Assembly (NCBI GenBank): GCA_000004985.1 | Contig: GG738901.1 | Strand: one strand, 5' to 3' | Length of the DNA stretch: 64,000 bases | DNA from: Naegleria gruberi | Lineage: Eukaryota | In this document: positions 1 to 64,000 of the stretch, one piece after another | How the letters are laid out: each line of letters opens with the position of its first letter | Numbering within the stretch: the first letter of the stretch is position 1 | The notes under the pieces: model-generated | Database searches by the model: none | Seen by the model: the letters and a program-made list of their open reading frames with translations, nothing else | What the model was told of the DNA's origin: nothing | Made by a program: the position numbers and the translations under genes

Positions 1-392
1 ACAATAATTGCAATTAGTAATTCGAAAGTGGAAGAATGTCGAACCTAATCACCACTCTTTTTTTTAAAAATGATTTTTGACGGAATAAAAGAAAAGTCAA
101 GATGTGCGATTGTTTTCGTTCTAAATGACGTTGACTTGACCGTTGGTGGATTGATATTTCCTGAATAATAAGTTTAGAATATTTTGTTCGAAACGTGGGA
201 GAGAAGGTTTTTGAATAAGGTATGTTTATTATTTTTGAGGTTTTGATAAGGGTACTAGGACAAAGGCTATGTAAAAAGAAGGTGAATAGCGTTCGGGGCA
301 ACATTATGCGAATGATTCGGTTTAGAATAAATGTTATTGTAAACACATTGTGAGCTTTGCAACTTTACAATGCACTCACTCCATCAATAAAA

Positions 393-630
393 AAAGTGAC
401 AGAAGTTTACAGGTTGACCTTTTTTCACAGCAATCCAATCTACCTAACTTCTGCCACCCAGTAATATCTATTATATTTCTAATTGTTTGTTTGCCGAATA
501 GATTGCTGAACAAGTTTCACTGGATGTCATTTCCTATATATTTAAAAAGAATTGTGAGGGAAATATTTTGGTTTTTCTAATTTTTTGATCAGTTTCTTTC
601 CAAATTGAACTTTCTTAATAACAAGTTTGT
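393..630. repeat. Dispersed ~240-bp repeat, copy A (divergent)
   Basis: AAAAAGTGACAGAAG...TTTCACAGCAATCCAATCT.CCT.A.TTCTGCCACCC...TTGTTTGTTTGC.GAATAGATTGCTG...ATATTTTGGTTT.TCT.ATTTTTTGATC.GTTTCTTTCCAAATTGAACTTTC. Shares both ends and the first ~110 nt with copies B and C. The middle ~40 nt is replaced. Confidence 0.7.
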
Positions 631-758
631 CATTCAATACAATAATAAGGATTGACATCTAACTAAAATTCATAAAGTAATGTTCATGAGGGCATTACAA
701 TTTTTATTAAGGAATGTAGGGAGTCAATTATTTATAATGTGAATTTTAAGTAATGGAA

Positions 759-880
759 TGGCTACGGCCATATCACGATGAATGCACCTCATCCAGTCCG
801 ATTTGAGAAGTTAAGCATCGTCGAGCCACATCAGTACTGAGGTTGGAGACAACTTGGGAACCTGTGGTGCTGTAGTCTTT
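759..880 (+). rRNA. 5S ribosomal RNA, copy 1
   Basis: About 120 nt, ...GGCTACGGCCATATCACGATGAATGCACCTCATCC(A)GTCCGATTTGAGAAGTTAAGCATCGTCGAGCC...GGGAACCTGTGGTGCTGTAGTCTTTT. It matches the universal 5S core (CGGCCATA...CCCGTCCGAT.TG.GAAGTTAAGC...GGGA.ACC..GGGAA.CC.GGTGCTGTAG) and ends in a T-run typical of a Pol III terminator. The ends are approximate to within about 5 nt. Confidence 0.85.
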
Positions 881-899
881 TGCATTTTACCATCCATCT

Positions 900-962
900 T
901 CTATTTTTTAACAGAACGAGAAATCATACCAGATGAATCCTCACAGTAAAAAATGGAGAAGG
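900..962 (-). repeat. Short conserved element (~60 nt), copy 1
   Basis: Its reverse complement, TTGCCATCCTTCTCCATTTTTTACTGTGAGGATTCATCTGGTATGATTTCTCGTTCTGTT, matches 57712-57772 (+) at about 85%. Confidence 0.6.
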
Positions 963-1411
963 ATGGCAATACTGGATTCTTACTAAAACAGAAACTCGTT
1001 AATAATTCAATAATGTTGAAATGAAGTTTCAATTTCGAATTATAAGAATATATGAAACCAAAATTTGCACCAAGCAATACAGCTTGCCAAATGTTCAATA
1101 AATACAATTGGTCCAACCTTTTCAATTCTTCAACAAAACCTTACTGAACCAACAAGATTCTGTCTTCGTTGCCTTCACTGTTCATACAGTCAAAGACTGT
1201 AGCGGGATTGTTGCCATATTCCTGGCAGGCTTCCCGTCCAAAATAATAATTGAAATGTTATATGGCCTTAATATTTATTTATCCAAGTGTGCAATTATAA
1301 ACTTAATCAAGGAACATATGAGGATACTAAGGAAGAATGTAACAGAAATAGTGACATGAAACTCATTTATTTCATAATGTTTCAAAAGAATTGTTTTCCC
1401 GAATTATTCCA

Positions 1412-2528
1412 TTAATTTAATTTAAACATTCCTTGAATTTCCTTGGCAGAGTAGGCTCCTTCTAAAATCTTCTTCTCCTCTTCAGTCAATTGAATTTCCA
1501 ATGCTTGAACATTGAGCTCAACATTAACAGCCTTTGTTGCACCAATTACTGGACTTACAACTCCAGGCTTGGAAAGCAACCAAGCAAGTGCAATTTGAGC
1601 TGGAGAAACGTTTCTCTTCTTGGCAATTTCTGAAACTTTTCTCAAAGTTTCCTTATCACCTTCAGTCAAATTGCCCTTAAATATGGTTTGAACAATATCA
1701 CTATTTTGTCTCTTGGAACCATTTTCAGCAGTTTCGGTTGCATTCTCCTCAGCATTGACAAAATCATGAGCGCGAGCTAACATTCCATTAGAAAGTGGTC
1801 CCCAAGGAGTGAGTGAAACTCCTTGATCAACACACAATGGATTCATTTCTCTCTCCTCTTCTCTATAGATGAGATTGTAGAGATTTTGCATGGAAATGAA
1901 TTTAGTCAATCCCTTCTTCTCAGCATAATGTTGAGCTTTGGCAAATTGCCAAGCAAACATAGTAGAGGCACCAATGTATCTGACCTTGCCAGATTTAACC
2001 AAATCATGGAGAGCTTCCATGGTTTCTTCAATTGGTGTTTGTTCATCCCAACGATGGACAATGTACAAATCAATGTCTGTTTCAATTATTCATTTCAAAT
2101 CACAAGAAGAAATTCAGAAAAAACTTACAATCAAGACCCAATCTTTGCAATGAATCATCAACTGCATGCATAATGTGCTTTCTGGAAAGACCCATGGTAT
2201 TTGGTTTGCCTTGATTACCAACCATAATGAGCTTTTGTTCACCAGAATGATCCAATGGTCCACAAACTTTGGTTGCAACCACAATTTCCTCTCTTGGAAT
2301 GTTGAATTCCTTAATGAACTTGCCCAAAATTCTCTCACTTTCACCATTAGAATACATATCAGCAGTATCAAAGAAATTAATGCCCAAATCCCATGCCTTC
2401 TTCAAAATTCTTAATGATTCCTCTTCTTCCAAAACCCAAGGAATCCACTTGGAAGATCCAAAGCTCATGCAACCCAAACAAAGTTGAGAAACCTTCAAAC
2501 CACTTTCACCCAAATTGACGTATTTCAT
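1412..2528 (-). CDS. Aldo-keto reductase (aryl-alcohol dehydrogenase / Kv-beta-like), 2 exons
   Basis: Exon 1 (2528..2131) has MKYVNLGESGLKVSQLCLGCMSFG...FFDTADMYSNGESERILG...LGLD. A GTAAGT donor follows. The intron spans about 2077-2130. Exon 2 (2076..1412) has YIDLYIVHRWDEQTP...KVRYIGAS..., so the spliced junction LGLDYIDLYIVH is the classic AKR motif. Confidence 0.85.
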
Positions 2529-2892
2529 ATTGTATTGACTTGCTATTGAGAACTGTTAGTTGTGCAGATAGAATTAAATTCAAAAACTAGTTGTGAATTT
2601 GTTTTTTTGTGTTTGGAATGAGAGTTTGGTTTCAAAGCCAAAATTTAAACAGAAAATTTATACTTTTAATTCTGCGCGCATGATTCTGGTTGATTTGTGC
2701 TTATATTTGAACGAGCAGAATTATGATCATTATTGAAAGAAGTGGAACTACAAACACGATTCAAAAGATCCTAATAATCACGAATCTTGAGCTTGGAAAG
2801 ATCATCCATCCAAATGATATTTACACCATGTTGACTTTTTGATGCTGATACCATTACATTTGAAAGTAGTTCACTTTCCAGTTCAAAAAAAA

Positions 2893-4194
2893 ATGAAACC
2901 ACTACTCTTGTTAATTTTATTTTTTACAATATTTTCCACAACAGGCGCAGCAAACTTTGTGATAACTTCCCCACCTTCCTCTCGTCAAGTGTTGAAATGG
3001 CCATTTGCTGCCTGGTCAATTTGGAATTTACCTATAGGAAATAATGCAAGTTATGAATTTGGAAATATTTACTTGCCCAACACTGCAACCATAGAGGCAG
3101 ATCCTGATATTATTGTATTAAATTCATCAAATCCGTTAACACCAATCTATTATTCATCAGCAGCTTGGACTGGGGCTTCACGTTGTCAGGCATCAAGTTC
3201 AACAATTATCACAAAAGTTCCCTTCCCAAGTGATTTTATAGTTGCATCAGATGGAAGTAATTATTCTGGTGCTTTTTTAATGCCAGATAATGTGACAATC
3301 GTACAGACTCAACCAATTTGTCATTGTACTAATAGCACACAAACTTCAAATGTCACAACACTTACAAAAACTATCAGTGTCAGTATTTATGGAGATGGCG
3401 CTTATGGATCCCATGGAGGTTCTGGATTATCATCCATTGGTGGTACACTTAGATTGGGAGAATTAATTCCAGACTCCAATGGAACTGTTCATCCAGTACG
3501 TCATGCTTTGAAAGGTAATCTTTGGGCTGTTTACAATTACTACAGAAATGGAAGTGCTGTTTCGAGCTGTTTCAGGTGGCCAGCAACTGGTTGTGATGGA
3601 TATTTTGCTGATGGTAAATCAGATCAATATGGAGGTACTAATCCATATGTTCGTCCTGGTTCATTGCTCGCTCTTAACACCAGTATTAATATTAACAATT
3701 TGGGATTAAAAACAATTCCAGGATTGGCCATAGCTTGGACATTACAAAATTATGGAATGTATTTGGCAGATGATAGTTATTGGAATGCAGCTGCTTTAGA
3801 AACAGAGATATCTCCAGAGGGAAATTATGTAACACAATTTAAAAAAGCATGGAATATGGATTTTACTTCAAGTACTAATGCTTGGGCAGTTGACGTTCGT
3901 TCCTTATTTAGAATGTTATCAGTTGTTAATAGCTGGAATAAGAATATGTGGTTGAATGTATCATCTTCCAATGGTACATTGGGCGCTGGTGGAGGATTTC
4001 CATTACAGAGCTGGGCACCACCATTTGCAAATGATTCTAATATTGCTACACCTGTTAGTAGCAGTTTCATCCATACGAGCTCTAATTCTCCAAAGAATTC
4101 AACCCTTGCAAACAATCAAAGAAGTATTAATGCATGTAATTTAACAACAATAATATTGGCTATAGTTTTAATTATTTTGTGCATTCAATGGTAA
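2893..4194 (+). CDS. Secreted/cell-surface S/T-rich protein, unknown function
   Basis: Starts at MKPLLLLILFFTIFSTTGAANF, a signal peptide. The body is rich in N-glycosylation sequons. The C-terminus is hydrophobic (TTIILAIVLIILCIQW), which could be a GPI signal or a TM segment. I recognise no catalytic family. Confidence 0.55.
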   Translation: MKPLLLLILFFTIFSTTGAANFVITSPPSSRQVLKWPFAAWSIWNLPIGNNASYEFGNIYLPNTATIEADPDIIVLNSSNPLTPIYYSSAAWTGASRCQASSSTIITKVPFPSDFIVASDGSNYSGAFLMPDNVTIVQTQPICHCTNSTQTSNVTTLTKTISVSIYGDGAYGSHGGSGLSSIGGTLRLGELIPDSNGTVHPVRHALKGNLWAVYNYYRNGSAVSSCFRWPATGCDGYFADGKSDQYGGTNPYVRPGSLLALNTSININNLGLKTIPGLAIAWTLQNYGMYLADDSYWNAAALETEISPEGNYVTQFKKAWNMDFTSSTNAWAVDVRSLFRMLSVVNSWNKNMWLNVSSSNGTLGAGGGFPLQSWAPPFANDSNIATPVSSSFIHTSSNSPKNSTLANNQRSINACNLTTIILAIVLIILCIQW

Positions 4195-4327
4195 CTAAAC
4201 AATAAATTGAATGAGCAATGGTTGTTTTGAACAATGTTTTTAGGCGACCTAACTACTAATCTTTCACAGTAGATTAAGATTGCAGAACGATTTATATGAT
4301 TTATATTACGAAACTTACTTACATGGA

Positions 4328-4449
4328 TGGCTACGGCCATATCACGATGAATGCACCTCATCCCGTCCGATTTGAGAAGTTAAGCATCGTCGAGCCACAT
4401 CAGTACTGAGGTTGGAGACAACTTGGGAACCTGTGGTGCTGTAGTCTTT
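4328..4449 (+). rRNA. 5S ribosomal RNA, copy 2
   Basis: Near-identical to copy 1 (I see one substitution, CCCGTCC here against CCAGTCC in copy 1). Same orientation, followed by CTTTTCTTTTT. The flanks are unrelated, so each 5S is a discrete unit. Confidence 0.85.
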
Positions 4450-4671
4450 TCTTTTTGATCCTTTTCATTGTTTTTTATAAATTGTGAATTAGTATGAATT
4501 AACTTCCAATTTATTCACCACCAATTAGCATTTCTGTGGCACAGATATTTCATACGATAATTACACGCCATAGGTGTTCTAAATCGTGACTATGCCTTTG
4601 TGTCCATATTTCATTTCCGATTTATCAAAACCACAAGCAAAATTCATGGAAATTCTTTTATTCTCTATTGT

Positions 4672-4920
4672 TTATGGCAAACCTGGCCAATTATCAACAT
4701 ATTGAATTTTAAAATCTGGCCAATTATCAACAATTTGAATCTTATAATCAGGCCAATTATCAACAATTTGCCATTTTCCAACACTATCAGGCCAATTATT
4801 GACCTTTTGAACCTTGAGATCTGGCCAATTATCAACAATTTGGACTTTGTAATCTGGCCAATTATCTACGAATTGAATCTTACCATAAATTTTGGCAATT
4901 TGATCTTTGGAAAGTGTCAT
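4672..4920 (-). CDS. Small tandem-repeat protein, 7 copies of an 11-aa [KQ]IQIVDNWPD[YF]K unit
   Basis: 82-aa ORF with a 33-nt tandem period. The W-P-D codons are held constant while third positions vary (ccagat against cctgat), which is consistent with selection on the protein rather than a recently expanded minisatellite. Confidence 0.4.
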   Translation of the reverse strand: MTLSKDQIAKIYGKIQFVDNWPDYKVQIVDNWPDLKVQKVNNWPDSVGKWQIVDNWPDYKIQIVDNWPDFKIQYVDNWPGLP

Positions 4921-5196
4921 TTCTTGTTTTTTTATTCTGTTGTTTTGATCAACACGGATATCACACCATGTGATGATTTTAAAGGAAAATTAGAAGTGTT
5001 ACATAGCTGTTCGATTTCACAATAGTTCCTGGTTGATCTTCGAGGATTTTCTGACAATTGTAAAACGTATTTGCTTGTTGGAATTGAAGTTACATATTAC
5101 ATTGTAAAATTGGTTCAATCTGATTGTTCATGAATTGCTGCACTGTACAGAATCTAACACCAAAAGTTTTCATTTCAGGGCTGCAAAATAATTTCC

Positions 5197-8100
5197 TTGA
5201 TCATCTGTAAAAAAATGAACGAATTGCTAACTACTACCAACAACCACAAGAACATTCTCACCTATTTTTATGCACCCATCAATGATTGTACAAATATTAA
5301 TTCATCATCATCAGCATCGGAACCATTTTCCAACAAACATGAAAAACATGAGGATGATGATCTTAATTTAATTGCTAATAAATCGACAAAAGTAGTACGA
5401 GATATTTTCCTATTTGAAGAATGGAGATTAATTGCAAGTTTTTTGACGAGGAAAAATTGTTTTGGAGGCTTGGCAAGTGTAAACAAAACTTCAAGATTGG
5501 CAGTTTTAAGTGTACATTTTATTAGAAATAGTGCAGTGATTAAATCATTTGCACTTCGTTGGATTTGGGCACAAACTATTGATAGTTATTCCGATAAATT
5601 ACCAAATAATAGATTTATTGAAATATTAAAACCACTTCAGGAGGAATATTATGATTTGCACCAATTTATACAAGATCCAAATCAAGAAAAGAGTGAAAAT
5701 TACTTTCCAATACCAAATTATTATTCACGTAATCTTGTAAAGGCAGCATGCAGTGTTGGAAATAACGAAATTATTTTACAATTAATTGAAAAATCATTTT
5801 TATTTGATTTGAGCACAGTAACACCATCAAAGTATTATGATTTGGCATTCTTGAATGGACATTATGATACAGCTGTTGCTTTTGCTAAAACTTTACTTTT
5901 AAGAAATGGAGAATTGGATATTTCCAAATGTATTCCTCAAATAATTTCTCCATTCATTGCACCAATTGAATTTGAAAATCAATATCAAATAGTCTATCAA
6001 TTATTTAACAGATCTCAAACACATTATCAATTGGGAATTAGTAGAATAATTTATGAATTATTACATTCACAACTTTTACAAACATGCCATGAGGAAGCTT
6101 CTAAAATTGGTTGGACTAATTTATTAGATATTGCTCTTTTTAATTTGCATTTCCCACAACTATTAATGCGAAATGATATTGAGTCAGTTCAATTTATTGT
6201 TGGACGTTTATATCAAAATAGAAAAGAAAACAATACTCTTCCATTATTTTCAAATGATTTGGAAAGAATCCTCATACAAATACAATCACTGGATCAAGTT
6301 GATTTTCTTGTATGGTTCTTTGAATATATAGGAAGTTTGGGAGAGTTGACATTATTATCGGATTTAATATTTAACAATTTGAATACTATTTTAACTATTA
6401 ATACTAAATTTTTAGATATTTATTTGAATCAATTTCATGGAAGACATGTTGAAAATGATGAAAAAAGACTCTATGAATATATGGATGGTTTGGATACCAA
6501 CTATCTTAATTTGATATCTCTTTTGGGAATTACTAAAATACCATACGAGAGGATTGCAAAACATTTAAACTCATGTGCACAGTACTATTTGGTTAATTAT
6601 GGTAATGTAATTGTTCAATATTATGAACCAGAAATTGCAACAATCATCTTTAATAACATTCAACTCTTCCTTGATGATACAAAGATTCATCCAAAGAAAC
6701 GTTCGCTCTGTTTAACACCAAGAGTACAAACAGATCTTGTTAATTTATTTCTCAAACAGGAGATTGTAGATTGGAAACTAATTGTAGAATTTATTGAAAA
6801 GAATCCATTCATGTCCAATTTTATGGAAATTATAATTTCAAATGCCTATGATTCGTTTACAAGAACAATATTGGATAGAATTTACTCAACTTCAGACTCT
6901 GAGAATTATTCATCCAGAAGAAGATTTATATTCAAATCCTTTACTAGATATATTGAGAAGGATGTTTATGACTTTTGTGCCTTGTTAATGTTTGCATGCA
7001 CAGTTGAAAAGAGTTTTATGAAAGCTTTGATAGAAAGGAATGAATTTTTAATATCAAAGATTCATGCCTCATTTGAACCATTTCAAAATGTTAGTCAAAT
7101 GATTGAAAGATGGAACGATGGTTCATTTGAATTAATTTCACATGATTTGCCTGTTTTGGACTGTCTTTGTAATAGTTCGTTGAAGGTATTTGTAAATGCT
7201 ATTGGTTCTCTATGGCCACTTTCTAATAATTTCCTCAGTTTGACATTTAAAATTCTCGATGAGTCATATGAACCTATCGTAAGAAATAACATTAATGATA
7301 TTAGAAACATTATCCGACATTTCATTACATCAAGTCATGATATTGATATTATAACATCATACTTCAAAACGACAATTCATCAGGAGGAAATTTTAAATGT
7401 TCTAATGGGATTACCACTATTTACGAAAGATAATTTGTTAAATATTTCAACATCGGTTTTAGCAAGAACAAAATTAACACTTTCAAGTTTAGATACGATT
7501 GTTAACATTATTCACGATCATTTTGATGATGTTCTAGAACAAAAATTCAAAGATTACATTACCATTCCACAAGATAATTTATCACAACTCATTTCTATCA
7601 AATACCATCCAAAATCAATATCATTACTTGAAAGAATTTCATATAGACATTTATTTGAACCTTCATATTTGTCATTCTTTGAACAAATTGAAAGTGTATG
7701 TGGAAGAGGAAGTATGGTTTCATCTGATAGTGCACAAGCCTATTGGAATGCATCCAGTGACCCTTATCTCTTGTTAAATGATAGAGATACTATTATGAAT
7801 CTACTTTCAAAATATGAAACTATTCCTAAAACAAGCAAGTGGAGATCAATTCTTACAGGTCTAGTTAATCATGGATTTATTGATGAACTATTGGAAAGAT
7901 TAGCGGAAAAAGAACATCGTAAACCAATTCTTTTTGAAAATTCTCCTCTTTTCACTTTAACAAGTTCATTTGGAAATATTTCTACTTCTTCTGAATTTCT
8001 ACAAGAAAATAGAAAGAAGGAACAACAATCAGAAAGAGAAAAACAACTCTCCTATGTTCAAGCTCCTCCTCTATTTAATTTTACTTTTGATTTTGGAAAT

Positions 8101-8274
8101 TCCAATAATAATAATAATAATAATGGAAACTCATTTATTTTCCTTTCTAAGAATGAATCAAACAGTGGAAATAGTAGTAGTGATGGTTTGGAATTACACT
8201 CATCTAAAGCACCCCCAACTAATTATTCACACACAACATTACCATTTAATCAATACCTACAGTTCAAGCAATAA
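5197..8274 (+). CDS. Large hypothetical protein (1025 aa), possible N-terminal F-box-like segment, N-rich C-terminus
   Basis: Long uninterrupted ORF. The segment RDIFLFEEWRLIASFLTRKNCFGGLASVNKTSRLAVLS has F-box-like hydrophobic spacing, but the match is weak. The tail is poly-N. Confidence 0.55.
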   Translation: MIICKKMNELLTTTNNHKNILTYFYAPINDCTNINSSSSASEPFSNKHEKHEDDDLNLIANKSTKVVRDIFLFEEWRLIASFLTRKNCFGGLASVNKTSRLAVLSVHFIRNSAVIKSFALRWIWAQTIDSYSDKLPNNRFIEILKPLQEEYYDLHQFIQDPNQEKSENYFPIPNYYSRNLVKAACSVGNNEIILQLIEKSFLFDLSTVTPSKYYDLAFLNGHYDTAVAFAKTLLLRNGELDISKCIPQIISPFIAPIEFENQYQIVYQLFNRSQTHYQLGISRIIYELLHSQLLQTCHEEASKIGWTNLLDIALFNLHFPQLLMRNDIESVQFIVGRLYQNRKENNTLPLFSNDLERILIQIQSLDQVDFLVWFFEYIGSLGELTLLSDLIFNNLNTILTINTKFLDIYLNQFHGRHVENDEKRLYEYMDGLDTNYLNLISLLGITKIPYERIAKHLNSCAQYYLVNYGNVIVQYYEPEIATIIFNNIQLFLDDTKIHPKKRSLCLTPRVQTDLVNLFLKQEIVDWKLIVEFIEKNPFMSNFMEIIISNAYDSFTRTILDRIYSTSDSENYSSRRRFIFKSFTRYIEKDVYDFCALLMFACTVEKSFMKALIERNEFLISKIHASFEPFQNVSQMIERWNDGSFELISHDLPVLDCLCNSSLKVFVNAIGSLWPLSNNFLSLTFKILDESYEPIVRNNINDIRNIIRHFITSSHDIDIITSYFKTTIHQEEILNVLMGLPLFTKDNLLNISTSVLARTKLTLSSLDTIVNIIHDHFDDVLEQKFKDYITIPQDNLSQLISIKYHPKSISLLERISYRHLFEPSYLSFFEQIESVCGRGSMVSSDSAQAYWNASSDPYLLLNDRDTIMNLLSKYETIPKTSKWRSILTGLVNHGFIDELLERLAEKEHRKPILFENSPLFTLTSSFGNISTSSEFLQENRKKEQQSEREKQLSYVQAPPLFNFTFDFGNSNNNNNNNGNSFIFLSKNESNSGNSSSDGLELHSSKAPPTNYSHTTLPFNQYLQFKQ
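8104..8125. repeat. (AAT)n microsatellite inside a coding region (poly-Asn)
   Basis: AATAATAATAATAATAATAAT encodes NNNNNNN in the 5197-8274 ORF. Similar (CAA)n and (AAT)n runs recur in the 13884-16187 and 37147-38611 genes. Confidence 0.8.
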
Positions 8275-8360
8275 ATGAATTTATTTTACAAGAGAATAAA
8301 ATGTTGAAGCAACGTATTGCGAATTCTTTTTCCTTCACCATAAAGATAATAGCCGTATTG

Positions 8361-8602
8361 AGAAAAAAGTGACAGAAGGTTCAGGCAGATCTTTTCACAG
8401 CAATCCAATCTTCCTGATTTCTGCCACCCATAGAATACTTGGTATATTTCTTAATTGTTTGTTTGCTGAATAGATTGCTGGTATTATTAGTAAGGATAAC
8501 AGTTCCAATATGTTTTAAAAGAAATGCGAGAGATATATTTTGGTTTATCTTTAATTTTTTTGATCGTTTTCTTTCCAAATTGAACTTTCATTAAGGCTGC
8601 AA
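8361..8602. repeat. Dispersed ~240-bp repeat, copy B
   Basis: About 90% identical to copy C over its full length by eye. It lies in the intergenic space between two convergent genes. Confidence 0.8.
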
Positions 8603-8642
8603 AGTTGGTATGCTAAATGGTTTTATTAAATCAATTAAATAC

Positions 8643-9736
8643 TTAGAATAGAAAGGTAATATCAGAAAATTTACCAGATAAACATATACTCCAAAGGTTG
8701 TTGAAATATCTAGTTAATTGATAACCTTTCGAATAGATAAGCAAGCACGCTGTATGTGCAACAATACCTATTGACTGGTAAGTATGGTGTGGGAAATATT
8801 CGGTAATATCAAACTTAGTACTTTTGGATACCATATCGAAGAGCAGGACATTGGGATGATTCTTTGGTACAATGATAAGTGGCTCCTTAAATAACATTAC
8901 ACTCTCAACCTCTGTCCCATCGAATGGATAGATTGAATCTATTGTCCTATTTCCATACAGTTTAAACGTACCATCTTGAGCAGCCACAAGTGTCTTATTC
9001 GAAGAGCAAGAGAATGATCTAATTGGATAATCTAGCGAAACATAAGTAAATGATCCAGGAATTTGACGATCCGACAAGGTTTGTCCACAACTTGATGAGC
9101 CAGCAACCAAAAATCGATGATCTTTCAAATAGGCAACAATGTGAAAATTTCTCCCTTGATATCAACTATATCCTCATCTGATATGAATTGAGAAGTATTC
9201 CAATCTAAACGCGTAATGGTGGCATTTGAAGAGAGCCAATTCTGTCCACTGATTCTAATATTTCTCCTATTTATCACACAACAAGAAAATGAAAAGCAAC
9301 ATGCAATATGAGTAATTTTCTCTTCATCTTTTGGCTCAAAAATCATTCTGACATCCACTCCATTACTATTCCCCAAACAATCATAATCGTTTGTACCCTC
9401 TCCATAGAGCAATGTCTTGCCACCTCTTTTCAAATCCTTCACCAAATAAATACTACAAGATGTATAGCTATCAATAAATGTTACCAGTAACCCCTGATCA
9501 ACTCCAAATTGTTTAATAAATTCACCAGAGAGTTCTTGTTCAAAACCTGCTGGACGATCCTCTGAAGATTTCCAAACTCTTCCCGAATTAAATAAAAGTC
9601 TAATTTTTGGTGTTGGGACTCCATAGGCTATTCCTTGAATAATATGCTCATTCGGAAGATGATCTTGTATTAGGTAGGATTTTAATTTTTCTCCAGCGAG
9701 ATCATCATTAGGTTTGTATGCATAGTAAATGATCAT
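8643..9736 (-). CDS. RCC1-like repeat protein with an apparent +1 frame break near 9125-9128 (possible pseudogene or sequencing frameshift)
   Basis: Two adjacent same-strand ORFs (9736..9125 and 9128..8643) carry RCC1-like repeats (LLYGEGTNDYDCLGNSNG; GQNWLSSNATI). The frames differ by 1, and no intron-sized GT..AG spans the junction. Confidence 0.45.
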
Positions 9737-10123
9737 TTTTTTTGTAATGACTTTTGATTTAATTCTAAGAATGATATAAAGTGCAAAGAGCTAATTGAAA
9801 TTCAATGTTAGAATTAGCATGTGGGATCATCAATAATCATCATATTCATAAGACTTTTCTATTCCAACAGAAAAAGGTCAAAGTTTAGAATAAGTCAAAT
9901 TCCTACTGGAATGGTTCATAATTTTATTACAAAGATCCTCCCTTTTAAAAGGCCGTTCTAGTTCACATTTAAAACATACGTCCTAAACTTGCATTTCTTC
10001 CTCAACAAAATAGTACGCACGCTCAAAAAACAATATTTCAACTCTCATGATAGTACACAATAACAAACCATTAAACAAAAAACACATTACTCTAAAACAC
10101 ATAAAAACAAACACATCAGAACA

Positions 10124-10759
10124 ATGGCTATTAAAGTTTATGGATATGCTGCAGCACTTTGCACTCAACGTGTTTTGGCAACATTGAAGGAAAAACAATT
10201 GGATTACGAATTGATTGTTGTTAATTTGGCCTCTGGAGAACAAAAGCAAGCTCCTTACATTGAAAAACAACCTTTTGGAGTGATTCCAGTTCTTGAAGAT
10301 GGTGAATTCACTATTTATGAATCACGTGCTATCTGTAGATATTTGGAAAACAAGTACAAGACCAGTGGAAATCAACTCATTCCAACCAATCCTGAAGAAT
10401 TGGGTTTGTTCGAACAAGGTGCTTCTATTGAAACTTCCTATTGGGATCCAAATGCTTCTGCTATTTTATTTGAAAAAATTTTCAAGGCCATGAAGGGTTT
10501 AGGTGAAGCCGATGAATCAAGAGTTAAGGTTGCAAGTGAAAAATTAGCTCAATATTTGGATGTTTACGAAAAGATTTTGAGCAAACAAGAATATATTGGT
10601 GGAAATCAATTTACTCTTGCTGATTTGTTCCATCTTCCTTATGGAAGTCTCTTGTTCGTGCCTCAAGTTAATTTTGGTCATTTGTTATTGGAACGTCCAC
10701 ATGTTAAAACTTGGTGGGAAAAGATTACTTCTAGACCTGCATGGCAAGAAGTTGCTTAA
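10124..10759 (+). CDS. Glutathione S-transferase
   Basis: MAIKVYGYAAALCTQRVLATLKEKQLDYELIVVNLASGEQKQAPYIEKQPFGVIPVLEDGEFTIYESRAICRYL. This is a thioredoxin-fold GST N-domain with the conserved cis-Pro/ESRAI motif, followed by a helical C-domain. Single exon. Confidence 0.85.
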   Translation: MAIKVYGYAAALCTQRVLATLKEKQLDYELIVVNLASGEQKQAPYIEKQPFGVIPVLEDGEFTIYESRAICRYLENKYKTSGNQLIPTNPEELGLFEQGASIETSYWDPNASAILFEKIFKAMKGLGEADESRVKVASEKLAQYLDVYEKILSKQEYIGGNQFTLADLFHLPYGSLLFVPQVNFGHLLLERPHVKTWWEKITSRPAWQEVA

Positions 10760-11093
10760 TTGCGTTAAATTTGTAAATTAAAAATATTTTTTGTAAACTT
10801 TACAAAATTTACTCATCGAAAAGTTCCTACACTATACGTAAACATTCAAATCAATTGTTTCTTGAATGCGTCAGTATTTCTCTTTCAAAAAGAACTTGAG
10901 AAATAGGAGAGCACTATCAATTAATTTGTGAATCTTTAAACACCTCTCTGAGTATATTTTCAGCAGAGTATCTCAATGATTCATTTCTCTCTTTTGAAAT
11001 CAAATTGCTAACTGATGAATTTGTAAATTTTCAAAATATCTATAATTTACAAACATTTCCAACTTATTATAATCTTTCAGAATTTTTTGTATC

Positions 11094-13120
11094 TTAATAA
11101 TGTCTTTGTTGACCACTCCAAAAGGTACAACTAGGTCTGAAATCTTCTTGTTGTGCATACATTTGACATCCCTTAAATGCCTCCTTTTCCATAGCTGTAA
11201 TTATTGAAGTATTTGGTAAGACTTTTGTAATTGTTGTAATCCAATTTTCTTCCGGCTTAACAACTATCACAGGAGTATTCGTGGAAACTAGCAATTGGTT
11301 AAGAGATTTTTTAAGCTCCTTTTCTAATGAATTCACAATGCAACTATCTCCATCAAATGATTGATAGTTGGCAACCTTACTAATGGTGATATGTACATCC
11401 TTCTCTATAACAACACAATTTGGAATGTTATGGTAATAAGCTATCATTACATGTCTTGATATGAAGCAAACAGCTGGTACTTGAGTATTGAGAGTCACAT
11501 TAATGAACTGTGCAAAGTTCCTCTTTTTGAGAAGGTAGGGTGGGATTGAAATTAACAGTGGATGCCTTGGTGAGATAACTATTTGATCACAAATTTTGGA
11601 AAAGAATGTTCCAACATTAAGTTCATGGATATGTCGATAATCGTCATCAGGATCATTTAGATAATCAAATACAGACCCTTGATGGGATCCTATTTTACCA
11701 ATCATAGCATCAGAGTAACTGTAAAAATTAAAGCTATAATTGAGGTGTTAATATTAGTGAATGAAATTAAGATTACTTACTGAACACCACTGTTTCTGCC
11801 AACGTATGGTTCCACTGTGTTTGGTGTTTCAACATTGAAAAGGCCATAGGTTGCCATCTCACTTGTAAAATCGATGCAAATAGCTTTGAAAGAATGTTCT
11901 GTGAAATTTCGAACTCTGACATGATGATACCAATCAATAGGTATGCCACTTTCACATAATTTACGGAAAGTGGTGCCATTCCAATATTTTTGATAGACTG
12001 ATTTCCAAATAATTGGTGATCGTGCAAGTTGATTCAAATATCTATTCAATGGTAAAACTATTGAGCATATTTCACTCTCCTTAAGAAAAGAAAATACGGT
12101 GAAGATAATCTCTTCTGGAAGAATTGTCAAATTGTTTTGCTCGATATTCTCTACAAGACCCTCTGGAATAAAGTAGTGTCTATTCAAAAGATATTCAAAG
12201 GTCTTTCCACTATCAACTAGCATCTGTTGTCCAGCTAAATAACTTTCTGAAGCAGCATAAACATCTCCATTCTTTTCCAATCTTTCGCTCTCTTTGAATA
12301 ATTGGCCAATTTTTTGATATGCCTCTGATTGCTCGAATTTTTCATCTCTTGGAATTGATAAAGAATCAACTCTGAGATACATAATTTCAGTTCTCAAAAT
12401 ATACTTGGTTCCTTTTGTTACAGGACAACCTTCATGATAAAAATCCTGATTGAAAAGAGCCAATTGACCCAATGATGGTTTTAAGGTATGCAAGAGACTG
12501 TATTCTTCAAAGTCAGAGTCTGTCTTTGTTGGATCATTGTAAAATCTTGTTTCTCCCCCTTTAAAATCCTGATTCAGATAGATCAGTAATGTGTAAATAC
12601 TTCTCTCATGCTCACTCCTTCTGAATTGACCATCAGTGTGTATTTTGAAATACTCTCCTGGTTCATACTTGCTTAATCTCATCATTTCATTAATTCCACA
12701 AGCTTTCCATTCACCTCTGCTATCCAAACCATAAGGAGTAATCAATTTTCCAATAGCATCTAAATCAATCGTCTCTTTGAGACGTTCAAATATTAGTTTT
12801 GCAAACTCCTTATCAGTAATCAGCTCCCTAGAAGCATTTCTATACTCCTTCGGATATTCATCTTCCAGGTTCTTAAAATCATTACACCTCTTGATCATAT
12901 CATTACACTCTTCACTGGTAAAAAAGTTCGGAATGGCCATCAATCTGTTCATACAAGTCTGATGGATTGGATGTTTTACTTTCGACAGCTTGGTCTCAAA
13001 TGATCGGGATGAAAATTGAACAATTTCATGGACTGGCAAAAGATCGCCTGGCTCAATAATAGAAAACTTTGTCTTGTGGCGAATATCGCGTTCCTTTCCC
13101 CTCGCATGTTTGTTTCCCAT
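11094..13120 (-). CDS. Prolyl-4-hydroxylase-like 2OG-Fe(II) oxygenase fused to an F-box domain, plus a C-terminal ~200-aa extension (2 exons)
   Basis: N-terminus MGNKHARGK could be a myristoylation site. The P4H core is ...YFKIHTDGQF (HxD)...IYTLLIYLNQDFKGGETRFY...FYHEGCPVTKGTKYILRTEIMY (distal His plus 2OG-binding K/R). The F-box reads LPEEIIFTVFSFLKESEICSIVLPLNRYLNQLARSPIIWKSVY. The ORF ends GVQ followed directly by GTAAGTAATC. The intron spans about 11718-11779 and ends TTTTACAG. Translation continues in frame through the 11705..11094 ORF (SYSDAMIGKIGSHQG...). Confidence 0.7.
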
Positions 13121-13367
13121 CTCAAAAAATTTGCGTGGTTTTTACAAGGTGAATTGTTGCTGAATTTTTTTGTTTTGGAAAAAAGTGCGCAAGTGATATG
13201 TGAAGGAACTTTAAAGTACATGATACGGCTAACATTTGTTCAACTAAATACATGTTCTTATCAACATACACTGTTGGTGTTCCGAGTTGAAATCAGATTC
13301 AATAAAATGAGGAAACAGCTGTCCTGTAAAACATTGTAACAACACATTGATTCATGAATAAGAAAAA

Positions 13368-13616
13368 AGTGAGAAAAAAGTGACAGAAGGTTCAGGCAGA
13401 GCTTTTTTCACAGCAATCCAATCTTCCTGATTTCTGCCACCTATAGAATATTTGGTATATTTCTTAATAGTTTGTTTGCTGAATAGATTGCTGGTAATGT
13501 TAGTAAGGATAACATTTCCAATATGTTGTAAAAGAAATATGAGGGATATATTTTGGTTTATCTTTAATTTTTTGGATCGTTTTCTTTCCAAATTGAACTT
13601 TCATTAAGGCTCCAAA
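13368..13616. repeat. Dispersed ~240-bp repeat, copy C
   Basis: About 90% identical to copy B. It lies between the 5' end of the P4H/F-box gene and the 3' end of the N/Q-rich gene. Confidence 0.8.
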
Positions 13617-13883
13617 ATTAAACAATTTTCACAATTCAATACTTTCTTCTTAAATTCTAACAAAACATAAAAAATTTATTGATTGTGAACGCAAGTTAAG
13701 ATACACTCTCTTATGTGGACTGTTCAACAACACGGGTGTGGATTGGAATTGCTTTCTATGTGTGAAAAATTCAAGTATTAACCAATACAGACACATATTG
13801 TTGAATACAGCAAAATTTGTTGGACTATTTACAATTGTTTGGGTTGATTAGTTGATAAATTGTTGAGAGTACTACTCTGAATA

Positions 13884-16187
13884 TTATTGATTAGCAAAGA
13901 ATTTGTAGTACTTTTGATTTGGATTCTTTGATTTAAATTTGTACTCATCATAAATGTTGTGTCTCAAAACATATTGAGGCATGTAGTTCTTCTTACTAAA
14001 CAAAGCTTGTTGTTGTTGAAGAGATAATTCACCAGTATTGGTTGCATCGATGAATGTGAAATTGCCAGAGGATTGTTCCATATTTTGCATTTGCATTGGT
14101 TGTTGCATATTTTGCATTGTGTCATTAGTTTGAGGTGACATGGAGGCAATTGGAGAAGATTTCTTTCTAGCTTGTTTTTCAAATGCAACTTGAATATTAC
14201 CATCACTTTGACTTCTCTTCTTTCTATTTTCAACATTTGTAATCTTGGCAATGTTTGGTGAAACAACAGTTGCGTTTTGTTTAACATTTCCTTCATCATC
14301 ACAAGAGTAGGTATGGAATTGAAGTGAATTAGTTCTCTTATTTGAGGCTGCCATTTGCTTTCCAATGAGTACATTAGCAGATCCAGATCTAGATCTTGAA
14401 TTACTCCTAGTAGATGATGCAGTTGACATTGCATTAGAAATATAGGAAGTTGTAGGACTTCCATATGCAGTATTGTTAAAAGTATTTGGAGAGGATGAAT
14501 TTGACATGGATGGTGAAGGAATCATCATTCCCATAACAGGAGATGATGGTTCTGACATGGTATACAAATTTCCAACTCCATTTCCTCTATTAAATTGTTG
14601 TTGTTGTTGTTGTTGGATAACAATACCATTATTATTCATCATTTGATTATTAGTTGTCGCGCCATTAAACATGATTTGATTATTATTAGGGAAATTAACC
14701 ATAGTAGTGTTGGTATTTGGTGAATTATTACCACTGCCACTACCACCATTATTGTTAAACATGATATTTCCACCACCCATCAAATTACTGTTATTTGAAC
14801 TACTTCTGACATGAATATGTTTTTGTAAATTAATTGAACCTGATTGAGTAGAATCAATACTCATAACAGAAGAGGTAGAATTTGAACGCTTTTGTCTACC
14901 TGCCATTCTAATCAAGTTATTTTCAACCTTCTTAACTGGGAATTGATTATTGACAACCATTGAAGGTGATTGTGGAGTACCAACACTCATACTCATATTT
15001 TGGAATGGATTGATAAAAGTAGTTGGTGAGTTATTACCACTATTTGGAGTTGAAATCATATTATTATTATTAGTAGAAATAGCCATATTATGTTGTTGGG
15101 TATTCACCATCATGTTTTGTTGTTGCAATTGTTGCTGAATGGATAATTGATTCATAGATTGCATCATCATTAACATATCAACAGAATTATTAGAAGCAGT
15201 ATTATTAGCAGCATTATTAAAACCAACCAATTGTTGTGGTTGATGATAATTAGTTGCCTGTTGATGATTTACCATCATATTAGCAGCTGCATTATTAAAA
15301 CCATTATTATTATTAATATTAATATTATTCATATTATTATTCTGTTGTTGTTGTTGATCAAAGCCTTGAATTGGTAACATGACCAATTGGCCATTATTAT
15401 TATTACCATTGTTATTCGTACCAACTAGATGATTCTCTTGCTTGACTACAAAGTTTGTTTGCAAATTTCCAATCACTTGATGTCCGAGTGGACCAAACGA
15501 AATAACGCCATTATTATTATTATTATTAATAATATTGCTGTGTTGTGCGCCTACTACAGTGTTGTTTGCGTTATTGTTGTTGATAATATTATTGCGTTGT
15601 TGTTGTTGTGCTTGTTGATGATGATGAACGTTGGAAACTTGCAAACCGAGAGAGGAATCATAATCACTCAAGGCTTGATCAATTTCCTTATAGTAGAAAT
15701 CATTAGGGTTTTCATGTTGTTGTTGTTGTTGGTGGTGATGAGAAGCAATATTGAAATTATTGGCAGAGCCTTCATCGAGCAAGGAAGTAGTACTACTACC
15801 TTGTTGTGAATCGAATGGATGAGCAGAATTTCCCACCTGTTGTTGTTGTTGTTGACTTGCTGTGGAGGTTGAATAGAGTGAATGTTGTTGTGGTTGATTG
15901 TGTGAAGTATTGCTATAATTATTATTAACATGAGTTGGTTGGTCAAAGGAACCGAAAGTGTTGGAATCCAAATAGGAAACACCATTACCAGTGGCAGATT
16001 GTGAAAATTGAGAGTTTGTTGGATTATTAATGAAAGAATTCATGAGGTCATGTGTGGAAGTTTGTGAGAGGAGTAATTCAAAGTCATCAGTGTCAATAAA
16101 GTCATCTTCAATATTGTTGTTATCATTGAGAGAGGAAACAACCGACGAAGAAACACCAAGAGAACGATAAGGATCTTCGTTAGACAT
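13884..16187 (-). CDS. N/Q/S-rich low-complexity protein (767 aa), possibly a nuclear regulator
   Basis: Long ORF with poly-Q, poly-N and poly-H-Q runs and an S-rich tail. I recognise no folded domain. The codon periodicity is maintained throughout. Confidence 0.5.
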   Translation of the reverse strand: MSNEDPYRSLGVSSSVVSSLNDNNNIEDDFIDTDDFELLLSQTSTHDLMNSFINNPTNSQFSQSATGNGVSYLDSNTFGSFDQPTHVNNNYSNTSHNQPQQHSLYSTSTASQQQQQQVGNSAHPFDSQQGSSTTSLLDEGSANNFNIASHHHQQQQQHENPNDFYYKEIDQALSDYDSSLGLQVSNVHHHQQAQQQQRNNIINNNNANNTVVGAQHSNIINNNNNNGVISFGPLGHQVIGNLQTNFVVKQENHLVGTNNNGNNNNGQLVMLPIQGFDQQQQQNNNMNNININNNNGFNNAAANMMVNHQQATNYHQPQQLVGFNNAANNTASNNSVDMLMMMQSMNQLSIQQQLQQQNMMVNTQQHNMAISTNNNNMISTPNSGNNSPTTFINPFQNMSMSVGTPQSPSMVVNNQFPVKKVENNLIRMAGRQKRSNSTSSVMSIDSTQSGSINLQKHIHVRSSSNNSNLMGGGNIMFNNNGGSGSGNNSPNTNTTMVNFPNNNQIMFNGATTNNQMMNNNGIVIQQQQQQQFNRGNGVGNLYTMSEPSSPVMGMMIPSPSMSNSSSPNTFNNTAYGSPTTSYISNAMSTASSTRSNSRSRSGSANVLIGKQMAASNKRTNSLQFHTYSCDDEGNVKQNATVVSPNIAKITNVENRKKRSQSDGNIQVAFEKQARKKSSPIASMSPQTNDTMQNMQQPMQMQNMEQSSGNFTFIDATNTGELSLQQQQALFSKKNYMPQYVLRHNIYDEYKFKSKNPNQKYYKFFANQ

Positions 16188-16703
16188 TTTATTTTGAATA
16201 TTTTTTAACTGACAGCTGTCTGAATTGAGTCTTGACTTTACAGGAAATTACCTTAGGATATCATCGGCAGTTTAGTTGAGATTACGCAGGTTGCTAAAAC
16301 TACTCTGTTATCCCAATACCCTCACAAGATTTCAAGGTATAATAATAATCTTTAAAAAACCATTCATTGTTAAAATTTAATTATCAACTTGGTCAACTAT
16401 AATTCTTGTAAACAAAAACGAATCGTTGGAAGAATCCAAGTGATCGGGGCCAAAACTCGTCGAAGAGGCAGCGCCAATATAACCCTTTCGATTTGGATAT
16501 GCCTGTTGCTTTTCACAGATGGCACAAAAGAACTAGAATTGAAATTGTAAACGCGCTCGGTTGGTCTATTAGACATTCGCATAAATTTTCATTGAAACTC
16601 TTTATCCTTGAGAATCAGGACTACCTAACAGAGTAACCATTCAACCAATAAGATTGATTCAATGGAGAACACTAAGGTGTTATTCAACACAGTTGTTTGA
16701 TTT

Positions 16704-17570
16704 CTACTGTAGATTCAAGCCCGTAGTTGATTGTTGGTTTAGTGCTGGATAATAAAGTAAATGTCTAAAGGTTAGGGAAATTCTTCTTGGAAACCTCTTT
16801 TTTCTTTTAATTCCATGTTTCCAGTCATATCTTCCTTCCTTAGACATAATCAATAAAGAGTTTGGTTCCAATGTTAATTTAAATTTCATATCTGGATTGT
16901 TTGCACTCTCAAAATCCATTTGGCATTCGTTCACCAATGAAAGACAAACTATTTCCTTTCCAAATACCTTTACATTATCTACATGTTTGGCAATTGACTG
17001 CTCATAATATTCCTGAACTAAACATTGATTAATTCTATCATCTATGACTTGTTCTAGAGATGGTGCTTCCCATTCAAAAGAGGAAGGATCATTTGAATTT
17101 TCATAATACTCATCCAACCCTTTAATTTCCTCATCTTTCATAAAGTTAATTCCGAAATCCCTTTCAACAGGCTTTGAAACAAACGACAATTCATCAAGCA
17201 AGAGTGGTGATTTTCTCATTGGTTGCAAGCCTGGATGAAATAATTTAGTAAAATAGTAGTGAATTCCATAGCATTGAATTCTTCGGGAAAGTAGTGAATC
17301 ATACCACGAATGATTATCGAGAGTACTTAATAATTTACTTCCCTCATCATGGGAAAGATAATTCGGAACATAAATTAATCCTTCAATTTCTTCACCAGTA
17401 ATTGGATTCTTCACATAACCTGATGAATTACCAGAGGCAGTTGGTACATGTTGATCCGACACATCACTAGTTGAATAACAAGCTTTTTGTACTATTGATA
17501 ATAGAGAAGGAAGGCTTTGAAAATTATTTCTCTTGTTGTGCATGAGAGCGGGAAGGAATTTTTTGAGCAT
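16704..17570 (-). CDS. AlkB-family (ALKBH7-like) 2OG-Fe(II) oxygenase, probably mitochondrial
   Basis: The N-terminus is basic and amphipathic, like a mitochondrial presequence. I see SRRIQCYG, a characteristic AlkB-homolog motif. The HxD is KHVDNVKVFG, the distal His is DWKHGI and the Arg is RISLTFRH. Confidence 0.6.
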   Translation of the reverse strand: MLKKFLPALMHNKRNNFQSLPSLLSIVQKACYSTSDVSDQHVPTASGNSSGYVKNPITGEEIEGLIYVPNYLSHDEGSKLLSTLDNHSWYDSLLSRRIQCYGIHYYFTKLFHPGLQPMRKSPLLLDELSFVSKPVERDFGINFMKDEEIKGLDEYYENSNDPSSFEWEAPSLEQVIDDRINQCLVQEYYEQSIAKHVDNVKVFGKEIVCLSLVNECQMDFESANNPDMKFKLTLEPNSLLIMSKEGRYDWKHGIKRKKRFPRRISLTFRHLLYYPALNQQSTTGLNLQ

Positions 17571-17786
17571 TCTTTTGAAATTATTTCTGAATATTACATT
17601 TGTTTATTAATTTAATATTTTCAATTAAATAGCAGGGTAAAATTTTGAAATATTTGTTTTAATGAGTCCTTCTCTTGGTCGTTCATTAATATCTTCCTTG
17701 TTTATTCATGGAGTTGATTACTGTATTCCGATTTGCCAACTTTTAGTGGAATTGTAATGTTAGCAATTTAAAATAAACCAAAAAAA

Positions 17787-20135
17787 ATGGCGCGTACACG
17801 AGGTAGCATTAGAAATAATGGCTATCCAGATGTTACTAGAATGGCTCCTCGTAAATTATATTTAGAAGAAAAACCACCAATAAAAGAATATTTGAGAAGG
17901 TTTGAAAAAGCACTCAGTAGTAATCCTGATGAATTTGATATGACTGTGTATGAGGCTTGTCCCGATATTACCAAACTTTGGATTATTCAAGATCAGAGAA
18001 AGCCAAAAGTAGTTGATCAAGAAATCTCGTGGGAGGGTTCATTTGAATTGTTGGAACATTTACCAAATGAATTAAAATTGGAAATTATTGATTTTATTCC
18101 AACCCGTAGTTTGCATCAAATGCATAGAAGAAGACTTGAAAAATTGGGAGAAGATATTTTAATGGAGTCTGTGAATGAGAAATGTTTATATTATTTGGAT
18201 AAACCTTTTGTGACCTATCACAAGATGAGAATAATTAACAAGGAGTGTGCCAGAAGAATGAATTTAAAGATTTTAGCAACTGACAGCTTTGATCTGTCAT
18301 CTTTTCACGATGAGATTTCAGTTGATAGAAAAAGGTCATTGTACTATTTTTTAGAGTTCATACGAGTACAATCTTTATTGGAACGAAAAGAAATTTCCTT
18401 AGATAATCCGTTTATATATGAAGGAGTTGAAAATATCAAAAAGTTGGACAAGAAAATATTCATTTCCGAACCAGAATTATTTCCTAAAAACACGGATATT
18501 CCTTCTACAGATCAAAATGAGCCAATAAGCTCGGAAACTTTTCAAACAATCACTACTGAACTTGAAGATGAAAAATTGGAAGACTTGCTTTCTGAAAAAC
18601 TATCCATCTACGTAACTCCTACAAGAAGAAGACGTAAACCACAATTTGTAGAAAAAAGGGACACAAAAGCTATTGAAAAGGCTCAATTTTATCAAGAACT
18701 AGTTCCAGCAGATAACATTCCGACAAAAATTACTTTAGACCATCTGAATGCTAATTTTCTTGAGGAGGTATCACAATATTTAGGAGAAAATAATACTATC
18801 AAGCACATAGTATTTAGTGGAATGGATTCGGCATTTCTTACTTGGATATTGAAATCACTCAAAGGGTTGAAAACAGTTGACATGGTATCTTGTGTTGTAC
18901 CGCCTTACTTTGTGACCGATCAAGGCAATTTGCACAATATTGAAAGGATATCTTTTTTCAATTGTGCAAATGTTTTTATAGACGAGTTTGAAAATCTTGC
19001 AAACTCTCTTTCAAGATCTTGTATAATAGAAAGCTTTCTTAATGATGAGGAGGAGCATTGTGACTTTGATGGCCAGTTCAAATACTTTGTCAATGATGAA
19101 CTCCAAACTGAATCAATTGGTGATGATAATGAGAAGCTCGTGATTCATTCCCACTCAAACGACACTTTCATCTTGAACGAGAGAATGAAGACTTTTTTTT
19201 CGTATGATTATTTCAGATGCACAGGTGCAAATCATCCTTTAAATTTCTTACAATTCCAAGATGCCCTCCCAATCAAACAAAAGAAAAATATTTCTGAATT
19301 CATGTTTAAGGAGAAAAGGATTCCAATAGAATTCTCCATAGCAATGATAGCAAATAATGAGCCAAATCTCATTTACTGTTATATTATTTATTTGGCTAAT
19401 ACCTATCAGAATGGTAGATTGCAAACGCCTACCGTTGATGGAACAATTTCTAGCTTAAAATATGGATGGATACCAACAAAAATGATGCAAGAACTCACTC
19501 TCAACACCCTAACATCAGATTACCTACCTTTAGCACTGAACTATATGAAAAACAAACTATCTGTAAGAATATTTGCCCAATTTTTGAGAGATTTATTGCT
19601 TGAGAGGATTTTTGGACACAACACTAACGATAATGAATTATTTGCCATTTATACAGTTATTAAGAAGGTTTTACCCACAGAAGAGAAACATGTATTATAT
19701 GAACATGTTAAATGCATTTCAAACAAAAATGCTGAAAAGTATTTGCCTTCTGTTACCGTTCCTATCCTGGGTCTAATTTTCAACAATTTCCAACTTGGTG
19801 TTGCATTGTTGAATGAAATGAGTGACTATGAGTTGCTTTTTCAAAATGAGTTGGGAGACACAATTTTACATTTTCCATTGGCTCATGATAATTTACTTAT
19901 CAATATGATTTTAGAAAAACAACCCAAATTAGCTAAAATTGTAAATAATTACAATAGCACAATTCTTCATAACTTTACAGCAGATAATTACTATCGTATT
20001 CCAGTAATTTACAACCTGATTCACAAATTTGATGCAGATCCAAATCATAGAGACATATTTGGCAACACACCATTTGATGAAGGCAATTTCAATTTTGATT
20101 ACGAGACAGGTATTATATCTCATAGATTCAACTAA
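17787..20135 (+). CDS. F-box-like / ankyrin-repeat protein (782 aa)
   Basis: The segment LEHLPNELKLEIIDFIPTRSLHQMHRRRL is F-box-like. The C-terminus has ankyrin-type repeats (GDTILHFPLAHDNLLINMILEK...ADPNHRDIFGNTPFD). Confidence 0.55.
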   Translation: MARTRGSIRNNGYPDVTRMAPRKLYLEEKPPIKEYLRRFEKALSSNPDEFDMTVYEACPDITKLWIIQDQRKPKVVDQEISWEGSFELLEHLPNELKLEIIDFIPTRSLHQMHRRRLEKLGEDILMESVNEKCLYYLDKPFVTYHKMRIINKECARRMNLKILATDSFDLSSFHDEISVDRKRSLYYFLEFIRVQSLLERKEISLDNPFIYEGVENIKKLDKKIFISEPELFPKNTDIPSTDQNEPISSETFQTITTELEDEKLEDLLSEKLSIYVTPTRRRRKPQFVEKRDTKAIEKAQFYQELVPADNIPTKITLDHLNANFLEEVSQYLGENNTIKHIVFSGMDSAFLTWILKSLKGLKTVDMVSCVVPPYFVTDQGNLHNIERISFFNCANVFIDEFENLANSLSRSCIIESFLNDEEEHCDFDGQFKYFVNDELQTESIGDDNEKLVIHSHSNDTFILNERMKTFFSYDYFRCTGANHPLNFLQFQDALPIKQKKNISEFMFKEKRIPIEFSIAMIANNEPNLIYCYIIYLANTYQNGRLQTPTVDGTISSLKYGWIPTKMMQELTLNTLTSDYLPLALNYMKNKLSVRIFAQFLRDLLLERIFGHNTNDNELFAIYTVIKKVLPTEEKHVLYEHVKCISNKNAEKYLPSVTVPILGLIFNNFQLGVALLNEMSDYELLFQNELGDTILHFPLAHDNLLINMILEKQPKLAKIVNNYNSTILHNFTADNYYRIPVIYNLIHKFDADPNHRDIFGNTPFDEGNFNFDYETGIISHRFN

Positions 20136-21490
20136 AATAGCATTACTTTTGAAATATCTTCATCATTAATAAAATAGCTCATCTTCAGTCTAGGAACTGA
20201 ATTAGCTTGAATTGCATGCTCCACTTTTTCAATACATGCAGCTACTGTTTTGGAGGCACATCTAATAATTATCTTCTCCACTTGATTTGGATAGGCAGTA
20301 TGAATCTTTGCGTAAATATCAGGATCTTGCTCTGCACTGTCTCCTAAAAAAAGAAACTTTCTTTTTGGATAAGATCTAATAATTTGGTGAATACTTTCAG
20401 GTTTGGATATCTTGCTTGATTTTAGCATGGTAAAAAATGTGTAATTATCTAGGTGAGAAACACGTAAGTGGAAACTTCCAATTGGAAATCTATTATCTAA
20501 AATAAACGATTCCAATTTGTTGTATAATACGAATGGGCTACTGCTAACATAGTGGAAATTTGTTGATGGATAGGTTGTTTTGAGTTTTACAAATGTTTCG
20601 TTAATGTAAGGTACAGCCCTGAATGGGTTGAAGGTTCTTTTCATCATTTCAGATAAACCTGATGTTACATTAGTGATTTTAATACTATCATCGATATCAC
20701 TAATAACAGAGTAAAGAGAGCTTTCTTCCAAAAATGCATCACAGTTAAAGAGTATTTGTCCATTCTTGATATGATCCAATATTTGTACCGTATAATTCAT
20801 CCATTCCACCTTGTTATCACAAAATAGTTCCTTATATCTATTTTTTTCCATTGCAATTTCATGATAAAAATATCCATACTCATCACTTTTGAGAGTAAAA
20901 TTTCTATTCAATAGAGGAATGAAAACATTAATTTTCATTTGAGATGGTGCAGCAAATCTCAAAAAGAACAATTCCAATTCCTTGAAAATTGAATACTCAA
21001 TATTGAATGCAAATTGCATGACATTGAATAAAAATTTCAAATACAACTTGTAGGTCAAATGCACCAAATGATGAAATTCTGAGAGGTAACTTGTCTTGGA
21101 ATCCTCCACTTTGAATCTAAATAATTGGTGATAATAAAACTCCAAATCAGTATTATAATAAATGTATCCAAATATTGGCAATTGAAAATGTGTTGAATTA
21201 GTCTTTGTAAATGTCCTAAACGTGTCAACATGCAAAGGATCATTAACCACTGAATCATTACTCAATGAGACAGATGATAATAAAACATCATCAAACCTAA
21301 CCTGGTCAATAGTCCCATCTCCATCCAAATCAATTTCTTCTCCTTTCCATTTGAATGGAACCACATAACTCGTATAGAATGAATAAACAAACAACATTCC
21401 GATCATCATCATGTAGATTAGTGTCGAATACTTGAGCGAAAATTTAATCAAAGCTCGCAAGCAGTGAAAGGTTTTCCTTGTTCGAGACAT
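20132..21490 (-). CDS. APP1-like phosphatidate phosphatase (DUF2183 family), N-terminal TM anchor
   Basis: The N-terminal hydrophobic segment is LIYMMMIGMLFVYSFY. I see a VISDIDDSIKIT motif (DxDx[T/S] HAD-like nucleophile) and FLFLGDSAEQDPDIY (second conserved APP1 motif). Confidence 0.55.
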   Translation of the reverse strand: MSRTRKTFHCLRALIKFSLKYSTLIYMMMIGMLFVYSFYTSYVVPFKWKGEEIDLDGDGTIDQVRFDDVLLSSVSLSNDSVVNDPLHVDTFRTFTKTNSTHFQLPIFGYIYYNTDLEFYYHQLFRFKVEDSKTSYLSEFHHLVHLTYKLYLKFLFNVMQFAFNIEYSIFKELELFFLRFAAPSQMKINVFIPLLNRNFTLKSDEYGYFYHEIAMEKNRYKELFCDNKVEWMNYTVQILDHIKNGQILFNCDAFLEESSLYSVISDIDDSIKITNVTSGLSEMMKRTFNPFRAVPYINETFVKLKTTYPSTNFHYVSSSPFVLYNKLESFILDNRFPIGSFHLRVSHLDNYTFFTMLKSSKISKPESIHQIIRSYPKRKFLFLGDSAEQDPDIYAKIHTAYPNQVEKIIIRCASKTVAACIEKVEHAIQANSVPRLKMSYFINDEDISKVMLF

Positions 21491-22066
21491 TTTTTCAAAG
21501 GCTTGTTTTATAATTTTCCAATATCCCTCCTCCTTTTAAAACCCCACCAACAATTGAATTATTTTCATTGTGATAGGATACATGTTCTTCTTATTGACTT
21601 GAGCGGAAAATTCTTTTTTAAATGATGAATTGAATATATATTTGTTTAATTGTGCCTCCTAGCTAGACTACTTTCGATTTGATTATTTTCCAAATGGTGG
21701 AATCATTATTGGAGGATTTCCTAATAATTTCCTCTTCCATTATGGAGCCAGTAACATTTGTTTGTTTTTTCCACTTAGCAAAAATCTTAAATTGAGTTCA
21801 ATTTTCCATAAGAAAGCAAGAACAATGAGCTTATCATGAACTCTCAATATCTGGCTTGGGAATTAAGCATGATGAGAAGGAAATGAATTGTTGTTTGATC
21901 CTTAATGAGTGATACAATAATTCCCTCCCTTCTCCCTTTTTACAACCTTCGTTGCGCATGTTCAAACCTATAACTTGCTTCCATTTTCTTGTTATTGCCA
22001 TTTTCAAATGAATTCAGAGTCTGTGTAATTCCATTCTTTTCCGTTCTATCCTCCCTTAATTAAAAT

Positions 22067-23009
22067 TTATTCTTGTTCTTCTTGTTCACTCGCTTCTTGT
22101 TCAACTTCAGATTCTTCCTCTTCATGTTGTGTTGCGTTATGTGTTGGAGCAGACGAGTTATTGTAACTTTGTGCAAAACCTTGACTTACACTAGTCTTGT
22201 TGGTTTGTTTTGAGGTATTACCTATCCTTGGTTGTTTTGGAATGCTCCACGAGGCCTCTTTGACAGGAATAAAAGTACTGACCTTTTTATCGAAAACTAC
22301 CACAAAAACAGAACCAATATTAGGATCGAAATTTTCTCCATACTGTACAGATTTTAGGTCAACATCTTTCGGGAGATGATATTCTGTTATTGAGAATGTT
22401 TCTAACGAATGTTGTGTGTTCTCTGTTAGTCCAGCTAGGTCGAAAAAAGAAGAAAAACAGTATTCCAAGTTTTCCGTTGTAAACAATGCACGAACTGTCA
22501 CAGTAATTGTGAACGTTCTTTCAGTGGTGGAAACACCTTTAAATTCGAACAGTAGGTGATCGTTTGGATAGCGGAACACAAAGAAACGTTGTTTGTGAGT
22601 CTCAAATCTAAACGGCTTCAAATAGGATACCTCAGATTGCTCAACAACTTTGGACGCTTTGATTGGACTTTTAAATACTGGAGGTTCTTTATCTTCCTCA
22701 AAGTCTGACTCCTCTTCAAAGCGTTCGTCATCTTGTGTACCTTCTGCAGCTTTGTCCACGTTTTTTTGTTCATCCCTTAATGCCGGAACTATAACATCGT
22801 ACCAATTATGTTTTACCTGGGAAAAAGTAAATCCGTGTTCTTTAGCAAAATTGGTAAGGTTTGTTGTTTTTGTTTCGTTCTGATGTTTGTCCATAAAGTT
22901 CTTCAACATATCACGAAACTTGACAGTGAATCTTTTGGATTTCTTCTCCTCGGCATCTTCATCCACACGTTTTCTCTTATTGTTTGAGCGTTGTTTCTTT
23001 GGTGCCATT
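22067..23009 (-). CDS. Basic/acidic nuclear protein, unknown function
   Basis: Starts MAPKKQRSNNKRKRVDEDAEEKKSKRF, which is NLS-like. Acidic stretches follow in the middle and at the C-terminus (EEEESEVEQEASEQEEQE). No recognised domain. Confidence 0.45.
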
Positions 23010-23422
23010 TTTTCATTTGACCGGAACAGTTCAGTAAACATGAACAAAAACATGTGCTACCCACTACGTAGATTCAAATGGTTCATGTTAATTGTTATTC
23101 TGTGAGAGGTTTGAATTTCTTAATATTGCCAATCAATTCATATAATAACCTTGAGAGTGAAGCAACCTTCTTAGTAAATTCAATTAATTTTGAAGGTTTC
23201 TTCATAATCGGATATGTTGATGAAAATTAACTTAAAAAATCTTTTTTTAATCAAATTTTCAAAAAAAAAGCCCAACAACCACCACTGTTGCCCTTTGTGT
23301 TTTAAAAACATTGGAAGATAAATAGATTATTTGGAACACTTGGAATTTAATATAGTTTTTTTAAGGAGTTGTTGTTATCATTGGGTTTTTTGGAAATAAT
23401 TAATATATAAATCATCATCAAA

Positions 23423-26400
23423 ATGTCTTTCTTTGGATTTGGTAGAAGTAGTAGTAGCAGCAATGTTACATCTCCTTCTTCTTCTTCGGGACAATCTGGT
23501 GATTCATCCCAATTATCTTCTCCAACTTATGACACTGGTAGAAATATTGATGGTATGTAAATTGATGATCATCAATTCAAATAATATTTAAAATTAATTT
23601 AGATATTGTGAAAGGATTATTGATTGCTTTGGATGATAGTGATATTAACGTACACAAGAATATTCACCAATCTCTTCTAAAAATTGGTAATGAATGCGAA
23701 TTGCTCTTACTGAGTAAATCACTCTACTTTTTAAATAATACTTGCCCGAAATCAAACAAGAAACACAGAGTATTTGTTATGAATATTCTTACTGAACTTT
23801 TAAATAAGAAACCATCTAGCAATGATTATGCTGTTGTTCGTACTTCTCTCAGTTCTCAAATTGATACAACACAACAATTATTTAAACTTCCGGATGATCT
23901 TTCTCGTGCATTGATTAATATGGCTGTATTAGAAATGGTACAAGAAAAATCTGTGAATTCCGATTGGCAAGCCAGTGCTTGTAATTTATTAATTGCATTA
24001 TCTAGATTCTCACCAGATATGGTTTCTGGACAATTATTGGAAAGATTCCCTGTTAGTAGTACAAATCCACCACATTATTTTGTTATCAAAGCTTTGAGTG
24101 ACATTGCTTTTTATTATCCATTATTATTTATTAGTAATTTGAAGGAAGTACTTTCAAGAACTTTACCTTTATTGGCTATGATTAAACACGATAACTTGAG
24201 ATGGGTTTTTTGTGCAGCCCTTGGTAGATGGTCGGAAGCAGCTATTTATTGTTTGGAATTATCTGAAAAATCAACTCAACATTCAAATCCTATTGATAAG
24301 ACAACAATTTCACAATATCACTCTTCAGTATTAACTGCTATGAAACATATCTTGTTGGAATGGTTGAACTTGAGAGAACCTAAAATCAGACTTGCTGCTG
24401 CTCAATCAATTGGTTACATGTGTCATATTATTGAAACAGATCAACTCAATCAATTACTTCCAAAATTAATGCCAAACTATATTCAATCACTCAGAAAAGA
24501 AATCAAGGATGACCCATTGCCAGTTACAGTTGGTCTTCAATATATTGTCAAGGTTGTTGTAAGAGATTGTCCAACCTCTTTGAATGAACATTTACAAGCA
24601 ACTTTGGGAACTTTGTACTCTGTATTGCTCACAACAATTGCCAGAAAGGGTTCTTATAAGAATGGTCAAAGAAATATTGCTGAAACTTTGAAGACATTCC
24701 ACTATTTGACTAGAGGATTTACTGACCAAGTAGTTTCATTCCTCCAAGCTCAATTGGAACAACCAACTGGTACTACTATTACACGTGTTAGTGCTCTCAA
24801 AATTTTAAGATATTTAGTTGTAAATAATGATGAAGATTTGATTTCTTACAGAGATGTAATTGTCAGTGGTTTGATGAAAATTCTCAAAGACCCAAGTGGT
24901 AATATGATTGTTATTGCTGATGACTCAGAAGTTCACTACGAATTCAGTGTTCTCATCCATACCATGGCACAAAAATCTGGATATATGATTTCACAAGGTG
25001 GTACTGAATTGGTTCATGTCATTTTGAGAGGTTGCTCTATTTCAGAAAGAAAAATTGCCGATGACCTTAAAGCCAAAATACCACCTTCCTTGTTGAATGG
25101 AAATGATCAAGAAAAAGTTGCTCAATCAATGATTGCCAGATATGAAAAGGAAGATGCTAGTGTTTTCGTAGATACCACCATAATTTCTGCCCAACAAACT
25201 GCTGAAGATGAGGAATTAAGCAGTGAAGATTCCGAAGGTAGCAAAACAACCAATCCACAAGACTCATTGGATTCATCAACAAATGTTCCACTTGTTGTAA
25301 CTTGGTACCAAGTTAGAGAAGGATGTGATCGTGTTTTATTGAGTTTCACAACTAAACTTGGTGAAGAAATGGATAAGGTTTTGTGGCCATTCTTACTTGA
25401 ATCTTTTGTTATTCCAAGTTATGATATCGCCTTCCCAGTTTTGTGTAGAGCTATTGCCGATATCAGCAAACGTAAGAAGAACGATGATGATTTCATTATT
25501 GATTTCGATGCTCAAGTCAACATTCCAAAGCAAAACTTTATCTTTGCTCGTTTATTGTTGAAGCTTACCTCTCCTTTTGGAAGAAATCAACCTGCTGTTA
25601 ACATTCTTCGTGCTCTCTATTGTCTTTCACCAAATATTCACCCAGATGTTGTTCAATTGTGGGGTAAGAAATTACCAAATTTGAAGAAGTATATTGATAC
25701 ATGTGACTCACTTACTTCCTTCAACCAAGACGAATGGGATAATCAATTATTGAACCTTGTTCGTGACAGTATTGACAGCGTTCAAGATGATAGATGGGCT
25801 GTTGCTCTTGGTGAAGCTTTGCTTGATCATGCTGACATTTTCTATAAGAACAATAGATTGTTGAAAAAGGCCTTGTTATCAATTGTTGGTCTCATTATTC
25901 AAAAGAGTCAACTTAAGCAATTTATTCACTCTGCTGTTGAAAGATGCTTCAAGATTACTGATCACACCAGTGATGAAGAAAGATTGGGATGCGCTCGTGG
26001 TCTAGGTCAAGCTGCTGTTAATCATTGTGATAGTGTTTTAACACAATTGCAAAATGTTATGAAGGCTCCAGAAAAGAAAACTGGTTTCTTCGCCAGAAAT
26101 ACTGGTAAGGAAGTTGGTCCAGAAGAAAGAGCTACTGCTATTCTTTCATATGGTTATGTATCTATGCTCACTCCTTTGAATCTCATTACATCTCGTGTCG
26201 AAGTTCACGTTGTTAAAAACATGACTCCAATTTTGAAACCTCAACCACCTCAACCAATTCCATATGAATTGAAAGAAAATGGATTGAAGGCTATTGATTT
26301 GATTGGTAAATCAGTCCATCCAAGTAGATTGAGTGATTTTATTTTGAAATCCAGAGATGAACTTGTTAGACTTGTTATTCAAATTATGACTCCATCTGCT

Positions 26401-28974
26401 CAATTATTGCAACAAGTTAATACTGTCCCTCAATACTTGTCTATTAACAAGTTAAGAGCTTTGGGTCTTGATGCCATTTCTACTTTGATTAAATTGCCAC
26501 CAAAGATTGAAGTTGACGTACAAAACGAGGTTCTTAACACCGTTTTAGGATTAATCAAAATTAAAAGTGCTATCAAACCAACAGATGCAAAACAACCACT
26601 TGGTATTGAAGAACTTCAAACTTCTGATGATTCAATTTTGGAAGGCGTTAGTAATGTCTTATTCTCACTTCTCCATACTGATAATAGCCAAGGTACTCTT
26701 GATGATATTTTAAAGGCATTGGAAACTGATCACCTCAACTCTCAAAATTCTTTGGAAAGAGACAGATCTGCCAACATTTATGTTTCCCTTTTGAAAGATT
26801 TTGCCAAGCTTATTTCTGCATATGACTCAGAATCTCAATCAGCTAACGTATTTGGTACATCCATGATTAGTTTGGGCCGTATTATTGGTCAACTTATTCC
26901 TCGAGTCACTGAATCTACAATTGGTGTTAGAAAATCTGGTCTTGATGGAATTTATCTTGTTTTGAGAATTCAACACTTCTTGCAAAACATTAAATCCCAA
27001 GATGATGAAGACCTTCCAGAATATCTTCAACAAATTGGTCCACTCAGAAACCAACTTTTTGAAGCTAGTAACATTAAGGAATTATTTGAAGTTACCAAAG
27101 AACTTTCACAAATCCTCTGCGAAGCCATCAAGGACAAGTCTCACTTGATGAATCTTATCGATACTTTGATTGATACCTTGGTCGATCCTGAAGTTGATGG
27201 TGCCAATAGCTCATGTATTGTCTTGAGTGCTTTGATTAGACTTAGAGGTAAAGAACTCGAACAAGAAGCTGCTAACTATGTCAAGAAGATGATCAAGCTA
27301 ATTCCTCAATTCATTTCCAATCAAAGAGAACAAATTGTTAGTGGTTTGCTCCATGGTATTAGAGGTTTCACTAGACATTTCCCACTTTTGATTATGAACA
27401 CCTTGATTGCTTATCCAGTCCCTCATACCATTGAAGTTACCAAGAGCTTCCAAATTATCTCTACCGATCCAATGTTGAATCAACAATTGTTAGATCACTT
27501 ACTTGACATTATCAATAATGCTCAACTCTATGAAGAAAAGAGATCATCAGAAGTTGATATGGACTTGATTCCAACACACAATACAGTCTCCTGTACACAA
27601 GCCCTTTATGAAATCTTGGCTGTTGAAGACTTTGCCCAAATTGCCATGAAGAATTATGCCTCAATCATAATTACTGCACTCGTTAGAGTTGGTACTGCTA
27701 ACGAAATGACTGTAAATCCTCCAACTAAGTATGCTCAACAATGTATCATTAACTTCTACAAGCTCACACAAGAAACAATTCGTAATGCTAAATTGGAAGA
27801 ATTGGAAGAAACACACGATTCTAGCCATGAAGATCACAAACAAACCTTTGAAGAACGTAAGGAAGCCATTATTTCTAGTACTCCTCTCGAGTTTGAAGCT
27901 ACTATCTTGGAAGGTCTTCTCCAAAAGAAGATTTATGGTGACTCTGTCCAAGAAGTTTTGAGTAAGATTTGTAAAGCTTATCCACAACATGTTAGAGCCA
28001 TGTTTGATTTTGTAAAGCCATTCATTAGCAGAACCTTCATTGGTCAAAGAGTTATTGCTACTTGTATTATTTCTGTATTACTTAACTTTATCCAAAATGA
28101 TAGAGAATTAGTCCACAATTGCATCAATGCCTTACTCAGCAGAAGTGGTACTGATGAAGTTGTCGTTGTGAAATTGTATGCCTTGCGTGGTTTGTCTAGT
28201 TTGTCCATCCATCCAAAGGATATTCTTCATCAATATGTTACTCCTGTTATTGGTGCTCTTCTTTCCAATTTGGAAGATTTGAATCAAGCTGTTATTCTGG
28301 AAGCTATGACAAGTGTAAAGAATATTTTCAAGATTGCTGAAGACGCCTACATTTCACCACTTTTAATGAACTTGTGTGTTAGATTGAAGCCATCATTTGA
28401 AAAGAAAGATCCACTCATTAGAGAAGCATCAATCAAATTATTTGGTGCTTTGCATCGTTTCTGTGATGGTGTTATGAGAGATACCCTCATTTCAACAATT
28501 TTCAATAATTTGCCAATTTTGTTATGTCACGTTCAAGATCCTGAAGAAAATGTCAGTATTGCATGCAGACTTGCTTTAAGACAACTTGTTCCAACACTTA
28601 AGAGTGAAGCATTTACTGAAATTTTCCAAATTGATGCCTTTAAGGTTGAAGATACCACTGCTCCTCAAGCTGTACAACCATTGAAATTTGATGAATTTTC
28701 TGAAATTTTCGCCAAAACTTGGATTCAAGAGTTCCCAGACAGAATTAGTGATTTGGTCATGAATTTGGTTGTGTTCTATAAGAGTGAATGGTCAAATTGT
28801 TGCGCCTCAGCTTGTTTGATTCTTGGTTATTTGCTTGCTAATTTAAGTAAGGAGCAAAAGACAAGAGTCAATCTTAGACACACTACACAAGGCCTCACTG
28901 ACTTGTTAAAATCACCTTCTCCTCTCATTAGAGAAAAGGTTTCCAAGATGTTAGGTTTATTATTCGAAGCTTAA
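23423..28974 (+). CDS. Maestro-heat-like-repeat (MROH1/HEATR7A-like) protein, 2 exons
   Basis: Exon 1 (23423..23552) codes MSFFGFGRSSSSSNVTSPSSSSGQSGDSSQLSSPTYDTGRNID. A GTATGT donor follows. The acceptor TTTAG ends at about 23602. Exon 2 is a single ORF of about 1790 aa made of HEAT-type helical repeats throughout. Length and architecture resemble MROH1. Confidence 0.6.
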
Positions 28975-28991
28975 AATAAAAAAGTAAATAT

Positions 28992-30129
28992 TTATAAAAT
29001 TTCACATGATTTGAGCATGGAAAGAAGTGCAATGAAAGGATACCACATGTTATGATCTGGTTGTTGTTGAACTACCACTGTTGCTGCTCCCTCATTTGCT
29101 TCTTCTCCTTGTCCTTCATCAGAAGAAGATTCTGGACTAGTTGGTGTGGTGGAATTATTTGATGGTTGAGTTGTTTCTTCCTTAACTTCCTCTGCAACTA
29201 CTTCTTGAGTAACACTCTCCTCAGCATTTGGTGTAGAAGCAACACTGCTACTCTTACTACCTGTTGTGGCCACAGATGAAACTTCAACCACTTGTTTGAA
29301 TTTTGATTCAATACCAGTCATGATAACTTCCTCAATTCCTTCCCTAGTCAATGCACTACATTCTCTATAGGCATAAAATCCATTTTCCTTTGCAAACTCT
29401 TGAGCTTGTTCAAATGAAACTGGTTCTTCACCAATTTCCTTCAAATCATTTAAGGTTCTTTCATCCTGTCTCAAATCAGATTTTGTTCCAACGAGAATGC
29501 ATGGAACTTTTGGAGTAAAGGCCTTTCCAGTACCTGAAATTTCTCTCATCCAAAGTCTTTTCACACTTTTCAAACTTGATGGAGAAACTACTGAAAAACA
29601 AACAAAGAATAAATCAGTTTCTGGATAACTCAATAATCTCAAATTATCAAAATCTACATTAAATATGATCAATTCGTCCAAATAATAATATTCGAATCAA
29701 TGTAGAACACATTTTAAAAACTCACCTTCCTGCCCAGCTATTTTCCACAAACAACAAACAATACACAAACGAAAATGATGTTAACACATTGTAAATATCG
29801 TAAATAACTATTCGAATCTCTTACCTGTATCCCACAAATTCAAAATTACTTGCTCCTCCTGATAATTAACTTTTTGAATTCTATTATCAATTACAGTAGG
29901 TACGTGATCTTCATCAAATTCATTTTCTACAATTGATTCCGATTTTAATCTAAGTTTCGAATAAAATTCTTCTTCTTCTTACCTGTGAAAGAAATTAAAA
30001 GACAAGTTTTTCCTACGGCGCAATCACCTGCATAATAATATTATTTATAACTTTAATGTGAGAATGAAATGTAAACGCACCTACAAAAACAACCTTGTAT
30101 CTTCTGGTGTCAATTGTCGTTTCTGACAT
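28992..30129 (-). CDS. Atypical Rho-family small GTPase with a CaaX box, 5 exons
   Basis: After splicing by hand the protein reads [46 protein letters not shown]...[41 protein letters not shown]...CILVGTKSDLR...YRECSALT...SCEIL. Introns have GTGCGT, GTAAGA, GTAAGA and GTGAGT donors. It ends CEIL, a geranylgeranyl-type CaaX. The Gly at the RhoA G14-equivalent position is Cys. Confidence 0.75.
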
Positions 30130-30406
30130 TTTTTTATTTTGGTTTCCAAACATCAATTTGACAAATATGGAATGTTGACTCTACAATTTTTATGAAATAT
30201 ATTTTTCATCGAACTCTTTTTAATACAACATTAAATACTCTTTTACAATATTCTCTATTTAACCTAAATATATTTAAAAACGCAAATTTTTGTAATTTTG
30301 TAGAAACTTGAAAAAAAAATATTAAAAAAAAATACAACAAAACCATCAGAGAGAGGTTTTTAATTTTCTTCACAACACCACCACAACAAATCAACAACAA
30401 CAAAAA

Positions 30407-31342
30407 ATGAGTAATGAAAACTCTTGGAAATCCGTTCAAAATAAGCCAAGAAGCGGAAGAAAGCAACAGCAACAACAATCTCCTACCACTACCCCTGCAA
30501 CAACCACCACTACTACTACCAATTCTAATAGTAACACATCCGGTGCTTCCATCTCCTCCAATAATATCAATATTTCATCTCCAACTAATCCTACTACTTC
30601 CACTAGTTTAAATCATTCACAAACAATAACAAATTCACCATCTGTAGCCTTGGGTGGAAATCAACAAAATAATGCTACAACATCAAATACTTCATCAGCA
30701 AAGAAAAAGACAAATAATGTAGAAACAAATGAAAAGGTTCATCCTCTTGGTGATACTTTCACATTTTCATATTTCAGAAAGGAAAAGGGTATTGATTATG
30801 AAGATTGTATGAAAAATGTTGGTGATTTTTCAACTGTAGAGCAATTCTGGGCACTTTACACTCACATGAAGAGACCGTATGAACTTAAAGTTTCTATGGA
30901 TTATCATCTTTTTAAACAAGGCATTAAACCAATGTGGGAAGATGATAAAAACAAAACTGGTGGAAGATTAATGTTAAGATGTAAGAGTGGCTACTCTGCT
31001 CGTATTTGGGAGGATTTACTTTTGGCATTCATTGGACAACAATTCAAGAATACTAATGATGTTAATGGAGTTGTGATTTCCATCAGAGAAAACCATGACA
31101 TTATTTCTATCTGGAATGCAGATGGAGAAAAGGAAGAAATTCAAGAAGCATTAAAACAAGACGCTATGAAGTTATTGAATTTACCTTCACAAACTAAATT
31201 GGAATACAAACCACATCAAGAATCAATCAATAATCACACTAAGATGTTAGAAATGATAGGAAATAATGCCACAAGTCAAGGTTTTGATGAAGATGCAGTG
31301 ACTGAATTAGATCAAGAACTTGAAGTCTATTTGAAACGATAA
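30407..31342 (+). CDS. Translation initiation factor eIF4E family (cap-binding)
   Basis: N/T/S-rich N-terminus, then HPLGDTFTFSYFRK...FWALYTHMKRPYEL...DYHLFKQGIKPMWEDDKNKTGGRLMLR...ARIWEDLLLAFIGQQF, which includes the conserved Trp-rich cap-binding motifs. Single exon. Confidence 0.85.
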   Translation: MSNENSWKSVQNKPRSGRKQQQQQSPTTTPATTTTTTTNSNSNTSGASISSNNINISSPTNPTTSTSLNHSQTITNSPSVALGGNQQNNATTSNTSSAKKKTNNVETNEKVHPLGDTFTFSYFRKEKGIDYEDCMKNVGDFSTVEQFWALYTHMKRPYELKVSMDYHLFKQGIKPMWEDDKNKTGGRLMLRCKSGYSARIWEDLLLAFIGQQFKNTNDVNGVVISIRENHDIISIWNADGEKEEIQEALKQDAMKLLNLPSQTKLEYKPHQESINNHTKMLEMIGNNATSQGFDEDAVTELDQELEVYLKR

Positions 31343-31554
31343 ATTAATTTCAATCTTTTTCCTTTTTTGATATTTAAAAGTTTCATCACCTTTTGCTTTT
31401 CACATATTAACCCTTTAAACAATTTAATAATATTTAAAAATATTAATATTATAATTTAATTTTTTATTTATTATGTGTCAGTTATTGGCCGACAAAAATT
31501 GCGTCTGTGGAAATGAAAAACACCCTAATCTTTACAAAATACAAGTTAATTAAC

Positions 31555-32925
31555 TTATTTAAGTCTTTCAGTCTTGAAGAAAGCTTCTTCGGCTCTTTGT
31601 CTCTCCTTTTCACCACCTTCTTCCCAAGCTCTTGCAGCTTCTTCACTCTTGAAGTGAGCAAAGTCTCTCTTGGTCTTAGCGCCCTTACCAACACCGAATG
31701 ATGACAAGAATGACCACCATTCTTCGTCAGACAAAGCAAGCTTGTCTTCCTTCTTTTCCTTCTTTTCACCGTCCTTCTTACCTTCTTCAGCAGCAGATTC
31801 AGATGATGATCTCAAAGAAGCAACTTCAGATTCCAATTCCTTAACACGACGAGCACCATCGATAACACCATGGTACAAGTTTTGTTCTTCTCTCTTCTTG
31901 GCAGACAAAGTAGCAGCCTTGGAGGAGATTGATCTGTATTCATCTTCTTCAATCTTGGATGATTCCTTGGTAATCCATTCCTTATTACGGACGAGGATTT
32001 CATCAGGATTCAATCTGGTAGCCTTGATTTGGGCAGTGTATTCGACATCCCAGTCATCTTCTTCAATTTCCTTGATCAATTCATCACGTTCAGTTGGGAA
32101 ATATCTATCAATGAACCATGGAGCCATGTATTGTTGAGTCAATCCATTTTCTTCTCTTCTGAGGAGAGGAGTTTCACGGACCAATTCTTCAGTCACGAGC
32201 TTGAGTTGTGGCAAAGCTTCAACCAAGTCATCCTTTAATTGACCCAAAACAGGGTTCAACAATTCGTCTAATTTTTCTTCGATAACCTTGGTATCAATTC
32301 TTGGACGAGTCTTTTCAACAACCAATTCAAAATCTCTCTTAATCTTTTGAACAGTTGAAGTACCCAACTTCTTTTCCCATTCAGCCCAATCAATAGAAAC
32401 TTGCTTCTTGTGGGTTTCTTCTTCCAATTCCATCTTGAATTGCTTCATTTCCTTGAATTCTCTTTCAAATTGTGGCAACAATGATTTTTCAGTTTCAGTA
32501 CGTTGGAACAATCTGGCAAATTCAATCCAATCAACATCCAAATCACCATTGTCAGATTTTTTATAGAATTTTGGTTCTTTACCTCTGAGGATTTCTTCAA
32601 CTTCTTCCTTTGGGAAATCCAAGGTCTTGTTGATGAAGGAAACAAATTCATCATCATGATAAGTAGTCTTGTTCATGAGTTCTCTGAATTGTGATTCGAA
32701 TTCTTCAAAAGATGTTTCAAATCTTGGTTTGAAGAGTTTAGCATCTTCATCTTGCAAAAGTTCTTCGAATTTCTTAACAATGTTTTCAGTAGTGATCAAG
32801 TCATCATGATAAACAGTTGGTTCAGAATCAGGAAGATTAGCTGTGGAAGCGCTTCTCTTAGCGATGTTGTTCAACACAGCACAAGTGCTTCTCTTTTTGA
32901 TGAGAGACAAACCTTTGCGAAGCAT
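31555..32925 (-). CDS. Probable mitochondrial coiled-coil protein, unknown function
   Basis: 456-aa ORF. The N-terminus MLRKGLSLIKKRSTCAVLNNIAKRSAST is presequence-like. The middle is highly charged K/E-rich and helical. The tail is lysine-rich. No enzymatic motif. Confidence 0.4.
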   Translation of the reverse strand: MLRKGLSLIKKRSTCAVLNNIAKRSASTANLPDSEPTVYHDDLITTENIVKKFEELLQDEDAKLFKPRFETSFEEFESQFRELMNKTTYHDDEFVSFINKTLDFPKEEVEEILRGKEPKFYKKSDNGDLDVDWIEFARLFQRTETEKSLLPQFEREFKEMKQFKMELEEETHKKQVSIDWAEWEKKLGTSTVQKIKRDFELVVEKTRPRIDTKVIEEKLDELLNPVLGQLKDDLVEALPQLKLVTEELVRETPLLRREENGLTQQYMAPWFIDRYFPTERDELIKEIEEDDWDVEYTAQIKATRLNPDEILVRNKEWITKESSKIEEDEYRSISSKAATLSAKKREEQNLYHGVIDGARRVKELESEVASLRSSSESAAEEGKKDGEKKEKKEDKLALSDEEWWSFLSSFGVGKGAKTKRDFAHFKSEEAARAWEEGGEKERQRAEEAFFKTERLK

Positions 32926-33548
32926 TTTTCGTGGTGGATTTTTTTTCGTTTTTTTAAAAAATTTTATTGTAGTTTACAATCCCGAAAAAATGCTAGCTGT
33001 GTCGAAATGAAGGAATCATTAAAATATTAATATCTTCATCATCTTTGGGTATATTATTGGCCATGAATTGTTTAATATTATATTCTTTAATATTTACCTC
33101 CATACAACATTAGAAAACAGGCTTGCTTTTGCTTTCCTTTAGAATCCTCATGATGTTAGCGCGCCAAAAAAAATTACTAGTTCGCATTTTTAATGGTCCG
33201 ACTTTAATTTTTCCATTCCGAACGTCATCATCATGTAAAAATTAATTAATTAATATTTTGTGATGATGAGGCTTGATCGGGACATTGTGTTTCTCTTCTC
33301 TTTTCGATTATGTGGTTCTCTTTAGTAGATGAAAGAGATTAACGATGAACTATTAGCAAATTTAATAATTCAAAAGAGGATCAAAATCGCTGGACAGATG
33401 ACAATTTTCAAAATAAAAAAATTTCCAATTAACAAATCGGATAATCATCATCATACCTTTTGAAATTCAAGCACACTAGAACAAAATCTACATTGAAAAC
33501 AATCATCACACCTTTTAATTAGCATATCTAAATATTATCATCATTGCA

Positions 33549-35804
33549 ATGGGTGTAAAACAAAAGAAATATAAAAACGGAGAGGAATATAATGGAGATT
33601 GGAGTAATAATAAAAGACATGGATTTGGTATTCATTCATGGCCAGATAATAGAATTTATGTATGTAATTTAAATTTGCATCGTGATGGAAATTTATTCGA
33701 TTTATTATTCGAAATAATGATGGCAATAGGAAGGTCAATTTAAAGACGATTCAATGAATGGTCATGGAAAATATCAATGGCCAGACAATAGACTCTATGT
33801 AAGTACTATTACAATACTCTAAAATAATTTATTCAATAATTATTGAATCAATTACTGAACGACATAATTATTCGAATTCAAATATAAAAGGAAGGATCTT
33901 TCGTCCAAGATCACATGACAGGAAGAGGTCATTATTTTCAAGATAAAAGAGATCCTCTCTTAGAAGAAATCAGCGGAGAATTTTTGAATGGAGTTCTTCA
34001 TGGTCGTGGAACTTGTTTTAAGAAAATTCTGAGTCCTCAAAATGTAACTACTGGACTTGTGATAACAGTTGGATATTGTTGGAATAGAGGAACTTTACAT
34101 CACGGGTTTGAGATTATAGTAGATAGTAATAATAATGTTCAATCTATCAAACAATTCAAATCAAATTTCAAATATTCATTTGATCCACATGCAGGTGACA
34201 TTTTCTTTGAAAATGATAATGATGTTCCAGTTTCAGTGACTACTAATGGAGGCACAAATGGAAATGCACCAACAACTCCAACAAGTGGTAAAGTTCCACT
34301 TTTGAGTTTATCTAATATTGGTAATTCAAGTTCTGGTAGTTTGGATGCCATTTCTCCGAGAGTGAATAATTCACTAACTCCAAATTCTTCAAGGTCACCA
34401 AGAACTCCAAGAAATCACTTGATAAAACCAGTTGGAATCAACGAGGCCAAGATTGAACAAATTGAATTTATTGAAGTTGGAGAGCTGAATCGTGTGAAAA
34501 ATGATTTGGTGGAGAAACAATCGGGTTTACTTCATGCATGGAAGGAAAAATTGAATAATGTACAAGAAAAGATTAAAAATCTCACAAAACAAAAGGCAAA
34601 TTTGGAGAGTCAATTGGCTGAAGTAACAGAGGAATTAACCTATTTCAGAAATAAGGACACTGAAACTGAGCAAAGATTAGAGCAATACATTTCCCAACAT
34701 AAGGAACTTTTCGAAGAATATGAACTTGTCACCAATAAGAAGATTAAAACATTGGAAAGCACTATTCATGAGATTAATCAAGTTAAAGAAATGGAAATTG
34801 CAAAAAAGAATTCAGAAATGGAAGAATTGAGACAATCTCTCCACAACAAGATTGAAAATCTAGATCGTGAATGGAATCAAAAGTACTCTGATTTGGAAAA
34901 GGTCAAGACAACACAACAACCAACAGCTGCAGTCGATGAATCACCAACAAGCCTCTCTCCTGAAACAAATCAAATTTCAGCAATACCAAAGAGGAGATCA
35001 TCCATAATGAGACACAGAAGATCATTCTCCTCAATGGACGTTCCACAAATGCAAACAACAAGCGAGGGAGATGATTCGAGCTCAACTAGTATTGGATCAG
35101 TATCTCCTGCCTCAAATACCAATATTGGAACTCAGGTCATTGGAGAAGAGTTTGATATCGAGTCAAGTCCACATGCCACAACAACTTACAAAACTCTAAA
35201 CAGCAACACTGCCATCAATACAAATTACGAAACGGCTCAACAGAGAGAAAATAAGATTATTGGACGACCTCGATCAAATTCACAAGACAATTCCTCAGCA
35301 ACTTCATCCATTGACATTGTGAGAGGAACAGTCAATAGTGCCCAGCTCAATATTCAAGAACGACCACCACAACCAATCATTGACATTGCAGCTACATCAT
35401 CTGAAAAATCCACAACTGAAAATTCATCATCTGAAAACACAACTGCATCCTCAAATGGAAATTCCTCAAATTCTACTCAAGAATCATCTCAAGCAACAGA
35501 GCATTCTAATGACAATGAAAATAATTCAATCAACTCGAATGAATCAAATCAAAATATGCAATTTGACATTTCTCCACGTATTTCCACAAGTGAAACCAAA
35601 CATTCAATCAAATCAACTTCTCTTGAGAATTCTCCAAAATCTTCTCAAACTTCTACGTGGGTTTCTGCTGATATTCTCTATCAGAAAATTAGAGAAAATC
35701 TCAAAAAGACTTCCTCTCCATCAGAAAAGGAAAGTTCTGGAAAACAAATTTCAGATTCCTTTGATTGGCGACAAGTTTTGAAAAAGAATAACAACCATAA
35801 ATAA
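33549..35804 (+). CDS. MORN-repeat protein with coiled-coil and S/T/N-rich tail (at least 3 exons)
   Basis: Exon 1 (33549..33659) codes YNGDWSNNKRHGFGIHSWPDNRIY, with a GTATGT donor. Exon 2 codes EGQFKDDSMNGHGKYQWPDNRLY, with a GTAAGT donor. Exon 3 (about 33893 to 35804) codes GSFVQDHMTGRGHYFQD...GVLHGRGTCF. These fit the MORN consensus Y.G.w....hG.G. A heptad-rich region and a low-complexity tail follow. Confidence 0.65.
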
Positions 35805-36020
35805 ATTAATTGTAAAATAGATCATATCAGCTCTTAGAGTAATTTTCGATAAACTATTTATGAATACTTTAGGAAATAAAGCAGGAAGACTGTTTTTTCT
35901 AAAATAGGAATTTTTAAAAAATTGTTAATTTACCAAAAATGGAATTTTAATTGAAATTCACAAGATGATTTTTAAGCCACTACTAGTTTTAATCAAAATT
36001 TGAAAAATTAAACAAAAATA

Positions 36021-37123
36021 ATGTCCACCTCGCCAATCATTTCTTCCAATGCTCTAAACACAATCAATGCTGAGGAAACTGCAACCTCCAACAAACCAGA
36101 ATTAACTGACAATCCACCACCACAAGAAAGTCTCTCCATAGCTGGTGGAGAATCTAATCTGTTGAATAAATCAGACGAAACAACAAAACCTTCATCAACA
36201 GATGAAATTCCAATTATTCATCACCATCAACATCAAGATCAAGTACCTGCAATGAGCACAACAAGTGCATCTAGAAGTGGTGAACATTCTGTTGGCTCCT
36301 CATCCTCTCAGCAAATTGCTCCAACCACAACGATGGTTTCTGTGATTGTGGACGAATCTGAGGAGGATAAGGATTTATTGAGAAGTGATTATGGAAATAA
36401 GAGTTTCTATCACCTTCATGCACTGAATGATGAACCATTGAGCAATTATTGTAAAAACTATGGAGAATCCACTGAAGGAAATAAGTTTGCCAAGTTGGCC
36501 AGATTGATTAATCACTTTCCAAATTTCAATAGAAAAGGAATGGAGAGATTTACCTTGGAGGGTTTGAAAGAAATGTGTCTTGAATTAGGGTTGAATACAG
36601 AAGGAAAGAAGGCCCTTCTAATTGATAGATTATTCAACTTGTACATTGAGAAACATAAGGATTCAAAATTGGAATTCACATTCGATACTGCAAAGGGAAC
36701 CACCACTGAAAGTGAAGAACTTCACACTCATGAAGAGGAAGAAGAAGAGGTCAATCCAAAAACTGGAGAACCATTCAGAAAATCTCCTCGAGTTGCAAAG
36801 AGAAAACAAACAGAAAAAGATACATCAAGTAAGAAAACAAAATCAGACGACTCCATCACCAGAGAATACTTTATGAAACATGCTGATGATTTGAAATTCA
36901 TTGTTGATGGAAAGGAACACACAGCTGCAAAGAAATCTGAAACTCACAATTCATTTGGATGGCATTACAGGTAAGTTTTTGAGCTTTCAATCTCAATTGA
37001 CTCACATATGAAAACAGTGGAGCAGGAAAGATTGATGTTGGATCACATTCAGTTCCAGTTACATATACATTTAATGCAATAGTTAAAAAGAGTGGAAGAA
37101 AAGAAGAATCAGAGGAAGAATAA
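36021..37123 (+). CDS. SAP-domain protein, S/T-rich (2 exons)
   Basis: GMERFTLEGLKEMCLELGLNTEGKKALLIDRLFNLYIEK matches the SAP motif. The N-terminus is S/T/P-rich and the C-terminus is acidic and basic. The donor is tac ag|GTAAGT at 36972, the acceptor is AAAACAG, and the last exon ends ...KKSGRKEESEEE* at 37123. Confidence 0.6.
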
Positions 37124-37146
37124 TCTCTTCTCTTGTTGTAATTTTA

Positions 37147-38611
37147 TCAACGCTTCAAATTGTTAGGAGTAAATTCTGTGAATTTCAGAGCTTTTCTCTT
37201 CTTATCTTTTTGCTGTGTTTCATGAATGCCATGATAAAAATCCTGATATTCATTCGTGTTAAATGTCACTGATGAGTTTGATGATGAACTGTTTCTTCGT
37301 TGATTAAAATCAAATGATTGAGGCACGTTACTATTAGTTATTGTAATTCTCTTCTTTTTTCCTGTATTATTATTTGAAAGATTGGTTACACTAATACTTG
37401 GTGTCGTTAATTGGAAATTACTGCTGGAATCCGAATCACTTCCTTGATATTGCATATTATTGTTGGTATTATTATTATCAGGAGATGGAATACTGCCTAG
37501 ATGAAAATTGTTAAAGGAAGAAAGAGAATTATTGGTCTGTGACATTTCAAACATTGAATTTCTTCGATAGGATTGGGATGGTTGTAAATGTGTTTTGGAA
37601 ATCAATGGATTCTGACTCATAAAGACACGTTGATGGTAAAGATTTTGAGAAAATTCACTTATCTCTGGTGGAGTTAACATGTTTTTGACATGTTGAGGAG
37701 GGTTTGTCATATTCATTGATAAATTATTCATACTGCTGCTGTTATTATAATTATTGCATGTATTGAATGGTAGATTAAGTTGAGGATCAAACATTCTATG
37801 ACTTGCAGGTTCTTCCATTAATTGATTTCTACTACTAGTTGGAATTTGTTTTGAAGTCTGCAGCATTAAATTAGTGAAAGATGTTGATGATTCATCCAAT
37901 GATCTTGCTTTTCTGACATGTCGATATTTTCTCAATCCTTCTTCTAAGAGATCATCCAAGCTTTCCTCCTTTAAAACAAAAGTTCCATTAACATTGTTAT
38001 GATGTGATGTATTGTTGATACTATTAGTATTGTTCTGATCAGAAAGTGCTGGAGATGTTGTACATGTGATATCATCAATTTGCATCTTTAAACATGTGTG
38101 TGATGAATATGAGAGTGACCAAATTGCTTTTACCTACCTTATTAAAAGATTCATATTCATTATTGGGAATGCCCGGAGATGACTCCATCATTAAATCATT
38201 ATTCGTATTATTGATCATTCTCATATTCTCTGGTTGTTGAATCACAATATTAATTAAGGCTTGAATATTTGCCTGATCTGGCGATTGTTGTTGTTGGTGA
38301 TGTATTGGATGTGGAGATAATGGCATGGTTGGACTGTTATTATTGAATTGTTGTTGTTGTTGCTGTTGTTGGCGTAATCTCGAATTGTTCATGTTGAAAG
38401 CATGTTGTGGTGCATTGTTTGGTTGTGAGTGGAATGAAATGGTTTGCTGTTTCATGTTGGATGATGGTGAAGAAGTGGAGCATGTAGGTGATGGTGATGA
38501 TGTATTATTTGCAAGATTTGTTGAGGCTTGATGATTAACACTATCAAATGATAGGCTTCTTCTAAAACCATTGGACACATCATTAAGCATGGAAAATTGT
38601 GAAGGATTCAT
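37147..38611 (-). CDS. Q/N/S-rich low-complexity protein (2 ORF segments joined by a short intron), unknown function
   Basis: Same-strand ORFs 38611..38075 and 38085..37147 carry poly-Q and poly-N runs. The junction region contains GTAGGT-type sequence. The 5' end may extend further upstream. Confidence 0.4.
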
Positions 38612-39196
38612 TAGGATTCCATGAAAGTATAAAGCAGTCTGCTGGTGGTTTGGTCTTTGGTAATATGAGTTGGTGTTGTTGTTGTTGTTGTTGGTTTCTA
38701 AAGACAGTCCCTTCTCTTCCTTCTTATCGTATCTTCAAAATGGGGAAAACTAACAAACACCTCAGTCGTGCTTTTCTTTTAAGGTATTTTCTGTTCCAAA
38801 CACTTGAGGAGGCAAATACATTCCACTATCCATTCCATCAACGATTCGATATTGGTGCTCGCAGTTGTAAGAGTTAGTTAATAACCATGTACCATTGTTA
38901 CTACTATTCTATTGTGTAATGTAATAGTGGAGAGTATGATGTTGTTAAATAATATAGTATCTTTGGCAGGTGGTATATTCCATTGAGCGTGCTGAGATGT
39001 ATCAATACTATTGAATAGAACATCAAAGGAAACAACAGTAACACTCCTTAAAACAAATAAGGTAAGGGATTTCTTTAATAGCAAAATTTAAGTTATACAG
39101 ATTTTTGTAAAGGTCGCCATATTTGCCACTGAAGCCGCCAAATAACGACCACCACACTCAATAAAATCAAGCATTGCTTGTAAGGTGCGTAATAAT

Positions 39197-40867
39197 TTAT
39201 TGTTGTGGGCAACCTGGAGGCATTTCGCCACCTTTTCCTCCCTTCTTCTTCTTTTGGCCACCAAAGGCAAGTTCTTGAAGGAATTGATTCATCACCTCAT
39301 TAGCATTACCTTCAGCAAATTCATCCATATCTTCATAGTCATCATCCTCATCACCTTCTTCAACATCTTCGTAATTTTCATCATCATCATCTTCATCATC
39401 ACCTTCTTCTCTCATTCTTTTGAGTTGATCTGCAATATCTTTATCAAAATCATGTTCTTCGAAAGAATAATCTGCTTCTGATGGACAACCACACATGGTT
39501 CTCATTCTGTATCCAATCCAATCGTCATTGCAAAGGGTTGTATCGCCACTATGAACTGTAGAGCTGAAATAAATAGCTCTCAACAATTGATAATCGCTAA
39601 TAATTGAGTATCTGGTATCATTTCCAAGAATGACAGTTCTAAATTCTCTTAATTGTTTCAAGAAAATTCTGAAATTTCTCTTTTCAATAGCTATCCAATC
39701 ACTTTCTTGGAATCTATCGTCATCATCCAAATAATTTTCAAAGAATAATGTCCATGGGATTGATTTCAAACTTTCTGCATCGCTTGTTGCCAATGGCAAA
39801 ACCCTATAATCGAGTTTAGTTAAAAAGTCGTGACTATGATAACGAGCCTTGTGGAAGAAGGTATATTTGAGCTCAATGCATTCATATGATTTTGTAGAAT
39901 GGAATCTAACAAGTGTATCCAAGCTTCCAATAGCTCCAACATCAATATATCCTGGGCTGAAATCAATTACACATGCTTGAGCACAGAAATCAGCAACAAT
40001 GGACTTATCTTTGATATCAGAGAGGGCATTCTTCATAATTGAAAATGTAGTTTTCAATATAGTTTCGCAGCTATCCTCATCTTCTTCTTCTGCATACTTA
40101 TTATGTTTCTTTTGATTTTCAACACGATCAACAAAATATTGATGCCACTTTTCATTTTCTTCAGGTGTTAATTCATCAGCAGAAGGTTCCAATTTGAAAA
40201 TTTCCTTGCTCTTTGCTCTCCAATCGATAGTCTTATTTGTTTCACTTTCTTGAATGATTTGATCGGCTTTATCTAAATCAAAGTAACCAGTATTCTTTGA
40301 AAGAGCCAAAACTTTGGCTTTATATTCTTCGAATTCCTTTAAACCTAAAGTAGTATTTGCAACGACGAAAGGATTGTATGATTCAATAAGATGGGATCCA
40401 GTTTCGAAAGAAATATGATGATTCTTTTCAACCAAATAATAGAATACGAAAGCATCCAATGGTAAATTCAATAATTTAGAGAGTGACAACTTGACAGTTT
40501 GTTCACTTCTTCTCTTGGTCAATGGAATTCTGAATCTAAAATGTGGTACAGCAACATTGTCTCTTTCGACAAGTTCAATATTTCTCTTTTTTACAAATTC
40601 GCTAACTTCTCCAATGCACAACAAGGAAAAATCAATTGTTCTGAACATTCCCTCATTCTTGGTTTCCTCTTCAAGAGGAGCAAGAAGTTTTTCCAATTCT
40701 TCATCACTCAATACCACAGCATCAAGTGATTCTCCGATTGGTTTTATCTCCTCAGGTTTTGTTTCTTCTTTCAAACCTCCAACAATGGTGATAACTTCTT
40801 CCTCCTCGACATATTCTTCAATGACTGGCATTGTTGCTTTGTGATGATATTTTTTTAAAAAGTTCAA
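39197..40867 (-). CDS. Hypothetical protein with long acidic C-terminal tail (556 aa)
   Basis: Uninterrupted ORF. The C-terminus reads EEGDDEDDDDENYEDVEEGDEDDDYEDMDEF...KKKKGGKGG. No catalytic motif. I cannot name the family with confidence. Confidence 0.5.
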   Translation of the reverse strand: MNFLKKYHHKATMPVIEEYVEEEEVITIVGGLKEETKPEEIKPIGESLDAVVLSDEELEKLLAPLEEETKNEGMFRTIDFSLLCIGEVSEFVKKRNIELVERDNVAVPHFRFRIPLTKRRSEQTVKLSLSKLLNLPLDAFVFYYLVEKNHHISFETGSHLIESYNPFVVANTTLGLKEFEEYKAKVLALSKNTGYFDLDKADQIIQESETNKTIDWRAKSKEIFKLEPSADELTPEENEKWHQYFVDRVENQKKHNKYAEEEDEDSCETILKTTFSIMKNALSDIKDKSIVADFCAQACVIDFSPGYIDVGAIGSLDTLVRFHSTKSYECIELKYTFFHKARYHSHDFLTKLDYRVLPLATSDAESLKSIPWTLFFENYLDDDDRFQESDWIAIEKRNFRIFLKQLREFRTVILGNDTRYSIISDYQLLRAIYFSSTVHSGDTTLCNDDWIGYRMRTMCGCPSEADYSFEEHDFDKDIADQLKRMREEGDDEDDDDENYEDVEEGDEDDDYEDMDEFAEGNANEVMNQFLQELAFGGQKKKKGGKGGEMPPGCPQQ

Positions 40868-41478
40868 AATATATATTTGATGATCAAATTTTCTACCAAG
40901 CCAATATGAGAATTTGTAATGTTCAATTATTGAATTAAATAATTAATTATATTTAATGGAAGTGATTTGGAAAATAAATTAATTTCATATTTGTAATGAT
41001 TTGTCCTTCCTAATTGAAAATTCAAAGATTGTAATTCGATGGTCAAAATTCATTTCACCAATAAAGGAGAGTGTATTGATTTATTTGTGAATCGGTCCAA
41101 AACTTGAAGGAGAATAAAAGATTTTTAGATTTAGATTACAGTGTGCAATATCTTGATATCCGTGAGCTTTTTGGAACAGTTCAACTCCCTAACCACCAAA
41201 CGATCTTCATATTCCTTCCTATTCACATCTTCCTACAAGCATTCAACAAAATTACGTATCCACACTACCTCCCTATCAAAACATCTCGATTATCATTCCT
41301 GATTACAATTTCCTTGCAGAATTGTTACGATTTTGCAAACAACAATGTCAATGTCTTCCACTTCCGCGTGCTGAAATTTGATTAAAAAAAAATTGCAAAA
41401 AATAAGAAAATTTAAATTTTCATATCCTTGTTGGAAGATTTGCTATCAACCTATCTCGAGTGTTTGACAAATTTGAAA

Positions 41479-43259
41479 TGCCAAGTTTTTTTAAATCGGT
41501 ATCATCCGATAAGACTGATACTCACATGTATAATGTAGAGGATATTGATATTAGAGATTGGAGTGTTGAAGATTTTGCCTATTGGTTATTACAGAAAAAT
41601 TACAAAAAGAAAATCATCAAAGGTTAGTTTCATCATCATCATCATCATGATATTTATTTGTGATTTAAAAAAGTATTGAAAAAGGAAAAGTGGAATGGTG
41701 ACTCTTTAATGGAATTGAAACAAGAAGGAGATTTACAATCTAAAATTCCTTCAGGTGTTGCCAAATCAATATTTGCTGATATTCAATTATTAAAAACAAA
41801 ACAAGCTGAGGAAAGTCAAAAGAAAACGGAGAAATTAACACCAGACGAAATACGGAAATCTCGATCATTTAAACCTGTTAATATTGTAGATGATGAAACT
41901 GAACATGTCGGATCTGTTCTCAGTACAACAAGTTCTATAAGATCTAGGGAAGGATCAATGATTAAAGCAGCAACTCCTATTCCTGTTGATAATGGAAACA
42001 ACAATCCACTTTCATCAAATGAATTTGTAGAACTCTTTAATGATATGAGAAATATAGTAATTGCTTACAAATCAACTTCACCAATTAACATGGCTCGTTC
42101 GGGTACTGTCATTAATAATTCTAGCACTCAATCAAATGATAATTGCCCTGCTTGGGATATTGAATCTCTGAAAATCAATCAAAAACAAGATTACAATTGT
42201 TGTTATGGAAAAATTGAACAAATTATTGAAAAGTTTAAAATTGAAAAGAATGTGAGATTGAACACAATTTCGAAAAATCAATTGCAAGAAATCACACAAA
42301 ACTTGATCATTCAAGCAAGATTTTCCTATCAATTTTTAAATCCACAACGGTTGCTGAAGAGTGTATTGTTGGAAAATAAGAATACCATCAGCTTTTTGAG
42401 AATTAAAATCGGTGTCAGGGTAATGAACTCGGATGAAATTAATGATTATGTTAATATGATATCTGAACTACCTGAAGAAGACAAAACTGAAGAACTTCAT
42501 CTTCTTTCAGCTAGAATACCATATGCAGGATTCGCAATGGCAATTATTATTGGTCCATTCTACATTGAATGGAACAGATTTGGTATTGCAACAGTGAGAA
42601 ATAAGCACTATAGCCATGACGTTTTGTTTTTCGATGCTAAAGTTGTTAAAGGAAACGATGAAATTACAACACTTTTGAGCAAGCTGTCAACTTGGGCTTG
42701 TTATTGGAATGGTCAAAAAGATTTTGATATTTTACATGCCAACTCTTACACATTTTGTAAAACTATTTTTGAGAATATTGAGTGTCTGAATGATTTCCCA
42801 TCCCACATCAAAGATTTGATAGAACTATTTAAATTGGGAGGAGTTTGTGGAAATACCATCTATTTGAATTCACAACTTGAGAAATGCATTCAGCAACATG
42901 GCAGTGAATCTCTTCGTTCGAAACTTATCCACAAACAACTGCAAGCATCCATAACATTTACCAATCAAAGAGTATTCAACGAGTTTACATCAATTATTCA
43001 GGAACATCTTGATTCTGAATATCTGGAGTACTATAAGACGCTAAAGTATCAATTACAAATGATAGAACGAGGTTTTTGGTGTGATATGGAAAGAAATGGA
43101 AGAGGAATGGAAAATGAACCACTCATGGTTGACAATCAATGTAAAGCCATGTTCAATCCAAGTGGTCTTTTAGAAAATGCCTTCCTTTCCACTGATGAAC
43201 ACAATATTCACACAGATTTCGAATTTAGTAACTACTCTGTACCATTACCTAAACTTTAA
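41479..43259 (+). CDS. SAM-domain protein, 2 exons, unknown C-terminal domain
   Basis: Exon 1 (41479 to about 41623) codes MPSFFKSVSSDKTD...IRDWSVEDFAYWLLQKNYKKKIIK. The donor is GTTAGT, the intron contains (CAT)6, and the acceptor is AAAAAAG. Exon 2 continues the SAM-like fold (KWNGDSLMELKQEGDL...IFADIQLLK). Then follows about 450 aa of unknown function. Confidence 0.55.
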
Positions 43260-43296
43260 CGAGTAAATTATTATTGAATTAGTTCTATATTACAAT

Positions 43297-44442
43297 TTAT
43301 TTTTGAAAATGTTCAGCAGTCTTTCTAACCAAACGTTTCACATGACCAAGTTTCTTTACACCTAATTTCTTATAGTCTTCTTCTGTCATGTCTCTTATAT
43401 CTTTCATTACCAGCAGTTTCTTCTTTTTGAATAAACTCCAATTTTCATCCATGTGGTTTTCTTTCAGGAATTCTTCCACAGATTTCTGTTCCTCCTTCTG
43501 AGAGAATTCAATTGCTTTGGAGAGAACCCAAATTTTAAAATCTTCAGTCTTTCGTAAGTGGTTGAACACCTCTTCTTTCATTTGTGATAATACAGATTGG
43601 TACAATGTTTTTAAAACTTTCTTTGCTTCTGATTCATCTTGCTCCTTTGCTGCCTTATTAACAGCTGCCTTAGTTTTGGAGCTAACATTTAATTCGAATT
43701 GAGAATCATCATTCAAGAATTTTTCAACTACAATCAATGAAATGTCAAGATAGGACAAGTGTTGAATATCTACATTTCCAAACACTTTCTCAGTGGCATT
43801 ATCAATAACCTTGATATTCATTAATTTATCTACAAATATTTCATCATTTTCCAAACAAGTCATCATTACATTTGACAGATTAGAATTCAGTGAACCAACA
43901 CTGTTCGAATCACTCGAATCTGACTCATCAAGCTCTTCATCACACGAACTAATTCTGTGTTGAATTTTAGGATTTTTCGAGAACCAAGGTTCCAAAGCTT
44001 CAATAAACACCAATTGCTCATCATTCCTAGCTGATTCCAAATATTCTTTCAATCTTTGCTTTCCATCATTTTGTTGAATAAAACTTTCAAAGTTATTGTA
44101 AGTTTTCAATAGTTCTGAAACGGTGGCAAAATCAGAATCAGATGTAGTGGAATTTGCACTCGTTGATCTTCTCTGCATTAATTTATCAGCACAATTCAAT
44201 GATGATCGACAAGTACCACTATTCACACCACTATTCCCACCAACAAGTAGAGAACCACGTGGTGAAGCATTGTTATTGATTGTTACGATTGCCACAGATG
44301 ATGTGGTCGAATTGGCAGGTTGTTGATAAGCAGTAGCAGTGGTGGGTGACAGCAGCGATGCAGAGCTCACATGCTGATGATTCATGGACGAGGTTGTTGC
44401 TGCTGATGGTGAAGAAGCATTGTGGTGTAGAATGTTTAACAT
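43297..44442 (-). CDS. RGS-like domain protein with C-terminal SAM-like region
   Basis: FESFIQQNDGKQRLKEYLESARNDEQLVFIEALEPWF resembles the start of an RGS box. The C-terminus MTEEDYKKLGVKKLGHVKRLVRK is SAM-like. The N-terminus is S/T-rich. Confidence 0.4.
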   Translation of the reverse strand: MLNILHHNASSPSAATTSSMNHQHVSSASLLSPTTATAYQQPANSTTSSVAIVTINNNASPRGSLLVGGNSGVNSGTCRSSLNCADKLMQRRSTSANSTTSDSDFATVSELLKTYNNFESFIQQNDGKQRLKEYLESARNDEQLVFIEALEPWFSKNPKIQHRISSCDEELDESDSSDSNSVGSLNSNLSNVMMTCLENDEIFVDKLMNIKVIDNATEKVFGNVDIQHLSYLDISLIVVEKFLNDDSQFELNVSSKTKAAVNKAAKEQDESEAKKVLKTLYQSVLSQMKEEVFNHLRKTEDFKIWVLSKAIEFSQKEEQKSVEEFLKENHMDENWSLFKKKKLLVMKDIRDMTEEDYKKLGVKKLGHVKRLVRKTAEHFQK

Positions 44443-44849
44443 TTTTTTCTTATGAGGGCTTTTTCACTTTTGCTTGACAAATTGAGTTTAACGAAACTGA
44501 TGTCTTGCTTCAGTTTTCATTGACTCAAAATTTCAATGTCAAGTTTATTTTTTCATTTGATCAAGTTTCTTCCCAGTACGGTAATTATTAGAAACAAGAA
44601 GAGAGAAAGGACAACCCTACAGGTATATTCGCCATTAAATTTTCCGTTTTTAACGAATAAGAAGACGGAATACACCTGTTGGCACAGTTAAATTTTGTTA
44701 ATTTTCCCAATTGGGATGAGTTGAATATTTCCATAACTTGATATAATATACTATTCCGGTGAAATTAAATGCAATGTCACTGATGATTACTACATTGTTA
44801 GTACGTGATATTAGATAAGAATCATTGAATTGGAAAAATAGTAATGAAT

Positions 44850-47039
44850 TTACTTCTTTTTCTTTTTCTTTGATTTGTTGTTGGTTATAATTGAGCTACC
44901 AGAAGAGGAGCTTGGTTTTAAGGTTTGTGAAACTTGTTGATTGGTTTTTGCAACCTCATGTTTGGCTTGATCCATTTCCTTGTCGTATTTTTCTAAGAGT
45001 TTTTGGAATCGTTCTTCTTTTTCATCTTTTGAAAGTCCTTTGAGTGAGGAAATATTCTTGTAGGCGTGAGAAACTTCTTGATAGAGTTTAGATTCATTTC
45101 CGAGAGCCTTTTCAACTCTTTGTAAGCTTGCTTCCAATAATGACATGGCTTCATCGATATTTCCACTATGATTGAAAAGATTTGCCAATTCTGTTGAGGC
45201 AAATTCTCTTTCGAATAGATATTCATTTCCATATTGTTGTTCGAAAAGTCTCATTGCATTTTGGAGATGCTGAATACCTGAGTCTACTGAACCTGTCAAG
45301 TGAATTTCTCTGCTGGAAAGGTACAATTCATTGATAGTTGTTGGATTTGGTGGGAAACTGTTGAGTGTTGTTTGTCTGAACATTCTGGTATCTTCTCCCA
45401 TAATTTCTTCAACTTCAACTGAACCCTTTGTTAAAGGAATATTTATCAAATACTTGCTTGGACTCATTTCTATAACTTCACGAATGAGTTCAAACAAATT
45501 ATTGGCCTTTTCCCTCCATTCATCCAATTTCTTTTGATTTTCCTCAGAGAGTTCAATTTGAATATTGTCCAATTCTTGTTGTTCTTGTTTGATATTTTCA
45601 GTTCCCATTTGTCCAACTTTATCATTCATGGCTTGTTCTTGCAAACATGAGCAAAGTAAATCATAATTACTTGCCAAACTGTAGGCAGCCAAGATCCAAA
45701 CTGGATTGTCTCTACCATAATGCTTATCTACAATATTCATACCAGCTGAGATGTACTTTTCTGCATCAATGTATGGTTGAATATCGTCTGGTGGAAGGTT
45801 TTTAGCAGCATTGGAGTGAATTTCACCAATAGTAATCAGAGCCTTGGCCAATTTCACTTCATATTCTGGATTTTTCTTGTTAAGCTTGTCTGGAATGGCA
45901 TTCAGCAAGACACAAGCTCTTTTAGCATACGATAAACCTTGTTCATACTTTTCGGCCAAATTACAGAGAGAGGATAGAGGTGATAAAACTTCTCCGACTT
46001 GAATTGAATTTTTGCCGTAGAATGAAATGGCTTTAGTGAGAGCCTTTTCATATTGCAAGATAGCTAATTTGATTCTTCTTTCAGATTCAAATAATTGTGC
46101 AACTCTCTTAATTATTTCAAAGATTGAATCCTTTTGTTTTCTAATCTCTGCCTTTGTATCTGATTTGTAGCTTGTGAGTGTGAGCTTGGCTAGAACATTT
46201 TCCTCCTTCTTCAACTTGTCATATAAAAATCTTTCTGCCATTTCATATCTTCTCCATTCAGGAAATTGAGAAGCCAATGAGGTTAAAGTTAATTGACTAC
46301 TCAATTCTGTTCCATTTGTATAGAGTTTGAATAGGGAATTTTTCATTTCTGAATTACTGAAAACTCCATAAAAGAAATCAATATAGAATGAAACATAATT
46401 AATAGAATAAATACAATCCTTCACAAGAGGGAATCGATCATCATGAGCTTCAACCAAATTATAGGCCATAAAGTACATGTTATGAACCTCTTTCAATGCT
46501 TCAATCATATTATTATTATAAAAATGTATCAGTGCCAACTTTTCCCTCAATTTAAACATGCTAATATGATTTTCTCCTAAAAAGTCAACAGTAACATCAA
46601 TACAATATTGCAATTCCACCTTGGCTTGTTCAATTTCCTTCAAATCCATCAATAAATCAATCAATCTATAATAATAATTCAAAATAACTGCAATACCTCT
46701 ACGATTACCAAAGGCTTCTTTAATTTGTGCTCTCAAAATTTCAACTTCATCCCTTTCTTTAGCATTGTTACTTGATGTAAATTCCATACTACTATTAGAA
46801 ATAAACTTGTTCAACAACATTTCCATATTATTTTCAATATTATTATTTCCATCATTCAATAATGAAAGACTTTGATGATATTCCGAACAAGTTTGCAATC
46901 TTCCGAATCCATATTCTTGATGATTTAAAATTAGGATACTCTGTCCTGCTCTGAGTATGGTTCCTTTAATATTGTTGTGGTGGCAGGAAATATGTGCACG
47001 TTGACAATGGGAAAATGTGTGTTGAATGAAATTCTTCAT
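44850..47039 (-). CDS. TPR-repeat protein (kinesin-light-chain-type TPRs), Lys-rich C-terminus
   Basis: Multiple 34-aa helical repeats with the W/L-G-Y-A-F-P pattern (for example AKRACVLLNAIPDKLNKKNPEYEVKLAKALITIGEIH). The tail is KKKKKK. Confidence 0.6.
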   Translation of the reverse strand: MKNFIQHTFSHCQRAHISCHHNNIKGTILRAGQSILILNHQEYGFGRLQTCSEYHQSLSLLNDGNNNIENNMEMLLNKFISNSSMEFTSSNNAKERDEVEILRAQIKEAFGNRRGIAVILNYYYRLIDLLMDLKEIEQAKVELQYCIDVTVDFLGENHISMFKLREKLALIHFYNNNMIEALKEVHNMYFMAYNLVEAHDDRFPLVKDCIYSINYVSFYIDFFYGVFSNSEMKNSLFKLYTNGTELSSQLTLTSLASQFPEWRRYEMAERFLYDKLKKEENVLAKLTLTSYKSDTKAEIRKQKDSIFEIIKRVAQLFESERRIKLAILQYEKALTKAISFYGKNSIQVGEVLSPLSSLCNLAEKYEQGLSYAKRACVLLNAIPDKLNKKNPEYEVKLAKALITIGEIHSNAAKNLPPDDIQPYIDAEKYISAGMNIVDKHYGRDNPVWILAAYSLASNYDLLCSCLQEQAMNDKVGQMGTENIKQEQQELDNIQIELSEENQKKLDEWREKANNLFELIREVIEMSPSKYLINIPLTKGSVEVEEIMGEDTRMFRQTTLNSFPPNPTTINELYLSSREIHLTGSVDSGIQHLQNAMRLFEQQYGNEYLFEREFASTELANLFNHSGNIDEAMSLLEASLQRVEKALGNESKLYQEVSHAYKNISSLKGLSKDEKEERFQKLLEKYDKEMDQAKHEVAKTNQQVSQTLKPSSSSGSSIITNNKSKKKKKK

Positions 47040-47149
47040 TTTTTATGTTCAATCAATTTTTTCCATAGTTGAACATAAACTTTTATTGAATGAATATTAC
47101 AGAATCTTTCATACATTCAAAACAATTGTTCAATAATAAACAGGTCCTT

Positions 47150-48587
47150 TTACTGAGGAGTATGCTTTTGAATGAAATCATTAATGTGTTGACATACTTT
47201 GTCAATACGATTGGCAAAGAATAATTGACCACAATCTCCATAAGTAACGAGCTTACTATTTGGAAGGTGTTGGAATGCGTAGATGATTTGATCCTCATAA
47301 TCTACAGTCTTGTCGAAAATACTGGCCTGGATGAGAGTTGGAGTTTTGATGGATTGTAAATAGTCCTTCTTACTCTTTGAAAATTGCAAAAAGAGAAGCA
47401 AATCAGTAATGTATCCAATATTCTTATTGTGAATTGTGGCAATGTTGTACTCGAGTCCTTCTCTTAATTGATACTTTTCAAATGTGATTTTAGTCTTCTC
47501 GAGGCATTTCATGTCCAACATTTCTGGTTCAGTGTTGACAACGGAGAACTTTAGAATTAGATCAGGGAAGAACTTTACCAATCTTACAACCATATAGCTC
47601 ATCAACTTTAAAATTGGCTTTTGACTTCTGAACATTACAGATGGATCCATAGCAAAAGCACCAAATCCAATACTGGCATTAAATGGCTTTGGCTCCTCTA
47701 CATCCATACCCAAAAATTTACTCTTCAAATTTGAATCATCGCTTTGGTCCCCAATCTTGGATACTATAATCTCCTCATTAGTTTCCTGTTTTTCATTCAT
47801 TAAATTCACAAGATTTGAAATTTTCTTTGGTGATTCTCCTCTTCCAATCATTAAATTTCTCGTAACAGGTGCAATTAATTGCAGAGATTTCACTCTGCTT
47901 GGGTACTTTTTAGCAATGTGCATTCCAAATGGTCCACCTCCAGAAACTGAAATAATATTAAATTTTGAATTACTTCCAAAGAGATGATTCATTAAATCAA
48001 TCATCATTTCACCATTTCTCTCAATCAAAAAGTTCAATAAAGGTGGTGAAGATGAATTTCTTTCTTTCAATGATTCCAATTCATAAATATTTAACATGTG
48101 TGTAACATTGGTAATATCAAAAGCATTAATCAATGGAGAAAACTTTTCTTCGACAGGAAAATAAAATCTCATTGCACGAACTTCATCCTTATTGATTCTG
48201 GAATAGTTTGTCAAACCATATCCAATTCTAGAAGGTGAAACAACAATCCAATCCTTTGGACATGATTTCATAAAATTAGCTCCTTCTTCATAGCCTCCTG
48301 GTGTTCCATGTCTATGATTTAATTCAATATATGGCAATCCACCAATTTAAAACCTACATGTATAAGAACAATTCTCTCGATTCCGACTTGGATTTTCCCT
48401 CATAATTTAAAGTATGAAATTGAATAGGTCCATTCCTCGTCTCGAATAATTTTGTTTCATTCTTCTCCTTGATTGCATATATTCCCGATGATTCCGACAT
48501 TAAAATACTAAAATCCATTGTGATGATGCCCACCACAGCAACAATCATCACAATAAAGTAAAAACAACACTTTTCTGATAGACACAT
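47150..48587 (-). CDS. Alpha/beta-hydrolase (proline-iminopeptidase/S33-like) with N-terminal TM anchor, 2 exons
   Basis: Exon 1 (48587..48346) has the TM helix FYFIVMIVAVVGIITM. The donor is at|GTAGGT, the intron is about 46 nt, and the acceptor is CATAG. The spliced junction reads ...LFLYIHGTPGGYEEG, where HGxPG is the oxyanion-hole motif. I see a GYGLT turn, the nucleophile ISVSGGGPFG, and an acid/His pair near the C-terminus (D...CQH). Confidence 0.6.
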
Positions 48588-48844
48588 TTTTTTGTAAGTT
48601 TACATTTAATCATTATCAATTTGTTCTTCTTTTAAACATTTCATTAAATTAGTTTTCAATTAATAATCTTAATTCAATACTTACATTGAATTAAATATTC
48701 TCCTATTTATTTCTCGTTTACAAAATTACTTCTCTCAACATCCCGACTAACACTATCGAAGGCTTGCATTTTTCATCTCGCAATTTTATGAAGAGTTTTT
48801 AATGCCGAACGGAAAATATTTTCATCAAATAACAAACGGAAAAA

Positions 48845-50483
48845 ATGAAATCAACTCAAAGCTCGTCTTCAGCAAGACGTATGTCTGTGCTCCAACAACA
48901 CTTGTTTCCTTCATCATTGAATAGTAGTAATGGAGAACATCAATTTGGATCATCTTTGAAGGAGGAAACTCTTTTAAATGAATCATTTGTTGGATTTAAT
49001 GAAACTTCATCAGTGTCCGATAGTCAAAAAAAGAGAAAAGCAGTTATTGTATGTGGTGCCCGTACACCTTTTGTTAAAGCTTTTGGAGATTTAATGGAGG
49101 TAGGTTGATAGTGATGAGGATTTTTAATGAAGATTTGATACAATTTTAAAGGTTGATTCTATTGGATTGGGAGTTTCTGCTGTTGAAGGACTTTTAAAGA
49201 AGACAAAATTGGATCCAAACCTTATTGATGAAATTATTTGGGGAAATGTTGTATTAAATACTAAAGCACCAAATGTTGCTAGAGAAATTGTCATTGATTT
49301 AAATTTACCAAAGAAAATTACTGGTGTGACTGTCAGTAGAGCTTGTTTGTCTGGTCTTGAAGCAATTTTACAAGGAATTAGATTGATTGAACATGGTGCT
49401 GCTGATGTAGTTGTAGCTGGTGGCAGTGACTCTATGTCTAATGGTGAAATGGCCTTACCGAGGTTTGTATTTATTTGATGAACTATGAATTTATTTTCAA
49501 TTAATTTACTGTTAGAAATTTGACATTAGCTCTCGGAAAATACAGTTATGGAAAGGATAAAGGATCTATGAAGGGATTAATTCAATTCTTTAAAGATGCA
49601 GGATCACCATTATCTTGGATTCCAACTGCTCCTGCAATTGCCGAAAGATCAACTGGAAAGGTATGTTAATAATTATTTCAATATGTTGTTGACATTTAAA
49701 TTATAGACTATGGGTTATCATGCTGATTTAATGGCCGATTTGAATAAGATTACAAGAAATGTACAAGATGAATTTGCCACTGCATCTCATAAGAATGCTG
49801 CCAAGGCAAGACGTGAAGGTAAATTTGAGGAAGAAATTTCTCCAGTCCGTTTGAAGAATGGTAAAATTGTAAATAGAGATAACCTTATTCGTGAAGATAG
49901 TGATGTTTCAAAGATGGGTAAATTGAAACCTGTATTCAGAAAGACTGGTACTGTCACTGCTGCCTCATCATCCCCTCTTACTGATGGTGCTAGTTGTGTA
50001 TTAGTTATGAGTGAAGAGAAAGCCAAAGAATTGGGTTATCCAACAGATATCAGAATTTCATCATATGCTACAACTGCCGTTGATCCATATCCACAACTTC
50101 TTCTTGCTCCAGTTTTAGCCTTCCCAAAGGTTTTGGATGGTGCAGGTGTTACACTGGATCAAGTTGATTTGTTTGAAATTCACGAAGCTTTTGCTGCTCA
50201 AGTCTTGTCAACCACTGCATGTCTTGCTAGTGATGAATTCTGTCAAAAGAGACTTGGTAAGAGTAAGGCTCTTGGTGTTATTCCACCTGAAAAATTGAAC
50301 GTAAATGGATCTTCAATTTCTCTTGGCCATCCTTTCAGTGCAACTGGTGGTCGTATTTTGACATCAGCAATGAATGAATTGAGGAGAAGTAATAAGAGAT
50401 ATGCAATTCTTTCCGTCTGTGCAGCTGGTGGTCTTGGTGGTGTTGCCCTTGTTGAAAGAGTGCCTCCATCTGAACAAAAATAA
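48845..50483 (+). CDS. 3-ketoacyl-CoA thiolase, mitochondrial trifunctional-protein beta-subunit (HADHB)-like, 4 exons
   Basis: Exons are 48845-49099, 49152-49462, 49516-49660 and 49707-50483, with donors GTAGGT, GTTTGT and GTATGT and acceptors AAAG, GTTAG and TATAG. The protein reads AVIVCGARTPFVKAFGDLMEV|DSIGLGVSAVEGLL...VSRACLSGLEAILQG...VVAGGSDSMS... It has the HADHB-type insert (GKDKGSMKGLIQFFKDAG...) and the C-terminal CAAGGLGGVALVER thiolase motif. Confidence 0.85.
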
Positions 50484-50695
50484 TCATTCCTGTAGTATAT
50501 CATTAAATTATTCATAATTTCATTTGTAAATTTGAAAATGTGTTTCATATTTTAAATACGTGCTGGTAATGGTTTATCGTTTTATGGGATGTTCTTGGTA
50601 CTCTTAACAAATCTTTTTCATAGAAGAAGTCGTACACGTCATCTGATTAACCTCACACACCTGAGCATTGTTTCACACCAAAAGTTTGTAAAAAA

Positions 50696-51517
50696 ATGCC
50701 ACCACAAAAGAGGGTTAAAGATCCAAAAGAAAAGGAGAAGAAGAAATATGAAAGACTCCAAGAACAAGTCACAGCACCACAAGATAGTGCTTTCAGATTC
50801 GCTGTTTTGTTCGGTTGTGCTTTAGTTGCTTTCATTGTTTTACTAGGTATGTGTGTAATAGTGTAAAATGATTTGATTGATCATCATCAATAATAATTTA
50901 TAGGCTTGGTATTCACATTCAGCGGTGAACGTAAATATAAGAAGACTGAAGAAGGTCTTCCATATCCAGCTAACGTTGAAGTTACCGATAAAGTTTTCTT
51001 TGATATTGCTGTTGGTAAGCCATCAAAGAGAAATCCACCTATTCGTATCGTTCTTGGATTGTTCGGTAATGAACAACCAAAGACTGTTGAAAACTTCCGT
51101 TCATTAGTTACTCATGAAAGACAAATTGGATACAGAGGTTCACTCTTGCACAGAATTGTTCGTGGATTTGTTCTTCAAGGTGGTGATATCACTAAAGGTG
51201 ATGGTACTGGTGGTGTTTCAATTTATGGACAAAGCTTTGATGATGAAAATTTGAGTATTGAAACCTTCAAGGGTTGTCTTGCTATGGCCAACAAGGGTCC
51301 AAACTCTAACAATTCTCAATTCTTTATTACTATGGCTTCTACTCCTCATCTTGATGGTAAGCACACTGTTTTCGGACGTGTTTTGAGAGGATGGGAATTT
51401 TTACAAAGATTGGAACTTATTAGAGTCAATGAACAATACAAACCAGCTGTTGATATCATGATTGTCAACAGTGGTATCTATAAGGAAGAAGAACAAGCTC
51501 CTCAACCACAAGAATAA
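50696..51517 (+). CDS. Cyclophilin-type peptidyl-prolyl isomerase with N-terminal membrane anchor, 2 exons
   Basis: Exon 1 (50696-50846) codes MPPQKRVKDPKEKEKKKYERLQ...FAVLFGCALVAFIVLL, a TM segment. The donor is GTATGT and the acceptor TTATAG ends at 50903. Exon 2 codes GLVFTFSGERK...FHRIVRGFVLQGGDITKGDGTGGVSIYGQSFDDENL...HTVFGRVL, the cyclophilin core. Confidence 0.85.
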
Positions 51518-51742
51518 ATTTTGTACTATTAAATATTTTGTAAATTATATTGGTGTAGATTATATTTAGTAGGAGGAGCATCAAAAGAGCTTGATAGATG
51601 TTTTAAGAAAGCAACATTGAACTTGAGGCAACCTTAGAAATAACTGTAATCGTAAATATTAATATTAAAATTCGTACCAATGAGAAGAGCTCCTTTATGA
51701 TGAACCTTTAGGTTTGCTGAAGTATTTAAAAACCCTTAAAAA

Positions 51743-54700
51743 ATGTCAGAAAATAAGGTCAAGATAACCTATGAAAATTCTTATATGGGAGACATCAAGT
51801 TGGCCCATATGTACGTTGATAATCTATCCGGAAAATACATGTACATTAAATTCAACTTTACTCTCAATAACATGTTCCATACAACCATTGAGGGAGAAAA
51901 GTCTGGAAAAACAAAGGAATTTTCTGTACTGTTGTATCCAACAGATCAACATGTCTATCTAACCAGCTTCCCAGTCCTTGATAGATATAAGAGTTGGAAA
52001 TACAATTATACTTATGCTTGTTCGATTGCTGATAAACCAACTGAATCAAGAGAAATTTATGATGGTGTCTTCTTTGAAACATTCCATATGGGATTCGGAA
52101 GTTTGGTTGTTGCATTGAAAAACAACAATGTTTTGCAAAATTTAAACGGAGAAAAACATATTCAGGTTAAGATTAATTATACAACTCTCCAAAACTTGAC
52201 ACCAACAAAGACTTATGAAGATTTTGTTGATTTGTATGACCTTAGAGTTTTAAACGAATTGACAATAGATAATAAGAATGAAAAAACAACTTACAAGTAC
52301 AAATACTTTATCAAAAAACCTGAAAAGACCCTAACTTTGGAAGAAATAAGCTCAAGTTTATTAACTCACTACTCTCCTAACTTTTCTCTCTTCTCCTCTC
52401 TTTTGGTTGAAAGAAGAGAACTCATTCCTGGAGTATTTGGAACATTGGAATTGACTAAGAGTGGTAGTGCAGTGCTTAGTTTTGAAAATAACAACAAGAC
52501 AGCTGTCATTATTACAGATGTGGTAGTAAAGGGAGGTGAGATTTCATACGTGGATGCAAACCTCAGCGGGAGAGATCCAAATAGTCCCCAATTAATTGTT
52601 TTCCCAAATGAAACTTGCAAAGAGTTCTTAAATATCAAACATCCAAAGGGAGTGTTCGACATTTCGTATGAATGTAAGGTTTCTGAAGGAAAACTTGTTG
52701 AAGAGAATGAAGTCAAACCGTCTCTCTTTGTCTATGCTTACTTCTTCAAGACCTTTAATAGCTTATTATTGGCTGTCAAGAATAATTGCGAGAAGGCTCA
52801 TATGTGTTATTTGTTTATGAAACAAATGCAAAATTGTACAATGGATACTGATTATTCAGATCAAAACAAAATGATGGTCAAACCTTATCAAACAAAATTG
52901 TATTCTAGTATTTTCTTGACCGATGTAACAAAACCATTCGTTTACTCATATGCCTATCAAGTCAGTAGAGTTGCAGATGAAAATGATCCAAATCAAGGCA
53001 ATAAGCAAACAATTTTGGCTAGTTCAGATTCAAATGATGTAAAATCCCCTGAACTTCAGGCACAAGCTAATATTGAAAGAGAATTGGAATTAAGTGCAAC
53101 CTTGACGGGTATTGAATATATGTCTGTTGTCAGTGACCTTGTAAAGACTAAAATTGAATCAGGTGAAGTGTTTGTTGATCCTGACTTCCCTGCAGAGACA
53201 GATGTATCTGTTTATGAATCAAGCTTCTCTGGAAAGAGAATTGAAGATATCAAATGGTCCAGAGCTTCTGAAATTCTTGGGCATAATTACGAAATTTTCT
53301 GTGATGGTATTTCTGCAGATGACATAAAACAAGGTTGTTTGGGTGACTGCTGGATGCTGTCTGCAGTTGCTGCTATTGCTGCACAACCATACTTAATTGA
53401 AAGATTATTTTCCACTCGTTCAGTTAACAAGGCTGGTATTTATGAATTGAATATTTGCACTGGAGGTGAATGGACAAGAGTAGTCGTTGATGATTTATTC
53501 CCTACAGATCAGTATAATAATTCTCTATTTGCTCACAATCATTCTGCCGAATTGTGGGTCATGTTGTTAGAAAAGGGTAAGTAATAGAACAAACATAATT
53601 GTGTAAACCTTATTAGCTTATGCCAAGGTTTGTGGATCTTATTCAAAGCTCATTTCTGGATTTGCTGAAGATGCATTCGAAGATTTTACTGGATATCCAA
53701 CATTCTCAATTAGAATTAATACTAGGGAAAGCTCATTTAATGCTCAAAACACTTGGAATGAGTTATGTAATTTGTTGCAGAAAAATTACTTCTTCTGCTG
53801 TTCCACATCTGCAAATCCAGCTTTGGAAAAGGTTGGACTTGTATCTTCTCACTTTTATTCTCTGTTAGGTTGTAAAGAGGCTATGGGAGTTAAACTAGTC
53901 AAATTGAGAAATCCATGGTCAAAGACTGAATGGACAGGAGACTGGTGTGACGATGATACTAGATGGACATTACAAGCAAAGAAGGCATTCAATCATATGG
54001 AATGTACAGATGATGGTGTTTTCTACATGCCATATTCTGAATTTGTCAACTACTTTGTGAGTGTTACTGTTTGCAAGTACAATCAAGAATTTTCAAGAAA
54101 TCAAGTTAAGGTTCATTGTAGTCCAAACACTGGTAATTTGGAAGATAAGTCAACTTATCCAGTTGCTGAGATTGAACTAGCTGAAGATCAAAACGAATGC
54201 TATTTTGGTATCCATCAAAAAGATCAACGTTACAAGGACGCCCCAAAAACTGCAGCTGGAATGGCATTTGTTGTTTTGGAGAAGACCACTGGTAATATTG
54301 TTGGTGGCTCGCCTTTCTCTTCATCCAGATCCTCATATACAAAGGGAATGTCTCTCAAGGCAGGAAACTACTTGCTTGTACCTGTTGTACATTCTAAGGA
54401 CAGCGCATTCACATCATTTGTGATCAGTTCCCATACTACAGGTAAGAGAACTGCTTTGAGATTGATGGAAGCTGGCTTCGTATCAATTGGTGATAAGCAA
54501 AAAACCTTATTGGAAGTATATGGAATGGCTGTTCAAAAACTTGGTAACACTCGTGAAACACCACTTAGAGAAGCTAAAAAGAGGGCCACTTTAACTTCTT
54601 ATACTTGGGGAACCTCAATTGCGTATGGTACAGATCACAATAAGAATGTTACTGTTGAACTCTCGGTAACAAGAAACAATATTGTCGATGCTGTTTTTGT

Positions 54701-54818
54701 TCCAAAATTTGATTTGACAGTTACTTCTCCTTTGAAAGTTGTTTGGATTGGTTATTGCCAAGCTCCACGGGATGGATTTTCTTATTCATCAAGTTTCTCC
54801 TTCTCATACTTGTACTAA
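51743..54818 (+). CDS. Calpain-family cysteine protease with a ~440-aa N-terminal extension, 2 exons
   Basis: Exon 1 ends ...CDGISADDIKQGCLGDCWMLSAVAAIAAQPYLIERLF...LLEKG with a GTAAGT donor at about 53578. The acceptor is CTTATTAG at about 53617. Exon 2 codes YAKVCGSYSKLISGFAEDAFEDFTG... This is the calpain QG.LGDCW catalytic-Cys motif, with EKAYAK.xGSY split across the intron. Downstream I see His/Asn (GLVSSHFYS...LRNPW) and a beta-sandwich-like C-terminal region. Confidence 0.85.
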
Positions 54819-54828
54819 ATTCACAGCT

Positions 54829-56604
54829 TTATTGCTTTAATAAATATTTTTGTAAAAAGGAAATAACTCTTTCCTCAAATTCATCCTTTAAATGTCTGTG
54901 AATACAAGAATGAGGAGCATCTTCTACAATCCAGTACTCAATTGGTCCACTAGCTAAAGAAGAGAGGATTTGACTATGCTTGAAATCAACAACCTTATCT
55001 GTTTTGGAGTGCATCAATAGTAATGGTTTACTCATTTCCCTCATTGCATCAGATGCATGGTATGGATTAACAGAGAAGTCGCACATTCTCCAATTAACCA
55101 ATACTGACACACCACGAATTAACAATTCAGGAATGAATTTACCGTAACTTTCAATGATACCAGCAAACAAACTTGGTAACTGATGGGACCATCCATTCTT
55201 ATAAAGAGCTGACTCTAATACATCCTTAATTTGAAGAGTTCTTTCAGCAAATGGATTTTCAGCAATAATTGCCTTAATTCTTGGATCTTGAGAAGCGGCA
55301 ACAATTGAAGAAGCGGCACCAGTTGAGCTTCCAAATGCAACAACTTCTACATCTGGAACTATTCCTTCAAGATAATCAATTGCTCCCATTACACCCATCC
55401 ATTCACGGTATCCCAATGAACACCCTTCATCGCCATCACTAACTCCATGATTCAACATATCAAATAATAATACATGAACTCCTAATTTGTGAATGTAAGG
55501 TAAATGCTCTAAAACGTCTCTTCTGTCATAAAAGGCCCCATGAACAATGACGACAGCCTTTTTGGAATTCTTATCATTGGCCTCTACATACCATCCTCTC
55601 AACATCTTATTCTTCTCATATAGAGATGAGAATGAAATATTCTTATATTCCAAACCAAAATCAATGAGAGGATCATTCTTATGTGGTAACGCTTCAATAT
55701 AATCAACCAACCTGTCACGATGATTACCCTTCATATATGAAACATGATCCATAGTAGCAAATGGTGGATGAATATCGTGGTCAACAGGGGTTTCCTTCTT
55801 TTCTTCATTATTCTTCAGTAAATTGAATCTTGAAACATCAATCTTCAATCCTGCCTTTCTATTAAAACTTTCTCCATTATCATCAGTATTACTTGTAATG
55901 GTATTATCAGGGAAAGTTACCAAAGTCTCTGGAATGTTTGCTGTATGAACCAATTTTCTATACAAAGTTGCATCTTCGTGAAGTAAATGGTGTTTAGCAG
56001 AAACAGAGACATAGGCAGCAGGGTGCATGAATAAATTAGGTAAAACAAATGTAACAATGGCTGCAAATGTGATAAATCCAAGAATATTCAGAGCTGCACA
56101 TGTTACTATAAATTTGATAATCATTGATGTCTTTCTTGTAACTGGCTTCTTTACAATAATTCTTGATTTCTTTGAGAGTAATTGGTTGAGTATTCTTTTT
56201 GCCTTTGCTCTCTTATTTTCCTTCTCAACAATTGGAGTTAGGTCAGCTAAGGATGATGGTGAGTTAATGGAAATAGAGGAAACTCTATTTCTAGTAAGGT
56301 TATTAGTATCCAAAGTAATTGGAATCTTGTTCAAATTCACTCTAGCATGCATATCTCTTTCATGAATTGAATTAGTATCCAATGATTTTTTTGGTTGAAC
56401 AACGTTGACTGATTTTGTAAAGTATTGATTCAAATCTTCATGACTCCAACAAGAAGAAATTGTTGAAGAAGGTTTCAAAGTAGAACCAGCACCGCCTCCA
56501 ACAGTATCAAGACTCGCCATAGACGAGGCAATAGGAGTGGAAATAATAAATAGCTCGGAAGACATATTTACAAAAGGTAATTTTACAAATCTAGCGTTTA
56601 GCAA
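54829..56604 (-). CDS. Alpha/beta-hydrolase fold protein, membrane-anchored
   Basis: Has an internal TM helix (TCAALNILGFITFAAIVTFVLP). The hydrolase core is VVIVHGAFYDRRD...VVAFGSSTGAASS (GxSxG nucleophile elbow)...D...H. Its stop is 10 nt from the stop of the convergent calpain gene. Confidence 0.6.
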   Translation of the reverse strand: MLNARFVKLPFVNMSSELFIISTPIASSMASLDTVGGGAGSTLKPSSTISSCWSHEDLNQYFTKSVNVVQPKKSLDTNSIHERDMHARVNLNKIPITLDTNNLTRNRVSSISINSPSSLADLTPIVEKENKRAKAKRILNQLLSKKSRIIVKKPVTRKTSMIIKFIVTCAALNILGFITFAAIVTFVLPNLFMHPAAYVSVSAKHHLLHEDATLYRKLVHTANIPETLVTFPDNTITSNTDDNGESFNRKAGLKIDVSRFNLLKNNEEKKETPVDHDIHPPFATMDHVSYMKGNHRDRLVDYIEALPHKNDPLIDFGLEYKNISFSSLYEKNKMLRGWYVEANDKNSKKAVVIVHGAFYDRRDVLEHLPYIHKLGVHVLLFDMLNHGVSDGDEGCSLGYREWMGVMGAIDYLEGIVPDVEVVAFGSSTGAASSIVAASQDPRIKAIIAENPFAERTLQIKDVLESALYKNGWSHQLPSLFAGIIESYGKFIPELLIRGVSVLVNWRMCDFSVNPYHASDAMREMSKPLLLMHSKTDKVVDFKHSQILSSLASGPIEYWIVEDAPHSCIHRHLKDEFEERVISFLQKYLLKQ

Positions 56605-57129
56605 TATATTTACAAGTTAAAGTTTTTGGATAAACCACAATCTATTATTAATACAAAGATGACGAAAATTGTTAAAGCCCCTACAAATCTCCTCTATCTA
56701 ATAATATACAATTTTTAAATGATAACACACAATATCGATTTGCCCGTTTGTGTCTTAACGTCTTTTTTTTTTAATGTTTTGTTCTTGTGGCCCTTCATTA
56801 AGAAAAATCTCCCGCCAACAACGATCGTTTTTATGTACCATTAGCAACAGAAATAGAATTTACAACAGATTCTCAACTTGAAAGTGTTGAGGAATTGCCA
56901 AAATCACACACAGAGATTGTTAGATAGGAGAACAGAATGATGCAAAAGGAAAGAATAGCGAAAATGGTTAGCATCAACCATTGATGTTGTAAAATGCTAA
57001 GTGAATGTATCATAGTAAGAGAGATTTGCTTCCCAAAGAGTGATATCTTTTATTTGATATATTCACATTCATCAGAAACAGTTCACAAACCCAATAGTTA
57101 GAGAAGAGATTATTGTAATCTTCTTTGTA

Positions 57130-57420
57130 TTGATGAACTTTGGGCATTACAGAAAAAAAATGCAATTATTTCTCAAACTCCTTTCGGGAAGGACCCTCAC
57201 TGTCGAGTTTGAATCGAGTGATTTGGTGGAAGATGTAAAGAAACAAATTGCAAATTTATTAAATGATGATAAACTTACTTCGGAGAAATTGAGTTTATTT
57301 TTTCAAAACAATGAAATGGAGGATGGAAGGGTGATTTCGGATTATAATATTCAGAAAGAACTCAATTCTTTTGTGGTTAAATTAAAAACAAATGCAGGAT
57401 TCAAAGATTATAAATTTTAA
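57130..57420 (+). CDS. Divergent ubiquitin-like (UBL) protein, no C-terminal Gly-Gly
   Basis: [34 protein letters not shown]...[31 protein letters not shown] aligns by eye with ubiquitin ([30 protein letters not shown]...[34 protein letters not shown]). It ends ...NAGFKDYKF. The true start may be the internal MQLF at 57160. Confidence 0.6.
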   Translation: [96 protein letters not shown]

Positions 57421-57711
57421 TTTTTTAATTTTTTTGTAATTGACCATTTTTGGAAGTAAATTTTTTTCTTCAGGTTCAATAATTTCAAGTACTTTATTTT
57501 CATTAAAAACAACACAAGACCATAATTTCTGTACTGTTTTACCAACCAATCTCAATTGTTTTTAAGGAGAGTTTGATTTGCACCGATTGGTTTCTTCATA
57601 CTTACCTTGAAGGACATTTCAGTGATCATGCAGACTGAAATGTGACTCTGGAAACTCTCCTCCTTGCACTCTGAGGATGAGTCCAGAATTTGGTCAATGA
57701 TCAAAGTGATT

Positions 57712-57775
57712 GTTGCCCTCCTTCTCAATTTTTTTCCTGTGAGGACTCATCTGGTATGATTTCTCGCTCTATTCA
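57712..57775 (+). repeat. Short conserved element (~60 nt), copy 2
   Basis: TTGCCCTCCTTCTCAATTTTTTTCCTGTGAGGACTCATCTGGTATGATTTCTCGCTCTATT. It is paired with the 900-962 (-) copy and sits immediately downstream of a structured inverted-repeat region at 57560-57665. Confidence 0.6.
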
Positions 57776-57872
57776 GTAATTGAAACTTTAGGTCATTAAC
57801 TCTGATATTTAATCTATCAATCAAGAAATATCAGATTTGCATTTGAAAGGTTGAAAGTGTTAATACTCCAAT

Positions 57873-59312
57873 TTATTTCTTAATATAATATTGAGAATCG
57901 GAAGAGTTTGCTGATGGCACTGGTGGATTATATGTTCTGGAAAAGAATGTTCCATCGACAGTGTTAATTACTTGTTGAAAGATTGTTCCCTGAGTGAGAA
58001 CATTTTTCTTAGAAAGACATGAGAGGCAATACTCTAACATGTGATTTGGAATGTTTGGTTTTGGAGAGTGTTTGAATAGGTATTTGGTTAATTGTTTCTT
58101 TTTCAAATCAATTTTGGTGTCTTCCTGATTAAACCAATCAGTGTCTCCTTGAACAATGATTCTTCTTCTGGCCTGTGTTTCCAATTCAATTGATCCATCA
58201 TCATGAGTTGTTGATTCCTTGTGGAGGAGTAATGATTGTTCCTCACTACTTCTTCCTCTACTTATCAATGTGGCATTATCCCCAGAACAGACTAAAATAT
58301 ATGAGGCACTATTGGTCCTACTTGTTCTGATATATTCCAGTGCGTCCTTGTACTTTTCACATTTTTCCATGACTTCTCTGAGAAGAAATTCAGTATTCCA
58401 AAATGCAAGAATGGTTCCAAACCAGCTTGCAACATCACCTAAAAATCCCTCCTCAACTGTTCTCAAGCTGTAGGAGAATGAGTAACTACTCCTTTGTGTG
58501 AATTGTGAAAATCTTAAACCATTAGAAACGCCAACCAGTGGTAAAAAGGTAGTTGTTTTGAATATTAATCTACCATCCTTAATAAAATCAATATCCACTG
58601 TCAATAATCTCAATATCTTGGCTAAATTGTGTTCATAATTACTATGTCTCAATTGAAAAACACCATCTTCATTAATTTCACTAAATGCCACACTGCTATT
58701 CACACCAAAATCATTATACGAAATATTAAACTGATAAATTAAATCATAAGTTAACCCATATCTATTTGTAATATCAGCAATTCCCCACATTTCTTGCTCC
58801 AAATCATCAGGTGTGTAAATTTGTGAAATAATATCAGTCATACTAGGTGCAAACGAATCAGAATCGTCTTGATATACATTTGTTAGATATTTTGCTAAAA
58901 GTTTCAATGGTTCAATCATATCCATCACAATATGTTTCCATCTCTTTTTAGCATCCATATTTAAATTAACAACATATTTAGGAATAGGTTTAAAATAATC
59001 AACATGTTGTAAATAGTCAACATTCGGCTGGTCTTGTTGATTGATATGTTCCTCTATTTCTTCTTTTTGTTTGTTTTTTAATGTCGCTTTAGATGATTGG
59101 TTTTGTTTTGTCTCAACTTGTTTTACCAGATGAATAGTTTCGTATTCTTCTTCATCTTGTTTAGTTTCGTTACTTGCTCGGAGTGGATCACTTGTTGTAT
59201 GTAACGTTTCCGAATCATCATGATCTTCAGCAGAACCAACATTCATGAGTGGATGAGAGTTTGTTGTTTGTTCTTCCATTTTTTTGATTGTAATTTTCGT
59301 GTTTCCTGTCAT
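57873..59312 (-). CDS. Hypothetical protein (479 aa), acidic N-terminus
   Basis: Uninterrupted ORF with coding-like composition. No recognised motif. Confidence 0.45.
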   Translation of the reverse strand: MTGNTKITIKKMEEQTTNSHPLMNVGSAEDHDDSETLHTTSDPLRASNETKQDEEEYETIHLVKQVETKQNQSSKATLKNKQKEEIEEHINQQDQPNVDYLQHVDYFKPIPKYVVNLNMDAKKRWKHIVMDMIEPLKLLAKYLTNVYQDDSDSFAPSMTDIISQIYTPDDLEQEMWGIADITNRYGLTYDLIYQFNISYNDFGVNSSVAFSEINEDGVFQLRHSNYEHNLAKILRLLTVDIDFIKDGRLIFKTTTFLPLVGVSNGLRFSQFTQRSSYSFSYSLRTVEEGFLGDVASWFGTILAFWNTEFLLREVMEKCEKYKDALEYIRTSRTNSASYILVCSGDNATLISRGRSSEEQSLLLHKESTTHDDGSIELETQARRRIIVQGDTDWFNQEDTKIDLKKKQLTKYLFKHSPKPNIPNHMLEYCLSCLSKKNVLTQGTIFQQVINTVDGTFFSRTYNPPVPSANSSDSQYYIKK

Positions 59313-59441
59313 TGGATACTTTCTAATCTAAAAACTTATTCGGACATTTTCCTCTCAAATGATTCGTCCAAAACAACAAAAAGAAACATATTTGAAATAA
59401 TAACAAATTGAAAAACTCAAATTATTTGAAATGTTGTAAGT

Positions 59442-62228
59442 TTAATGAAGAGAAAAACCTTGTGAACCATATCGAATAGCTTTTCCAAATCTTTCTTTCA
59501 TAATTTCCTTTGATTCATATGGTGGAATATCAATTCTATTGAGACATGTGTGAGCAACAGGTAAATGATCAGTCGACACATTTCTTAATAAACATAAAGT
59601 GAATGGAGGTGTCAATCCTTCAAATCCATCACTTGGTAAACATGATGTTCCTGTTGAAAATTGTAAAAGTTGAGCAATTTGTGTTTGCGAATATCCTTCA
59701 ATCATTTCCCAGAAATATTGAACTGTTGGATGATCTGTATCAAATCCTCCTTCATATGAAATATTGTCCTTCCATTGGGAAATTGAAACTTCCCTACTAC
59801 CACACAATAAAAGTTCCAATTCAGTCTCGCTAAATATAGTTAAAAATTCTGGAGGTAACACTTCGTAAATTCCTTCAAGCATTTTTTCGACTTGTGGTCG
59901 AACTGATTCTACCAGTTTCCATTTGGAATATGCCTCAACAAATTCATGTTTGTTTCCATCATTTACTTCAATTTCTGCTCCATTAAAACAAAGTTCGTAA
60001 ACATTATTCTCACCAAAATCATTCAAATCGGCAGTGAAAGTCATTTCCATAATATTTTCAATATCCTCCAAGAGGAGAAGCTTTTTCAAGGAGAGGTACA
60101 TGGTTGGATCGACGGCTTCCAAATCTTCAAACATGACAGGTTTTCCAGCCATAAGTTTGAAAATTACTTTTGTGAAATGAGTATCCATAATCTTGTTATC
60201 AGAAATTGCTTTACCTATCAACTTGCCAATGAATTGGAAATATTGTAAGTGATCTCCATTGACAGCTGAAGCAGGATTTGGATGGTAGGTGTTATTAGGA
60301 CCTGTTTTGATGAAAAGTGCATTATTTGGATTGAGAATTTGTTGGGAAAGTAAATGATAAAATTCTCTTGTTACTCCACCAACATCAAATCCTTCTTCAC
60401 CAGCAAAATATACAAACATTGGCCTCAATAAATCGGCACCTTTGAGGACTGAGAAGTTTTTACAAGCATCAAATACCAATTGGTCTCTTCTGACCATTAC
60501 AACAGTTGGTTGTAATAATCCATCACCTTTGAGAGCTTTCAGCTTTTTGTAGAATAAGTCTTTTCTCGTTTCGTAATCCATCTCACGTTCATCGTCTGTA
60601 TAAATACATGAAAATGATTCTACAGCTCCAATTGGAGTCATTGATAAGGTGGAAATGGCCTTCAGTCTCTCTTCAATAGTTTGGACAGTATTTGGAACAA
60701 TGGAGAGTTCAAAATAGATATTTCTATCTGACAGATCTTGATTGTCTTTCACAAGTCTGACTTCATTATTCTTTGTAATGTAGTAAATATCCTCGATAAT
60801 ATCCACATCAGAGCCAAGACTTTCATCATCTTGTTGCTGTTTGAGATATTTAATTGTTTTTTCTATTTGATCGTCCAGAGTTTTGCACTCGTCCAAGTAC
60901 TTGTGTTTTTGAAGATCTTCAATTACCTCAGCAACTTTAGTCACTGGATAGAAAAGGATATCAACCAAGTAATTGAATAATTCTTCATAGTTCATGTAGG
61001 CAGGACGTGAAGCTCCATTTTTCAAGTTCAATGAGAAAACAGAACTAATATCAATAAATTTGACAAACATTCCCGAGGAGAAGTATAGTTTCTTTGTCTT
61101 TGCATCTACTGAAAGATTAGAAGCATCCAATATAGTTTCCTGAGGAATTGTATGAACAAGAGTTATTTCATAAGTATCATAAAATTCAAATTGTCTCTTA
61201 TCCTTATTCCAGCCAACAATATATGAAGAATCTTCATCTATTTCAAATATACAAAATTGAGTTATTCCAACTATTGGTGGATTAACCTTATTAGTTTCAG
61301 TATTGTAAGAATAAATATTTTGTGGTTGACTAATGTAAATATTTGAACCAACTTTGTAAAAGTAGTGTGAATACTCCCGACAACTATGAACTTTGATACA
61401 TTCGAGAGATGAAATATCCCACATTCTCACTGTACAATCAGCACCTGAAGTATAGAGTATACCTTCAGAATGTTCATAAAACATATCTTCTACTTTTTTA
61501 ACGTGTCCATTGAGTTTAGCAATTTTCTTTCCCGTTTTCAATTCATATACTGATATCGAGCTGTCATATCCAGAACAAAACAGGTAATCACTACTAACAG
61601 CCAAACATGTTATCCAATTTTCATTGGAATCAAATACTTGTTTACATGTTTGAGTTTCAATATCCCAAACACGAACAGTTCTATCATATGAACCAGAATA
61701 TAATAAATTATTTTTCATATCAATCTTTAGGCAAGTGACAGCTTTCGTGTGTCCTTGGAACAATTTTATGCATTCTCCTGTTTCCTTGTCCCAGCAACAA
61801 ATGTTTTTATCCAAAGAACTTGTCCATATGCGATTATTTTCAACCTTGATGCATGTAATTTTATAGAAATGTTTAAATTTCTTATAATCTTTCAATGATC
61901 TAGGTATCAATGGTTCTGTTCTTTTTTCCTTCCTCACAAAGGATCCAATAGAAGTCAATTGATATTCCTCATCCTCCAATGAATCATTACTAGTATCCTG
62001 CTGTACATTATCGAATGAAGTTCTCATCGTCGACGACTCTGATGACTGTGTTTTAGTACTATCCGATAAATTACTAGTGAATGCTCGCAGTGTTGCTGAT
62101 GTGGTTGGTGTGAGTGTTGTTGGTTTGAAGAGTTTTAGAAGAAAATTCTTCTTTTGTCTCACTTCGGGTGATGATCCCTCCATCATTTCTGCAAAATCAT
62201 TAAAAACTTGAATGTCTAATAGATTCAA
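59442..62228 (-). CDS. HECT-type E3 ubiquitin ligase with N-terminal WD40 repeats
   Basis: The N-terminal half has WD40 units (ICCWDKETGECIKLFQGHTKAVTCLKI...YSGSYDRTVRVWDIETQ; TSGADCTVRMWDISS). The C-terminus has a HECT domain with the catalytic Cys (LPVAHTCLNRIDIPPYESKEIMKERFGKAIRYGSQGFSLH). A 5' exon may lie upstream at about 62340-62400, but I could not make the phases fit. Confidence 0.75.
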   Translation of the reverse strand: MNLLDIQVFNDFAEMMEGSSPEVRQKKNFLLKLFKPTTLTPTTSATLRAFTSNLSDSTKTQSSESSTMRTSFDNVQQDTSNDSLEDEEYQLTSIGSFVRKEKRTEPLIPRSLKDYKKFKHFYKITCIKVENNRIWTSSLDKNICCWDKETGECIKLFQGHTKAVTCLKIDMKNNLLYSGSYDRTVRVWDIETQTCKQVFDSNENWITCLAVSSDYLFCSGYDSSISVYELKTGKKIAKLNGHVKKVEDMFYEHSEGILYTSGADCTVRMWDISSLECIKVHSCREYSHYFYKVGSNIYISQPQNIYSYNTETNKVNPPIVGITQFCIFEIDEDSSYIVGWNKDKRQFEFYDTYEITLVHTIPQETILDASNLSVDAKTKKLYFSSGMFVKFIDISSVFSLNLKNGASRPAYMNYEELFNYLVDILFYPVTKVAEVIEDLQKHKYLDECKTLDDQIEKTIKYLKQQQDDESLGSDVDIIEDIYYITKNNEVRLVKDNQDLSDRNIYFELSIVPNTVQTIEERLKAISTLSMTPIGAVESFSCIYTDDEREMDYETRKDLFYKKLKALKGDGLLQPTVVMVRRDQLVFDACKNFSVLKGADLLRPMFVYFAGEEGFDVGGVTREFYHLLSQQILNPNNALFIKTGPNNTYHPNPASAVNGDHLQYFQFIGKLIGKAISDNKIMDTHFTKVIFKLMAGKPVMFEDLEAVDPTMYLSLKKLLLLEDIENIMEMTFTADLNDFGENNVYELCFNGAEIEVNDGNKHEFVEAYSKWKLVESVRPQVEKMLEGIYEVLPPEFLTIFSETELELLLCGSREVSISQWKDNISYEGGFDTDHPTVQYFWEMIEGYSQTQIAQLLQFSTGTSCLPSDGFEGLTPPFTLCLLRNVSTDHLPVAHTCLNRIDIPPYESKEIMKERFGKAIRYGSQGFSLH

Positions 62229-63289
62229 GTAATTGTTTGATGATCAAAGATGATGATCATCATTAACAATGATATAAAATCACAAATATTCAACAACCAC
62301 CATAATTGACAAGTTGATATTATTATTGTTGTGATGGGATATGTGTTATTACTTACCATCGCCAGTTTCATTTCTACCACTTGGTGATTGTCCCATCCTT
62401 CTTCAATCAAACACATACAGTGTAATATCTGTGTTATTGTTATTGTCTATTACTGATAAAGATTGTGTTCACCACCACTTGACGTTTTAAAAATCCCGAA
62501 TGGTCCAGGAAGCTGCTGAGAGAATGAAAACAGTTGTCTGTTTTTTTTGAAAATAGGTTTAATGTGCTGCATTTTCCGTTGCTAATGTTAATGCAGCTTT
62601 TTTATCTCTTGATCGAATTGGATGGATTGAGGCTTTTGGAAAATTGTTTCTGAAGGTTTTGGAAATGAAGTTTGTTATCTCAAAATTGATGACTGACTTA
62701 ATTGGAAGGATTGAGTGTAAAGAAATTCTCAATTTGAAATCAAGATTGGCTTGAGAGTACTCTAAAGAAGAATGATCATAATAATGTACATTGGCAGTGA
62801 ATGCTGGAATGTTTTACAAAATCAAATTAAACGGTTTAGAACTCTGGACGACTTTCCAAATTAGCAATTAACTGCATTTAGCATTTGCAATAGTGATTGA
62901 GGGATATCCCTTGGTTGAATAATATTGAGCAAGATCTTGTTTACAACAACTGTGATAATATTCTAACTGATCACCAACCAATTGTAGAGTTCTTTCGATG
63001 AGATAGGTTTCTCTGAATTTGCAGGTAATTAAAGTATCAAACAATGTCAATATAATGGAGAATCAAACTCTTACACAGTTGTTACTGATACCATAGACTT
63101 CAAAACAACATTTTTGATTGAGTAAGTGCATGGGTAAGGTTTATAAACCAACAAGACACGTTTGAAATGCTGAGACACGTTTCTTCACTTAAGTTATTAA
63201 ACAACACGTGTTTGGGATTTTGTGTTCCTTTTATTAATTATGATAAAAATAAAAATAGACAATTACCAAATTTCCAATACACAAAAAAA

Positions 63290-64000
63290 ATGTCATCAAA
63301 AGTTTTACTCATCACCTTTATTGCCTTGATTTTTAGCATCACTCTATCAACACAACAGGGTTCCAATATCGGAAATGATGCCATTCACTTAACACAGATA
63401 AAATCGATAACACTTTACAAGAATGCATGGACAACAGCGAGAAGATCTCATCCAGTCCCACAATTAAAATGTATTAGCAAACCAGATAATTACGAACCTG
63501 ATCAGGTTGAATGTAGTTATGAAGGTAATGGATGGAGGTGTAATGCCAAATTGCGATCAAATTATAAATTTGGTAAAATGAATGTTAATTGTGAAGGTTA
63601 CAGATATTCGGGTGATGATCTTGTATTGAAGGGAAGTTGTGGATTAGAATATACATTGGAGTATAATCAAAAACCACAGTCAAATCAACAACAACAACAC
63701 TACAGACATGAACCTATTCCTTCAAATCCTAGCTCTCTAGGATCCTTTTGGATTGTAATAATTGTACTGGTTGTTATTGGCTGTATTTGGTTGTCCAAAC
63801 AAAATTCATCATCAACAATTCAAAGTAATAATCAACAACCTTATCCTTCCATGTATCCAGATGTAAACCCAAATTATAATCCAGATCTTCACCAAACATT
63901 CGTTCCTTCCAGTTCCTCATCCCAAACCTCATCCACTATTCCTACTTTTTTAGCAGGTGCAGCAGCCGGTTATGCAGCTTCATCTCTTTATAATTCACAA
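63290..64000 (+). CDS. SARAF/TMEM66-like single-pass membrane protein (partial, runs off window end)
   Basis: MSSKVLLITFIALIFSITLS is a signal peptide. IHLTQIKSITLYKNAWTTARRSHPVPQLKCI...YKFGKMNVNCEGYRYSGDDLVLKGSCGLEYTLEY matches the conserved SARAF luminal domain (LKC...FGK..V.CEGY......VL.GSCGLEY.L.Y). A TM helix SFWIVIIVLVVIGCIWL follows. Confidence 0.6.
   Translation, partial: MSSKVLLITFIALIFSITLSTQQGSNIGNDAIHLTQIKSITLYKNAWTTARRSHPVPQLKCISKPDNYEPDQVECSYEGNGWRCNAKLRSNYKFGKMNVNCEGYRYSGDDLVLKGSCGLEYTLEYNQKPQSNQQQQHYRHEPIPSNPSSLGSFWIVIIVLVVIGCIWLSKQNSSSTIQSNNQQPYPSMYPDVNPNYNPDLHQTFVPSSSSSQTSSTIPTFLAGAAAGYAASSLYNSQ

Follow-up and report, generated by a model that had tools for sequence, protein, structure and literature searches.

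The stretch of Naegleria gruberi DNA analysed here (64 kb, hereafter the window) contains a short intergenic repeat, R, which raises the question of what kind of sequence it is and how it came to lie at several separate sites. The initial annotation, made from the letters alone, had described three dispersed intergenic copies of about 240 bp within 13 kb, and this description was confirmed by several alignment methods, since repeat search, BLASTN, MAFFT alignment and an nhmmer profile agreed on the same set. The limits first given were slightly too narrow, because the similarity extends a little beyond them, and the three copies, all in direct orientation, are now placed as follows:

388-642, plus strand: R copy A, the most diverged, 81% identical to B and C, with a divergent core at 510-529
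8358-8612, plus strand: R copy B, between two convergent genes
13368-13621, plus strand: R copy C, between the start of a 2OG-oxygenase/F-box gene and the stop of ORF Y

The repeat search, MAFFT and the nhmmer profile detected no further copy, complete or partial, in the 64-kb window. Copies B and C are 93.9% identical over 247 nt (BLASTN, E 2e-105), which replaces the earlier estimate of about 90% with 94%, and copy A is 81.7% identical to C over 235 nt (E 2e-50) and 80.6% identical to B (E 7e-45). Divergence in the family is graded (5.5% between B and C, 19% for A), and copy A is the oldest of the three. The unit is about 250 bp long, AT-rich (29-32% GC) and strictly intergenic, and its discrete ends are common to A, B and C. 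The ends are conserved, with invariant terminal blocks of 16 nt and 22 nt, while the interior varies. A replaced core had been reported in copy A; it exists, but spans about 20-25 nt (510-529, with 8 of 20 positions identical to the other copies) and not 40 nt. Outside this core identity is 70-90% per 20-nt window, and copy A also carries small indels.

The sequences flanking the three copies are unrelated, with no homology between them. The distance from the end of copy A to 5S rRNA copy 1 (760-878), which lies downstream, is 118-140 bp, in agreement with the value of about 130 bp given before. Copy B lies 84 bp past the stop of ORF X (5197-8274, plus strand) and is separated by 31 bp from that of gene g (8643-9736, minus strand), and copy C is neighboured by the 2OG-oxygenase/F-box gene (11777-13120, minus strand) and ORF Y (13884-16187, minus strand). 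Each copy has its own setting: A precedes a 5S gene, B separates two convergent genes, and C lies between the tail of one gene and the head of another. The initial annotation had named 3' UTRs of paralogous genes as the finding that would overturn its reading. This origin was rejected, since no paralogy was found among the genes neighbouring the copies and the contexts differ. The left edge of copy C carries an 11-nt tandem duplication, GAAAAAAGTGA (13362-13372 and 13373-13383), which is absent from a relative contig, L001. A 3' fragment of U1, including non-transcribed flank, adjoins the 5S gene downstream of copy A.

R is non-coding. The ORFs inside it, of 65-79 aa (minus strand) and 51-76 aa (plus strand), had been regarded as artefacts of the repeat, and they have no homologues among 5.8 billion proteins or 1.8 billion cluster representatives. 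No Rfam 15 covariance model matched R, whether the gathering threshold was applied or the limit was relaxed to E<=5 (15 kb searched) or E<=10 (1.1 kb searched), and the label "unclassified" still applies. As a whole unit R folds no better than shuffled sequences on either strand (z 0.08 and 0.97), and RNAalifold found essentially no covariation, with 1-2 compensatory pairs among four sequences.

A single feature of R is clearly maintained, a long hairpin at one end with a T-run after it on the minus strand. The short GGCAGA...TCTGCC hairpin noticed earlier is present, and it lies within a larger, interrupted hairpin of 21-23 bp:

390-459, minus strand: terminal hairpin and T7 run of copy A, 23 pairs, 5 of them G.U, -23.9 to -24.2 kcal/mol
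8363-8429, minus strand: terminal hairpin and T6 run of copy B, 22 pairs, -24.1 to -24.4 kcal/mol, z -3.2
13374-13442, minus strand: terminal hairpin and T6 run of copy C, 21 pairs, -24.0 to -24.4 kcal/mol, z -3.2

A stability of about -24 kcal/mol with z about -3.2 was obtained for all four sequences (A, B, C and the copy in L001). The hairpin is more stable on the minus strand by 7.1-8.1 kcal/mol (the copy B segment reaches merely -16.5 kcal/mol on the plus strand), and it contains 2-5 G.U pairs there versus 1 on the plus strand. Its loop is about 20 nt long, a run of T6-7 follows directly 3' of it in every copy, and it ends about 10 nt short of the element boundary. The stronger minus-strand form and the T6-7 run had been missed in the first reading. 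Copy A retained the hairpin despite 8 substitutions and one indel; in a mutation simulation with an equal number of changes, just 1.8-5.2% of sequences held this stability (p 0.02-0.05).

The termini were compared with those of known transposon classes, and R falls outside all the classes recognisable from termini alone (SINE, MITE, solo LTR and canonical Helitron). R resembles SINEs in its size, non-coding nature and dispersed copies, and copy A adjoins a Pol III gene. However, the B-box-like plus-strand segment GGTTCAGGCAG cited in the initial annotation mismatches the consensus GGTTCRANNCC at 3 of 9 specified positions, a quality reached by about 650 matches per strand in the window (about 1 per 100 nt), and it is not conserved in copy A. 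The best B-box-like 11-mers on either strand of R also have 3 mismatches, and no A box or B box occurs in R above chance. A T4-T6 run lies about 15 nt downstream of GGTTCAGGCAG, and runs of T>=4 number 4-5 on the plus strand, the leftmost some 30 nt in from the left end, whereas the minus strand has a single internal T4-5 run; the two 5S genes in the window terminate at T4. Neither end of R has an A-rich or simple-repeat tail, and no direct repeats were found in the flanks. The window also encodes no reverse transcriptase that could belong to a partner LINE. The SINE reading is not supported (chance-level B-box not conserved in A, internal T-runs, no tail, no TSD), while the broader part of the original proposal, a non-autonomous element or an ncRNA or regulatory module, still stands.

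MITE-type non-autonomous DNA transposons are likewise short, AT-rich, non-coding and intergenic, with discrete conserved ends, a variable interior and copies of different ages. R differs in lacking terminal inverted repeats (TIRs) and target-site duplications (TSDs) at all three copies, as had already been observed: no inverted pair joins both ends, even with a 6-nt seed, and no TSD of fixed length was found (TAA can be read on both sides only at C, matching at 2/3 positions at B and 1/3 at A). By these hallmarks R is not a MITE. Its size would fit the solo LTRs of Pol III-targeting retrotransposons (Ty1/Ty3, Dictyostelium DGLT-A/TRE), TG...CA ends can be read (TGACAG...CTTTCA) after a purine run, and copy A lies about 120 bp upstream of a 5S gene. 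However, homology between copies passes the TG (8369) of copy B by about 10 nt on the left and its CA (8591) by about 20 nt on the right, there is no 4-6-bp TSD, copies B and C are not near any Pol III gene, and the 64-kb window contains no full-length element bearing R as an LTR and no internal retroelement sequence; a solo LTR was rejected because homology passes these ends and the TSD is absent. Helitrons have been reported in the heterolobosean Acrasis (bioRxiv 10.64898/2026.06.24.734286), and non-autonomous Helitron/Helentron derivatives share with R the absence of TIRs and TSDs, a subterminal hairpin (about 10 nt from one end, near the minus-strand 3' end) and a T-rich terminus. The minus-strand termini of R read AAYTTTG... 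and ...CACTTTTTTC(T)(C/T)A, and the 5'-TC and 3'-CTRR termini and the A|T insertion site are absent; R is not a canonical Helitron. Furthermore, the hairpin of R (21-23 pairs and a loop of about 20 nt) is far longer than typical Helitron 3' palindromes, and no Rep/helicase partner was seen.

L001 is a near-identical, N. gruberi-like contig with one mosaic R copy, in which the left flank of C is joined to the right flank of B; the copy follows C as far as alignment column 152 and B from column 165 onwards. At the two junctions open to inspection L001 carries R, and no empty site was found. Between the window and L001, about 2% of R sites differ with no indels, versus 4.4% with many indels in the pooled flanking intergenic DNA, which hints at constraint but is not significant (p ~0.09). 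Four genes, namely g, GST, ORF203 and the 2OG-oxygenase/F-box gene, form a 5-kb block whose position differs between the window genome and L001. The mosaic copy suggests, from sequence comparison, that R copies served as recombination substrates in relocating this block: dispersed copies would supply homology for ectopic recombination, and the block, bounded by R, may have moved through recombination within R. A bolder reading, in which R is a previously undescribed hairpin-terminated heterolobosean element (a new small-RNA family or a stem-loop-mobilised element) whose copies cause multi-gene cassettes to move from one chromosomal site to another by way of R x R recombination and circular intermediates, seems to us rather improbable.

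Several motifs of R are unchanged in all copies:

8568-8589, plus strand: longest invariant block TTTCTTTCCAAATTGAACTTTC, near the right end of R, also at 593-614 and 13581-13602
8398-8480: invariant complementary pair CAGCAATCCAATC / GAATAGATTGCTG, arms 57 nt apart, with CAGCAATCCAATC in the hairpin loop; also at 428-440/496-508 in A and 13411-13423/13481-13493 in C
8535-8546, plus strand: invariant ATATTTTGGTTT, containing an Sm-site-like AUUUUGG, also at 563 and 13548

The complementary pair gives no evidence of covariation because neither arm varies. ATATTTTGGTTT is predicted in the loop of a 6-bp hairpin with one compensatory U-A/A-U change in copy A. TTTCTTTCCAAATTGAACTTTC includes AATTGAACTTT, whose only other occurrence in the window lies 11 nt downstream of the U1 snRNA gene. 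R could be a Pol II family of Sm-class snRNA-like genes or pseudogenes on the plus strand, with the Sm-like AUAUUUUGG followed about 43 nt on by a 3'-end signal shared with U1. In its favour, AATTGAA(A)CTTT has only four occurrences when both strands of the 64 kb are counted, one in each R copy and one 11 nt past the U1 3' end on the U1 strand; TTGAA.?CTTT.{0,5}CATTAA is found only in copies B and C and the U1 flank; and the gap between Sm-like site and motif is about 43 nt in R and 45-50 nt in U1. We nevertheless hold this reading to be very unlikely. The search that detected the diverged U1 gene at E 1e-9 gave no snRNA family match on R, the 3' part of U1 shows no similarity to R past the motif, and local alignment of U1 with R is not significant (p 0.3-0.7). 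AUAUUUUGG is predicted inside a hairpin loop instead of between stems, the segment after it forms no convincing 3' stem-loop, and upstream similarity is weak, with a spacing that varies, at 22-41 nt, even between orthologous sites. The motif coincidence is also post hoc, with an estimated p of about 0.1 after allowing for the number of comparisons. The main rival is a small-RNA gene family on the opposite strand, starting near AGCCTTAATGAAAG (right end, in plus coordinates) and ending at the hairpin and U6-7, much as at a Pol III terminator or a 3' end bound by La. On this view copy A would be either a pseudogene or a paralogue that diverged long ago. Known Pol III small RNA genes (7SK, U6, vault, ciliate telomerase RNA) likewise have a stable terminal hairpin and T6-7 on one strand, and R resembles them also in being multi-copy near 5S genes. 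Consistent with such genes are the hairpin and T6-7 at the minus-strand 3' end of all copies with their strand-specific stability, the stability kept by copy A, the single internal T4-5 run versus 4-5 runs on the plus strand, the slightly better conservation of R than flanking intergenic DNA between strains, the two 5S genes and the U1 fragment nearby, and the divergent arrangement of minus-strand copy A and the 5S gene, 118 bp apart. However, R has no Rfam match even with a 1.1-kb search space and E <= 10, folds globally like shuffles essentially without covariation, was not found in sampled N. fowleri loci, and lacks promoter elements (no A or B box above chance and no common upstream element in the three right flanks, p 0.2-0.4). 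Moreover, transcription by Pol III should halt at the internal T4-5 run, some 90 nt into the putative transcript, given the T4 ends of the 5S genes here. We consider this rival unlikely.

R might also be non-mobile. It could have been left behind when part of a 5S-rich region was duplicated locally, as a segment or an array, a former 5S spacer unit being one example, or it could be a cis-acting DNA module (such as a terminator, a boundary or a site of recombination) duplicated with rearrangements. The three copies and the two 5S genes of the window all lie on the plus strand within 13.6 kb, with none in the remaining 50 kb; copy A is directly upstream of a 5S gene, R is involved in rearrangements according to the L001 comparison, and the U1 fragment with its non-transcribed flank indicates DNA-level patchwork there. 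However, identical sharp boundaries with zero flanking homology are unexpected for segmental duplication followed by decay, no 5S remnants adjoin B or C, 5S copy 2 has no R, and the three contexts share no common position relative to genes. The clustering (p ~0.11) and the shared orientation (p ~0.25) are only weakly significant. A non-mobile origin is, in our judgement, distinctly unlikely.

We tentatively favour the reading that R is a lineage-specific, non-coding, non-autonomous dispersed element of the N. gruberi complex, as yet unclassified, because discrete boundaries are shared in unrelated flanks and differing contexts, the copies are of graded ages, and the ends are conserved around a variable interior, as in non-autonomous elements. 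The non-coding nature, the lack of an RNA-family match, the shuffle-like fold of the whole unit, the maintained hairpin, the lineage restriction and the mosaic L001 copy support it as well. The lineage restriction rests on searches of 58 kb of N. fowleri and other heterolobosean loci, of JGI metagenomes by a 19-mer scan and of viral contigs, none of which contained R. It has been reported that N. gruberi repeats are mostly unclassifiable (PMC12344493). Mobility, which we infer, is weakened because R shows no TIR, TSD, poly(A) or simple-repeat tail, TG..CA with TSD, or TC..CTRR, because no empty site and no transposase or reverse transcriptase was found (the latter two in the 64-kb window), and because transposable elements reportedly make up very little of Naegleria genomes (0.13-0.28%; bioRxiv 10.64898/2026.06.24.734286). 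Since the copies lie on the same strand within 13 kb, near two same-strand 5S genes, local duplication fits as well as transposition. The hint of constraint on R between the window and L001, though not significant, also weighs against a dispersed element. If R is a dispersed element, a discrete unit of about 250 bp would have been copied on separate occasions into three or more unrelated intergenic sites, giving rise first to copy A and later to the B/C lineage. The stem-loop and T-run may be the signal for the machinery that copies or terminates the element; candidates would be a reverse transcriptase binding the 3' stem-loop or, alternatively, a hairpin-dependent single-strand (rolling-circle/HUH-type) enzyme.

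The repeat family is real, but as a finding it is modest, with three copies and no known hallmark. Compact Naegleria genomes have been reported to be almost free of transposable elements, with most repeats unclassifiable (PMC12344493), and R provides a concrete, testable example of such repeats in the form of a defined 250-bp family with a maintained terminal hairpin. If R is transcribed, it would be a new non-coding RNA in a deep-branching eukaryote. If the recombinant junction in L001 is real, short dispersed repeats would reshuffle gene order between very close N. gruberi strains, which would bear on how synteny and strain variation in Naegleria are read.

Three plus-strand copies of a dispersed repeat of about 250 bp, which we refer to as R, are present in the window (GC content 33.5%). 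The initial annotation had placed three copies of about 240 bp here, and BLASTN, MAFFT and nhmmer confirmed them as real, all in direct orientation and with discrete ends. R is a real, non-coding and unclassified repeat family.

Features of the window referred to in the text
388-642, plus strand, R copy A (BLASTN, MAFFT, nhmmer)
8358-8612, plus strand, R copy B (BLASTN, MAFFT, nhmmer)
13368-13621, plus strand, R copy C (BLASTN, MAFFT, nhmmer)
760-878, 5S rRNA copy 1 (100-105 bits, range for both copies)
4329-4447, 5S rRNA copy 2 (100-105 bits, range for both copies)
57598-57767, plus strand, U1 snRNA gene, starting ATACTTACCTTG
899-975, minus strand, U1 fragment of about 75 nt, directly downstream of 5S copy 1

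Copies B and C are 93.9% identical over 247 nt (BLASTN, E 2e-105); their close similarity was thus correctly seen earlier, but the figure of about 90% was not. Copy A shares 81.7% identity with C (E 2e-50) and 80.6% with B (E 7e-45). Its replaced core also exists, with a length of about 20 nt (8/20 identical) instead of about 40 nt, and outside this core copy A is 70-90% identical per 20-nt window. A repeat search and a MAFFT alignment agree with BLASTN on the three direct copies, and no fourth copy or fragment was found in the 64 kb by an nhmmer profile built from them. All copies start sharply at (T)(G/A)A-GAAAAAAGTGACAG and end sharply at ...GGCTSCAAARTT, outside of which the flanks of A, B and C are unrelated. 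Upstream of R the similarity is weak and inconsistent (p 0.01 for A vs C, 0.09-0.15 for the other pairs), and its spacing differs between orthologous sites. Invariant parts of R include a 22-nt block TTTCTTTCCAAATTGAACTTTC near the right end, ATATTTTGGTTT, and the complementary pair CAGCAATC/GATTGCTG, one member of which lies in the hairpin loop and the other 57 nt away.

Known classes of elements and RNAs were compared with R. R has no Rfam match, whether the cut-off is the gathering threshold, E<=5 (15 kb searched) or E<=10 (1.1 kb searched); a diverged U1 gene in another part of the window is recovered by the same search (E 1e-9). Rfam thus gave no sign of the known annotated element family that had been considered as an alternative. 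The 79-aa minus-strand ORF inside R had no homologues, and the two weak multi-stretch matches of the 51-aa plus-strand ORF (E 2e-6 and 3e-4) were regarded as compositional, in line with the earlier view of these ORFs as artefacts. The proposed resemblance to a Pol III B-box is at chance level: the best segment has 3 mismatches, about 650 equally good matches occur per strand of the window, and the segment is lost in copy A. Because the plus strand of R contains 4-5 runs of at least four T, and both 5S genes in the window terminate at T4, a plus-strand Pol III SINE is untenable, and none of the testable SINE features was found in R. The copies and their flanks contain neither terminal inverted repeats nor target-site duplications, as had been noted before, and no A-tail, LTR-type ends with target-site duplication or Helitron TC/CTRR ends; by these features R does not qualify as a MITE, a solo LTR or a canonical Helitron. 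A spliced-leader RNA was rejected because copy A does not preserve the candidate GT donors; trans-splicing is not known to occur in Naegleria. Since Naegleria carries Fanzor2, a remnant of Fanzor/IS607 or IS200/605 type was also considered as a candidate; a TnpB-like ORF is absent nearby. On neither strand does R as a whole fold more stably than shuffles of it (z 0.08 and 0.97), and covariation is almost nil (RNAalifold).

Copy A precedes 5S copy 1 by 118 bp, copy B lies between the stop codons of the convergent genes X (5197-8274, plus) and g (8643-9736, minus), and copy C between the start of a 2OG-oxygenase/F-box gene and the stop of ORF Y (13884-16187, minus). The proteins encoded beside the three copies are not paralogues, which removes the explanation, raised in the initial annotation, that the copies are 3' UTRs of paralogous genes. 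No tRNA gene, transposase or reverse transcriptase was found in the window, whose gene content is of an ordinary eukaryotic kind and includes an aldo-keto reductase, a GST, the 2OG-oxygenase with F-box, eIF4E, cyclophilin and calpain. The aldo-keto reductase gene (1412-2528, minus) is divided into two ORFs (2100-2528 and 1412-2068) by about 31 nt, most likely a very short intron. A tandem array of at least six units of 33 nt (GGCCAATTATCAACAATTTGAA...) at 4652-4908 falls within ORF 4600-5025 or overlaps it, and an 11-aa protein repeat is its probable product on one strand. The two 5S rRNA genes are genuine, and about 33 nt of flank on each side is shared between them (727-911 and 4296-4480, 85% over 185 nt).

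The left 70 nt or so of R is predicted to form on the minus strand an interrupted hairpin of 21-23 pairs, directly followed by T6-7, with an energy of -24.2 to -24.4 kcal/mol (z -3.15 to -3.43) in all four copies, namely A, B, C and that of L001, an ENA metagenome contig from a close relative. The complementary plus-strand RNA reaches -16.3 to -17.3 kcal/mol, and the stem holds 2-5 G.U pairs on the minus strand vs 1 on the plus strand; this asymmetry points to the minus strand as the relevant one, as RNA or single-stranded DNA. Over this segment, A is separated from C by 8 substitutions and one indel, yet it is equally stable, and the hairpin is the single structural feature of R seen to be maintained. 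With the same number of simulated random changes the mean energy was -15 to -16 kcal/mol, and 1.8% of mutants starting from C and 5.2% of those starting from A were as stable. The hairpins were left unflagged by a bacterial-type terminator scan owing to its loop limit of 8 nt.

The U1 gene scores 50.5 bits against an Rfam gathering threshold of 69.5 (E 1e-9 to 3e-11) and was missed by the default Rfam scan. The U1 fragment after 5S copy 1, which has no counterpart after 5S copy 2, matches the last ~57 nt of U1 together with ~17 nt of 3' flank (57711-57784) at 85% identity; the presence of flank marks it as a DNA-level duplicate, as opposed to a retropseudogene. Only four instances of the motif AATTGAA(A)CTTT exist when both strands of the window are counted (603, 8578, 13591 and 57778, all plus): each R copy holds one, and the fourth lies 11 nt beyond the 3' end of U1, against an expectation of about 0.36 from base composition. 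The motif could be a 3'-end signal or could have arisen by chance.

Beyond the window, a JGI metagenome scan with the invariant 19-mer TTTCACAGCAATCCAATCT revealed no R copy, its 9 loci all being chance matches of 19-24 nt in GC-richer contigs, and two other invariant blocks had no matches in viral contigs. Nor does R occur in two further ENA contigs or in about 58 kb of loci from N. fowleri and other Heterolobosea. A concatenated X+g+Y+ORF451 query returned solely the N. fowleri orthologue of X (24% identity), whose locus has no synteny with the window; as the known g protein of L001 was not returned, such a long query may be poorly handled. Loci of GST homologues in N. fowleri and on one JGI contig showed neither synteny nor R. 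At the N. fowleri locus L012 (VFQX01000009.1, 10001-13765) a tRNA gene (11083-11163) and a 5S rRNA gene (11724-11842) come after the GST homologue, so a second species of Naegleria also has dispersed 5S genes near a GST; a transposase-like gene (DDE_Tnp_4, Harbinger-type) lies further on at 13037-13765, and R-like sequence is absent. Literature searches on R sequence blocks and Naegleria repeat descriptions yielded nothing relevant. Transposable elements have been reported to make up 0.13-0.28% in Naegleria (bioRxiv 10.64898/2026.06.24.734286), and the classifiable share of N. gruberi repeats is likewise reported to be small (PMC12344493).

The best named matches of the GST (10124-10759) are Naegleria homologues. 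One of them, P0001 (96% identical), is encoded on L001 and shares a >=90% identity cluster with N. gruberi NEG-M XP_002682524.1, and another contig of the same ENA sample encodes a protein identical to another NEG-M protein. These matches place the window within the N. gruberi complex. Sequence comparison indicates that L001 is a strain 1-2.4% diverged from the window in coding DNA. L001 aligns to 9942-13616 (95.7%) and, past its R, runs on into 8361-9737 (98.8%), so that the left flank of C is joined through R to the right flank of B. Its R is a C/B mosaic: up to alignment column 152 it agrees with C at 6 of the 8 sites that distinguish B from C, and from column 165 on it agrees with B at all 6 such sites. 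The first ~476 nt of L001, with gene Z, is absent from the window, and homology begins at a second breakpoint in the GST upstream region, near 9921-9942. The gene order is Z-GST-ORF203-oxygenase-R-g in L001 (1-5358) and X-R-g-GST-ORF203-oxygenase-R-Y in the window (8358-13621). Gene g, one 364-aa ORF in L001, is broken in the window into two overlapping frames (8643-9128 and 9125-9736), with a single 1-nt gap in the aligned coding sequence; the break reflects a frameshift, a pseudogene or an error of sequencing. At the left edge of C, an 11-nt tandem duplication (GAAAAAAGTGA x2, 13362-13383) is lacking at the orthologous L001 site.

The difference in order reflects either the transfer of a 5-kb cassette by recombination or chimeric assembly of the metagenome contig. 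The longest exact stretch common to B and C in the window is about 38 nt, so a jump of a k=127 assembler between them is not expected. If L001 is real, the simplest account would be that a block of about 5 kb (g, GST, ORF203, oxygenase/F-box and R) was relocated via recombination within R, either through circularisation followed by insertion at a second R or through unequal crossing-over; the observed mosaic polarity is exactly that predicted by both routes. The R of L001 differs from its mosaic parents at about 2% of sites without indels, compared with 4.4% (36/824) and about 89 gap columns in pooled flanking intergenic DNA and 0.5-2.4% in coding DNA. The lower divergence of R than of its flanks may hint at constraint, at a level that is not significant (p of about 0.09).

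Four readings of R were weighed. A minus-strand small-RNA gene ending at the hairpin and U-run is the main rival and on balance unlikely: the strand asymmetry and maintenance of the hairpin and the mild conservation of R between strains agree with it, but R has an internal T4-5 run, an unstructured body, and neither promoter signal nor family match. A local duplication or cis-module would account for the clustering of R with 5S genes on the same strand, but sharp boundaries and zero flank homology make it somewhat more doubtful still. A plus-strand snRNA-like gene, with a putative RNA ending just before AATTGAACTTT, appears improbable; the Sm-like site is invariant and the rare AATTGAA(A)CTTT is limited to the R copies and the U1 3' flank, but R has no other similarity to U1.

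The reading that fits best, tentatively and at slightly under even chances, is a non-autonomous dispersed element. It is suggested by the discrete ends common to copies in unrelated contexts, the graded ages of these copies, termini that are conserved around an interior that varies, the non-coding nature of R, its lack of a global RNA fold and its confinement to this lineage. In such an element, the hairpin and T-run would be the part required by the copying machinery. The mosaic copy in L001 provides sequence evidence that R may serve as a recombination substrate between strains.

Follow-up and report, generated by a model that had tools for sequence, protein, structure and literature searches.

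Close to a 5S rRNA gene on contig GG738901.1 of Naegleria gruberi (assembly GCA_000004985.1) lies a small open reading frame (ORF) built of near-identical 11-residue units, and the locus raises the question of whether such an array is a gene at all and, if it is, what protein it encodes and how it reached this genome. We analysed it within a stretch of 64,000 nucleotides of the contig (the window). The ORF list gave the ORF exactly at 4672-4920 on the minus strand, running from an ATG (4918-4920) to a TAA (4672-4674) and encoding 82 aa (MTLSKDQIAKIYGKIQFVDNWPDYKVQIVDNWPDLKVQKVNNWPDSVGKWQIVDNWPDYKIQIVDNWPDFKIQYVDNWPGLP). The surroundings are those described in the initial annotation: a 5S rRNA gene (4329-4447, plus strand) on one side at a distance of 225 bp, a 1025-aa host ORF (5197-8274, plus strand) on the other at 277 bp, and, facing it on the other DNA strand, a 141-aa ORF that overlaps it (4600-5025, plus strand). 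That annotation also described the product as lacking a signal peptide, and its N-terminus (MTLSKDQIAK...) indeed contains no hydrophobic stretch. An upstream exon encoding a signal peptide was considered and rejected, since an in-frame stop precedes the ATG by about 70 nt, the divergent neighbour lies no more than 277 bp from the ATG, and a related copy on a metagenome contig (L014, described below) starts likewise (MT...). No paralogue of the ORF was found elsewhere in the 64-kb window. An exact-sequence look-up in a gene collection found neither the product of this ORF nor the neighbouring APP1 protein; the gene may be absent from current annotation, although the source genome as a whole is apparently missing from that collection.

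The array is a tandem repeat of imperfect 33-nt units, as had been proposed (TRF: period 33, 6.0 copies, 74% matches, score 186, 4679-4882). Seven units had been counted, but anchoring on the N-W-P motif yielded six, at residues 14-24, 25-35, 36-46, 49-59, 60-70 and 71-81, with start-to-start spacings of 33, 33, 39, 33 and 33 nt according to the repeat finder. All are encoded on the minus strand, behind an N-terminal lead of residues 1-13 (MTLSKDQIAKIYG; 4882-4920) that was delimited by alignment, by comparison with Pseudomonas genes and by secondary structure. Unit 1 (KIQFVDNWPDY, 4849-4881) comprises the predicted strand 13-17 and a DNWPD turn, and unit 2 (KVQIVDNWPDL, 4816-4848) the strand 24-28 and its turn; unit 3 (KVQKVNNWPDS) is followed by a two-residue insertion (V47-G48), and together they occupy 4777-4815 and account for the 39-nt spacing. 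Units 4 (KWQIVDNWPDY, 4744-4776) and 5 (KIQIVDNWPDF, 4711-4743) were placed by N-W-P anchoring and secondary structure, and unit 6 with the C-terminus (residues 71-82, KIQYVDNWPGLP; 4675-4710) by alignment, its x-P-G followed by one to three residues being typical of the family identified below. The motif V-D-N-W-P-D, which had been called invariant in all units, is present in four of the six, with V-N-N-W-P-D in unit 3 and V-D-N-W-P-G in unit 6; the positions invariant across all six are only K at position 1, Q at position 3, V at position 5 and N-W-P. The invariant Lys, Val and Pro are each written with two or three codons (AAG/AAA, GTA/GTT/GTC, CCA/CCT). One of the two examples of synonymous change given earlier is correct (ccagat against cctgat), whereas the other (gataat against aataat) changes Asp to Asn and is nonsynonymous. 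The general observation behind these examples holds, because the differences pooled over unit pairs are concentrated at synonymous sites (pS = 0.51 vs pN = 0.18).

Although no named family had been recognised for the product, its relatives have one: PF19647 (Septknot, or 7(1) septoil knot domain), with a match to phrog_6462 and a solved member (PDB 8IWA). PF19647 is a known family without known function, for which a structure was solved in 2023; to our knowledge it has so far been discussed only through bacterial proteins, and we know of no protein knot more complex than the 7_1 knot of its solved member. A search of 5.8 billion protein clusters returned 58 relatives (best E = 4.7e-31; 67-72% identity over 90-100% of the ORF), of which 57 carry a precomputed PF19647 annotation and the weakest (P0058) carries none; one source names a relative '7(1) septoil knot domain-containing protein'. 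HMMER against 1.84 billion cluster representatives gave 1152 relatives at E <= 1e-3, 621 of them at E <= 1e-10. In PHROGs v4, phrog_6462 matched at E = 1.7e-24, with ORF residues 9-82 on profile positions 30-103 of 103, and in a sequence search of the PDB the sole relative was Q9PR55 ('Uncharacterized protein UU089.1'; 8IWA and four other entries; E = 1.4e-7), aligned from query residues 15-75 to chain residues 27-88. A Pfam-A scan did not report PF19647 for the ORF, nor for P0001, P0072 and P0135, which are all PF19647 proteins by precomputed annotation, and this negative result is uninformative because known members are missed by the same scan. NCBIfam gave no match for the ORF and likewise missed known PF19647 proteins, and PADLOC gave no defence-system match for the ORF.

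The loops of the family carry a conserved tetrapeptide x-aromatic-P-D (PMC10840475), SFPD in the majority of members, which in the Naegleria protein reads NWPD, with Trp in place of Phe, in all five inter-strand loops and NWPG at the C-terminus. Such Trp turns are rare: across 202 relatives the residue before P-[DGN] is Phe 904 times and Trp 51 times, and at least five W-P-[DGN] motifs occur in only 5 of the 202, despite the Trp-rich query. The ORF ends with ...NWPGLP, and 174 of the 202 relatives end in the same manner, with xPG and at most six further residues, the domain standing at the extreme C-terminus. A subfamily of 78/202 has a Cys before the first strand and a second Cys in a D-x-C-G-x-W connection, a pair that probably forms a disulfide; the window ORF lacks both, and its third connection, the longer one, reads DSVGKW (unit 3 and V47-G48), as is conserved in the Cys-free subfamily. 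Two observations concern the family at large. In a Bacteroidales metagenome-assembled genome (L012), a lipoprotein-like gene (4066-4839, plus strand) lies upstream of a Septknot gene (4860-5249), and its C-terminus is a divergent Septknot-like domain with turns of the type SG-[GE]-D instead of SFPD and with 38% identity (E = 7e-12) to the second of the two domains of P0064; judged by these sequences, an aromatic-free sister subfamily seems to exist, as do tandem or paired arrangements. On the contigs carrying P0082 (L037-L039), the called Septknot genes, translated with table 11, do not give the recorded product, which points to an alternative code of the kind used by mollicutes and certain candidate phyla.

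The fold had been expected to be a beta-solenoid or repeat scaffold; the prediction is instead a six-stranded mini beta-barrel, a fold whose backbone, in the solved relative, is wound about the axis of the barrel into a 7_1 torus knot. The AlphaFold2 model (59-sequence alignment; mean pLDDT 92.8, pTM 0.76) has strands at residues 13-17, 24-28, 35-40, 49-52, 59-63 and 70-74 and a short helix at residues 5-8 in the N-terminal lead. Foldseek against the PDB retrieved no entries but those of Q9PR55 (E = 5e-6 to 5e-5, probability 1.00, TM 0.65/0.68), the best match to any other protein having E > 3, and a sequential superposition of the model on 8IWA gave 2.2 A. The knotted core of Q9PR55 comprises residues 27-83 (PMC9278004), which align with residues 15-71 of the window protein, and from the superposition together with the alignment over this core we infer that the Naegleria protein would also form a 7_1 knot. 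In the model each 11-residue unit supplies one five-residue strand (K-[IVW]-Q-x-V) and one tight D/N-N-W-P-D turn, and the six strands would close into a monomeric mini beta-barrel of pseudo-fivefold symmetry. The periodic conservation that had first drawn attention to the locus would be explained by the constraints on strand register and turns in such a knotted barrel.

The conclusion that the minus-strand ORF encodes a constrained protein, already put forward in the initial annotation, is borne out by the 58 homologues and by a dN/dS of about 0.11 in comparison with the L014 copy. This comparison covers 50 codons only, over which the two copies share 78% of amino acids and 81% of nucleotides (dN 0.123, dS 1.08), with 8, 3 and 18 differences at codon positions 1, 2 and 3 (chi-square against an even split 12.1, 2 df, p about 0.002). 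The array might still be thought a non-coding 33-nt minisatellite that is open in two frames by accident, as its period is divisible by three and both strands are open; however, it has end-to-end matches to hundreds of bacterial proteins (E down to 1e-31) and to a solved structure, the differences among its units are mainly synonymous, and the structural model is confident and fold-specific. The homologues and the match to the solved protein Q9PR55 refute the minisatellite reading, to which we give practically no credence. As little is to be said for the idea that the plus-strand 141-aa ORF is the real gene and the minus-strand ORF its shadow. The plus-strand ORF is the longer of the two, but it has no family match (none in Pfam) and evolves in its frame with a pN/pS of 0.97 between the window and L014, against 0.20 in the minus-strand sense frame; moreover, the homologues, the signal peptides of the bacterial proteins and the solved structure all fit the minus-strand reading. 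The 141-aa ORF is refuted as a gene by the minus-strand homologues, the Q9PR55 match and these ratios, and it had rightly been dismissed as an antisense artefact; the Pseudomonas and Bacteroidales homologues, too, have an open antisense frame. The TGGCCA (Trp-Pro) core is palindromic and its codon boundaries fall at the same places on both strands, so that the antisense strand likewise encodes W-P and remains open.

With the coding strand settled, the origin of this Septknot gene can be considered. Its nearest named relatives are proteins of 99-102 aa from the Pseudomonas fluorescens group (P. monachiensis, P. sputi, P. lactis, P. poae, P. veronii and others), with 67-74% identity by tblastn over residues 8-81 and, for the P. 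monachiensis protein (L007), 75% over the 73-residue mature domain; among sequences of this type from metagenomes, identity rises to 76-77% (L021). The set of closest relatives is biased, because the loci scans detect only sequences that have exact words of 8 residues in common with the query. At the nucleotide level the identity between the window gene and the bacterial genes is only 67-69%. The lead (residues 1-13) aligns with the first mature residues (..TVDVSKIYG) of the bacterial proteins, just past their signal peptides; in one example a leader MSSMLKTFVLSLLAFGTGTVLA is followed by DTTVDVSKIYGK, and the window ORF begins at the mature start. A hydrophobic N-terminus is present in 156 of 202 relatives, and a short N-terminus like that of the window ORF in only 11. 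Neighbourhoods offered no functional clue in Pseudomonas (where transporter genes and a gene for a 140-aa secreted protein lie nearby), in Bacteroidales or on one contig of small genes.

No copy was detected by tblastn with two queries in 50,697 GenBank phage records, so that the phage link of phrog_6462 is weak and may stem from prophages. A scan of viral contigs likewise found nothing; tblastn against plasmids gave only three distant matches, in Leptospira and Burkholderia. In a neighbour-joining tree (BLOSUM62; 51 domains, 73 residues) the window protein grouped with the L014 copy (P0078) in 25 of 100 bootstraps and stood in a loose group with other Trp-type sequences; the tree is too poorly resolved to single out a donor. 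The cluster, loci and metagenome searches showed the family to be overwhelmingly bacterial and patchy in eukaryotes, and the window gene was probably acquired from bacteria.

Since amoebae are grown on bacteria or live with them and the nearest named relatives belong to Pseudomonas and Bacteroidales, a bacterial contamination (e.g., by prey Pseudomonas) or a chimeric assembly has to be weighed. The window, however, carries eukaryotic genes encoding HECT-WD40, calpain, F-box/2OG oxygenase, Maestro-HEAT and APP1 proteins, the APP1 ORF with 61% identity to its counterpart in N. fowleri and 46% to that in Willaertia magna. From 13884 to 29681 it is collinear with N. fowleri contig VFQX01000010.1 (L036) over five consecutive genes with 58-78% identity, namely a small GTPase-like ORF, Maestro-HEAT (78%), APP1 and two unnamed ORFs (58-59%). 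This gene order marks the window as nuclear DNA of a heterolobosean, a Naegleria species other than N. fowleri, and a GC content of 33% would fit N. gruberi. The N. fowleri locus offers no match for a 782-aa ORF at 17787-20135 and has a TPR gene in its place. In the 21 kb of the N. fowleri contig that were examined no Septknot copy was found, and this segment ends before the syntenic position. The adjacent 5S gene (4329-4447, plus strand; 105 bits) is one of two dispersed 5S genes of eukaryotic type, the second (760-878, plus strand) lying 3569 bp away; the duplicated segments (727-911 and 4296-4480; 185 nt, 85% identity) are so short that only the 5S gene and its immediate flanks are repeated, and the 64 kb contain no other rRNA gene and no tRNA gene. 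A 451-aa ORF (2839-4194, plus strand) without a Pfam match separates the two 5S genes; hydrophobic both at its N-terminus and in its C-terminal tail, and rich in N-x-S/T sites, it looks from its sequence like a secreted or GPI-anchored protein.

Composition gives the same answer as position. The Septknot ORF has a GC content of 0.33, a GC3 of 0.24 and a codon-adaptation index against the window ORFs of 0.85, compared with a GC3 of 0.275 +/- 0.038 and an index of 0.705 +/- 0.04 (maximum 0.76) for 16 host ORFs, whereas a Pseudomonas homologue has a GC3 of 0.73 and an index of 0.34 and a Bacteroidales homologue values of 0.42 and 0.42. An index above those of all 16 host ORFs may hint at high expression, with the reservation that the ORF is short and repetitive. 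With a eukaryote-type 5S gene and a host ORF within 225 and 277 bp, 64 kb of eukaryotic genes around it, host codons, low nucleotide identity to the bacterial genes, no signal peptide and no composition break at the locus, the ORF is a resident gene of host composition and no contamination; we rate the chance of contamination or chimerism as very slight.

Residence does not by itself make a gene functional, and a transferred bacterial fragment that is open by chance and neither expressed nor functional would be an alternative. In favour of such a relic, the signal peptide of most relatives is missing and the only other copy in a eukaryotic context that bears on this point, the one on L014, looks irregular at its 3' end. 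This 4.2-kb metagenome contig (GC 37%) carries P0078, with 71% identity to the window protein, together with fragments of Strumpellin (a WASH-complex subunit) and GCV_H, on account of which we regard it as eukaryotic. The gene (1183-1779, plus strand) begins with 'MT' right before the domain, has an A-rich leader and lacks a signal peptide, as the window gene does, but encodes five WP units instead of six and has no stop right after the domain; past ...FVDHWPQG it continues for about 130 codons, which include a hydrophobic stretch (VVLMFFFLFAVIDVGLFF) and lie antisense to a converging GCV_H exon. The copy could represent a collapsed assembly repeat, a decaying copy or a real five-unit variant with a tail (perhaps with a 5_1 knot), and it is a candidate orthologue of the window gene that may have suffered decay or mis-assembly. 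The Naegleria ORF itself, however, contains the mature domain in full, first strand and family-typical WPG end included, its codon usage is fully host-like and exceeds that of the 16 host ORFs compared, and its dN/dS against L014 is low. Host-like codons require long residence, during which neutral DNA of 33% GC would have gained stops and eroded the 70-75% identity to bacterial proteins. A dead relic is therefore unlikely, and the persistence of a selected gene is the reading that we retain.

The gene might also be an ancient vertical eukaryotic one, or have spread between eukaryotes, and not have been acquired directly in the Naegleria lineage. The domain does occur in other eukaryotes: in C-terminal position in a Symbiodinium sp. 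KB8 protein of 817 aa (L035, 619-3072), in a similar product with a C-terminal Septknot domain on a dinoflagellate-like metagenome contig of 66% GC (L032, about 4650-5219), at the end of a 186-aa marine eukaryote transcript product (P0072, MERC), and on the Strumpellin-bearing L014; the L014 and Symbiodinium relatives are labelled PF19647:Septknot. P0072 starts with MGCASS, which by its sequence looks like a myristoylation/palmitoylation signal. Moreover, the neighbour-joining tree does not nest the window protein securely in any bacterial clade. Against vertical descent or eukaryotic spread stand the patchy eukaryotic and overwhelmingly bacterial distribution and the fact that the window protein is closer to its Pseudomonas counterparts, at about 75% identity, than to those of dinoflagellates and of the marine eukaryote (P0072, 66%), so that we hold such a history to be rather improbable.

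Taking sequence comparison and structural modelling together, we consider it likely that the locus is an intact single-domain Septknot gene (PF19647 / DUF6150), acquired from bacteria long ago and kept under purifying selection. Beyond this, we lean towards the view that a Naegleria-type amoeba has domesticated a bacterial 7_1-knotted mini-protein, which lost its export signal, came to have Trp in all turns, stands under purifying selection and now resides in the cytosol. According to the model, the protein would fold in the amoeba cytosol as a monomeric, 7_1-knotted six-stranded barrel. By analogy with Q9PR55, its five turn Trp would radiate outward and fix the strand register in the way proposed for the Phe 'linchpins' of that protein, and strong resistance to chemical and AAA+-driven unfolding would be expected, i.e., a small, very stable cytosolic module that would withstand unfoldases and proteases. 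Its putative role could, very tentatively, be that of a hyperstable binding or plug-like module presenting an aromatic crown.

What is new here is the eukaryotic and presumably cytosolic setting, the fold itself having been described already. A conserved, codon-adapted and signal-less copy in Naegleria would extend the 7_1 knot to the eukaryotic cytosol, and the gene is a clean candidate for gene transfer from a bacterium to an amoeba. N. gruberi grows in culture and is thus a tractable organism in which to study the role of hyperstable knotted modules; if domestication is true, the protein would give access to the way in which such a knotted chain is folded and degraded by eukaryotic ribosomes, chaperones and proteasomes, and to the function of the family. 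For annotation in general, the case warns against writing off a short tandem-repeat ORF beside a 5S gene as a minisatellite.

In comparison with known systems, the protein of P. monachiensis (L007, 4920-5228, 102 aa) and its kin are the most similar, being collinear and gap-free with the window gene, with the same DSVGKW connection and WPG end, and belonging to the Cys-free subfamily. They differ in an N-terminal signal-like segment of 22-25 residues that the window gene lacks, in turns that mix Y, F and W where every window turn has Trp, and in a GC3 of 0.65-0.77 against 0.24. The same difference is seen with phrog_6462, in which about the first 29 profile positions, corresponding to the N-terminal leader (L007 matches 4-102), have no counterpart in the window ORF. 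The structural reference is Q9PR55 (UU089.1) of Ureaplasma urealyticum (8IWA, 8IWB, 8IWC, 8JRM and 8W68), a monomeric 7_1 knot of pseudo-fivefold symmetry with an SFPD motif in each of the five loops between its strands, whose Phe point outward in a star-like manner, and with high stability in urea and resistance to ClpXP (PMC10840475). The window protein shares only about 30% identity with it, has N-W-P-D turns (all Trp) instead of S-F-P-D and DSVGKW instead of SSSFCEETI in the third connection, ends, unlike Q9PR55, with a sixth motif of WPG type, and is encoded on a eukaryotic chromosome and not in a mollicute genome. P73136 of Synechocystis, a homologue of Q9PR55, has, according to AlphaFold, one winding less and a 5_1 knot (PMC9278004); it belongs to the same family as the window protein, which aligns over the full 7_1 core of Q9PR55. 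The case of P73136 implies that the type of knot depends on the number of windings and therefore on the number of units, and by this analogy the five-unit copy on L014 might be a 5_1 form.

What the first reader, a model, noticed from the sequence alone, without database searches (positions are those of the whole stretch)
11094..13120. Prolyl-4-hydroxylase-like 2OG oxygenase fused in one polypeptide to a canonical F-box, with an extra spliced C-terminal domain
The sequence shows a complete P4H-type double-stranded beta-helix core (HxD ... H ... K/R). It is followed, in the same ORF, by a textbook F-box (LPEEIIFTVFSFLKESEICSIVLPLNRYLNQLARSPIIWK). The ORF ends GVQ directly at GTAAGT, and a roughly 60-nt intron joins it in frame to a further ~200-aa region of unknown fold. 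An N-terminal MGNKHAR suggests myristoylation. By established knowledge, cytoplasmic P4H enzymes (PhyA) hydroxylate Skp1, the adaptor that binds F-box proteins, in Dictyostelium and Toxoplasma. A hydroxylase that itself carries an F-box would dock onto Skp1 or an SCF complex. I do not recall this architecture being described. This is inference from the sequence.
Basis: partly seen in the sequence, partly recalled or inferred. Interest (0 to 1): 0.75.

Follow-up and report, generated by a model that had tools for sequence, protein, structure and literature searches.

The report
Hydroxylase, F-box and actin-fold fusion protein
This Naegleria-type amoeba gene encodes one protein that joins a prolyl-hydroxylase-like oxygen-using enzyme, an F-box (the handle that plugs proteins into SCF ubiquitin ligases) and a stripped-down actin-fold domain; the same three-part design is conserved but unstudied in many amoebae, including Dictyostelium.

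Summary
A two-exon gene lies on the minus strand at 11094-13120. The junction reads ...SGV-H-YSD, not GVQ. The 654-aa product hits Pfam 2OG-FeII_Oxy_3 (E 8e-14) and F-box-like (26.2 bits; cut-off 24.3). H161, D163, H229 and K239 are intact.

The "unknown" C-terminal region is a degenerate actin fold. A family profile anchored on it matches beta-actin (hhalign 98.9%, E 3e-17). A model of the N. lovaniensis orthologue matches only actins and Arps. The window's copy lacks subdomain 4 and the nucleotide-binding glycine loops.

The architecture is not unique. Oxygenase-F-box-actin proteins occur in Naegleria, Willaertia, all sampled dictyostelids (including D. discoideum), Physarum and other amoebae. 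All are annotated only as hypothetical or domain-containing proteins, and I found no paper describing them.

Most likely it is a Skp1-docked, catalytically competent protein hydroxylase whose actin-fold domain selects the partner. This resembles the F-box/JmjC dioxygenases JcdI and KDM2. The function is inferred, not shown. I rate it a new variant of a known kind, of moderate to high interest.

The parts
11094..13120 (-). Whole coding region of the gene: two exons and one intron, giving a 654-aa product
   Evidence: ORF list and splice search. tblastn of the spliced product finds only this locus in the window.
11781..13120 (-). Exon 1 (aa 1-446 plus the first two bases of His447). It encodes the oxygenase, the linker, the F-box and the first beta-strands of the actin fold.
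   Evidence: It is 99.0% identical without indels to contig L001.
11719..11780 (-). Intron of 62 nt, GTAAGT...TTACAG, phase 2. The TAA inside GTAAGT is the stop codon of the unspliced ORF.
   Evidence: It is the only in-frame GT..AG pair. The N. lovaniensis gene model has an intron in the same codon and phase.
11094..11718 (-). Exon 2 (last base of His447, aa 448-654, and the TAA stop at 11094-11096). It encodes the rest of the actin-fold domain.
   Evidence: It is 99.0% identical without indels to L001, with 3 synonymous and 3 non-synonymous differences. A 51%-identical exon-2 homologue, P0007, exists in another metagenome.
13115..13120 (-). Met1-Gly2 of MGNKHAR, a candidate N-myristoylation site
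   Evidence: The sequence shows it directly. MGNKH[AS] is shared with N. gruberi P0002. Ten family proteins start with MG, several as MGxxxS/T. Not tested.
12368..13063 (-). Prolyl-hydroxylase-like 2OG/Fe(II) oxygenase domain (aa 20-251; Pfam core aa 148-242 = 12395-12679). Metal and 2OG ligands: H161 (12638-12640), D163 (12632-12634), H229 (12434-12436), K239 (12404-12406).
   Evidence: Pfam E 8.4e-14. AF2 pLDDT is 85-96 over the domain. Foldseek matches PiuC, vCPH, PPHD, DdPhyA, BaP4H and PHD2 at E 7e-10 to 1e-7. The four ligands are invariant in 60 of 60 family members.
12209..12343 (-). Conserved helical hairpin linker (aa 260-304) between the oxygenase and the F-box
   Evidence: AF2 predicts helices 266-283 and 287-304. 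Y268, S278, E282, G285, Y294, Q298, L301 and G305 are invariant among the Naegleria paralogues. Profile matches in distant members run through this region in one stretch.
11990..12124 (-). F-box (aa 333-377)
   Evidence: PF12937 at 26.2 bits against a cut-off of 24.3. The family best is E 3.8e-15, with 39 of 60 members hitting F-box-like and 28 of 60 hitting F-box. The helices are predicted at pLDDT 75-86. The LPxE...L...W pattern aligns with Skp2, Fbxw7, bTrCP and Cdc4.
11097..11896 (-). Degenerate actin-fold domain (aa ~409-654, interrupted by the intron). Subdomains 1 and 3 and part of 2 are kept. Subdomain 4 and the phosphate- and adenine-binding glycine loops are lost.
   Evidence: An iterated profile seeded here reaches ACTB at E 5e-7, then 2e-26. 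hhalign of a 50-sequence family alignment against ACTB gives 98.9% probability, E 2.8e-17. The orthologue P0003 hits Pfam Actin at 28.3 bits, and its model matches only actins and Arps. The window copy alone has no Pfam Actin hit.

Best explanation
The locus is a real two-exon gene of a Naegleria-like heterolobosean amoeba. It encodes a member of a conserved, uncharacterised three-domain family: an N-terminal prolyl-hydroxylase-like Fe(II)/2-oxoglutarate oxygenase, a conserved helical hairpin, an F-box, and a C-terminal actin-fold domain. Shown here: the gene structure, the three domains, the intact catalytic ligands, and the wide conservation of the domain order. Inferred: (1) the F-box docks the protein on Skp1; (2) the oxygenase is active and hydroxylates a protein side chain, most likely proline, using O2 and 2OG; (3) the actin-fold domain sits where F-box proteins carry their substrate-receptor domain and, in this copy, lacks the nucleotide-binding loops and subdomain 4, so it acts as a protein-protein interaction module that selects the partner or target rather than as a polymerising ATPase. 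The protein would therefore be a Skp1-associated, oxygen- and metabolite-dependent hydroxylase. It would work like the F-box dioxygenases JcdI/Fbxo13 and KDM2A/B. Skp1 association would either deliver the bound target to an SCF ligase or control the enzyme's own level. A Gly2 myristoyl anchor may place this copy at a membrane.
For: Gene model. Oxygenase: Pfam E 8e-14; confident AF2 model; the top PDB fold matches are mostly prolyl hydroxylases plus close 2OG-oxygenase relatives such as PiuC; H, D, H and K are invariant in 60 of 60 diverse members. F-box: above the Pfam cut-off, stronger in relatives, canonical motif. Actin fold: (30 of 60 members hit Pfam Actin, best 9e-36). Conserved domain order in Heterolobosea and Amoebozoa, including full-length transcripts from Physarum, Dracoamoeba, Stenamoeba and Pyxidicula. 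Precedent for an F-box dioxygenase that binds Skp1 through its F-box: JcdI/Fbxo13 (PMC9485057).
Against: There is no experimental or transcript evidence for this organism. The window's F-box score is only just above the Pfam cut-off. The window's own C-terminal domain has no Pfam Actin hit, and the narrow three-sequence clade profile gives only a weak hhalign match (probability 18%, E 1.4e-3). The actin assignment for this copy therefore rests on family bridging and on an orthologue model with mean pLDDT of only 57. The substrate, the residue modified and any Cul1 engagement are unknown. For JcdI the F-box was not needed for the overexpression phenotype (PMC9485057), so a classical SCF role cannot be assumed.
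Confidence: 0.6

Rival explanations
1. Self-contained oxygen-gated degradation module. The actin-fold domain binds a substrate, the in-cis hydroxylase writes hydroxyproline on it, and the F-box hands it to a Cul1-based SCF ligase for ubiquitination. This would put a PHD-like writer and the ligase receptor in one polypeptide.
For: The C-terminal position of the actin-fold domain matches that of substrate-receptor domains in F-box proteins (established knowledge, summarised in PMC9485057). The catalytic residues are invariant. The oxygenase-hairpin-F-box block is conserved as one unit.
Against: Nothing here shows Cul1 engagement or a substrate. Known enzyme-bearing F-box proteins often act outside classical SCF turnover: JcdI (PMC9485057) and KDM2B (from memory).
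Confidence: 0.25
2. One reading: the F-box tethers the hydroxylase to Skp1/SCF so that it hydroxylates Skp1 itself or another SCF subunit, as a PhyA-like activity built into an F-box protein.
For: Skp1 is a known substrate of a cytoplasmic P4H in Dictyostelium and Toxoplasma (PMC9485057). DdPhyA is among the structural neighbours (6t8m, E 4e-8).
Against: DdPhyA is no closer than PiuC, viral collagen P4H, bacterial EF-Tu P4H or PHD2. Sequence hits are to collagen-type or bacterial P4Hs. Dictyostelids have this family in addition to PhyA, so it is not a PhyA replacement. The idea leaves the conserved actin-fold domain unexplained. From memory, not checked here: the Skp1 target proline lies by the F-box-binding region, and F-box-bound Skp1 is a poor PhyA substrate.
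Confidence: 0.1
3. Cytoskeleton-directed enzyme. The actin-fold domain pairs with actin, an Arp or an actin-binding protein. This would target the hydroxylase and the Skp1 ligase to actin structures, or make actin itself the hydroxylation target, in crawling or phagocytic amoebae.
For: Every named organism carrying the family in my sample is an amoeboid protist. Most members keep the actin D-x-G and GG motifs. From memory: PHD3 hydroxylates non-muscle actin.
Against: The window's copy has lost subdomain 4 and the nucleotide loops, so filament-like contacts are doubtful. The taxon pattern comes from only about 30 named representatives. The Dictyostelium actin inventory paper does not list such a protein (PMC2441452).
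Confidence: 0.15
4. Annotation artefact: the oxygenase/F-box ORF and the downstream 203-codon ORF are separate genes, or the downstream ORF is non-coding. This is how the public N. gruberi model and the metagenome gene calls treat them.
For: P0001, P0002 and P0005 all end at the in-frame TAA. L001 has two separate gene calls.
Against: The actin fold starts in exon 1 (strands at aa 414-438) and continues in exon 2. N. lovaniensis has an intron in the same codon and phase. Intron-free transcripts from other amoebae encode the whole fusion. Exon 2 has no indels while the flanks have many.
Confidence: 0.03

Closest known systems
JcdI/Fbxo13 and JcdH of Dictyostelium (F-box plus JmjC dioxygenase; Boland et al. 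2022, PMC9485057)
   Same: A non-haem Fe(II)/2OG dioxygenase and an F-box in one polypeptide. It is conserved across protists, binds Skp1 through the F-box, and its activity depends on O2. It is the best functional analogy.
   Different: The JmjC catalytic domain belongs to a different 2OG-oxygenase branch and lies C-terminal to the F-box. Here a P4H-type domain lies N-terminal to the F-box. JcdI has no actin-fold domain.
KDM2A/KDM2B (FBXL11/FBXL10), animal JmjC histone demethylases with F-box and LRR (established knowledge)
   Same: A 2OG oxygenase N-terminal to an F-box, followed by a C-terminal protein-interaction domain. They associate with SKP1.
   Different: They have a JmjC rather than a P4H-type domain, LRRs rather than an actin fold, and are chromatin-directed through CXXC and PHD domains.
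PhyA, the Skp1 prolyl 4-hydroxylase of Dictyostelium and Toxoplasma (PDB 6t8m)
   Same: A cytoplasmic prolyl-hydroxylase-fold enzyme functionally tied to the Skp1/SCF system. It is a structural neighbour (E 4e-8).
   Different: PhyA is a stand-alone enzyme acting on Skp1 in trans, with no F-box and no actin fold. It is not closer than other P4Hs. Dictyostelids carry both.
Collagen-type, viral and bacterial P4Hs (PBCV-1 vCPH 5c5t, B. anthracis P4H 5hv0, P. putida PPHD 4j25) and PiuC
   Same: Same DSBH core. HxD...H with Lys at +10 binding 2OG. HEGCPVTKGTKYI aligns with HGGAPVTKGEKWI of BaP4H. These are the best fold matches.
   Different: Those are single-domain enzymes, or in animals are fused to a TPR-like peptide-binding domain. 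None carries an F-box or an actin fold.
Actin-related proteins, and actin-domain fusions such as Dictyostelium filactin (PMC2441452)
   Same: An actin (ASKHA) fold used as a module inside a larger protein. Divergent Arps likewise lose polymerisation and sometimes nucleotide binding.
   Different: The window's domain is about 245 aa against about 375. It lacks subdomain 4 and the glycine loops. It is fused to an F-box and an oxygenase, which the Dictyostelium actin inventory does not report.

Membership tests
Fe(II)/2-oxoglutarate oxygenases, prolyl-hydroxylase-like branch (Pfam PF13640 / SMART P4Hc) | Profile match above the curated cut-off | tested here: met
   PF13640 at 52.8 bits against a cut-off of 27, E 8.4e-14.
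Fe(II)/2-oxoglutarate oxygenases, prolyl-hydroxylase-like branch (Pfam PF13640 / SMART P4Hc) | HxD...H iron triad plus a basic residue binding the 2OG C5 carboxylate | tested here: met
   H161, D163, H229 and K239 (+10) are present. They are invariant in 60 of 60 family members.
Fe(II)/2-oxoglutarate oxygenases, prolyl-hydroxylase-like branch (Pfam PF13640 / SMART P4Hc) | Double-stranded beta-helix fold most similar to known prolyl hydroxylases | tested here: met
   The AF2 model of the window's exon 1 has pLDDT 85-96 in the domain. Foldseek matches PiuC, vCPH, PPHD, DdPhyA, BaP4H and PHD2 at E 7e-10 to 1e-7.
Fe(II)/2-oxoglutarate oxygenases, prolyl-hydroxylase-like branch (Pfam PF13640 / SMART P4Hc) | Prolyl 4-hydroxylase activity on a defined substrate | not testable with these tools
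   This needs an enzyme assay. The modified residue could be something other than proline.
F-box proteins | F-box profile match above the curated cut-off | tested here: met
   PF12937 at 26.2 bits against 24.3, a narrow margin. PF00646 is not hit by this copy. Relatives reach E 3.8e-15.
F-box proteins | LPxE start, hydrophobic core and trailing L/I-W in a three-helix bundle | tested here: met
   The alignment with Skp2, Fbxw7, bTrCP and Cdc4 keeps L334, P335, E337, the I/V-F-S-F-L stretch and I-W372. The helices are predicted at pLDDT 75-86.
F-box proteins | Binds Skp1 | not testable with these tools
   This needs a pull-down or co-expression experiment.
Actin / actin-related protein superfamily (Pfam PF00022) | Profile match above the curated cut-off | tested here: not met
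   The window's C-terminal region alone gives no Actin hit. The orthologue P0003 reaches 28.3 bits against 27 as an isolated domain and 24.8 bits full-length. Other family members reach E 9e-36.
Actin / actin-related protein superfamily (Pfam PF00022) | Homology to actin detectable by profile methods | tested here: met
   An iterated profile seeded with the window's domain, with actin excluded, hits ACTB at E 5e-7, then 2e-26. hhalign of the 50-sequence alignment gives 98.9% probability, E 2.8e-17. The narrow clade profile alone is weak.
Actin / actin-related protein superfamily (Pfam PF00022) | Actin (ASKHA) fold with four subdomains | tested here: inconclusive
Its mean pLDDT is 57, yet the top 50 PDB matches are all actins or Arps. 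The alignment shows subdomain 4 missing in the window's copy.
Actin / actin-related protein superfamily (Pfam PF00022) | Nucleotide-binding loops (DNGSG, DSGDG, SGGTT) | tested here: not met
   The window has DFTSE, EKDVH and VKPEE at those positions. Most other family members keep D-x-G and GG.
PhyA-type Skp1 prolyl hydroxylase | Specific (orthologous) relationship to PhyA/PHD rather than to other P4Hs | tested here: not met
   DdPhyA and PHD2 score no better than PiuC, vCPH or bacterial P4Hs. Sequence hits are to bacterial and viral collagen-type P4Hs.
PhyA-type Skp1 prolyl hydroxylase | Hydroxylates Skp1 | not testable with these tools
   This needs biochemistry.

The most novel reading that the evidence does not exclude
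A single polypeptide acts as a complete oxygen-gated switch for the amoeboid cytoskeleton. Its actin-fold domain captures actin, an Arp or an actin regulator. Its built-in prolyl hydroxylase marks that target in proportion to O2, 2OG and iron. Its F-box passes it to SCF for ubiquitination. This would be an ancient module shared by distantly related crawling amoebae (Heterolobosea, Amoebozoa and possibly Rhizaria), independent of the PhyA-Skp1 and PHD-HIF-VHL systems.
Probability: 0.15. Interest if true: 0.85.

Novelty: new variant of a known kind. Interest (0 to 1): 0.62.

Why it matters
F-box proteins that are themselves 2OG dioxygenases are rare and informative. JcdI in Dictyostelium and KDM2A/B in animals link oxygen and metabolite sensing to Skp1 complexes.

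This family adds a different enzyme class, P4H-type, which is the class used for O2 sensing by PHD and PhyA. It also adds an unprecedented receptor-position domain, an actin fold.

The family is conserved from Naegleria, whose genus includes the brain-eating N. fowleri, to Dictyostelium discoideum. In D. discoideum, knockouts, Skp1 interactomics and hypoxia phenotypes are routine, so the hypothesis can be tested directly.

The work also flags a likely annotation error. The N. gruberi model and the metagenome gene calls stop at the intron and miss the actin-fold exon.

Tried and rejected
1. The first word-indexed homology search returned only six Naegleria proteins and suggested a genus-restricted novelty. 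The exhaustive HMM search overturned this, with 538 representatives at E <= 1e-30.

2. The spliced 654-aa protein could not be submitted for structure prediction because it is not contiguous in the window. I modelled the exon 1 product and, separately, the orthologue's F-box plus C-terminal region. No full-length model or inter-domain geometry was obtained.

3. The orthologue's C-terminal model has low confidence (pLDDT 57). I use it only as supporting evidence.

4. A profile of the three closest C-terminal domains against PDB sequences gave only sub-threshold Arp4/Arp hits (E 0.06-0.4). hhalign of that narrow profile against actin was weak.

5. My home-made F-box HMM was too narrow and under-counted F-boxes, so I rely on the Pfam counts.

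6. N. gruberi genomic DNA could not be fetched, so its intron is only inferred from the truncated model.

7. The AFDB fold library was unavailable, so I obtained no UniProt names or D. discoideum DDB identifier.

8. Literature searches and reading of PMC9485057, its held supplement and PMC2441452 found no description of a P4H/F-box/actin protein. Subscription-only papers were not searchable.

9. There is no second paralogue and no conventional actin gene in the window.
Full report
**1. What is in the sequence**

The feature lies on the minus strand. A 447-codon ORF runs from the ATG at 13118-13120 to a TAA at 11777-11779. A 203-codon ORF follows at 11705-11094.

I tested every GT..AG pair around the ORF end. 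Only one keeps the frame open: donor CA|GTAAGT with its first intron base at 11780, and acceptor TTACAG| with its last intron base at 11719. The intron is therefore 62 nt and phase 2. The split codon is CA|T (His447), and the junction reads ...GRNSGV-H-YSDAMIGK.

The terminal "Q" plus stop exist only in the unspliced reading, because the TAA is part of GTAAGT. The spliced product is 654 aa and ends at the TAA at 11094-11096.

The window has 33.5% G+C. The closest named homologues are all from Naegleria, so the source is a Naegleria-like heterolobosean. The N. gruberi orthologue is 65% identical. A metagenome contig (L001, ENA ERZ929261) is about 98-99% identical and keeps the neighbouring GST gene.

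**2. Is the gene model real?**

Four lines of evidence support it.

- The N. lovaniensis gene model (P0003, locus L002) has an intron in the same His codon and the same phase: GGA CA|GTAGGT...AACAG|C TAT.
- Against L001, exon 1 and exon 2 are each 99.0% identical with no gaps. The 5' and 3' flanks are 87-89% identical with 33-44 gap columns. Differences are 6 synonymous and 6 non-synonymous in exon 1, and 3 and 3 in exon 2. This gives dN/dS of about 0.25 in both, on small counts.
- The C-terminus DFRPSCTFWSGQ aligns with DFRSKCTFWPGKE at the ends of the N. lovaniensis and N. fowleri proteins, so 11094 is the true end.
- The actin fold starts in exon 1 and continues in exon 2. Trinity transcripts from Physarum, Dracoamoeba, Stenamoeba and Pyxidicula encode fused proteins. 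Those from Physarum and Dracoamoeba include a detectable actin-like domain.

The public N. gruberi model (451 aa) and the prokaryote-style metagenome gene calls stop at the intron's TAA. They probably miss the last exon. No RNA data for this organism were available.

**3. The three domains**

*Oxygenase.* Pfam PF13640 matches aa 148-242 (E 8.4e-14). There is an overlapping weak hit to the related Pox_C4_C10 family. PDB sequence hits are to Bacillus anthracis and PBCV-1 prolyl 4-hydroxylases, and HEGCPVTKGTKYI aligns to HGGAPVTKGEKWI.

The ligands H161, D163, H229 and K239 are present. They are invariant in all 60 diverse family members examined.

An AlphaFold2 model of the window's own exon 1 product, built from a 19-sequence alignment, has pLDDT 85-96 across the beta-helix core. 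Its best PDB fold matches are:

| Structure | PDB | Foldseek E |
|---|---|---|
| PiuC | 9qn0 | 7e-10 |
| Viral collagen P4H | 5c5t | 7e-9 |
| P. putida EF-Tu P4H | 4j25 | 2e-8 |
| Dictyostelium PhyA | 6t8m | 4e-8 |
| B. anthracis P4H | 5hv0 | 1e-7 |
| PHD2 | several | about 1e-7 |

. So the domain belongs to the prolyl-hydroxylase-like branch but to no particular subclass. Giant-virus oxygenases are structurally even closer (Yasminevirus, E 6e-18).

*Linker.* Two helices at aa 266-304 carry residues invariant among the Naegleria paralogues. Profile matches in distant relatives run through the oxygenase, hairpin and F-box as one stretch. This suggests a rigid unit.

*F-box.* PF12937 matches aa 333-377 at 26.2 bits against a cut-off of 24.3. 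Relatives score much better, up to E 3.8e-15. The LPxE...FSFL...IW pattern aligns with classical F-boxes. The helices are modelled at pLDDT 75-86.

The evidence that it is a divergent actin fold is as follows.

- The isolated C-terminal domain of the orthologue P0003 reaches the Pfam Actin cut-off (28.3 bits against 27, E 9e-7). N. fowleri reaches 23.3 bits. The window's copy alone has no hit.
- Of 60 family members, 30 hit Pfam Actin, the best at E 9e-36. Human beta-actin finds 30 members directly by phmmer, down to E 3e-19.
- A profile iterated from the window's aa 400-654, with actin never included, reaches beta-actin at E 5e-7 in round 3 and 2e-26 in round 5, with Z set to 10^6.
- hhalign of the 50-sequence alignment anchored on the window's residues gives 98.9% probability, E 2.8e-17. 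It aligns window aa 409-592 with actin residues 3-199. The narrow three-sequence profile is weak: 18% probability, E 1.4e-3, though in the right register.
- An AF2 model of the P0003 F-box plus C-terminal region is poor overall (pLDDT 57, with 60-90 in the second half). Even so, its top 50 PDB matches are all actins or Arps, with E about 1e-6.

The alignment shows that the window's clade (the window, P0007, P0003, P0004) keeps subdomains 1 and 3 and part of 2. The window's copy and P0007 lack the subdomain 4 segment (actin residues ~181-269) altogether; P0003 retains only a remnant. The nucleotide-binding loops are replaced: DNGSG becomes DFTSE, DSGDG becomes EKDVH, and SGGTT becomes VKPEE. 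Most other family members keep D-x-G and GG.

**4. Distribution**

The exhaustive HMM search found 7,612 representatives at E <= 1e-3, most of them plain P4H domains. It found 538 at E <= 1e-30. Many of the best are 650-1000 aa long and match from the oxygenase through the F-box.

Named members come from:

- Heterolobosea: several N. lovaniensis paralogues and Willaertia magna.
- Dictyostelids: Dictyostelium discoideum, D. purpureum, D. citrinum, D. firmibasis, Polysphondylium violaceum, Tieghemostelium, Cavenderia, Acytostelium and Heterostelium.
- Other Amoebozoa: Physarum, Dracoamoeba, Stenamoeba and Pyxidicula.
- One foraminiferan transcriptome (Bolivina), for which contamination is not excluded.

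. The order oxygenase, then F-box, then Actin is constant where all three are detected. Some members add NADAR, ankyrin, rhodanese, FYVE, Macro or a long STAND/TPR tail.

All are annotated as "hypothetical", "F-box domain-containing" or "Fe2OG dioxygenase domain-containing". Every named carrier in my sample of about 30 is an amoeboid protist. That sample is small, and absence elsewhere was not tested.

**5. How it most likely works**

Shown here: the gene model, the three domains, the intact catalytic ligands and the deep conservation of the architecture.

Inferred from established knowledge of the families:

- An intact F-box binds Skp1.
- A P4H-type oxygenase with a complete ligand set hydroxylates a protein residue using O2 and 2OG.
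- The domain C-terminal to an F-box normally selects the substrate or partner.

In this copy the actin fold cannot plausibly bind ATP or polymerise, so it is most simply a binding module. My best model is a Skp1-docked hydroxylase that depends on O2 and 2OG. It would work like JcdI/Fbxo13 of Dictyostelium, an F-box JmjC dioxygenase that binds Skp1 via its F-box and has a physiological O2 Km (PMC9485057), and like KDM2A/B.

Whether the complex ubiquitinates a hydroxylated target or mainly controls the enzyme's own level is open. I give the architecture and docking model 0.6 and the full "write-and-degrade" version about 0.25.

It leaves the actin fold unexplained, and dictyostelids have this family alongside PhyA.

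A cytoskeletal role is suggested only by the fold and the amoeboid distribution.

Myristoylation of Gly2 is plausible. MGNKH[AS] is shared with N. gruberi, and several relatives begin MGxxxS/T. It is untested.

**6. Comparison and novelty**

F-box proteins carrying a 2OG dioxygenase are a known kind (JcdI, JcdH, KDM2A/B). What differs here is the oxygenase class (P4H-type, N-terminal to the F-box) and the actin-fold domain in the receptor position.

I found no paper describing this combination. Neither the Dictyostelium actin inventory nor the main text of the expanded F-box list mentions it. The searchable library omits many subscription papers, and the full F-box table was not held.

The proteins are already in public databases with automatic domain labels, so the window's gene is one member of an existing but unstudied family. 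I rate it "new variant of a known kind".

**7. Verdict**

The architecture is real and interesting, but it is neither unique to this genome nor specifically linked to Skp1 hydroxylation.

Interest is 0.62. The family is conserved, experimentally tractable in D. discoideum and mechanistically suggestive, but its function is entirely inferred.

Noticed in passing
window 16704-17570 (-): A 288-aa ORF hits PF13532 2OG-FeII_Oxy_2 (AlkB-type) at E 5e-16. It is a second, unrelated 2OG oxygenase gene 3.6 kb from the finding.
   Followed up: no
window 10124-10759 (+): A glutathione S-transferase gene (GST_N and GST_C) is convergent with the 3' end of the finding. The same neighbour arrangement is kept in metagenome contig L001.
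   Followed up: partly
window 13884-16187 (-): A 767-aa ORF extremely rich in Asn and Gln runs has no Pfam match. It lies immediately upstream of the finding's start.
   Followed up: no
P0002 (N. gruberi), P0001 and P0005 (metagenome); L001 1606-3632: Public gene models of the orthologue and of paralogues end in ...Q exactly where the conserved phase-2 GTAAGT intron supplies a TAA. The actin-fold exon is therefore missing from, or called separately in, those annotations.
   Followed up: partly
BFVD entry A0A5K0U7Y8 (Yasminevirus), also Marseillevirus and Fadolivirus entries: Giant viruses of amoebae encode oxygenases structurally closer to this domain (E 6e-18, 26% identity) than any solved structure. 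This hints at gene exchange between amoebae and their viruses.
   Followed up: no
P0024 (D. purpureum, 2127 aa), P0016 (Pyxidicula, 974 aa), other members of alignment A6: Some family members add further domains. P0024 has a lipase_3/STAND NTPase/TPR tail after the actin fold. P0016 has a NADAR domain before the oxygenase. Ankyrin, rhodanese, FYVE and Macro domains appear elsewhere.
   Followed up: no
L002 5808-5857 (N. lovaniensis orthologue): The N. lovaniensis model has a second short intron (about 50 nt) inside the actin-fold region, where the window's gene reads straight through. Its protein also has a roughly 80-residue low-complexity insert in the oxygenase domain that the window's copy lacks.
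   Followed up: no

What the first reader, a model, noticed from the sequence alone, without database searches (positions are those of the whole stretch)
28992..30129. Rho-family GTPase with Cys at the Gly14(RhoA)/Gly12(Ras)-equivalent position and a ~90-aa S/T/E-rich insert before the CaaX box
The hand-spliced product reads [16 protein letters not shown], where canonical Rho/Rac/Cdc42 have GDGAVGKT or GDGACGKT. Substitutions at this glycine impair GTP hydrolysis in Ras/Rho and are the hallmark of constitutively GTP-bound atypical Rhos (Rnd, RhoH). The switch II DTAGQE is intact. A long acidic S/T-rich segment precedes a geranylgeranyl CaaX (CEIL). The product may therefore be a GTPase-deficient Rho regulated mainly by expression or localisation.
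Basis: partly seen in the sequence, partly recalled or inferred. Interest (0 to 1): 0.5.

Follow-up and report, generated by a model that had tools for sequence, protein, structure and literature searches.

The report
Naegleria Rho GTPase with P-loop cysteine
This is a real, conserved Rho-family switch protein of the amoeba Naegleria gruberi. It naturally carries the same glycine-to-cysteine change as the cancer mutant KRAS G12C. The gene was already catalogued in 2021, and changes at this position are common among Naegleria's many Rho genes, so the finding is only modestly novel.

Summary
A five-exon minus-strand gene (30129..28992) in Naegleria gruberi encodes a 289-aa Rho-family GTPase. Its P-loop reads GDCAVGKT, and Cys19 aligns with RhoA Gly14 / Ras Gly12. 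An 84-aa acidic, S/T/E-rich linker follows the G domain, and the protein ends in CEIL.

The Cys codon lies inside exon 2, so no exon 1/2 junction can restore Gly. Cys is conserved in N. fowleri, N. lovaniensis and a second N. gruberi-like strain (TGC versus TGT). The Willaertia ortholog has Gly. The G domain is under strong purifying selection (dN/dS about 0.08).

The gene is missing from the reference gene models. However, Herman et al. 2021 (Table S8) list an identical manual model, apparently the ortholog of N. fowleri "Rac40". They do not comment on the Cys.

The "GTPase-deficient, Rnd/RhoH-like" reading is only partly supported. The Gln61 and Ala59 equivalents are intact, and KRAS G12C keeps near-normal intrinsic hydrolysis while resisting GAPs. 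The likeliest role is a GAP-resistant, slowly self-inactivating Rho.

A conserved hydrophobic segment replaces the polybasic region before the CaaX box. Arg66, needed for RhoGDI binding, is Asn. Both suggest a fixed membrane anchor. All biochemistry is inferred.

The parts
30081..30129 (-). Exon 1: start ATG at 30129 ([16 protein letters not shown] + first base of Gly17). An alternative in-frame ATG lies at 30153 (MFGNQNKK-).
   Evidence: Herman et al. Table S8 uses the upstream ATG. That ATG is out of frame in N. lovaniensis, so 30129 is the likelier start.
29983..30027 (-). Exon 2: P-loop (G)[14 protein letters not shown]. The Cys19 codon TGC is at 30022-30020. Cys25 corresponds to the redox-sensitive Cys18 of Rac1.
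   Evidence: The Cys codon is TGT in N. lovaniensis and N. fowleri and GGT in Willaertia.
29825..29926 (-). Exon 3: switch I / effector loop ([12 protein letters not shown]), beta2-beta3 and the start of switch II (WDT). Thr42 (Ras Thr35) is kept. The Tyr32, Phe37 and Tyr40 equivalents are His, Ile and Arg.
29726..29737 (-). Exon 4: 12-nt microexon CTGGGCAGGAAG, encoding (A)GQE of DTAGQE and including the catalytic Gln68.
   Evidence: It is flanked by ..atag| and |gtgagt. The same microexon occurs in N. lovaniensis, N. fowleri and the second N. gruberi-like strain. It is absent in Willaertia.
29304..29653 (-). Exon 5, G-domain part: the rest of switch II (DFDNLRLL, with Asn73 at the Arg66 position), a 4-aa insertion SGTG, TKSD (G4), the Rho insert (DLRQDERTLNDLKE), CSAL (G5) and helix alpha5.
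   Evidence: An AF2 model of the ortholog has pLDDT >90 and a helix at the Rho-insert position. Foldseek TM-scores (normalised to the target) are 0.93-0.95 to RhoA, Rac1 and Cdc42.
29052..29303 (-). Exon 5, linker: 84-aa acidic, S/T/E/V-rich, low-complexity tether (aa 187-270).
   Evidence: Composition. It is 25% identical to N. lovaniensis with dN/dS about 0.7. pLDDT is below 50 in the ortholog model. Only about 35 aa align to it in Willaertia.
29007..29051 (-). Exon 5, hydrophobic pre-CaaX segment NMWYPFIALLSMLKS, which takes the place of the usual polybasic region.
   Evidence: The hydrophobic character is conserved in all five orthologs. It is the most hydrophobic pre-CaaX segment among 199 Rho-like proteins, whose median net charge there is +5. 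The model shows a short helix there.
28992..29006 (-). CaaX box CEIL (28995-29006) plus the TAA stop (28992-28994).
   Evidence: C-x-I-L is conserved in all orthologs.

Best explanation
This is a functional, lineage-specific Rho/Rac paralog of Naegleria. It is the N. gruberi ortholog of the protein Herman et al. 2021 list as N. fowleri 'Rac40'. The invariant P-loop glycine became cysteine after the split from Willaertia, and the cysteine has been kept by selection since.

Proposed working (inferred):
- The G domain binds GTP and Mg normally, because G1-G5, Thr35 and Gln61 are all present.
- The Cys side chain occupies the space needed by the arginine finger of RhoGAPs, so GAP-stimulated hydrolysis is lost or strongly reduced.
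- Intrinsic hydrolysis persists, as in KRAS G12C. The protein would act as a slow, self-timed switch that stays GTP-bound longer than ordinary Rho proteins, rather than a dead GTPase.
- It is tethered to a membrane by a geranylgeranylated CaaL box reinforced by a 12-14-residue hydrophobic segment instead of a polybasic patch.
- It is held away from the bilayer by an ~85-aa acidic disordered linker.
- It probably escapes RhoGDI extraction, because Arg66 is Asn and the extra hydrophobic anchor is present. Amount and location would then matter more than GAP or GDI cycling.
- Divergent switch I residues (His32, Ile37, Arg40) imply its own effector set.

Shown here: gene structure, family membership, position and conservation of the Cys, purifying selection, and tail and linker properties. 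Inferred: every biochemical consequence.
For: Gene and family:
- Spliced CDS with canonical splice sites.
- Pfam Ras 9e-46.
- RhoA/Rac1 best PDB hits, with Cys19 aligned on RhoA residue 14.
- Ortholog model superposes on RhoA, Rac1 and Cdc42 at 1.3-2 A, TM 0.93-0.95.

Conservation:
- GDCAVGKT in N. lovaniensis, N. fowleri and a second N. gruberi-like strain; GDGAVGKT in Willaertia.
- The Cys codon differs synonymously (TGC versus TGT) while dS is about 1.4.
- G-domain dN/dS is about 0.08.
- Synteny with the HEAT/Maestro gene is kept.
- An independent identical manual model exists in Herman et al. Table S8.

Catalytic residues: A66, Q68 and T42 are intact.

G12C behaviour: KRAS G12C has high intrinsic GTPase but is GAP-insensitive (PMC8767686).

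Tail: the pre-CaaX segment is the most hydrophobic of 199 Rho-like proteins and is conserved in all orthologs.

RhoGDI: Arg66 is Asn in the whole subfamily, against Arg in 107 of 111 relatives. Cdc42 R66E cannot bind RhoGDI (PMC5359428).
Against: - No biochemical, expression or localisation data exist for this protein or its orthologs. The gene ID g3434 appears only in the catalogue table.
- The G12C kinetics come from KRAS, not from a Rho protein. Rho proteins and their GAPs may respond differently.
- His at the Tyr32 position could itself alter hydrolysis.
- Arg-to-Asn is not the tested Arg-to-Glu change, and I could not establish that Naegleria has a RhoGDI.
- The hydrophobic segment is too short for a transmembrane helix, and its helix is predicted at low confidence (pLDDT about 55).
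- No transcript evidence for N. gruberi was found.
- Non-Gly residues at this position are frequent in Naegleria's expanded Rho family, so the change may be tolerated drift in a redundant family, although its conservation argues otherwise.
Confidence: 0.5

Rival explanations
1. One reading: a truly GTPase-deficient, constitutively GTP-bound atypical Rho of the Rnd/RhoH type, controlled only by expression, turnover or localisation.
For: A non-Gly residue at Gly12 is said to render Rho GTPases enzymatically inactive, and RhoH and RhoE carry Ser there (PMC2565660). The Cys is conserved. Tyr32-to-His in switch I might further weaken hydrolysis.
Against: RhoH also lacks Gln61, and Rnd proteins lack both the Ala59 and Gln61 equivalents. 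Here both are kept under strong purifying selection. KRAS G12C specifically retains near wild-type intrinsic hydrolysis. The protein is not an ortholog of Rnd or RhoH; it belongs to a heterolobosean-specific clade.
Confidence: 0.2
2. It is a conventionally cycling Rho. In this protein and GAP context the Cys is tolerated, for example by co-evolved Naegleria GAPs or by GAPs that do not use a classical arginine finger. It would then be regulated by GEFs and GAPs like any other Rac.
For: All other catalytic and nucleotide-binding motifs are canonical. Naegleria has a very large, diversified Rho family: about 50 genes in N. fowleri and more than 80 in N. gruberi. Many members carry non-Gly residues at this site, which suggests the lineage copes with such variants.
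Against: It is established for Ras, Rho, Rac and Cdc42 that a side chain at position 12 clashes with the GAP arginine finger and the catalytic Gln (G12V and G14V mutants). No such tolerant RhoGAP is known to me (own knowledge).
Confidence: 0.2
3. It is a redox- or thiol-regulated switch. The P-loop Cys19, next to the phosphates and paired with Cys25 of the known GXXXXGK(S/T)C redox motif, is reversibly oxidised or glutathionylated, and this modulates nucleotide binding or signalling.
For: In KRAS G12C the Cys12 thiol has a depressed pKa (about 7.6) and is readily oxidised in vitro and in cells. Its sulfinate form resembles G12D (PMC9352912). Cys18 of Rac1 / Cys20 of RhoA is a known redox-sensitive residue (PMC8393718) and is conserved here as Cys25. 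The Cys is selectively retained rather than replaced by another small residue.
Against: This is argument by analogy only. There are no data on thiol reactivity here. The conservation of Cys is equally explained by the GAP-resistance hypothesis. The distance between Cys19 and Cys25 was not measured.
Confidence: 0.08
4. It is a decaying or non-functional paralog in a redundant gene family, left unannotated because it is not a real gene.
For: The gene is absent from the N. gruberi reference gene models. Herman et al. list several Rho pseudogenes.
Against: The reading frame and all eight splice sites are intact in four genomes. G-domain dN/dS is about 0.08 at dS about 1.4. Synteny is conserved. 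Herman et al. do not flag it as a pseudogene. The 12-nt microexon plausibly explains why gene finders missed it.
Confidence: 0.02

Closest known systems
N. fowleri 'Rac40' (NfowleriV212_g3434.t1; XP_044566959.1 / XP_044567829.1), N. lovaniensis C9374_007887 (XP_044546001.1), and the manual N. gruberi model on ACER01000552.1 in Herman et al. 2021, Table S8
   Same: The manual N. gruberi model is the same gene. Its sequence is identical apart from 8 extra N-terminal residues from an upstream ATG. The orthologs are 60-62% identical overall and 82% identical over the G domain (N. lovaniensis). They share GDCAVGKT, the exon structure, the hydrophobic tail + CEIL, and synteny.
   Different: Nothing substantive. 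The assignment to the name 'Rac40' rests on list order in the table. The paper lists the gene only as 'Rho family GTPase' and says nothing about the P-loop Cys or the tail.
Oncogenic KRAS G12C
   Same: The same Gly-to-Cys substitution at the structurally equivalent P-loop position, with Gln61 intact. It is the only case where the kinetics of exactly this change are known: high intrinsic hydrolysis, GAP resistance and a reactive low-pKa thiol.
   Different: It belongs to a different family (Ras, not Rho). It is a somatic disease mutation rather than a fixed, selected wild-type state. The switch II pocket, GAPs and effectors differ, so the kinetics may not transfer.
Mammalian atypical GTPase-deficient Rho proteins (RhoH, Rnd1-3/RhoE)
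   Same: They are Rho family members with a non-Gly residue (Ser) at the Gly12 position and are regulated by means other than GAP cycling.
   Different: They also lose Gln61 (RhoH: Asn), and Rnd proteins lose both the Ala59 and Gln61 equivalents; here both are kept. Rnd proteins are farnesylated (CaaM), whereas this protein has CaaL. There is no orthology: this is a heterolobosean-specific clade.
Dictyostelium RacD
   Same: [quoted passage not shown]
   Different: RacD is reported to lack the CAAX motif. A P-loop substitution or a hydrophobic tail is not reported for it in that review.
Plant type-II ROPs (GC-CG box) - recalled from my own knowledge, not checked here
   Same: Rho-family proteins whose C-terminal membrane anchor includes a short stretch of aliphatic residues rather than relying only on CaaX plus a polybasic patch.
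   Different: They use S-acylated cysteines and keep a polybasic region. They have no CaaL box and a canonical P-loop.

Membership tests
Rho family of Ras-superfamily small GTPases | Ras-like G domain with G1-G5 nucleotide-binding motifs | tested here: met
   GDCAVGKT (G1, with Cys in place of the second Gly), VPT42V (G2), DTAGQE (G3), TKSD (G4), CSAL (G5). Pfam Ras 9e-46.
Rho family of Ras-superfamily small GTPases | Rho-specific insert helix (~13 aa) between beta5 and alpha4 | tested here: met
   DLRQDERTLNDLKEIGEEPV aligns without gaps to the RhoA insert [20 protein letters not shown]. KRAS has a gap there. The AF2 model of the ortholog has helix 131-139 at this position.
Rho family of Ras-superfamily small GTPases | Closest sequence and structure relatives are Rho/Rac/Cdc42 | tested here: met
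   PDB phmmer top hits are RhoA, RhoC, TC10 and Rac1 at about 1e-49. Foldseek top 50 hits are all Rho, Rac or Cdc42, with TM (normalised to the target) 0.9-0.95 apart from three longer fusion-protein chains.
Rho family of Ras-superfamily small GTPases | C-terminal CaaX prenylation box with an adjacent polybasic or palmitoylated second signal (typical, not universal) | tested here: inconclusive
   The CaaX box CEIL is present. The polybasic region is absent: the 14 residues before the Cys have net charge +1, against a median of +5 in 199 relatives, and are hydrophobic instead. N. fowleri and N. lovaniensis have an extra Cys two residues upstream; N. gruberi does not. Prenylation itself is not testable here.
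GTPase-deficient atypical Rho proteins (Rnd / RhoH type) | Substitution of the P-loop Gly12(Ras)/Gly14(RhoA) | tested here: met
   Cys19 aligns to RhoA residue 14. It is conserved in three Naegleria species.
GTPase-deficient atypical Rho proteins (Rnd / RhoH type) | Substitution of catalytic Gln61(Ras)/Gln63(RhoA), and in Rnd also of Ala59/Ala61 | tested here: not met
   DTAGQE is intact: Ala66 and Gln68 are present here and in all orthologs. RhoH has Asn, and Rnd proteins change both residues.
GTPase-deficient atypical Rho proteins (Rnd / RhoH type) | No detectable GTP hydrolysis; constitutively GTP-bound | not testable with these tools
   This needs recombinant protein assays. The KRAS G12C analogy argues for retained intrinsic hydrolysis.
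GTPase-deficient atypical Rho proteins (Rnd / RhoH type) | Orthology to metazoan Rnd or RhoH | tested here: not met
   A profile search of 1.84 billion representatives finds subfamily members only from Naegleria, Willaertia and one metagenomic heterolobosean-like contig. After these the scores drop to generic Rho. The best PDB hits are RhoA and Rac1, not Rnd or RhoH.
Naegleria 'Rac40' orthogroup (Herman et al. 2021, Table S8) | Sequence identity with the published manual N. gruberi model, and one-to-one orthologs in N. fowleri and N. lovaniensis in conserved synteny | tested here: met
   The published model MFGNQNKKMSETT...CEIL is identical from MSETT onward. The HEAT/Maestro gene lies convergently downstream in all three species. 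The name Rac40 is inferred from list order.

The most novel reading that the evidence does not exclude
Naegleria has fixed a natural 'G12C' Rho. Its P-loop thiol would be the regulatory element: either a GAP-independent timer or a redox- or glutathione-gated switch. The protein would sit permanently on a membrane through a hydrophobic-helix-plus-geranylgeranyl anchor that bypasses RhoGDI. Because the Cys is conserved in the lethal pathogen N. fowleri, it would also offer a pathogen-specific nucleophile next to the nucleotide pocket for covalent GDP-mimetic inhibitors, if the protein is important for motility or trogocytosis.
Probability: 0.12. Interest if true: 0.6.

Novelty: new member of a known kind. 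Interest (0 to 1): 0.3.

Why it matters
If the inference holds, this would be a wild-type, evolutionarily maintained example of the exact substitution known from KRAS G12C. It sits in a Rho protein whose other catalytic residues are intact. That makes it a natural experiment on what Gly12-to-Cys alone does to a small GTPase (GAP resistance, a reactive thiol), and on how a cell uses such a switch. The accompanying tail (hydrophobic segment + CaaL, acidic linker, Arg66-to-Asn) hints at a RhoGDI-independent mode of membrane anchoring. Practically, the gene is missing from the N. gruberi reference gene models, so expression studies based on those models would not report it, and its N. fowleri ortholog carries the same cysteine. 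Against this, atypical Rho proteins with P-loop substitutions are a known class, such substitutions are common in Naegleria's 50-80-member Rho family, and the gene is already catalogued. The likely impact is modest.

Tried and rejected
1. Alternative splicing that restores Gly: rejected. TGC lies 5 nt inside exon 2, and the same arrangement (TGT) holds in N. lovaniensis and N. fowleri. The only alternative acceptor inside exon 2 (..CCGTAG|GAAAA) would delete DCAVG and destroy the P-loop.

2. Pseudogene or chance ORF: rejected (dN/dS 0.08, conserved splice sites and synteny).

3. Transcript evidence: exact look-ups of the 289-, 297- and 298-aa products and of the last-exon ORF found no transcript-derived or annotated N. 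gruberi protein. The only hits were genomic or metagenomic contigs of a near-identical strain.

I modelled the N. lovaniensis ortholog instead.

5. Wider distribution: the profile search and the metagenome contig scan (hits only 23-39% identical) gave no further orthologs. The G-to-C change can therefore only be dated to 'after the Naegleria/Willaertia split'. The metagenomic relative P0011/L008 lacks the upstream exon, so its residue 12 is unknown.

6. Expression data: the N. fowleri gene ID appears only in the catalogue table, not in any other held supplementary file.

7. Presence of RhoGDI in Naegleria: not resolved from the held supplements.

8. The second unannotated Rho gene on ACER01000552.1 (the 'Rac10' ortholog) is not in this window.

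9. Calling the C-terminal hydrophobic stretch a transmembrane tail anchor: rejected. It has only 11-14 apolar residues, contains Pro, and is followed by K/S and the CaaX box.
Full report
**What the window is**

The ORF next to the finding (30407-31342, +) is identical to XP_002671936.1 / NAEGRDRAFT_72930 of Naegleria gruberi. The window is therefore nuclear DNA of this heterolobosean amoeboflagellate. It is 33.6% GC.

**Checking the observation**

The gene lies on the minus strand. Reading the reverse complement and splicing at canonical GT..AG sites gives five exons:
- 30129-30081
- 30027-29983
- 29926-29825
- 29737-29726
- 29653-28992

The introns are 53, 56, 87 and 72 nt long and 25-28% GC, against 36% GC for the CDS. 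The product is 289 aa. The fourth exon is a 12-nt microexon encoding the AGQE part of switch II.

Cys19 is codon TGC at 30022-30020, five bases inside exon 2. The protein matches Pfam Ras at 9e-46. Its best solved relatives are RhoA, RhoC, TC10 and Rac1 at about 1e-49. The printed alignments place Cys19 on RhoA residue 14. One aligned chain, 1a2b, is the G14V mutant and reads GDVACGKT at that spot.

DTAGQE, TKSD and CSAL are present, and the Rho insert aligns without gaps.

After the G domain comes an 84-aa stretch (aa 187-270). It is 44% Ser+Thr+Glu, with 15 acidic and 4 basic residues. The protein ends in CEIL.

**Is the gene model right, and is the Cys real?**

Four lines of evidence agree.

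1. The N. lovaniensis ortholog (XP_044546001.1, 291 aa, annotated independently) has the same five-exon structure, including the microexon, and reads GDCAVGKT.
2. N. fowleri (XP_044566959.1 / XP_044567829.1, 287 aa) also reads GDCAVGKT. A Logan contig shows the same exons.
3. A metagenome-derived contig from a near-identical N. gruberi-like strain keeps the TGC codon and all splice sites, despite differences in the introns.
4. Herman et al. 2021 (BMC Biol, PMC8296547), Additional file 10 / Table S8, give a manual N. gruberi model on contig ACER01000552.1. It carries a double asterisk, which I read as meaning 'not in the reference gene models', consistent with the negative look-ups. It is identical to my splice. 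The only difference is that it starts at an upstream in-frame ATG (window 30153, MFGNQNKK-).

By its position in their lists, this is the ortholog of N. fowleri 'Rac40, Rho family GTPase'. The upstream ATG is out of frame in N. lovaniensis, so 30129 is the likelier start.

No junction can restore Gly, because the codon is internal to exon 2. I found no transcript-derived copy of the protein in the collections, so direct RNA evidence for N. gruberi is still missing.

**Evolution**

The Willaertia magna ortholog (KAL9646217.1) reads GDGAVGKT with codon GGT. The Gly-to-Cys change is therefore a single G-to-T transversion that arose in the Naegleria lineage.

| Region (N. gruberi vs N. lovaniensis) | Amino-acid identity | dN | dS | dN/dS |
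|---|---|---|---|---|
| G domain | 82.5% | 0.11 | 1.4 | about 0.08 |
| Linker | 25% | not reported | not reported | about 0.7 |

The Cys codon differs synonymously (TGC versus TGT). The Cys is thus maintained by selection in a functional gene.

Among 110 nearest Rho relatives with this column aligned, 108 have Gly. Only this protein and its N. lovaniensis ortholog have Cys. Across all 266 fetched proteins, about 11% of P-loops are non-Gly at this position, and Cys occurs otherwise only once.

A profile search of 1.84 billion representatives found no members of this subfamily outside Naegleria, Willaertia and one metagenomic contig. A metagenome scan added nothing.

**Context that lowers the novelty**

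Herman et al. count nearly 50 Rho genes in N. fowleri and more than 80 in N. gruberi. In their table several other N. gruberi 'Rac' or RhoBTB models carry non-Gly residues at the same position:

| P-loop | Residue at position 12 |
|---|---|
| GDTVSGKT | Thr |
| GPHAIGKT | His |
| GQAGSGKN | Ala |
| GSSEVGKT | Ser |
| GDQAVGKT | Gln |
| GDIGCGKT | Ile |
| GDEGVGKQ | Glu |

The gene itself is catalogued and P-loop variants are common in this genome. Herman et al. make no comment on the Cys: a search of the paper's supplementary files for 'P-loop' and 'atypical' found nothing.

1. *A hydrophobic pre-CaaX segment.* Every ortholog has a 12-14-residue hydrophobic stretch directly before the CaaX box:
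   - N. gruberi: WYPFIALLSML-KS-CEIL
   - N. lovaniensis: LILYPWLILASLM-KCK-CEIL
   - Willaertia: LVGMFALFFGMI-KS-CNIL
   - Metagenomic relative: LFMIPFMFVMSVL-GK-CEIL

   Most Rho proteins have a polybasic patch here. Among 199 Rho-like proteins ending in CaaX, these orthologs have the most hydrophobic 14 residues before the Cys, with net charge +1 to +2 against a median of +5.

2. *A disordered linker.* The AlphaFold model of the N. lovaniensis ortholog has a confident G domain (pLDDT >90), a linker with pLDDT below 50, and a short helix in the hydrophobic tail. The G domain superposes on RhoA, Rac1 and Cdc42 at about 1.5 A.

3. *Shared subfamily substitutions*, in Rac1 numbering:
   - Switch I: Tyr32 to His, Phe37 to Ile/Val, Tyr40 to Arg/Lys.
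   - Switch II: Tyr64 to Phe, Arg66 to Asn, Pro69 to Leu.
   - A 3-4-aa insertion (SGTG in N. gruberi).

   Cdc42 R66E cannot bind RhoGDI (PMC5359428).

**Mechanism**

A side chain at position 12 hinders the GAP arginine finger. This is established for Ras and Rho proteins, and reviews state that replacing this Gly inactivates Rho GTPases (PMC2565660).

The known GTPase-dead atypical Rhos also lack Gln61 (RhoH: Asn). Rnd proteins lack both the Ala59 and Gln61 equivalents. Here both residues are conserved. For exactly Gly-to-Cys, the KRAS data class G12C with wild type as having high intrinsic GTPase activity while being refractory to GAPs (PMC8767686).

My best reading is therefore a GAP-resistant but self-hydrolysing, slow-timer Rho. 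It would be firmly anchored by geranylgeranyl plus a hydrophobic segment, probably not shuttled by RhoGDI, and would have its own effectors. All of this is inference.

The rivals are:
- a truly dead GTPase;
- a normally cycling Rho with tolerant GAPs;
- a redox-gated switch. In KRAS G12C the Cys12 thiol has pKa about 7.6 and is readily oxidised (PMC9352912). The neighbouring Cys25 is the known redox-sensitive Cys18/20 of Rac and Rho (PMC8393718);
- a pseudogene, which is essentially excluded.

**Comparison with known systems**

This is a member of the Rho family: all defining features tested were met, except that the usual polybasic second signal is replaced. It is not a member of the Rnd/RhoH group, because Gln61 and Ala59 are intact, there is no orthology, and the box is CaaL rather than CaaM. 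It may work partly like them.

A serine-rich C-terminal insertion has a precedent in Dictyostelium RacD (PMC8305917).

**Verdict**

The gene is already catalogued, though unannotated in the reference gene models, and belongs to a known kind: atypical Rho proteins with a P-loop substitution. The specific natural G12C with an otherwise intact catalytic site, and the hydrophobic pre-CaaX anchor, appear undescribed in what I searched. Interest is about 0.3.

Noticed in passing
window 29726-29737 (-); L001:6497-6508; L003 ~621-632: A 12-nt microexon encodes (A)GQE of switch II, including the catalytic Gln. It is conserved in three Naegleria species and absent in Willaertia, where DTAGQE is contiguous and the next intron sits 1 nt away, in phase 0. 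This probably explains why the gene was missed by the N. gruberi gene finders.
   Followed up: partly
window 28974-28992: The stop codons of the convergent HEAT/Maestro-repeat ORF (ends 28974, +) and the Rho gene (ends 28992, -) are only 17 nt apart. The 3' UTRs must therefore overlap or be extremely short. The gap is about 86-88 nt in N. fowleri and N. lovaniensis.
   Followed up: no
window 30153 (-): An in-frame upstream ATG (MFGNQNKK-) lies 24 nt before the ATG at 30129. Herman et al. use it as the start, but the equivalent upstream ATG in N. lovaniensis is out of frame. The true start is unresolved.
   Followed up: partly
window 28992-30129 (-): The gene is absent from the N. gruberi reference gene models. 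It is marked '**' on ACER01000552.1 in Herman et al. Table S8, and exact look-ups were negative. A second unannotated Rho gene (the 'Rac10' ortholog) is listed on the same contig but lies outside this window.
   Followed up: yes
window 30407-31342 (+): An eIF4E-family protein (Pfam IF4E 8.7e-54, residues 113-267) has a ~110-aa Thr/Asn/Ser/Gln-rich N-terminal extension. It is transcribed divergently from the Rho gene, with a ~280-bp shared upstream region.
   Followed up: no
window 23608-28974 (+): A 1788-aa uninterrupted ORF of a Maestro/MROH2B-like HEAT-repeat protein (Pfam HEAT_Maestro_2, 1.4e-71). The listed ORF begins with GTG, so the true start and any earlier exons lie upstream. Its synteny with the Rho gene is conserved across Naegleria.
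   Followed up: no
proteins P0015, P0016, P0021, P0023, P0029, P0047, P0059: A group of metagenomic or EukProt Rho proteins shares the unusual switch I of this subfamily (TENxFPEEHVPTVFDNRS, with His32 and Arg40). They keep Gly12, Arg66 and a polybasic tail. They may represent a wider, unnamed Rho subgroup from which the heterolobosean clade derives.
   Followed up: no
N. fowleri XP_044566959.1 and XP_044567829.1: The identical ortholog protein is recorded under two locus tags (FDP41_011094 and FDP41_011651) on two contigs of the N. fowleri assembly. This is either a recent duplication or an assembly redundancy.
   Followed up: no

Follow-up and report, generated by a model that had tools for sequence, protein, structure and literature searches.

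We report here that nucleotides 57598-57767 on the plus strand of a stretch of Naegleria gruberi DNA very probably represent a full-length gene for U1 small nuclear RNA (snRNA). The stretch, which we refer to as the window, comprises 64,000 nucleotides of contig GG738901.1 (assembly GCA_000004985.1). It has a GC content of 33.5%, is gene-dense, and carries long ORFs in the standard code. The U1 gene is 170 nt long (57598-57767, +), and thus falls in the same length class as the canonical U1 of about 165 nt. An initial annotation, made from the letters of the sequence, had described a structured non-coding segment at 57560-57775. This description was borne out by our analysis: the segment contains the U1 gene, its RNA folds far more stably than shuffled sequences (z = -3.72), and no ORF longer than 58 aa overlaps it.

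Identification of the U1 gene

An Infernal/Rfam scan had been proposed as a check on the segment. It was run, and at an E-value threshold it returned a covariance-model hit to U1 snRNA. The match to RF00003, the Rfam U1 family, was located at 57598-57767, spanned model positions 1-166 of 166, and scored 50.5 bits. When the segment 57350-57950 was searched with E-value thresholds, the match had E = 1.1e-11, and all other matches there had E > 1. Over the 64-kb window it had E = 1.1e-9 and was the sole non-5S match at E <= 0.1. The genome of N. gruberi is about 41 Mb in size, and if the E-value is scaled linearly from the window to this genome, it becomes about 7e-7.

At gathering thresholds, the Rfam scan of the whole window reported two 5S genes only, and E-value thresholds were needed for U1 to appear. 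The U1 match did not reach the RF00003 gathering threshold (50.5 vs 69.5 bits), and therefore the locus is not an automatic member of RF00003 under Rfam's own rule. The score falls short because the region of stem-loops 2 and 3 (SL2 and SL3) is AT-rich and divergent; this part of the RF00003 alignment had a low posterior probability. Along the same alignment, the U1 motifs followed one another in canonical order and spacing, from the 5' end through SL1, SL2, the third hairpin and the Sm site to SL4. With this E-value and agreement at one motif after another, the U1 identity is hardly in doubt. A tRNA reading of the segment was also considered and dropped, since ARAGORN found no tRNA or tRNA-derived element anywhere in the window.

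Secondary structure and functional motifs

Folding without family information gave the U1 architecture, that is, a four-way junction, a free 5' end, a free Sm site, and a 3' hairpin. The 170-nt U1 had a minimum free energy (MFE) of -52.5 kcal/mol (z = -3.72), a stability that no sequence reached among 200 dinucleotide shuffles. In the MFE structure, nt 1-11 were unpaired, hairpins formed at nt 17-46, 50-90, and 95-121, nt 128-141 were again unpaired, and the 3' hairpin occupied nt 142-170. Helix H (nt 12-16 with 123-127) enclosed the three hairpins in both the MFE and the centroid structures, and the Rfam structure line agreed. The features of the gene and its flanks are listed below, with the evidence for each in brackets.

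57565-57574 / 57652-57661, +: arms AGGAGAGTTT / AAACTCTCCT of the outer inverted repeat (letters; chance frequency)
57598-57607, +: 5' splice-site recognition sequence AUACUUACCU, U1 nt 1-10 (10/10 positions match the Rfam consensus; unpaired in the MFE structure)
57609-57613, +: 5' strand of helix H, GAAGG, whose partner CCUUC lies at 57720-57724; closes the four-way junction (MFE, Rfam structure line)
57614-57643, +: stem-loop 1 (SL1), with a 10-bp stem and the 10-nt loop GAUCAUGCAG at 57624-57633 (Rfam alignment, MFE)
57647-57687, +: stem-loop 2, with the loop CUUGCACUCU at 57663-57672 (Rfam alignment, MFE)
57692-57718, +: stem-loop 3, the most divergent part, with the lowest-confidence Rfam alignment (Rfam alignment, MFE)
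57720-57724, +: 3' strand of helix H, CCUUC (MFE)
57727-57735, +: Sm-protein site AAUUUUUUU, inside single-stranded 57725-57738 (Rfam alignment, MFE)
57739-57767, +: 3' terminal stem-loop (SL4), 7 bp + 4 bp, loop CUGGU (Rfam alignment, MFE)
57768-57784, +: U1 3' flank, alignable with a second copy, 12/17 identical (alignment)

The SL1 loop GAUCAUGCAG matched the Rfam consensus GAUCAaGAAG at 8 of 10 positions. SL2 has a bulged stem of 13 bp (6 + 7 bp), and its loop CUUGCACUCU holds UUGCAC, with the AUUGCAC motif of the Rfam consensus AUUGCACU aligned to it. To judge by their sequences, the SL1 loop, which is of the GAUCACGAAG type, corresponds to the U1-70K-binding loop, and UUGCAC in the SL2 loop is the motif of the U1A-binding loop. 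The Sm site AAUUUUUUU aligned with high posterior probability to AAUUUgUGg of the Rfam consensus and was unpaired in the MFE structure. It is a variant of the type sought (RAU4-6GR), with U7 followed by CC and without the usual G. Downstream of the gene, the flank at 57768-57784 may be part of the precursor or of a region for 3'-end formation.

The sequence facts given in the initial annotation were all found, at slightly shifted positions. Its inner perfect 9-bp stem with a 10-nt loop is real and is SL1 of U1: CATTTCAGT at 57615-57623 pairs with ACTGAAATG at 57634-57642 around the loop GATCATGCAG at 57624-57633, and an extra A57614-T57643 pair lengthens the stem to 10 bp. An outer 10-bp stem had been described as well. 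Here the repeat is present, but it is not a structural element of the RNA. Counted from U1 +1, the 5' arm (57565-57574) occupies -33 to -24, and since it is 24-33 nt upstream of the RNA 5' end, the outer stem cannot form in the transcript; the 3' arm (57652-57661) belongs to the 5' strand of SL2, which already has its pairing partner inside U1. Perfect 10-mer inverted repeats with loops of 3-100 nt occurred 18 times in the window, compared with 22 ± 5.6 expected from first-order Markov simulations, and for arms with at least four G/C one was observed against 3.1 expected from such simulations. With its chance frequency and one arm outside the transcript, the outer stem was dropped as a genuine structure.

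A truncated U1 copy beside a 5S gene

A conserved element of about 60 nt, placed next to the structured segment, had been reported to recur at 900-962. We found this recurrence to be correct and slightly longer, with 57713-57784 matching 899-969. The element is not a separate, adjacent cis element as had been thought; it consists of U1 nt 116-170 plus the 17-nt 3' flank. Between 57713-57784 and the reverse complement of 899-969, 61/72 positions (84.7%) were identical (blastn E 1e-15), and in a self-blast of 56500-59000 this copy was the only significant match in the window. Smith-Waterman alignment gave identical limits, with a single 1-nt indel, in a T run. Identity was 49/55 (including the indel) over the RNA part at 969-916 and 12/17 over the flank part at 915-899. 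The features at this end of the window are as follows.

760-878, + and 4329-4447, +: 5S rRNA genes (Rfam gathering threshold)
899-915, -: copy of the U1 3' flank (alignment)
916-969, -: 5'-truncated U1 fragment, U1 nt 116-170, with the end of SL3, the helix H 3' strand, the Sm site, and SL4 (blastn, Smith-Waterman)

The copied stretch and the 5S gene at 760-878 (+) are convergent, and 20 nt lie between their 3' ends. The element had accordingly been tied to 5S, a link that did not hold up: the copy is a truncated U1 fragment, and the second 5S gene has no such copy. We also dropped the idea that the fragment is part of a 5S repeat unit, as similarity between the two 5S loci is confined to about -33 to about +32 and no copy of the fragment accompanies the second gene.

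A second full-length U1 gene at 899-1100 (-) was likewise dropped, since we found there no U1 by Rfam, no 5' domain, no fold, and no AGGTAAGTAT. In 700-1420, Rfam gave no U1 even at E <= 10. Alignment of U1 nt 1-115 with the flank of the fragment scored 11, compared with 11.1 ± 1.7 for shuffles, which reveals no 5' domain. AGGTAAGTAT has a single occurrence in the window, at the U1 gene. No unusual fold was detected in the 189 nt that comprise the fragment (912-969) and 130 nt upstream (z = -0.65). We further found no promoter or upstream motif shared by the U1 gene and the fragment, the best local score being 11 against 11.9 ± 1.6 for shuffles. As the copy lacks a U1 5' domain and shares no promoter with the gene, it is most likely a decayed duplicate. 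We thus consider 969-899 (-) most likely to be the decaying, 5'-truncated remnant of a duplicated U1 gene that has become a neighbour of 5S by chance. Such a defective U1 copy within 64 kb means that duplication and decay of snRNA genes occur in the N. gruberi genome. No poly(A) tract or target-site duplication was obvious at the fragment, and because genomic flank is included and poly(A) is not evident, duplication/deletion at the DNA level is favoured over retroposition of mature U1.

Some further observations were made around the 5S genes. The two genes are 3.5 kb apart and identical except at one position. Both have in common about 33 nt upstream (727-759 and 4296-4328), with ATTTATA at about -25, as well as a T-rich tail; this upstream block is a candidate Pol III promoter element here. 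The region 1100-1360, between the U1 fragment and an aldo-keto reductase gene, is GC-richer, contains an 83-aa ORF (1108-1359, +), and matches no RNA family.

Alternative explanations

In our view, 57598-57767 is very probably a working U1 gene. It is quite unlikely, in our estimate, that these positions hold a U1-derived, unexpressed pseudogene or a minor variant, with the working U1 genes located elsewhere in the genome. Such a pseudogene would fit the Rfam score under the gathering threshold, the atypical Sm site with U7 then CC, the lack of a recognisable TATA box at -30, and the finding that these 64 kb hold at least one U1 copy that is plainly defective. However, the sequence is full length with a perfect 5' end, all functional motifs are intact, and all helices form (z = -3.72). 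Low Rfam scores are, moreover, expected for a deep-branching excavate, and N. gruberi U1 was among those that needed an extra unfiltered Infernal search in a 2008 screen (PMC2396436). The segment had initially been called snoRNA- or snRNA-like. The snRNA part of this proposal proved right (U1, RF00003), and the snoRNA part did not (best E 3.7-4.8). We give hardly any credence to a box C/D or H/ACA snoRNA, or another small RNA, at this place. Weak Rfam matches to snoR26 (17 bits, E 3.7) and snoZ223 (16.3 bits, E 4.8) point in this direction, but they are at chance level and far under the gathering scores of 47 and 45, respectively. The snoR26 match rests on UUGCACU of the U1 SL2 loop, and the U1 match to the same bases is about eleven orders of magnitude more significant. 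The set of characters that would mark a box C/D snoRNA (C box RUGAUGA, D box CUGA, terminal stem, and significant covariance match) was not found in the segment.

For the repeated element, a coding function is barely conceivable, namely that it encodes the C-termini of a pair of small paralogous proteins, which would end in …CEDSSGMISRSIQ and …CEDSSGMISRSVKK directly before the stop. Each copy does contain a short ORF that ends just past the conserved block, and some of the differences fall at third codon positions. Yet 10 codons before the peptide common to both, the 1-nt indel throws the copies out of frame, the ORFs (29 and 74 aa, with non-ATG starts) otherwise have nothing in common, and the U1 3' domain explains the block fully. 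The earlier view of the region as not protein-coding was thus confirmed by the indel between the copies and the tiny non-ATG ORFs. It is also highly improbable that the copy at 899-969 (-) is functional, either as a retained Sm-site/3'-hairpin module forming the 3' end of an undescribed Sm-class RNA or as a 3'-end formation/termination element behind 5S, or that it is the trace of an ancestral 5S-U1 unit of Heterolobosea. The copy keeps an Sm-like U run and the 3' hairpin, in which two substitutions leave foldability untouched (one changes G-C to G-U, and one lies in an internal bulge). Its RNA part is less diverged (6/55) than its flank (5/17), but this difference is not significant (Fisher p = 0.12). 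The sequence upstream of the copy, however, matches no known RNA family, does not fold stably (z = -0.65), and does not resemble the U1 promoter region, and the second 5S gene has no such element, which leaves a single instance (n = 1). A decayed duplicate remains our preferred reading of this copy.

Comparison with other U1 genes

Like canonical U1 (RF00003; animals, plants, many protists), the N. gruberi RNA has the characteristic 5' end, the four-way junction, the SL1 and SL2 loops, the Sm site, and the terminal hairpin. Unlike canonical U1, it has AT-rich stems, a divergent SL3, an Sm site that reads AAU7CC without G, and a sub-threshold score.

A metagenome scan for ATACTTACCT-N12-22-GATCATGCAG returned 32 loci. 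Roughly half of them were genuine U1s of unrelated eukaryotes and the remaining loci were coincidental bacterial coding sequences; none of the 32 was close to Naegleria. Environmental eukaryotic contigs with a canonical U1 and the SL1 loop GAUCAUGCAG were L005, L007, L009, L016, L023, L025, L031, and L035, and this loop variant is therefore not specific to Naegleria. We aligned 8 environmental U1s with the Naegleria RNA by MAFFT. The alignment was good enough for SL1 covariation only, the other helices being too divergent, and for the SL1 pairs it revealed compensatory changes in 7/8. The Sm core was common to the Naegleria RNA and the 8 environmental U1s. The (A)TTGCAC motif of the SL2 loop was found in 5 of these U1s, and the other 3 had variant loops. 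The 5' end and the SL1 loop were identical in 8/8, both being fixed by the search pattern; since the U1s were chosen by a pattern containing the motif, the invariance of their 5' ends is not independent evidence.

Within the genus, U1-U6 have been reported for N. lovaniensis and N. fowleri by Liechti et al. from Infernal searches with Rfam 12.1 (PMC6125883, PMC6831594). The N. gruberi U1 resembles those RNAs in genus, RNA family, and kind of scan; it differs in that the loci syntenic to it carry no U1. As syntenic loci we used the ceramidase-like loci of N. lovaniensis (L001) and of a third Naegleria assembly, from Logan (L002), and the HECT locus of N. fowleri (L003). No U1 was found in L001, L002, or L003 by Rfam (E <= 0.001 or 0.01), and none was found in L001 and L002 by blastn and motif search either. 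The alpha/beta-hydrolase gene of N. fowleri directly neighbours the HECT gene, in divergent orientation (L003 7276-13420). The corresponding N. gruberi pair (54829-62228) is arranged in tandem, and its members are separated by 2.8 kb containing a ubiquitin-like ORF, U1, and a ceramidase-like gene. The ceramidase-like gene of N. lovaniensis (L001) lies in a different neighbourhood. The two hydrolase-HECT arrangements indicate a local inversion or insertion between N. gruberi and N. fowleri. With the gene order rearranged and the syntenic loci lacking U1, the U1 genes are not positional orthologues.

The truncated copy can be compared with two kinds of known arrangement. Truncated U1 pseudogenes and fragments are known from animal genomes. 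Like them, the N. gruberi fragment is partial, dispersed, and about 15% diverged, and it lacks the promoter and part of the RNA. Unlike them, it is 5'-truncated with 17 nt of genomic 3' flank, and no poly(A) or target-site duplication is obvious. Tandem 5S-U1 gene units have been described in a crustacean (Pelliccia et al. 2001, cited in PMC3464664). As there, U1-derived sequence lies next to a 5S gene, here within 20 nt, but the crustacean has tandem functional units and N. gruberi a single convergent pairing with a broken U1, its other 5S gene having no U1.

Proposed function and transcription

The action of the U1 snRNP, which involves 5' splice-site pairing, U1-70K, U1A, and the Sm ring, is established knowledge. 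By analogy, the unpaired AUACUUACCU would base-pair with GUAAGU-type 5' splice sites of pre-mRNAs. The SL1 loop would bind U1-70K, the SL2 loop would bind a U1A-type protein, and the single-stranded AAUUUUUUU, which separates helix H from the 3' stem-loop, would carry an Sm ring. Binding of U1 would then commit introns to the spliceosome. U1 nt 3-8 are complementary to the GTAAGT 5' splice site of one intron in the window. The aldo-keto reductase gene at 1412-2528 (-) is in two ORFs, split by an intron of about 52 nt (about 2127-2076) that reads GTAAGTTTT...AAACAG and has GTAAGT as its 5' splice site. A U1-70K homologue from N. gruberi NEG-M was used in an earlier study (PMC8211703).

The U1 gene contains an internal T7 run, and no T run is present downstream of the gene. 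Because the internal T7 would terminate Pol III and no T run follows the gene, we infer transcription by Pol II. Pol II is thus the most likely polymerase, with a promoter that would lie inside the 178 nt after the stop codon of the ubiquitin-like ORF.

Significance for annotation

In a previous screen, 'Naegleria gruberi (U1)' was among the cases that needed an unfiltered whole-genome Infernal search, and only two RNAs, both from other species, were recovered by that search (Davila Lopez et al. 2008, PMC2396436). As neither of the two rescued RNAs was from N. gruberi, its U1 was apparently missed in 2008 (PMC2396436). We found no published N. gruberi U1 sequence in the literature consulted, and the present coordinates may be the first explicit delineation of the gene. 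It is of an already known kind, and is at most an unannotated instance overlooked by threshold-based Rfam annotation. Since its score is under the gathering threshold, threshold-based pipelines will miss the gene, and the coordinates 57598-57767 can be used for annotation. As a universal part of the major spliceosome, familiar from textbooks, U1 snRNA is expected in the intron-containing Naegleria, and its presence there has little significance beyond annotation. The U1 of trypanosomatids is much reduced. Comparative work on how the spliceosome evolved in Discoba can draw on the present U1 from Heterolobosea, whose architecture is that of the canonical ~165-nt class.

Genomic surroundings of the U1 gene

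Two convergent genes, with 452 nt between them, flank the U1 gene. Its neighbours are the following.

57130-57420, +: ubiquitin-family ORF, upstream neighbour, with its stop 178 nt before U1
57873-59312, -: NAAA/acid-ceramidase-like ORF of 479 aa, downstream neighbour, with its stop codon at 57873
59442-62228, -: HECT ORF, with 100% full-length identity to the NCBI entry 'HECT domain-containing ubiquitin ligase [Naegleria gruberi]'

The segment had been described as less AT-rich than its surroundings, and our measurements agreed: the GC content was 0.38-0.40 at 57500-57800 vs 0.235-0.245 just upstream (57300-57599), and about 0.30-0.32 in the other intervals adjacent to 57500-57800.

The full-length match of the HECT ORF identifies the window as nuclear DNA of N. 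gruberi; to an N. fowleri protein, the identity of this ORF is 64%. For the ceramidase-like protein, homologues were found in N. lovaniensis (50% identity) and one Logan assembly (48%) only, and Pfam PF15508 was found on the homologues. The ceramidase-like ORF has no N. gruberi entry in a collection of 5.8 billion proteins, in which the adjacent HECT gene is present at 100%; the ceramidase-like gene may be missing from the N. gruberi annotation. Finally, a perfect 10-bp hairpin, TCTGATATTT-15 nt-AAATATCAGA, is located at 57801-57835, 34 nt past the U1 3' end and 38 nt past the stop codon of the convergent ceramidase-like gene. Hairpins of this class are at chance frequency in the window, and this one could be a 3'-end signal for U1 or for the ceramidase-like gene.
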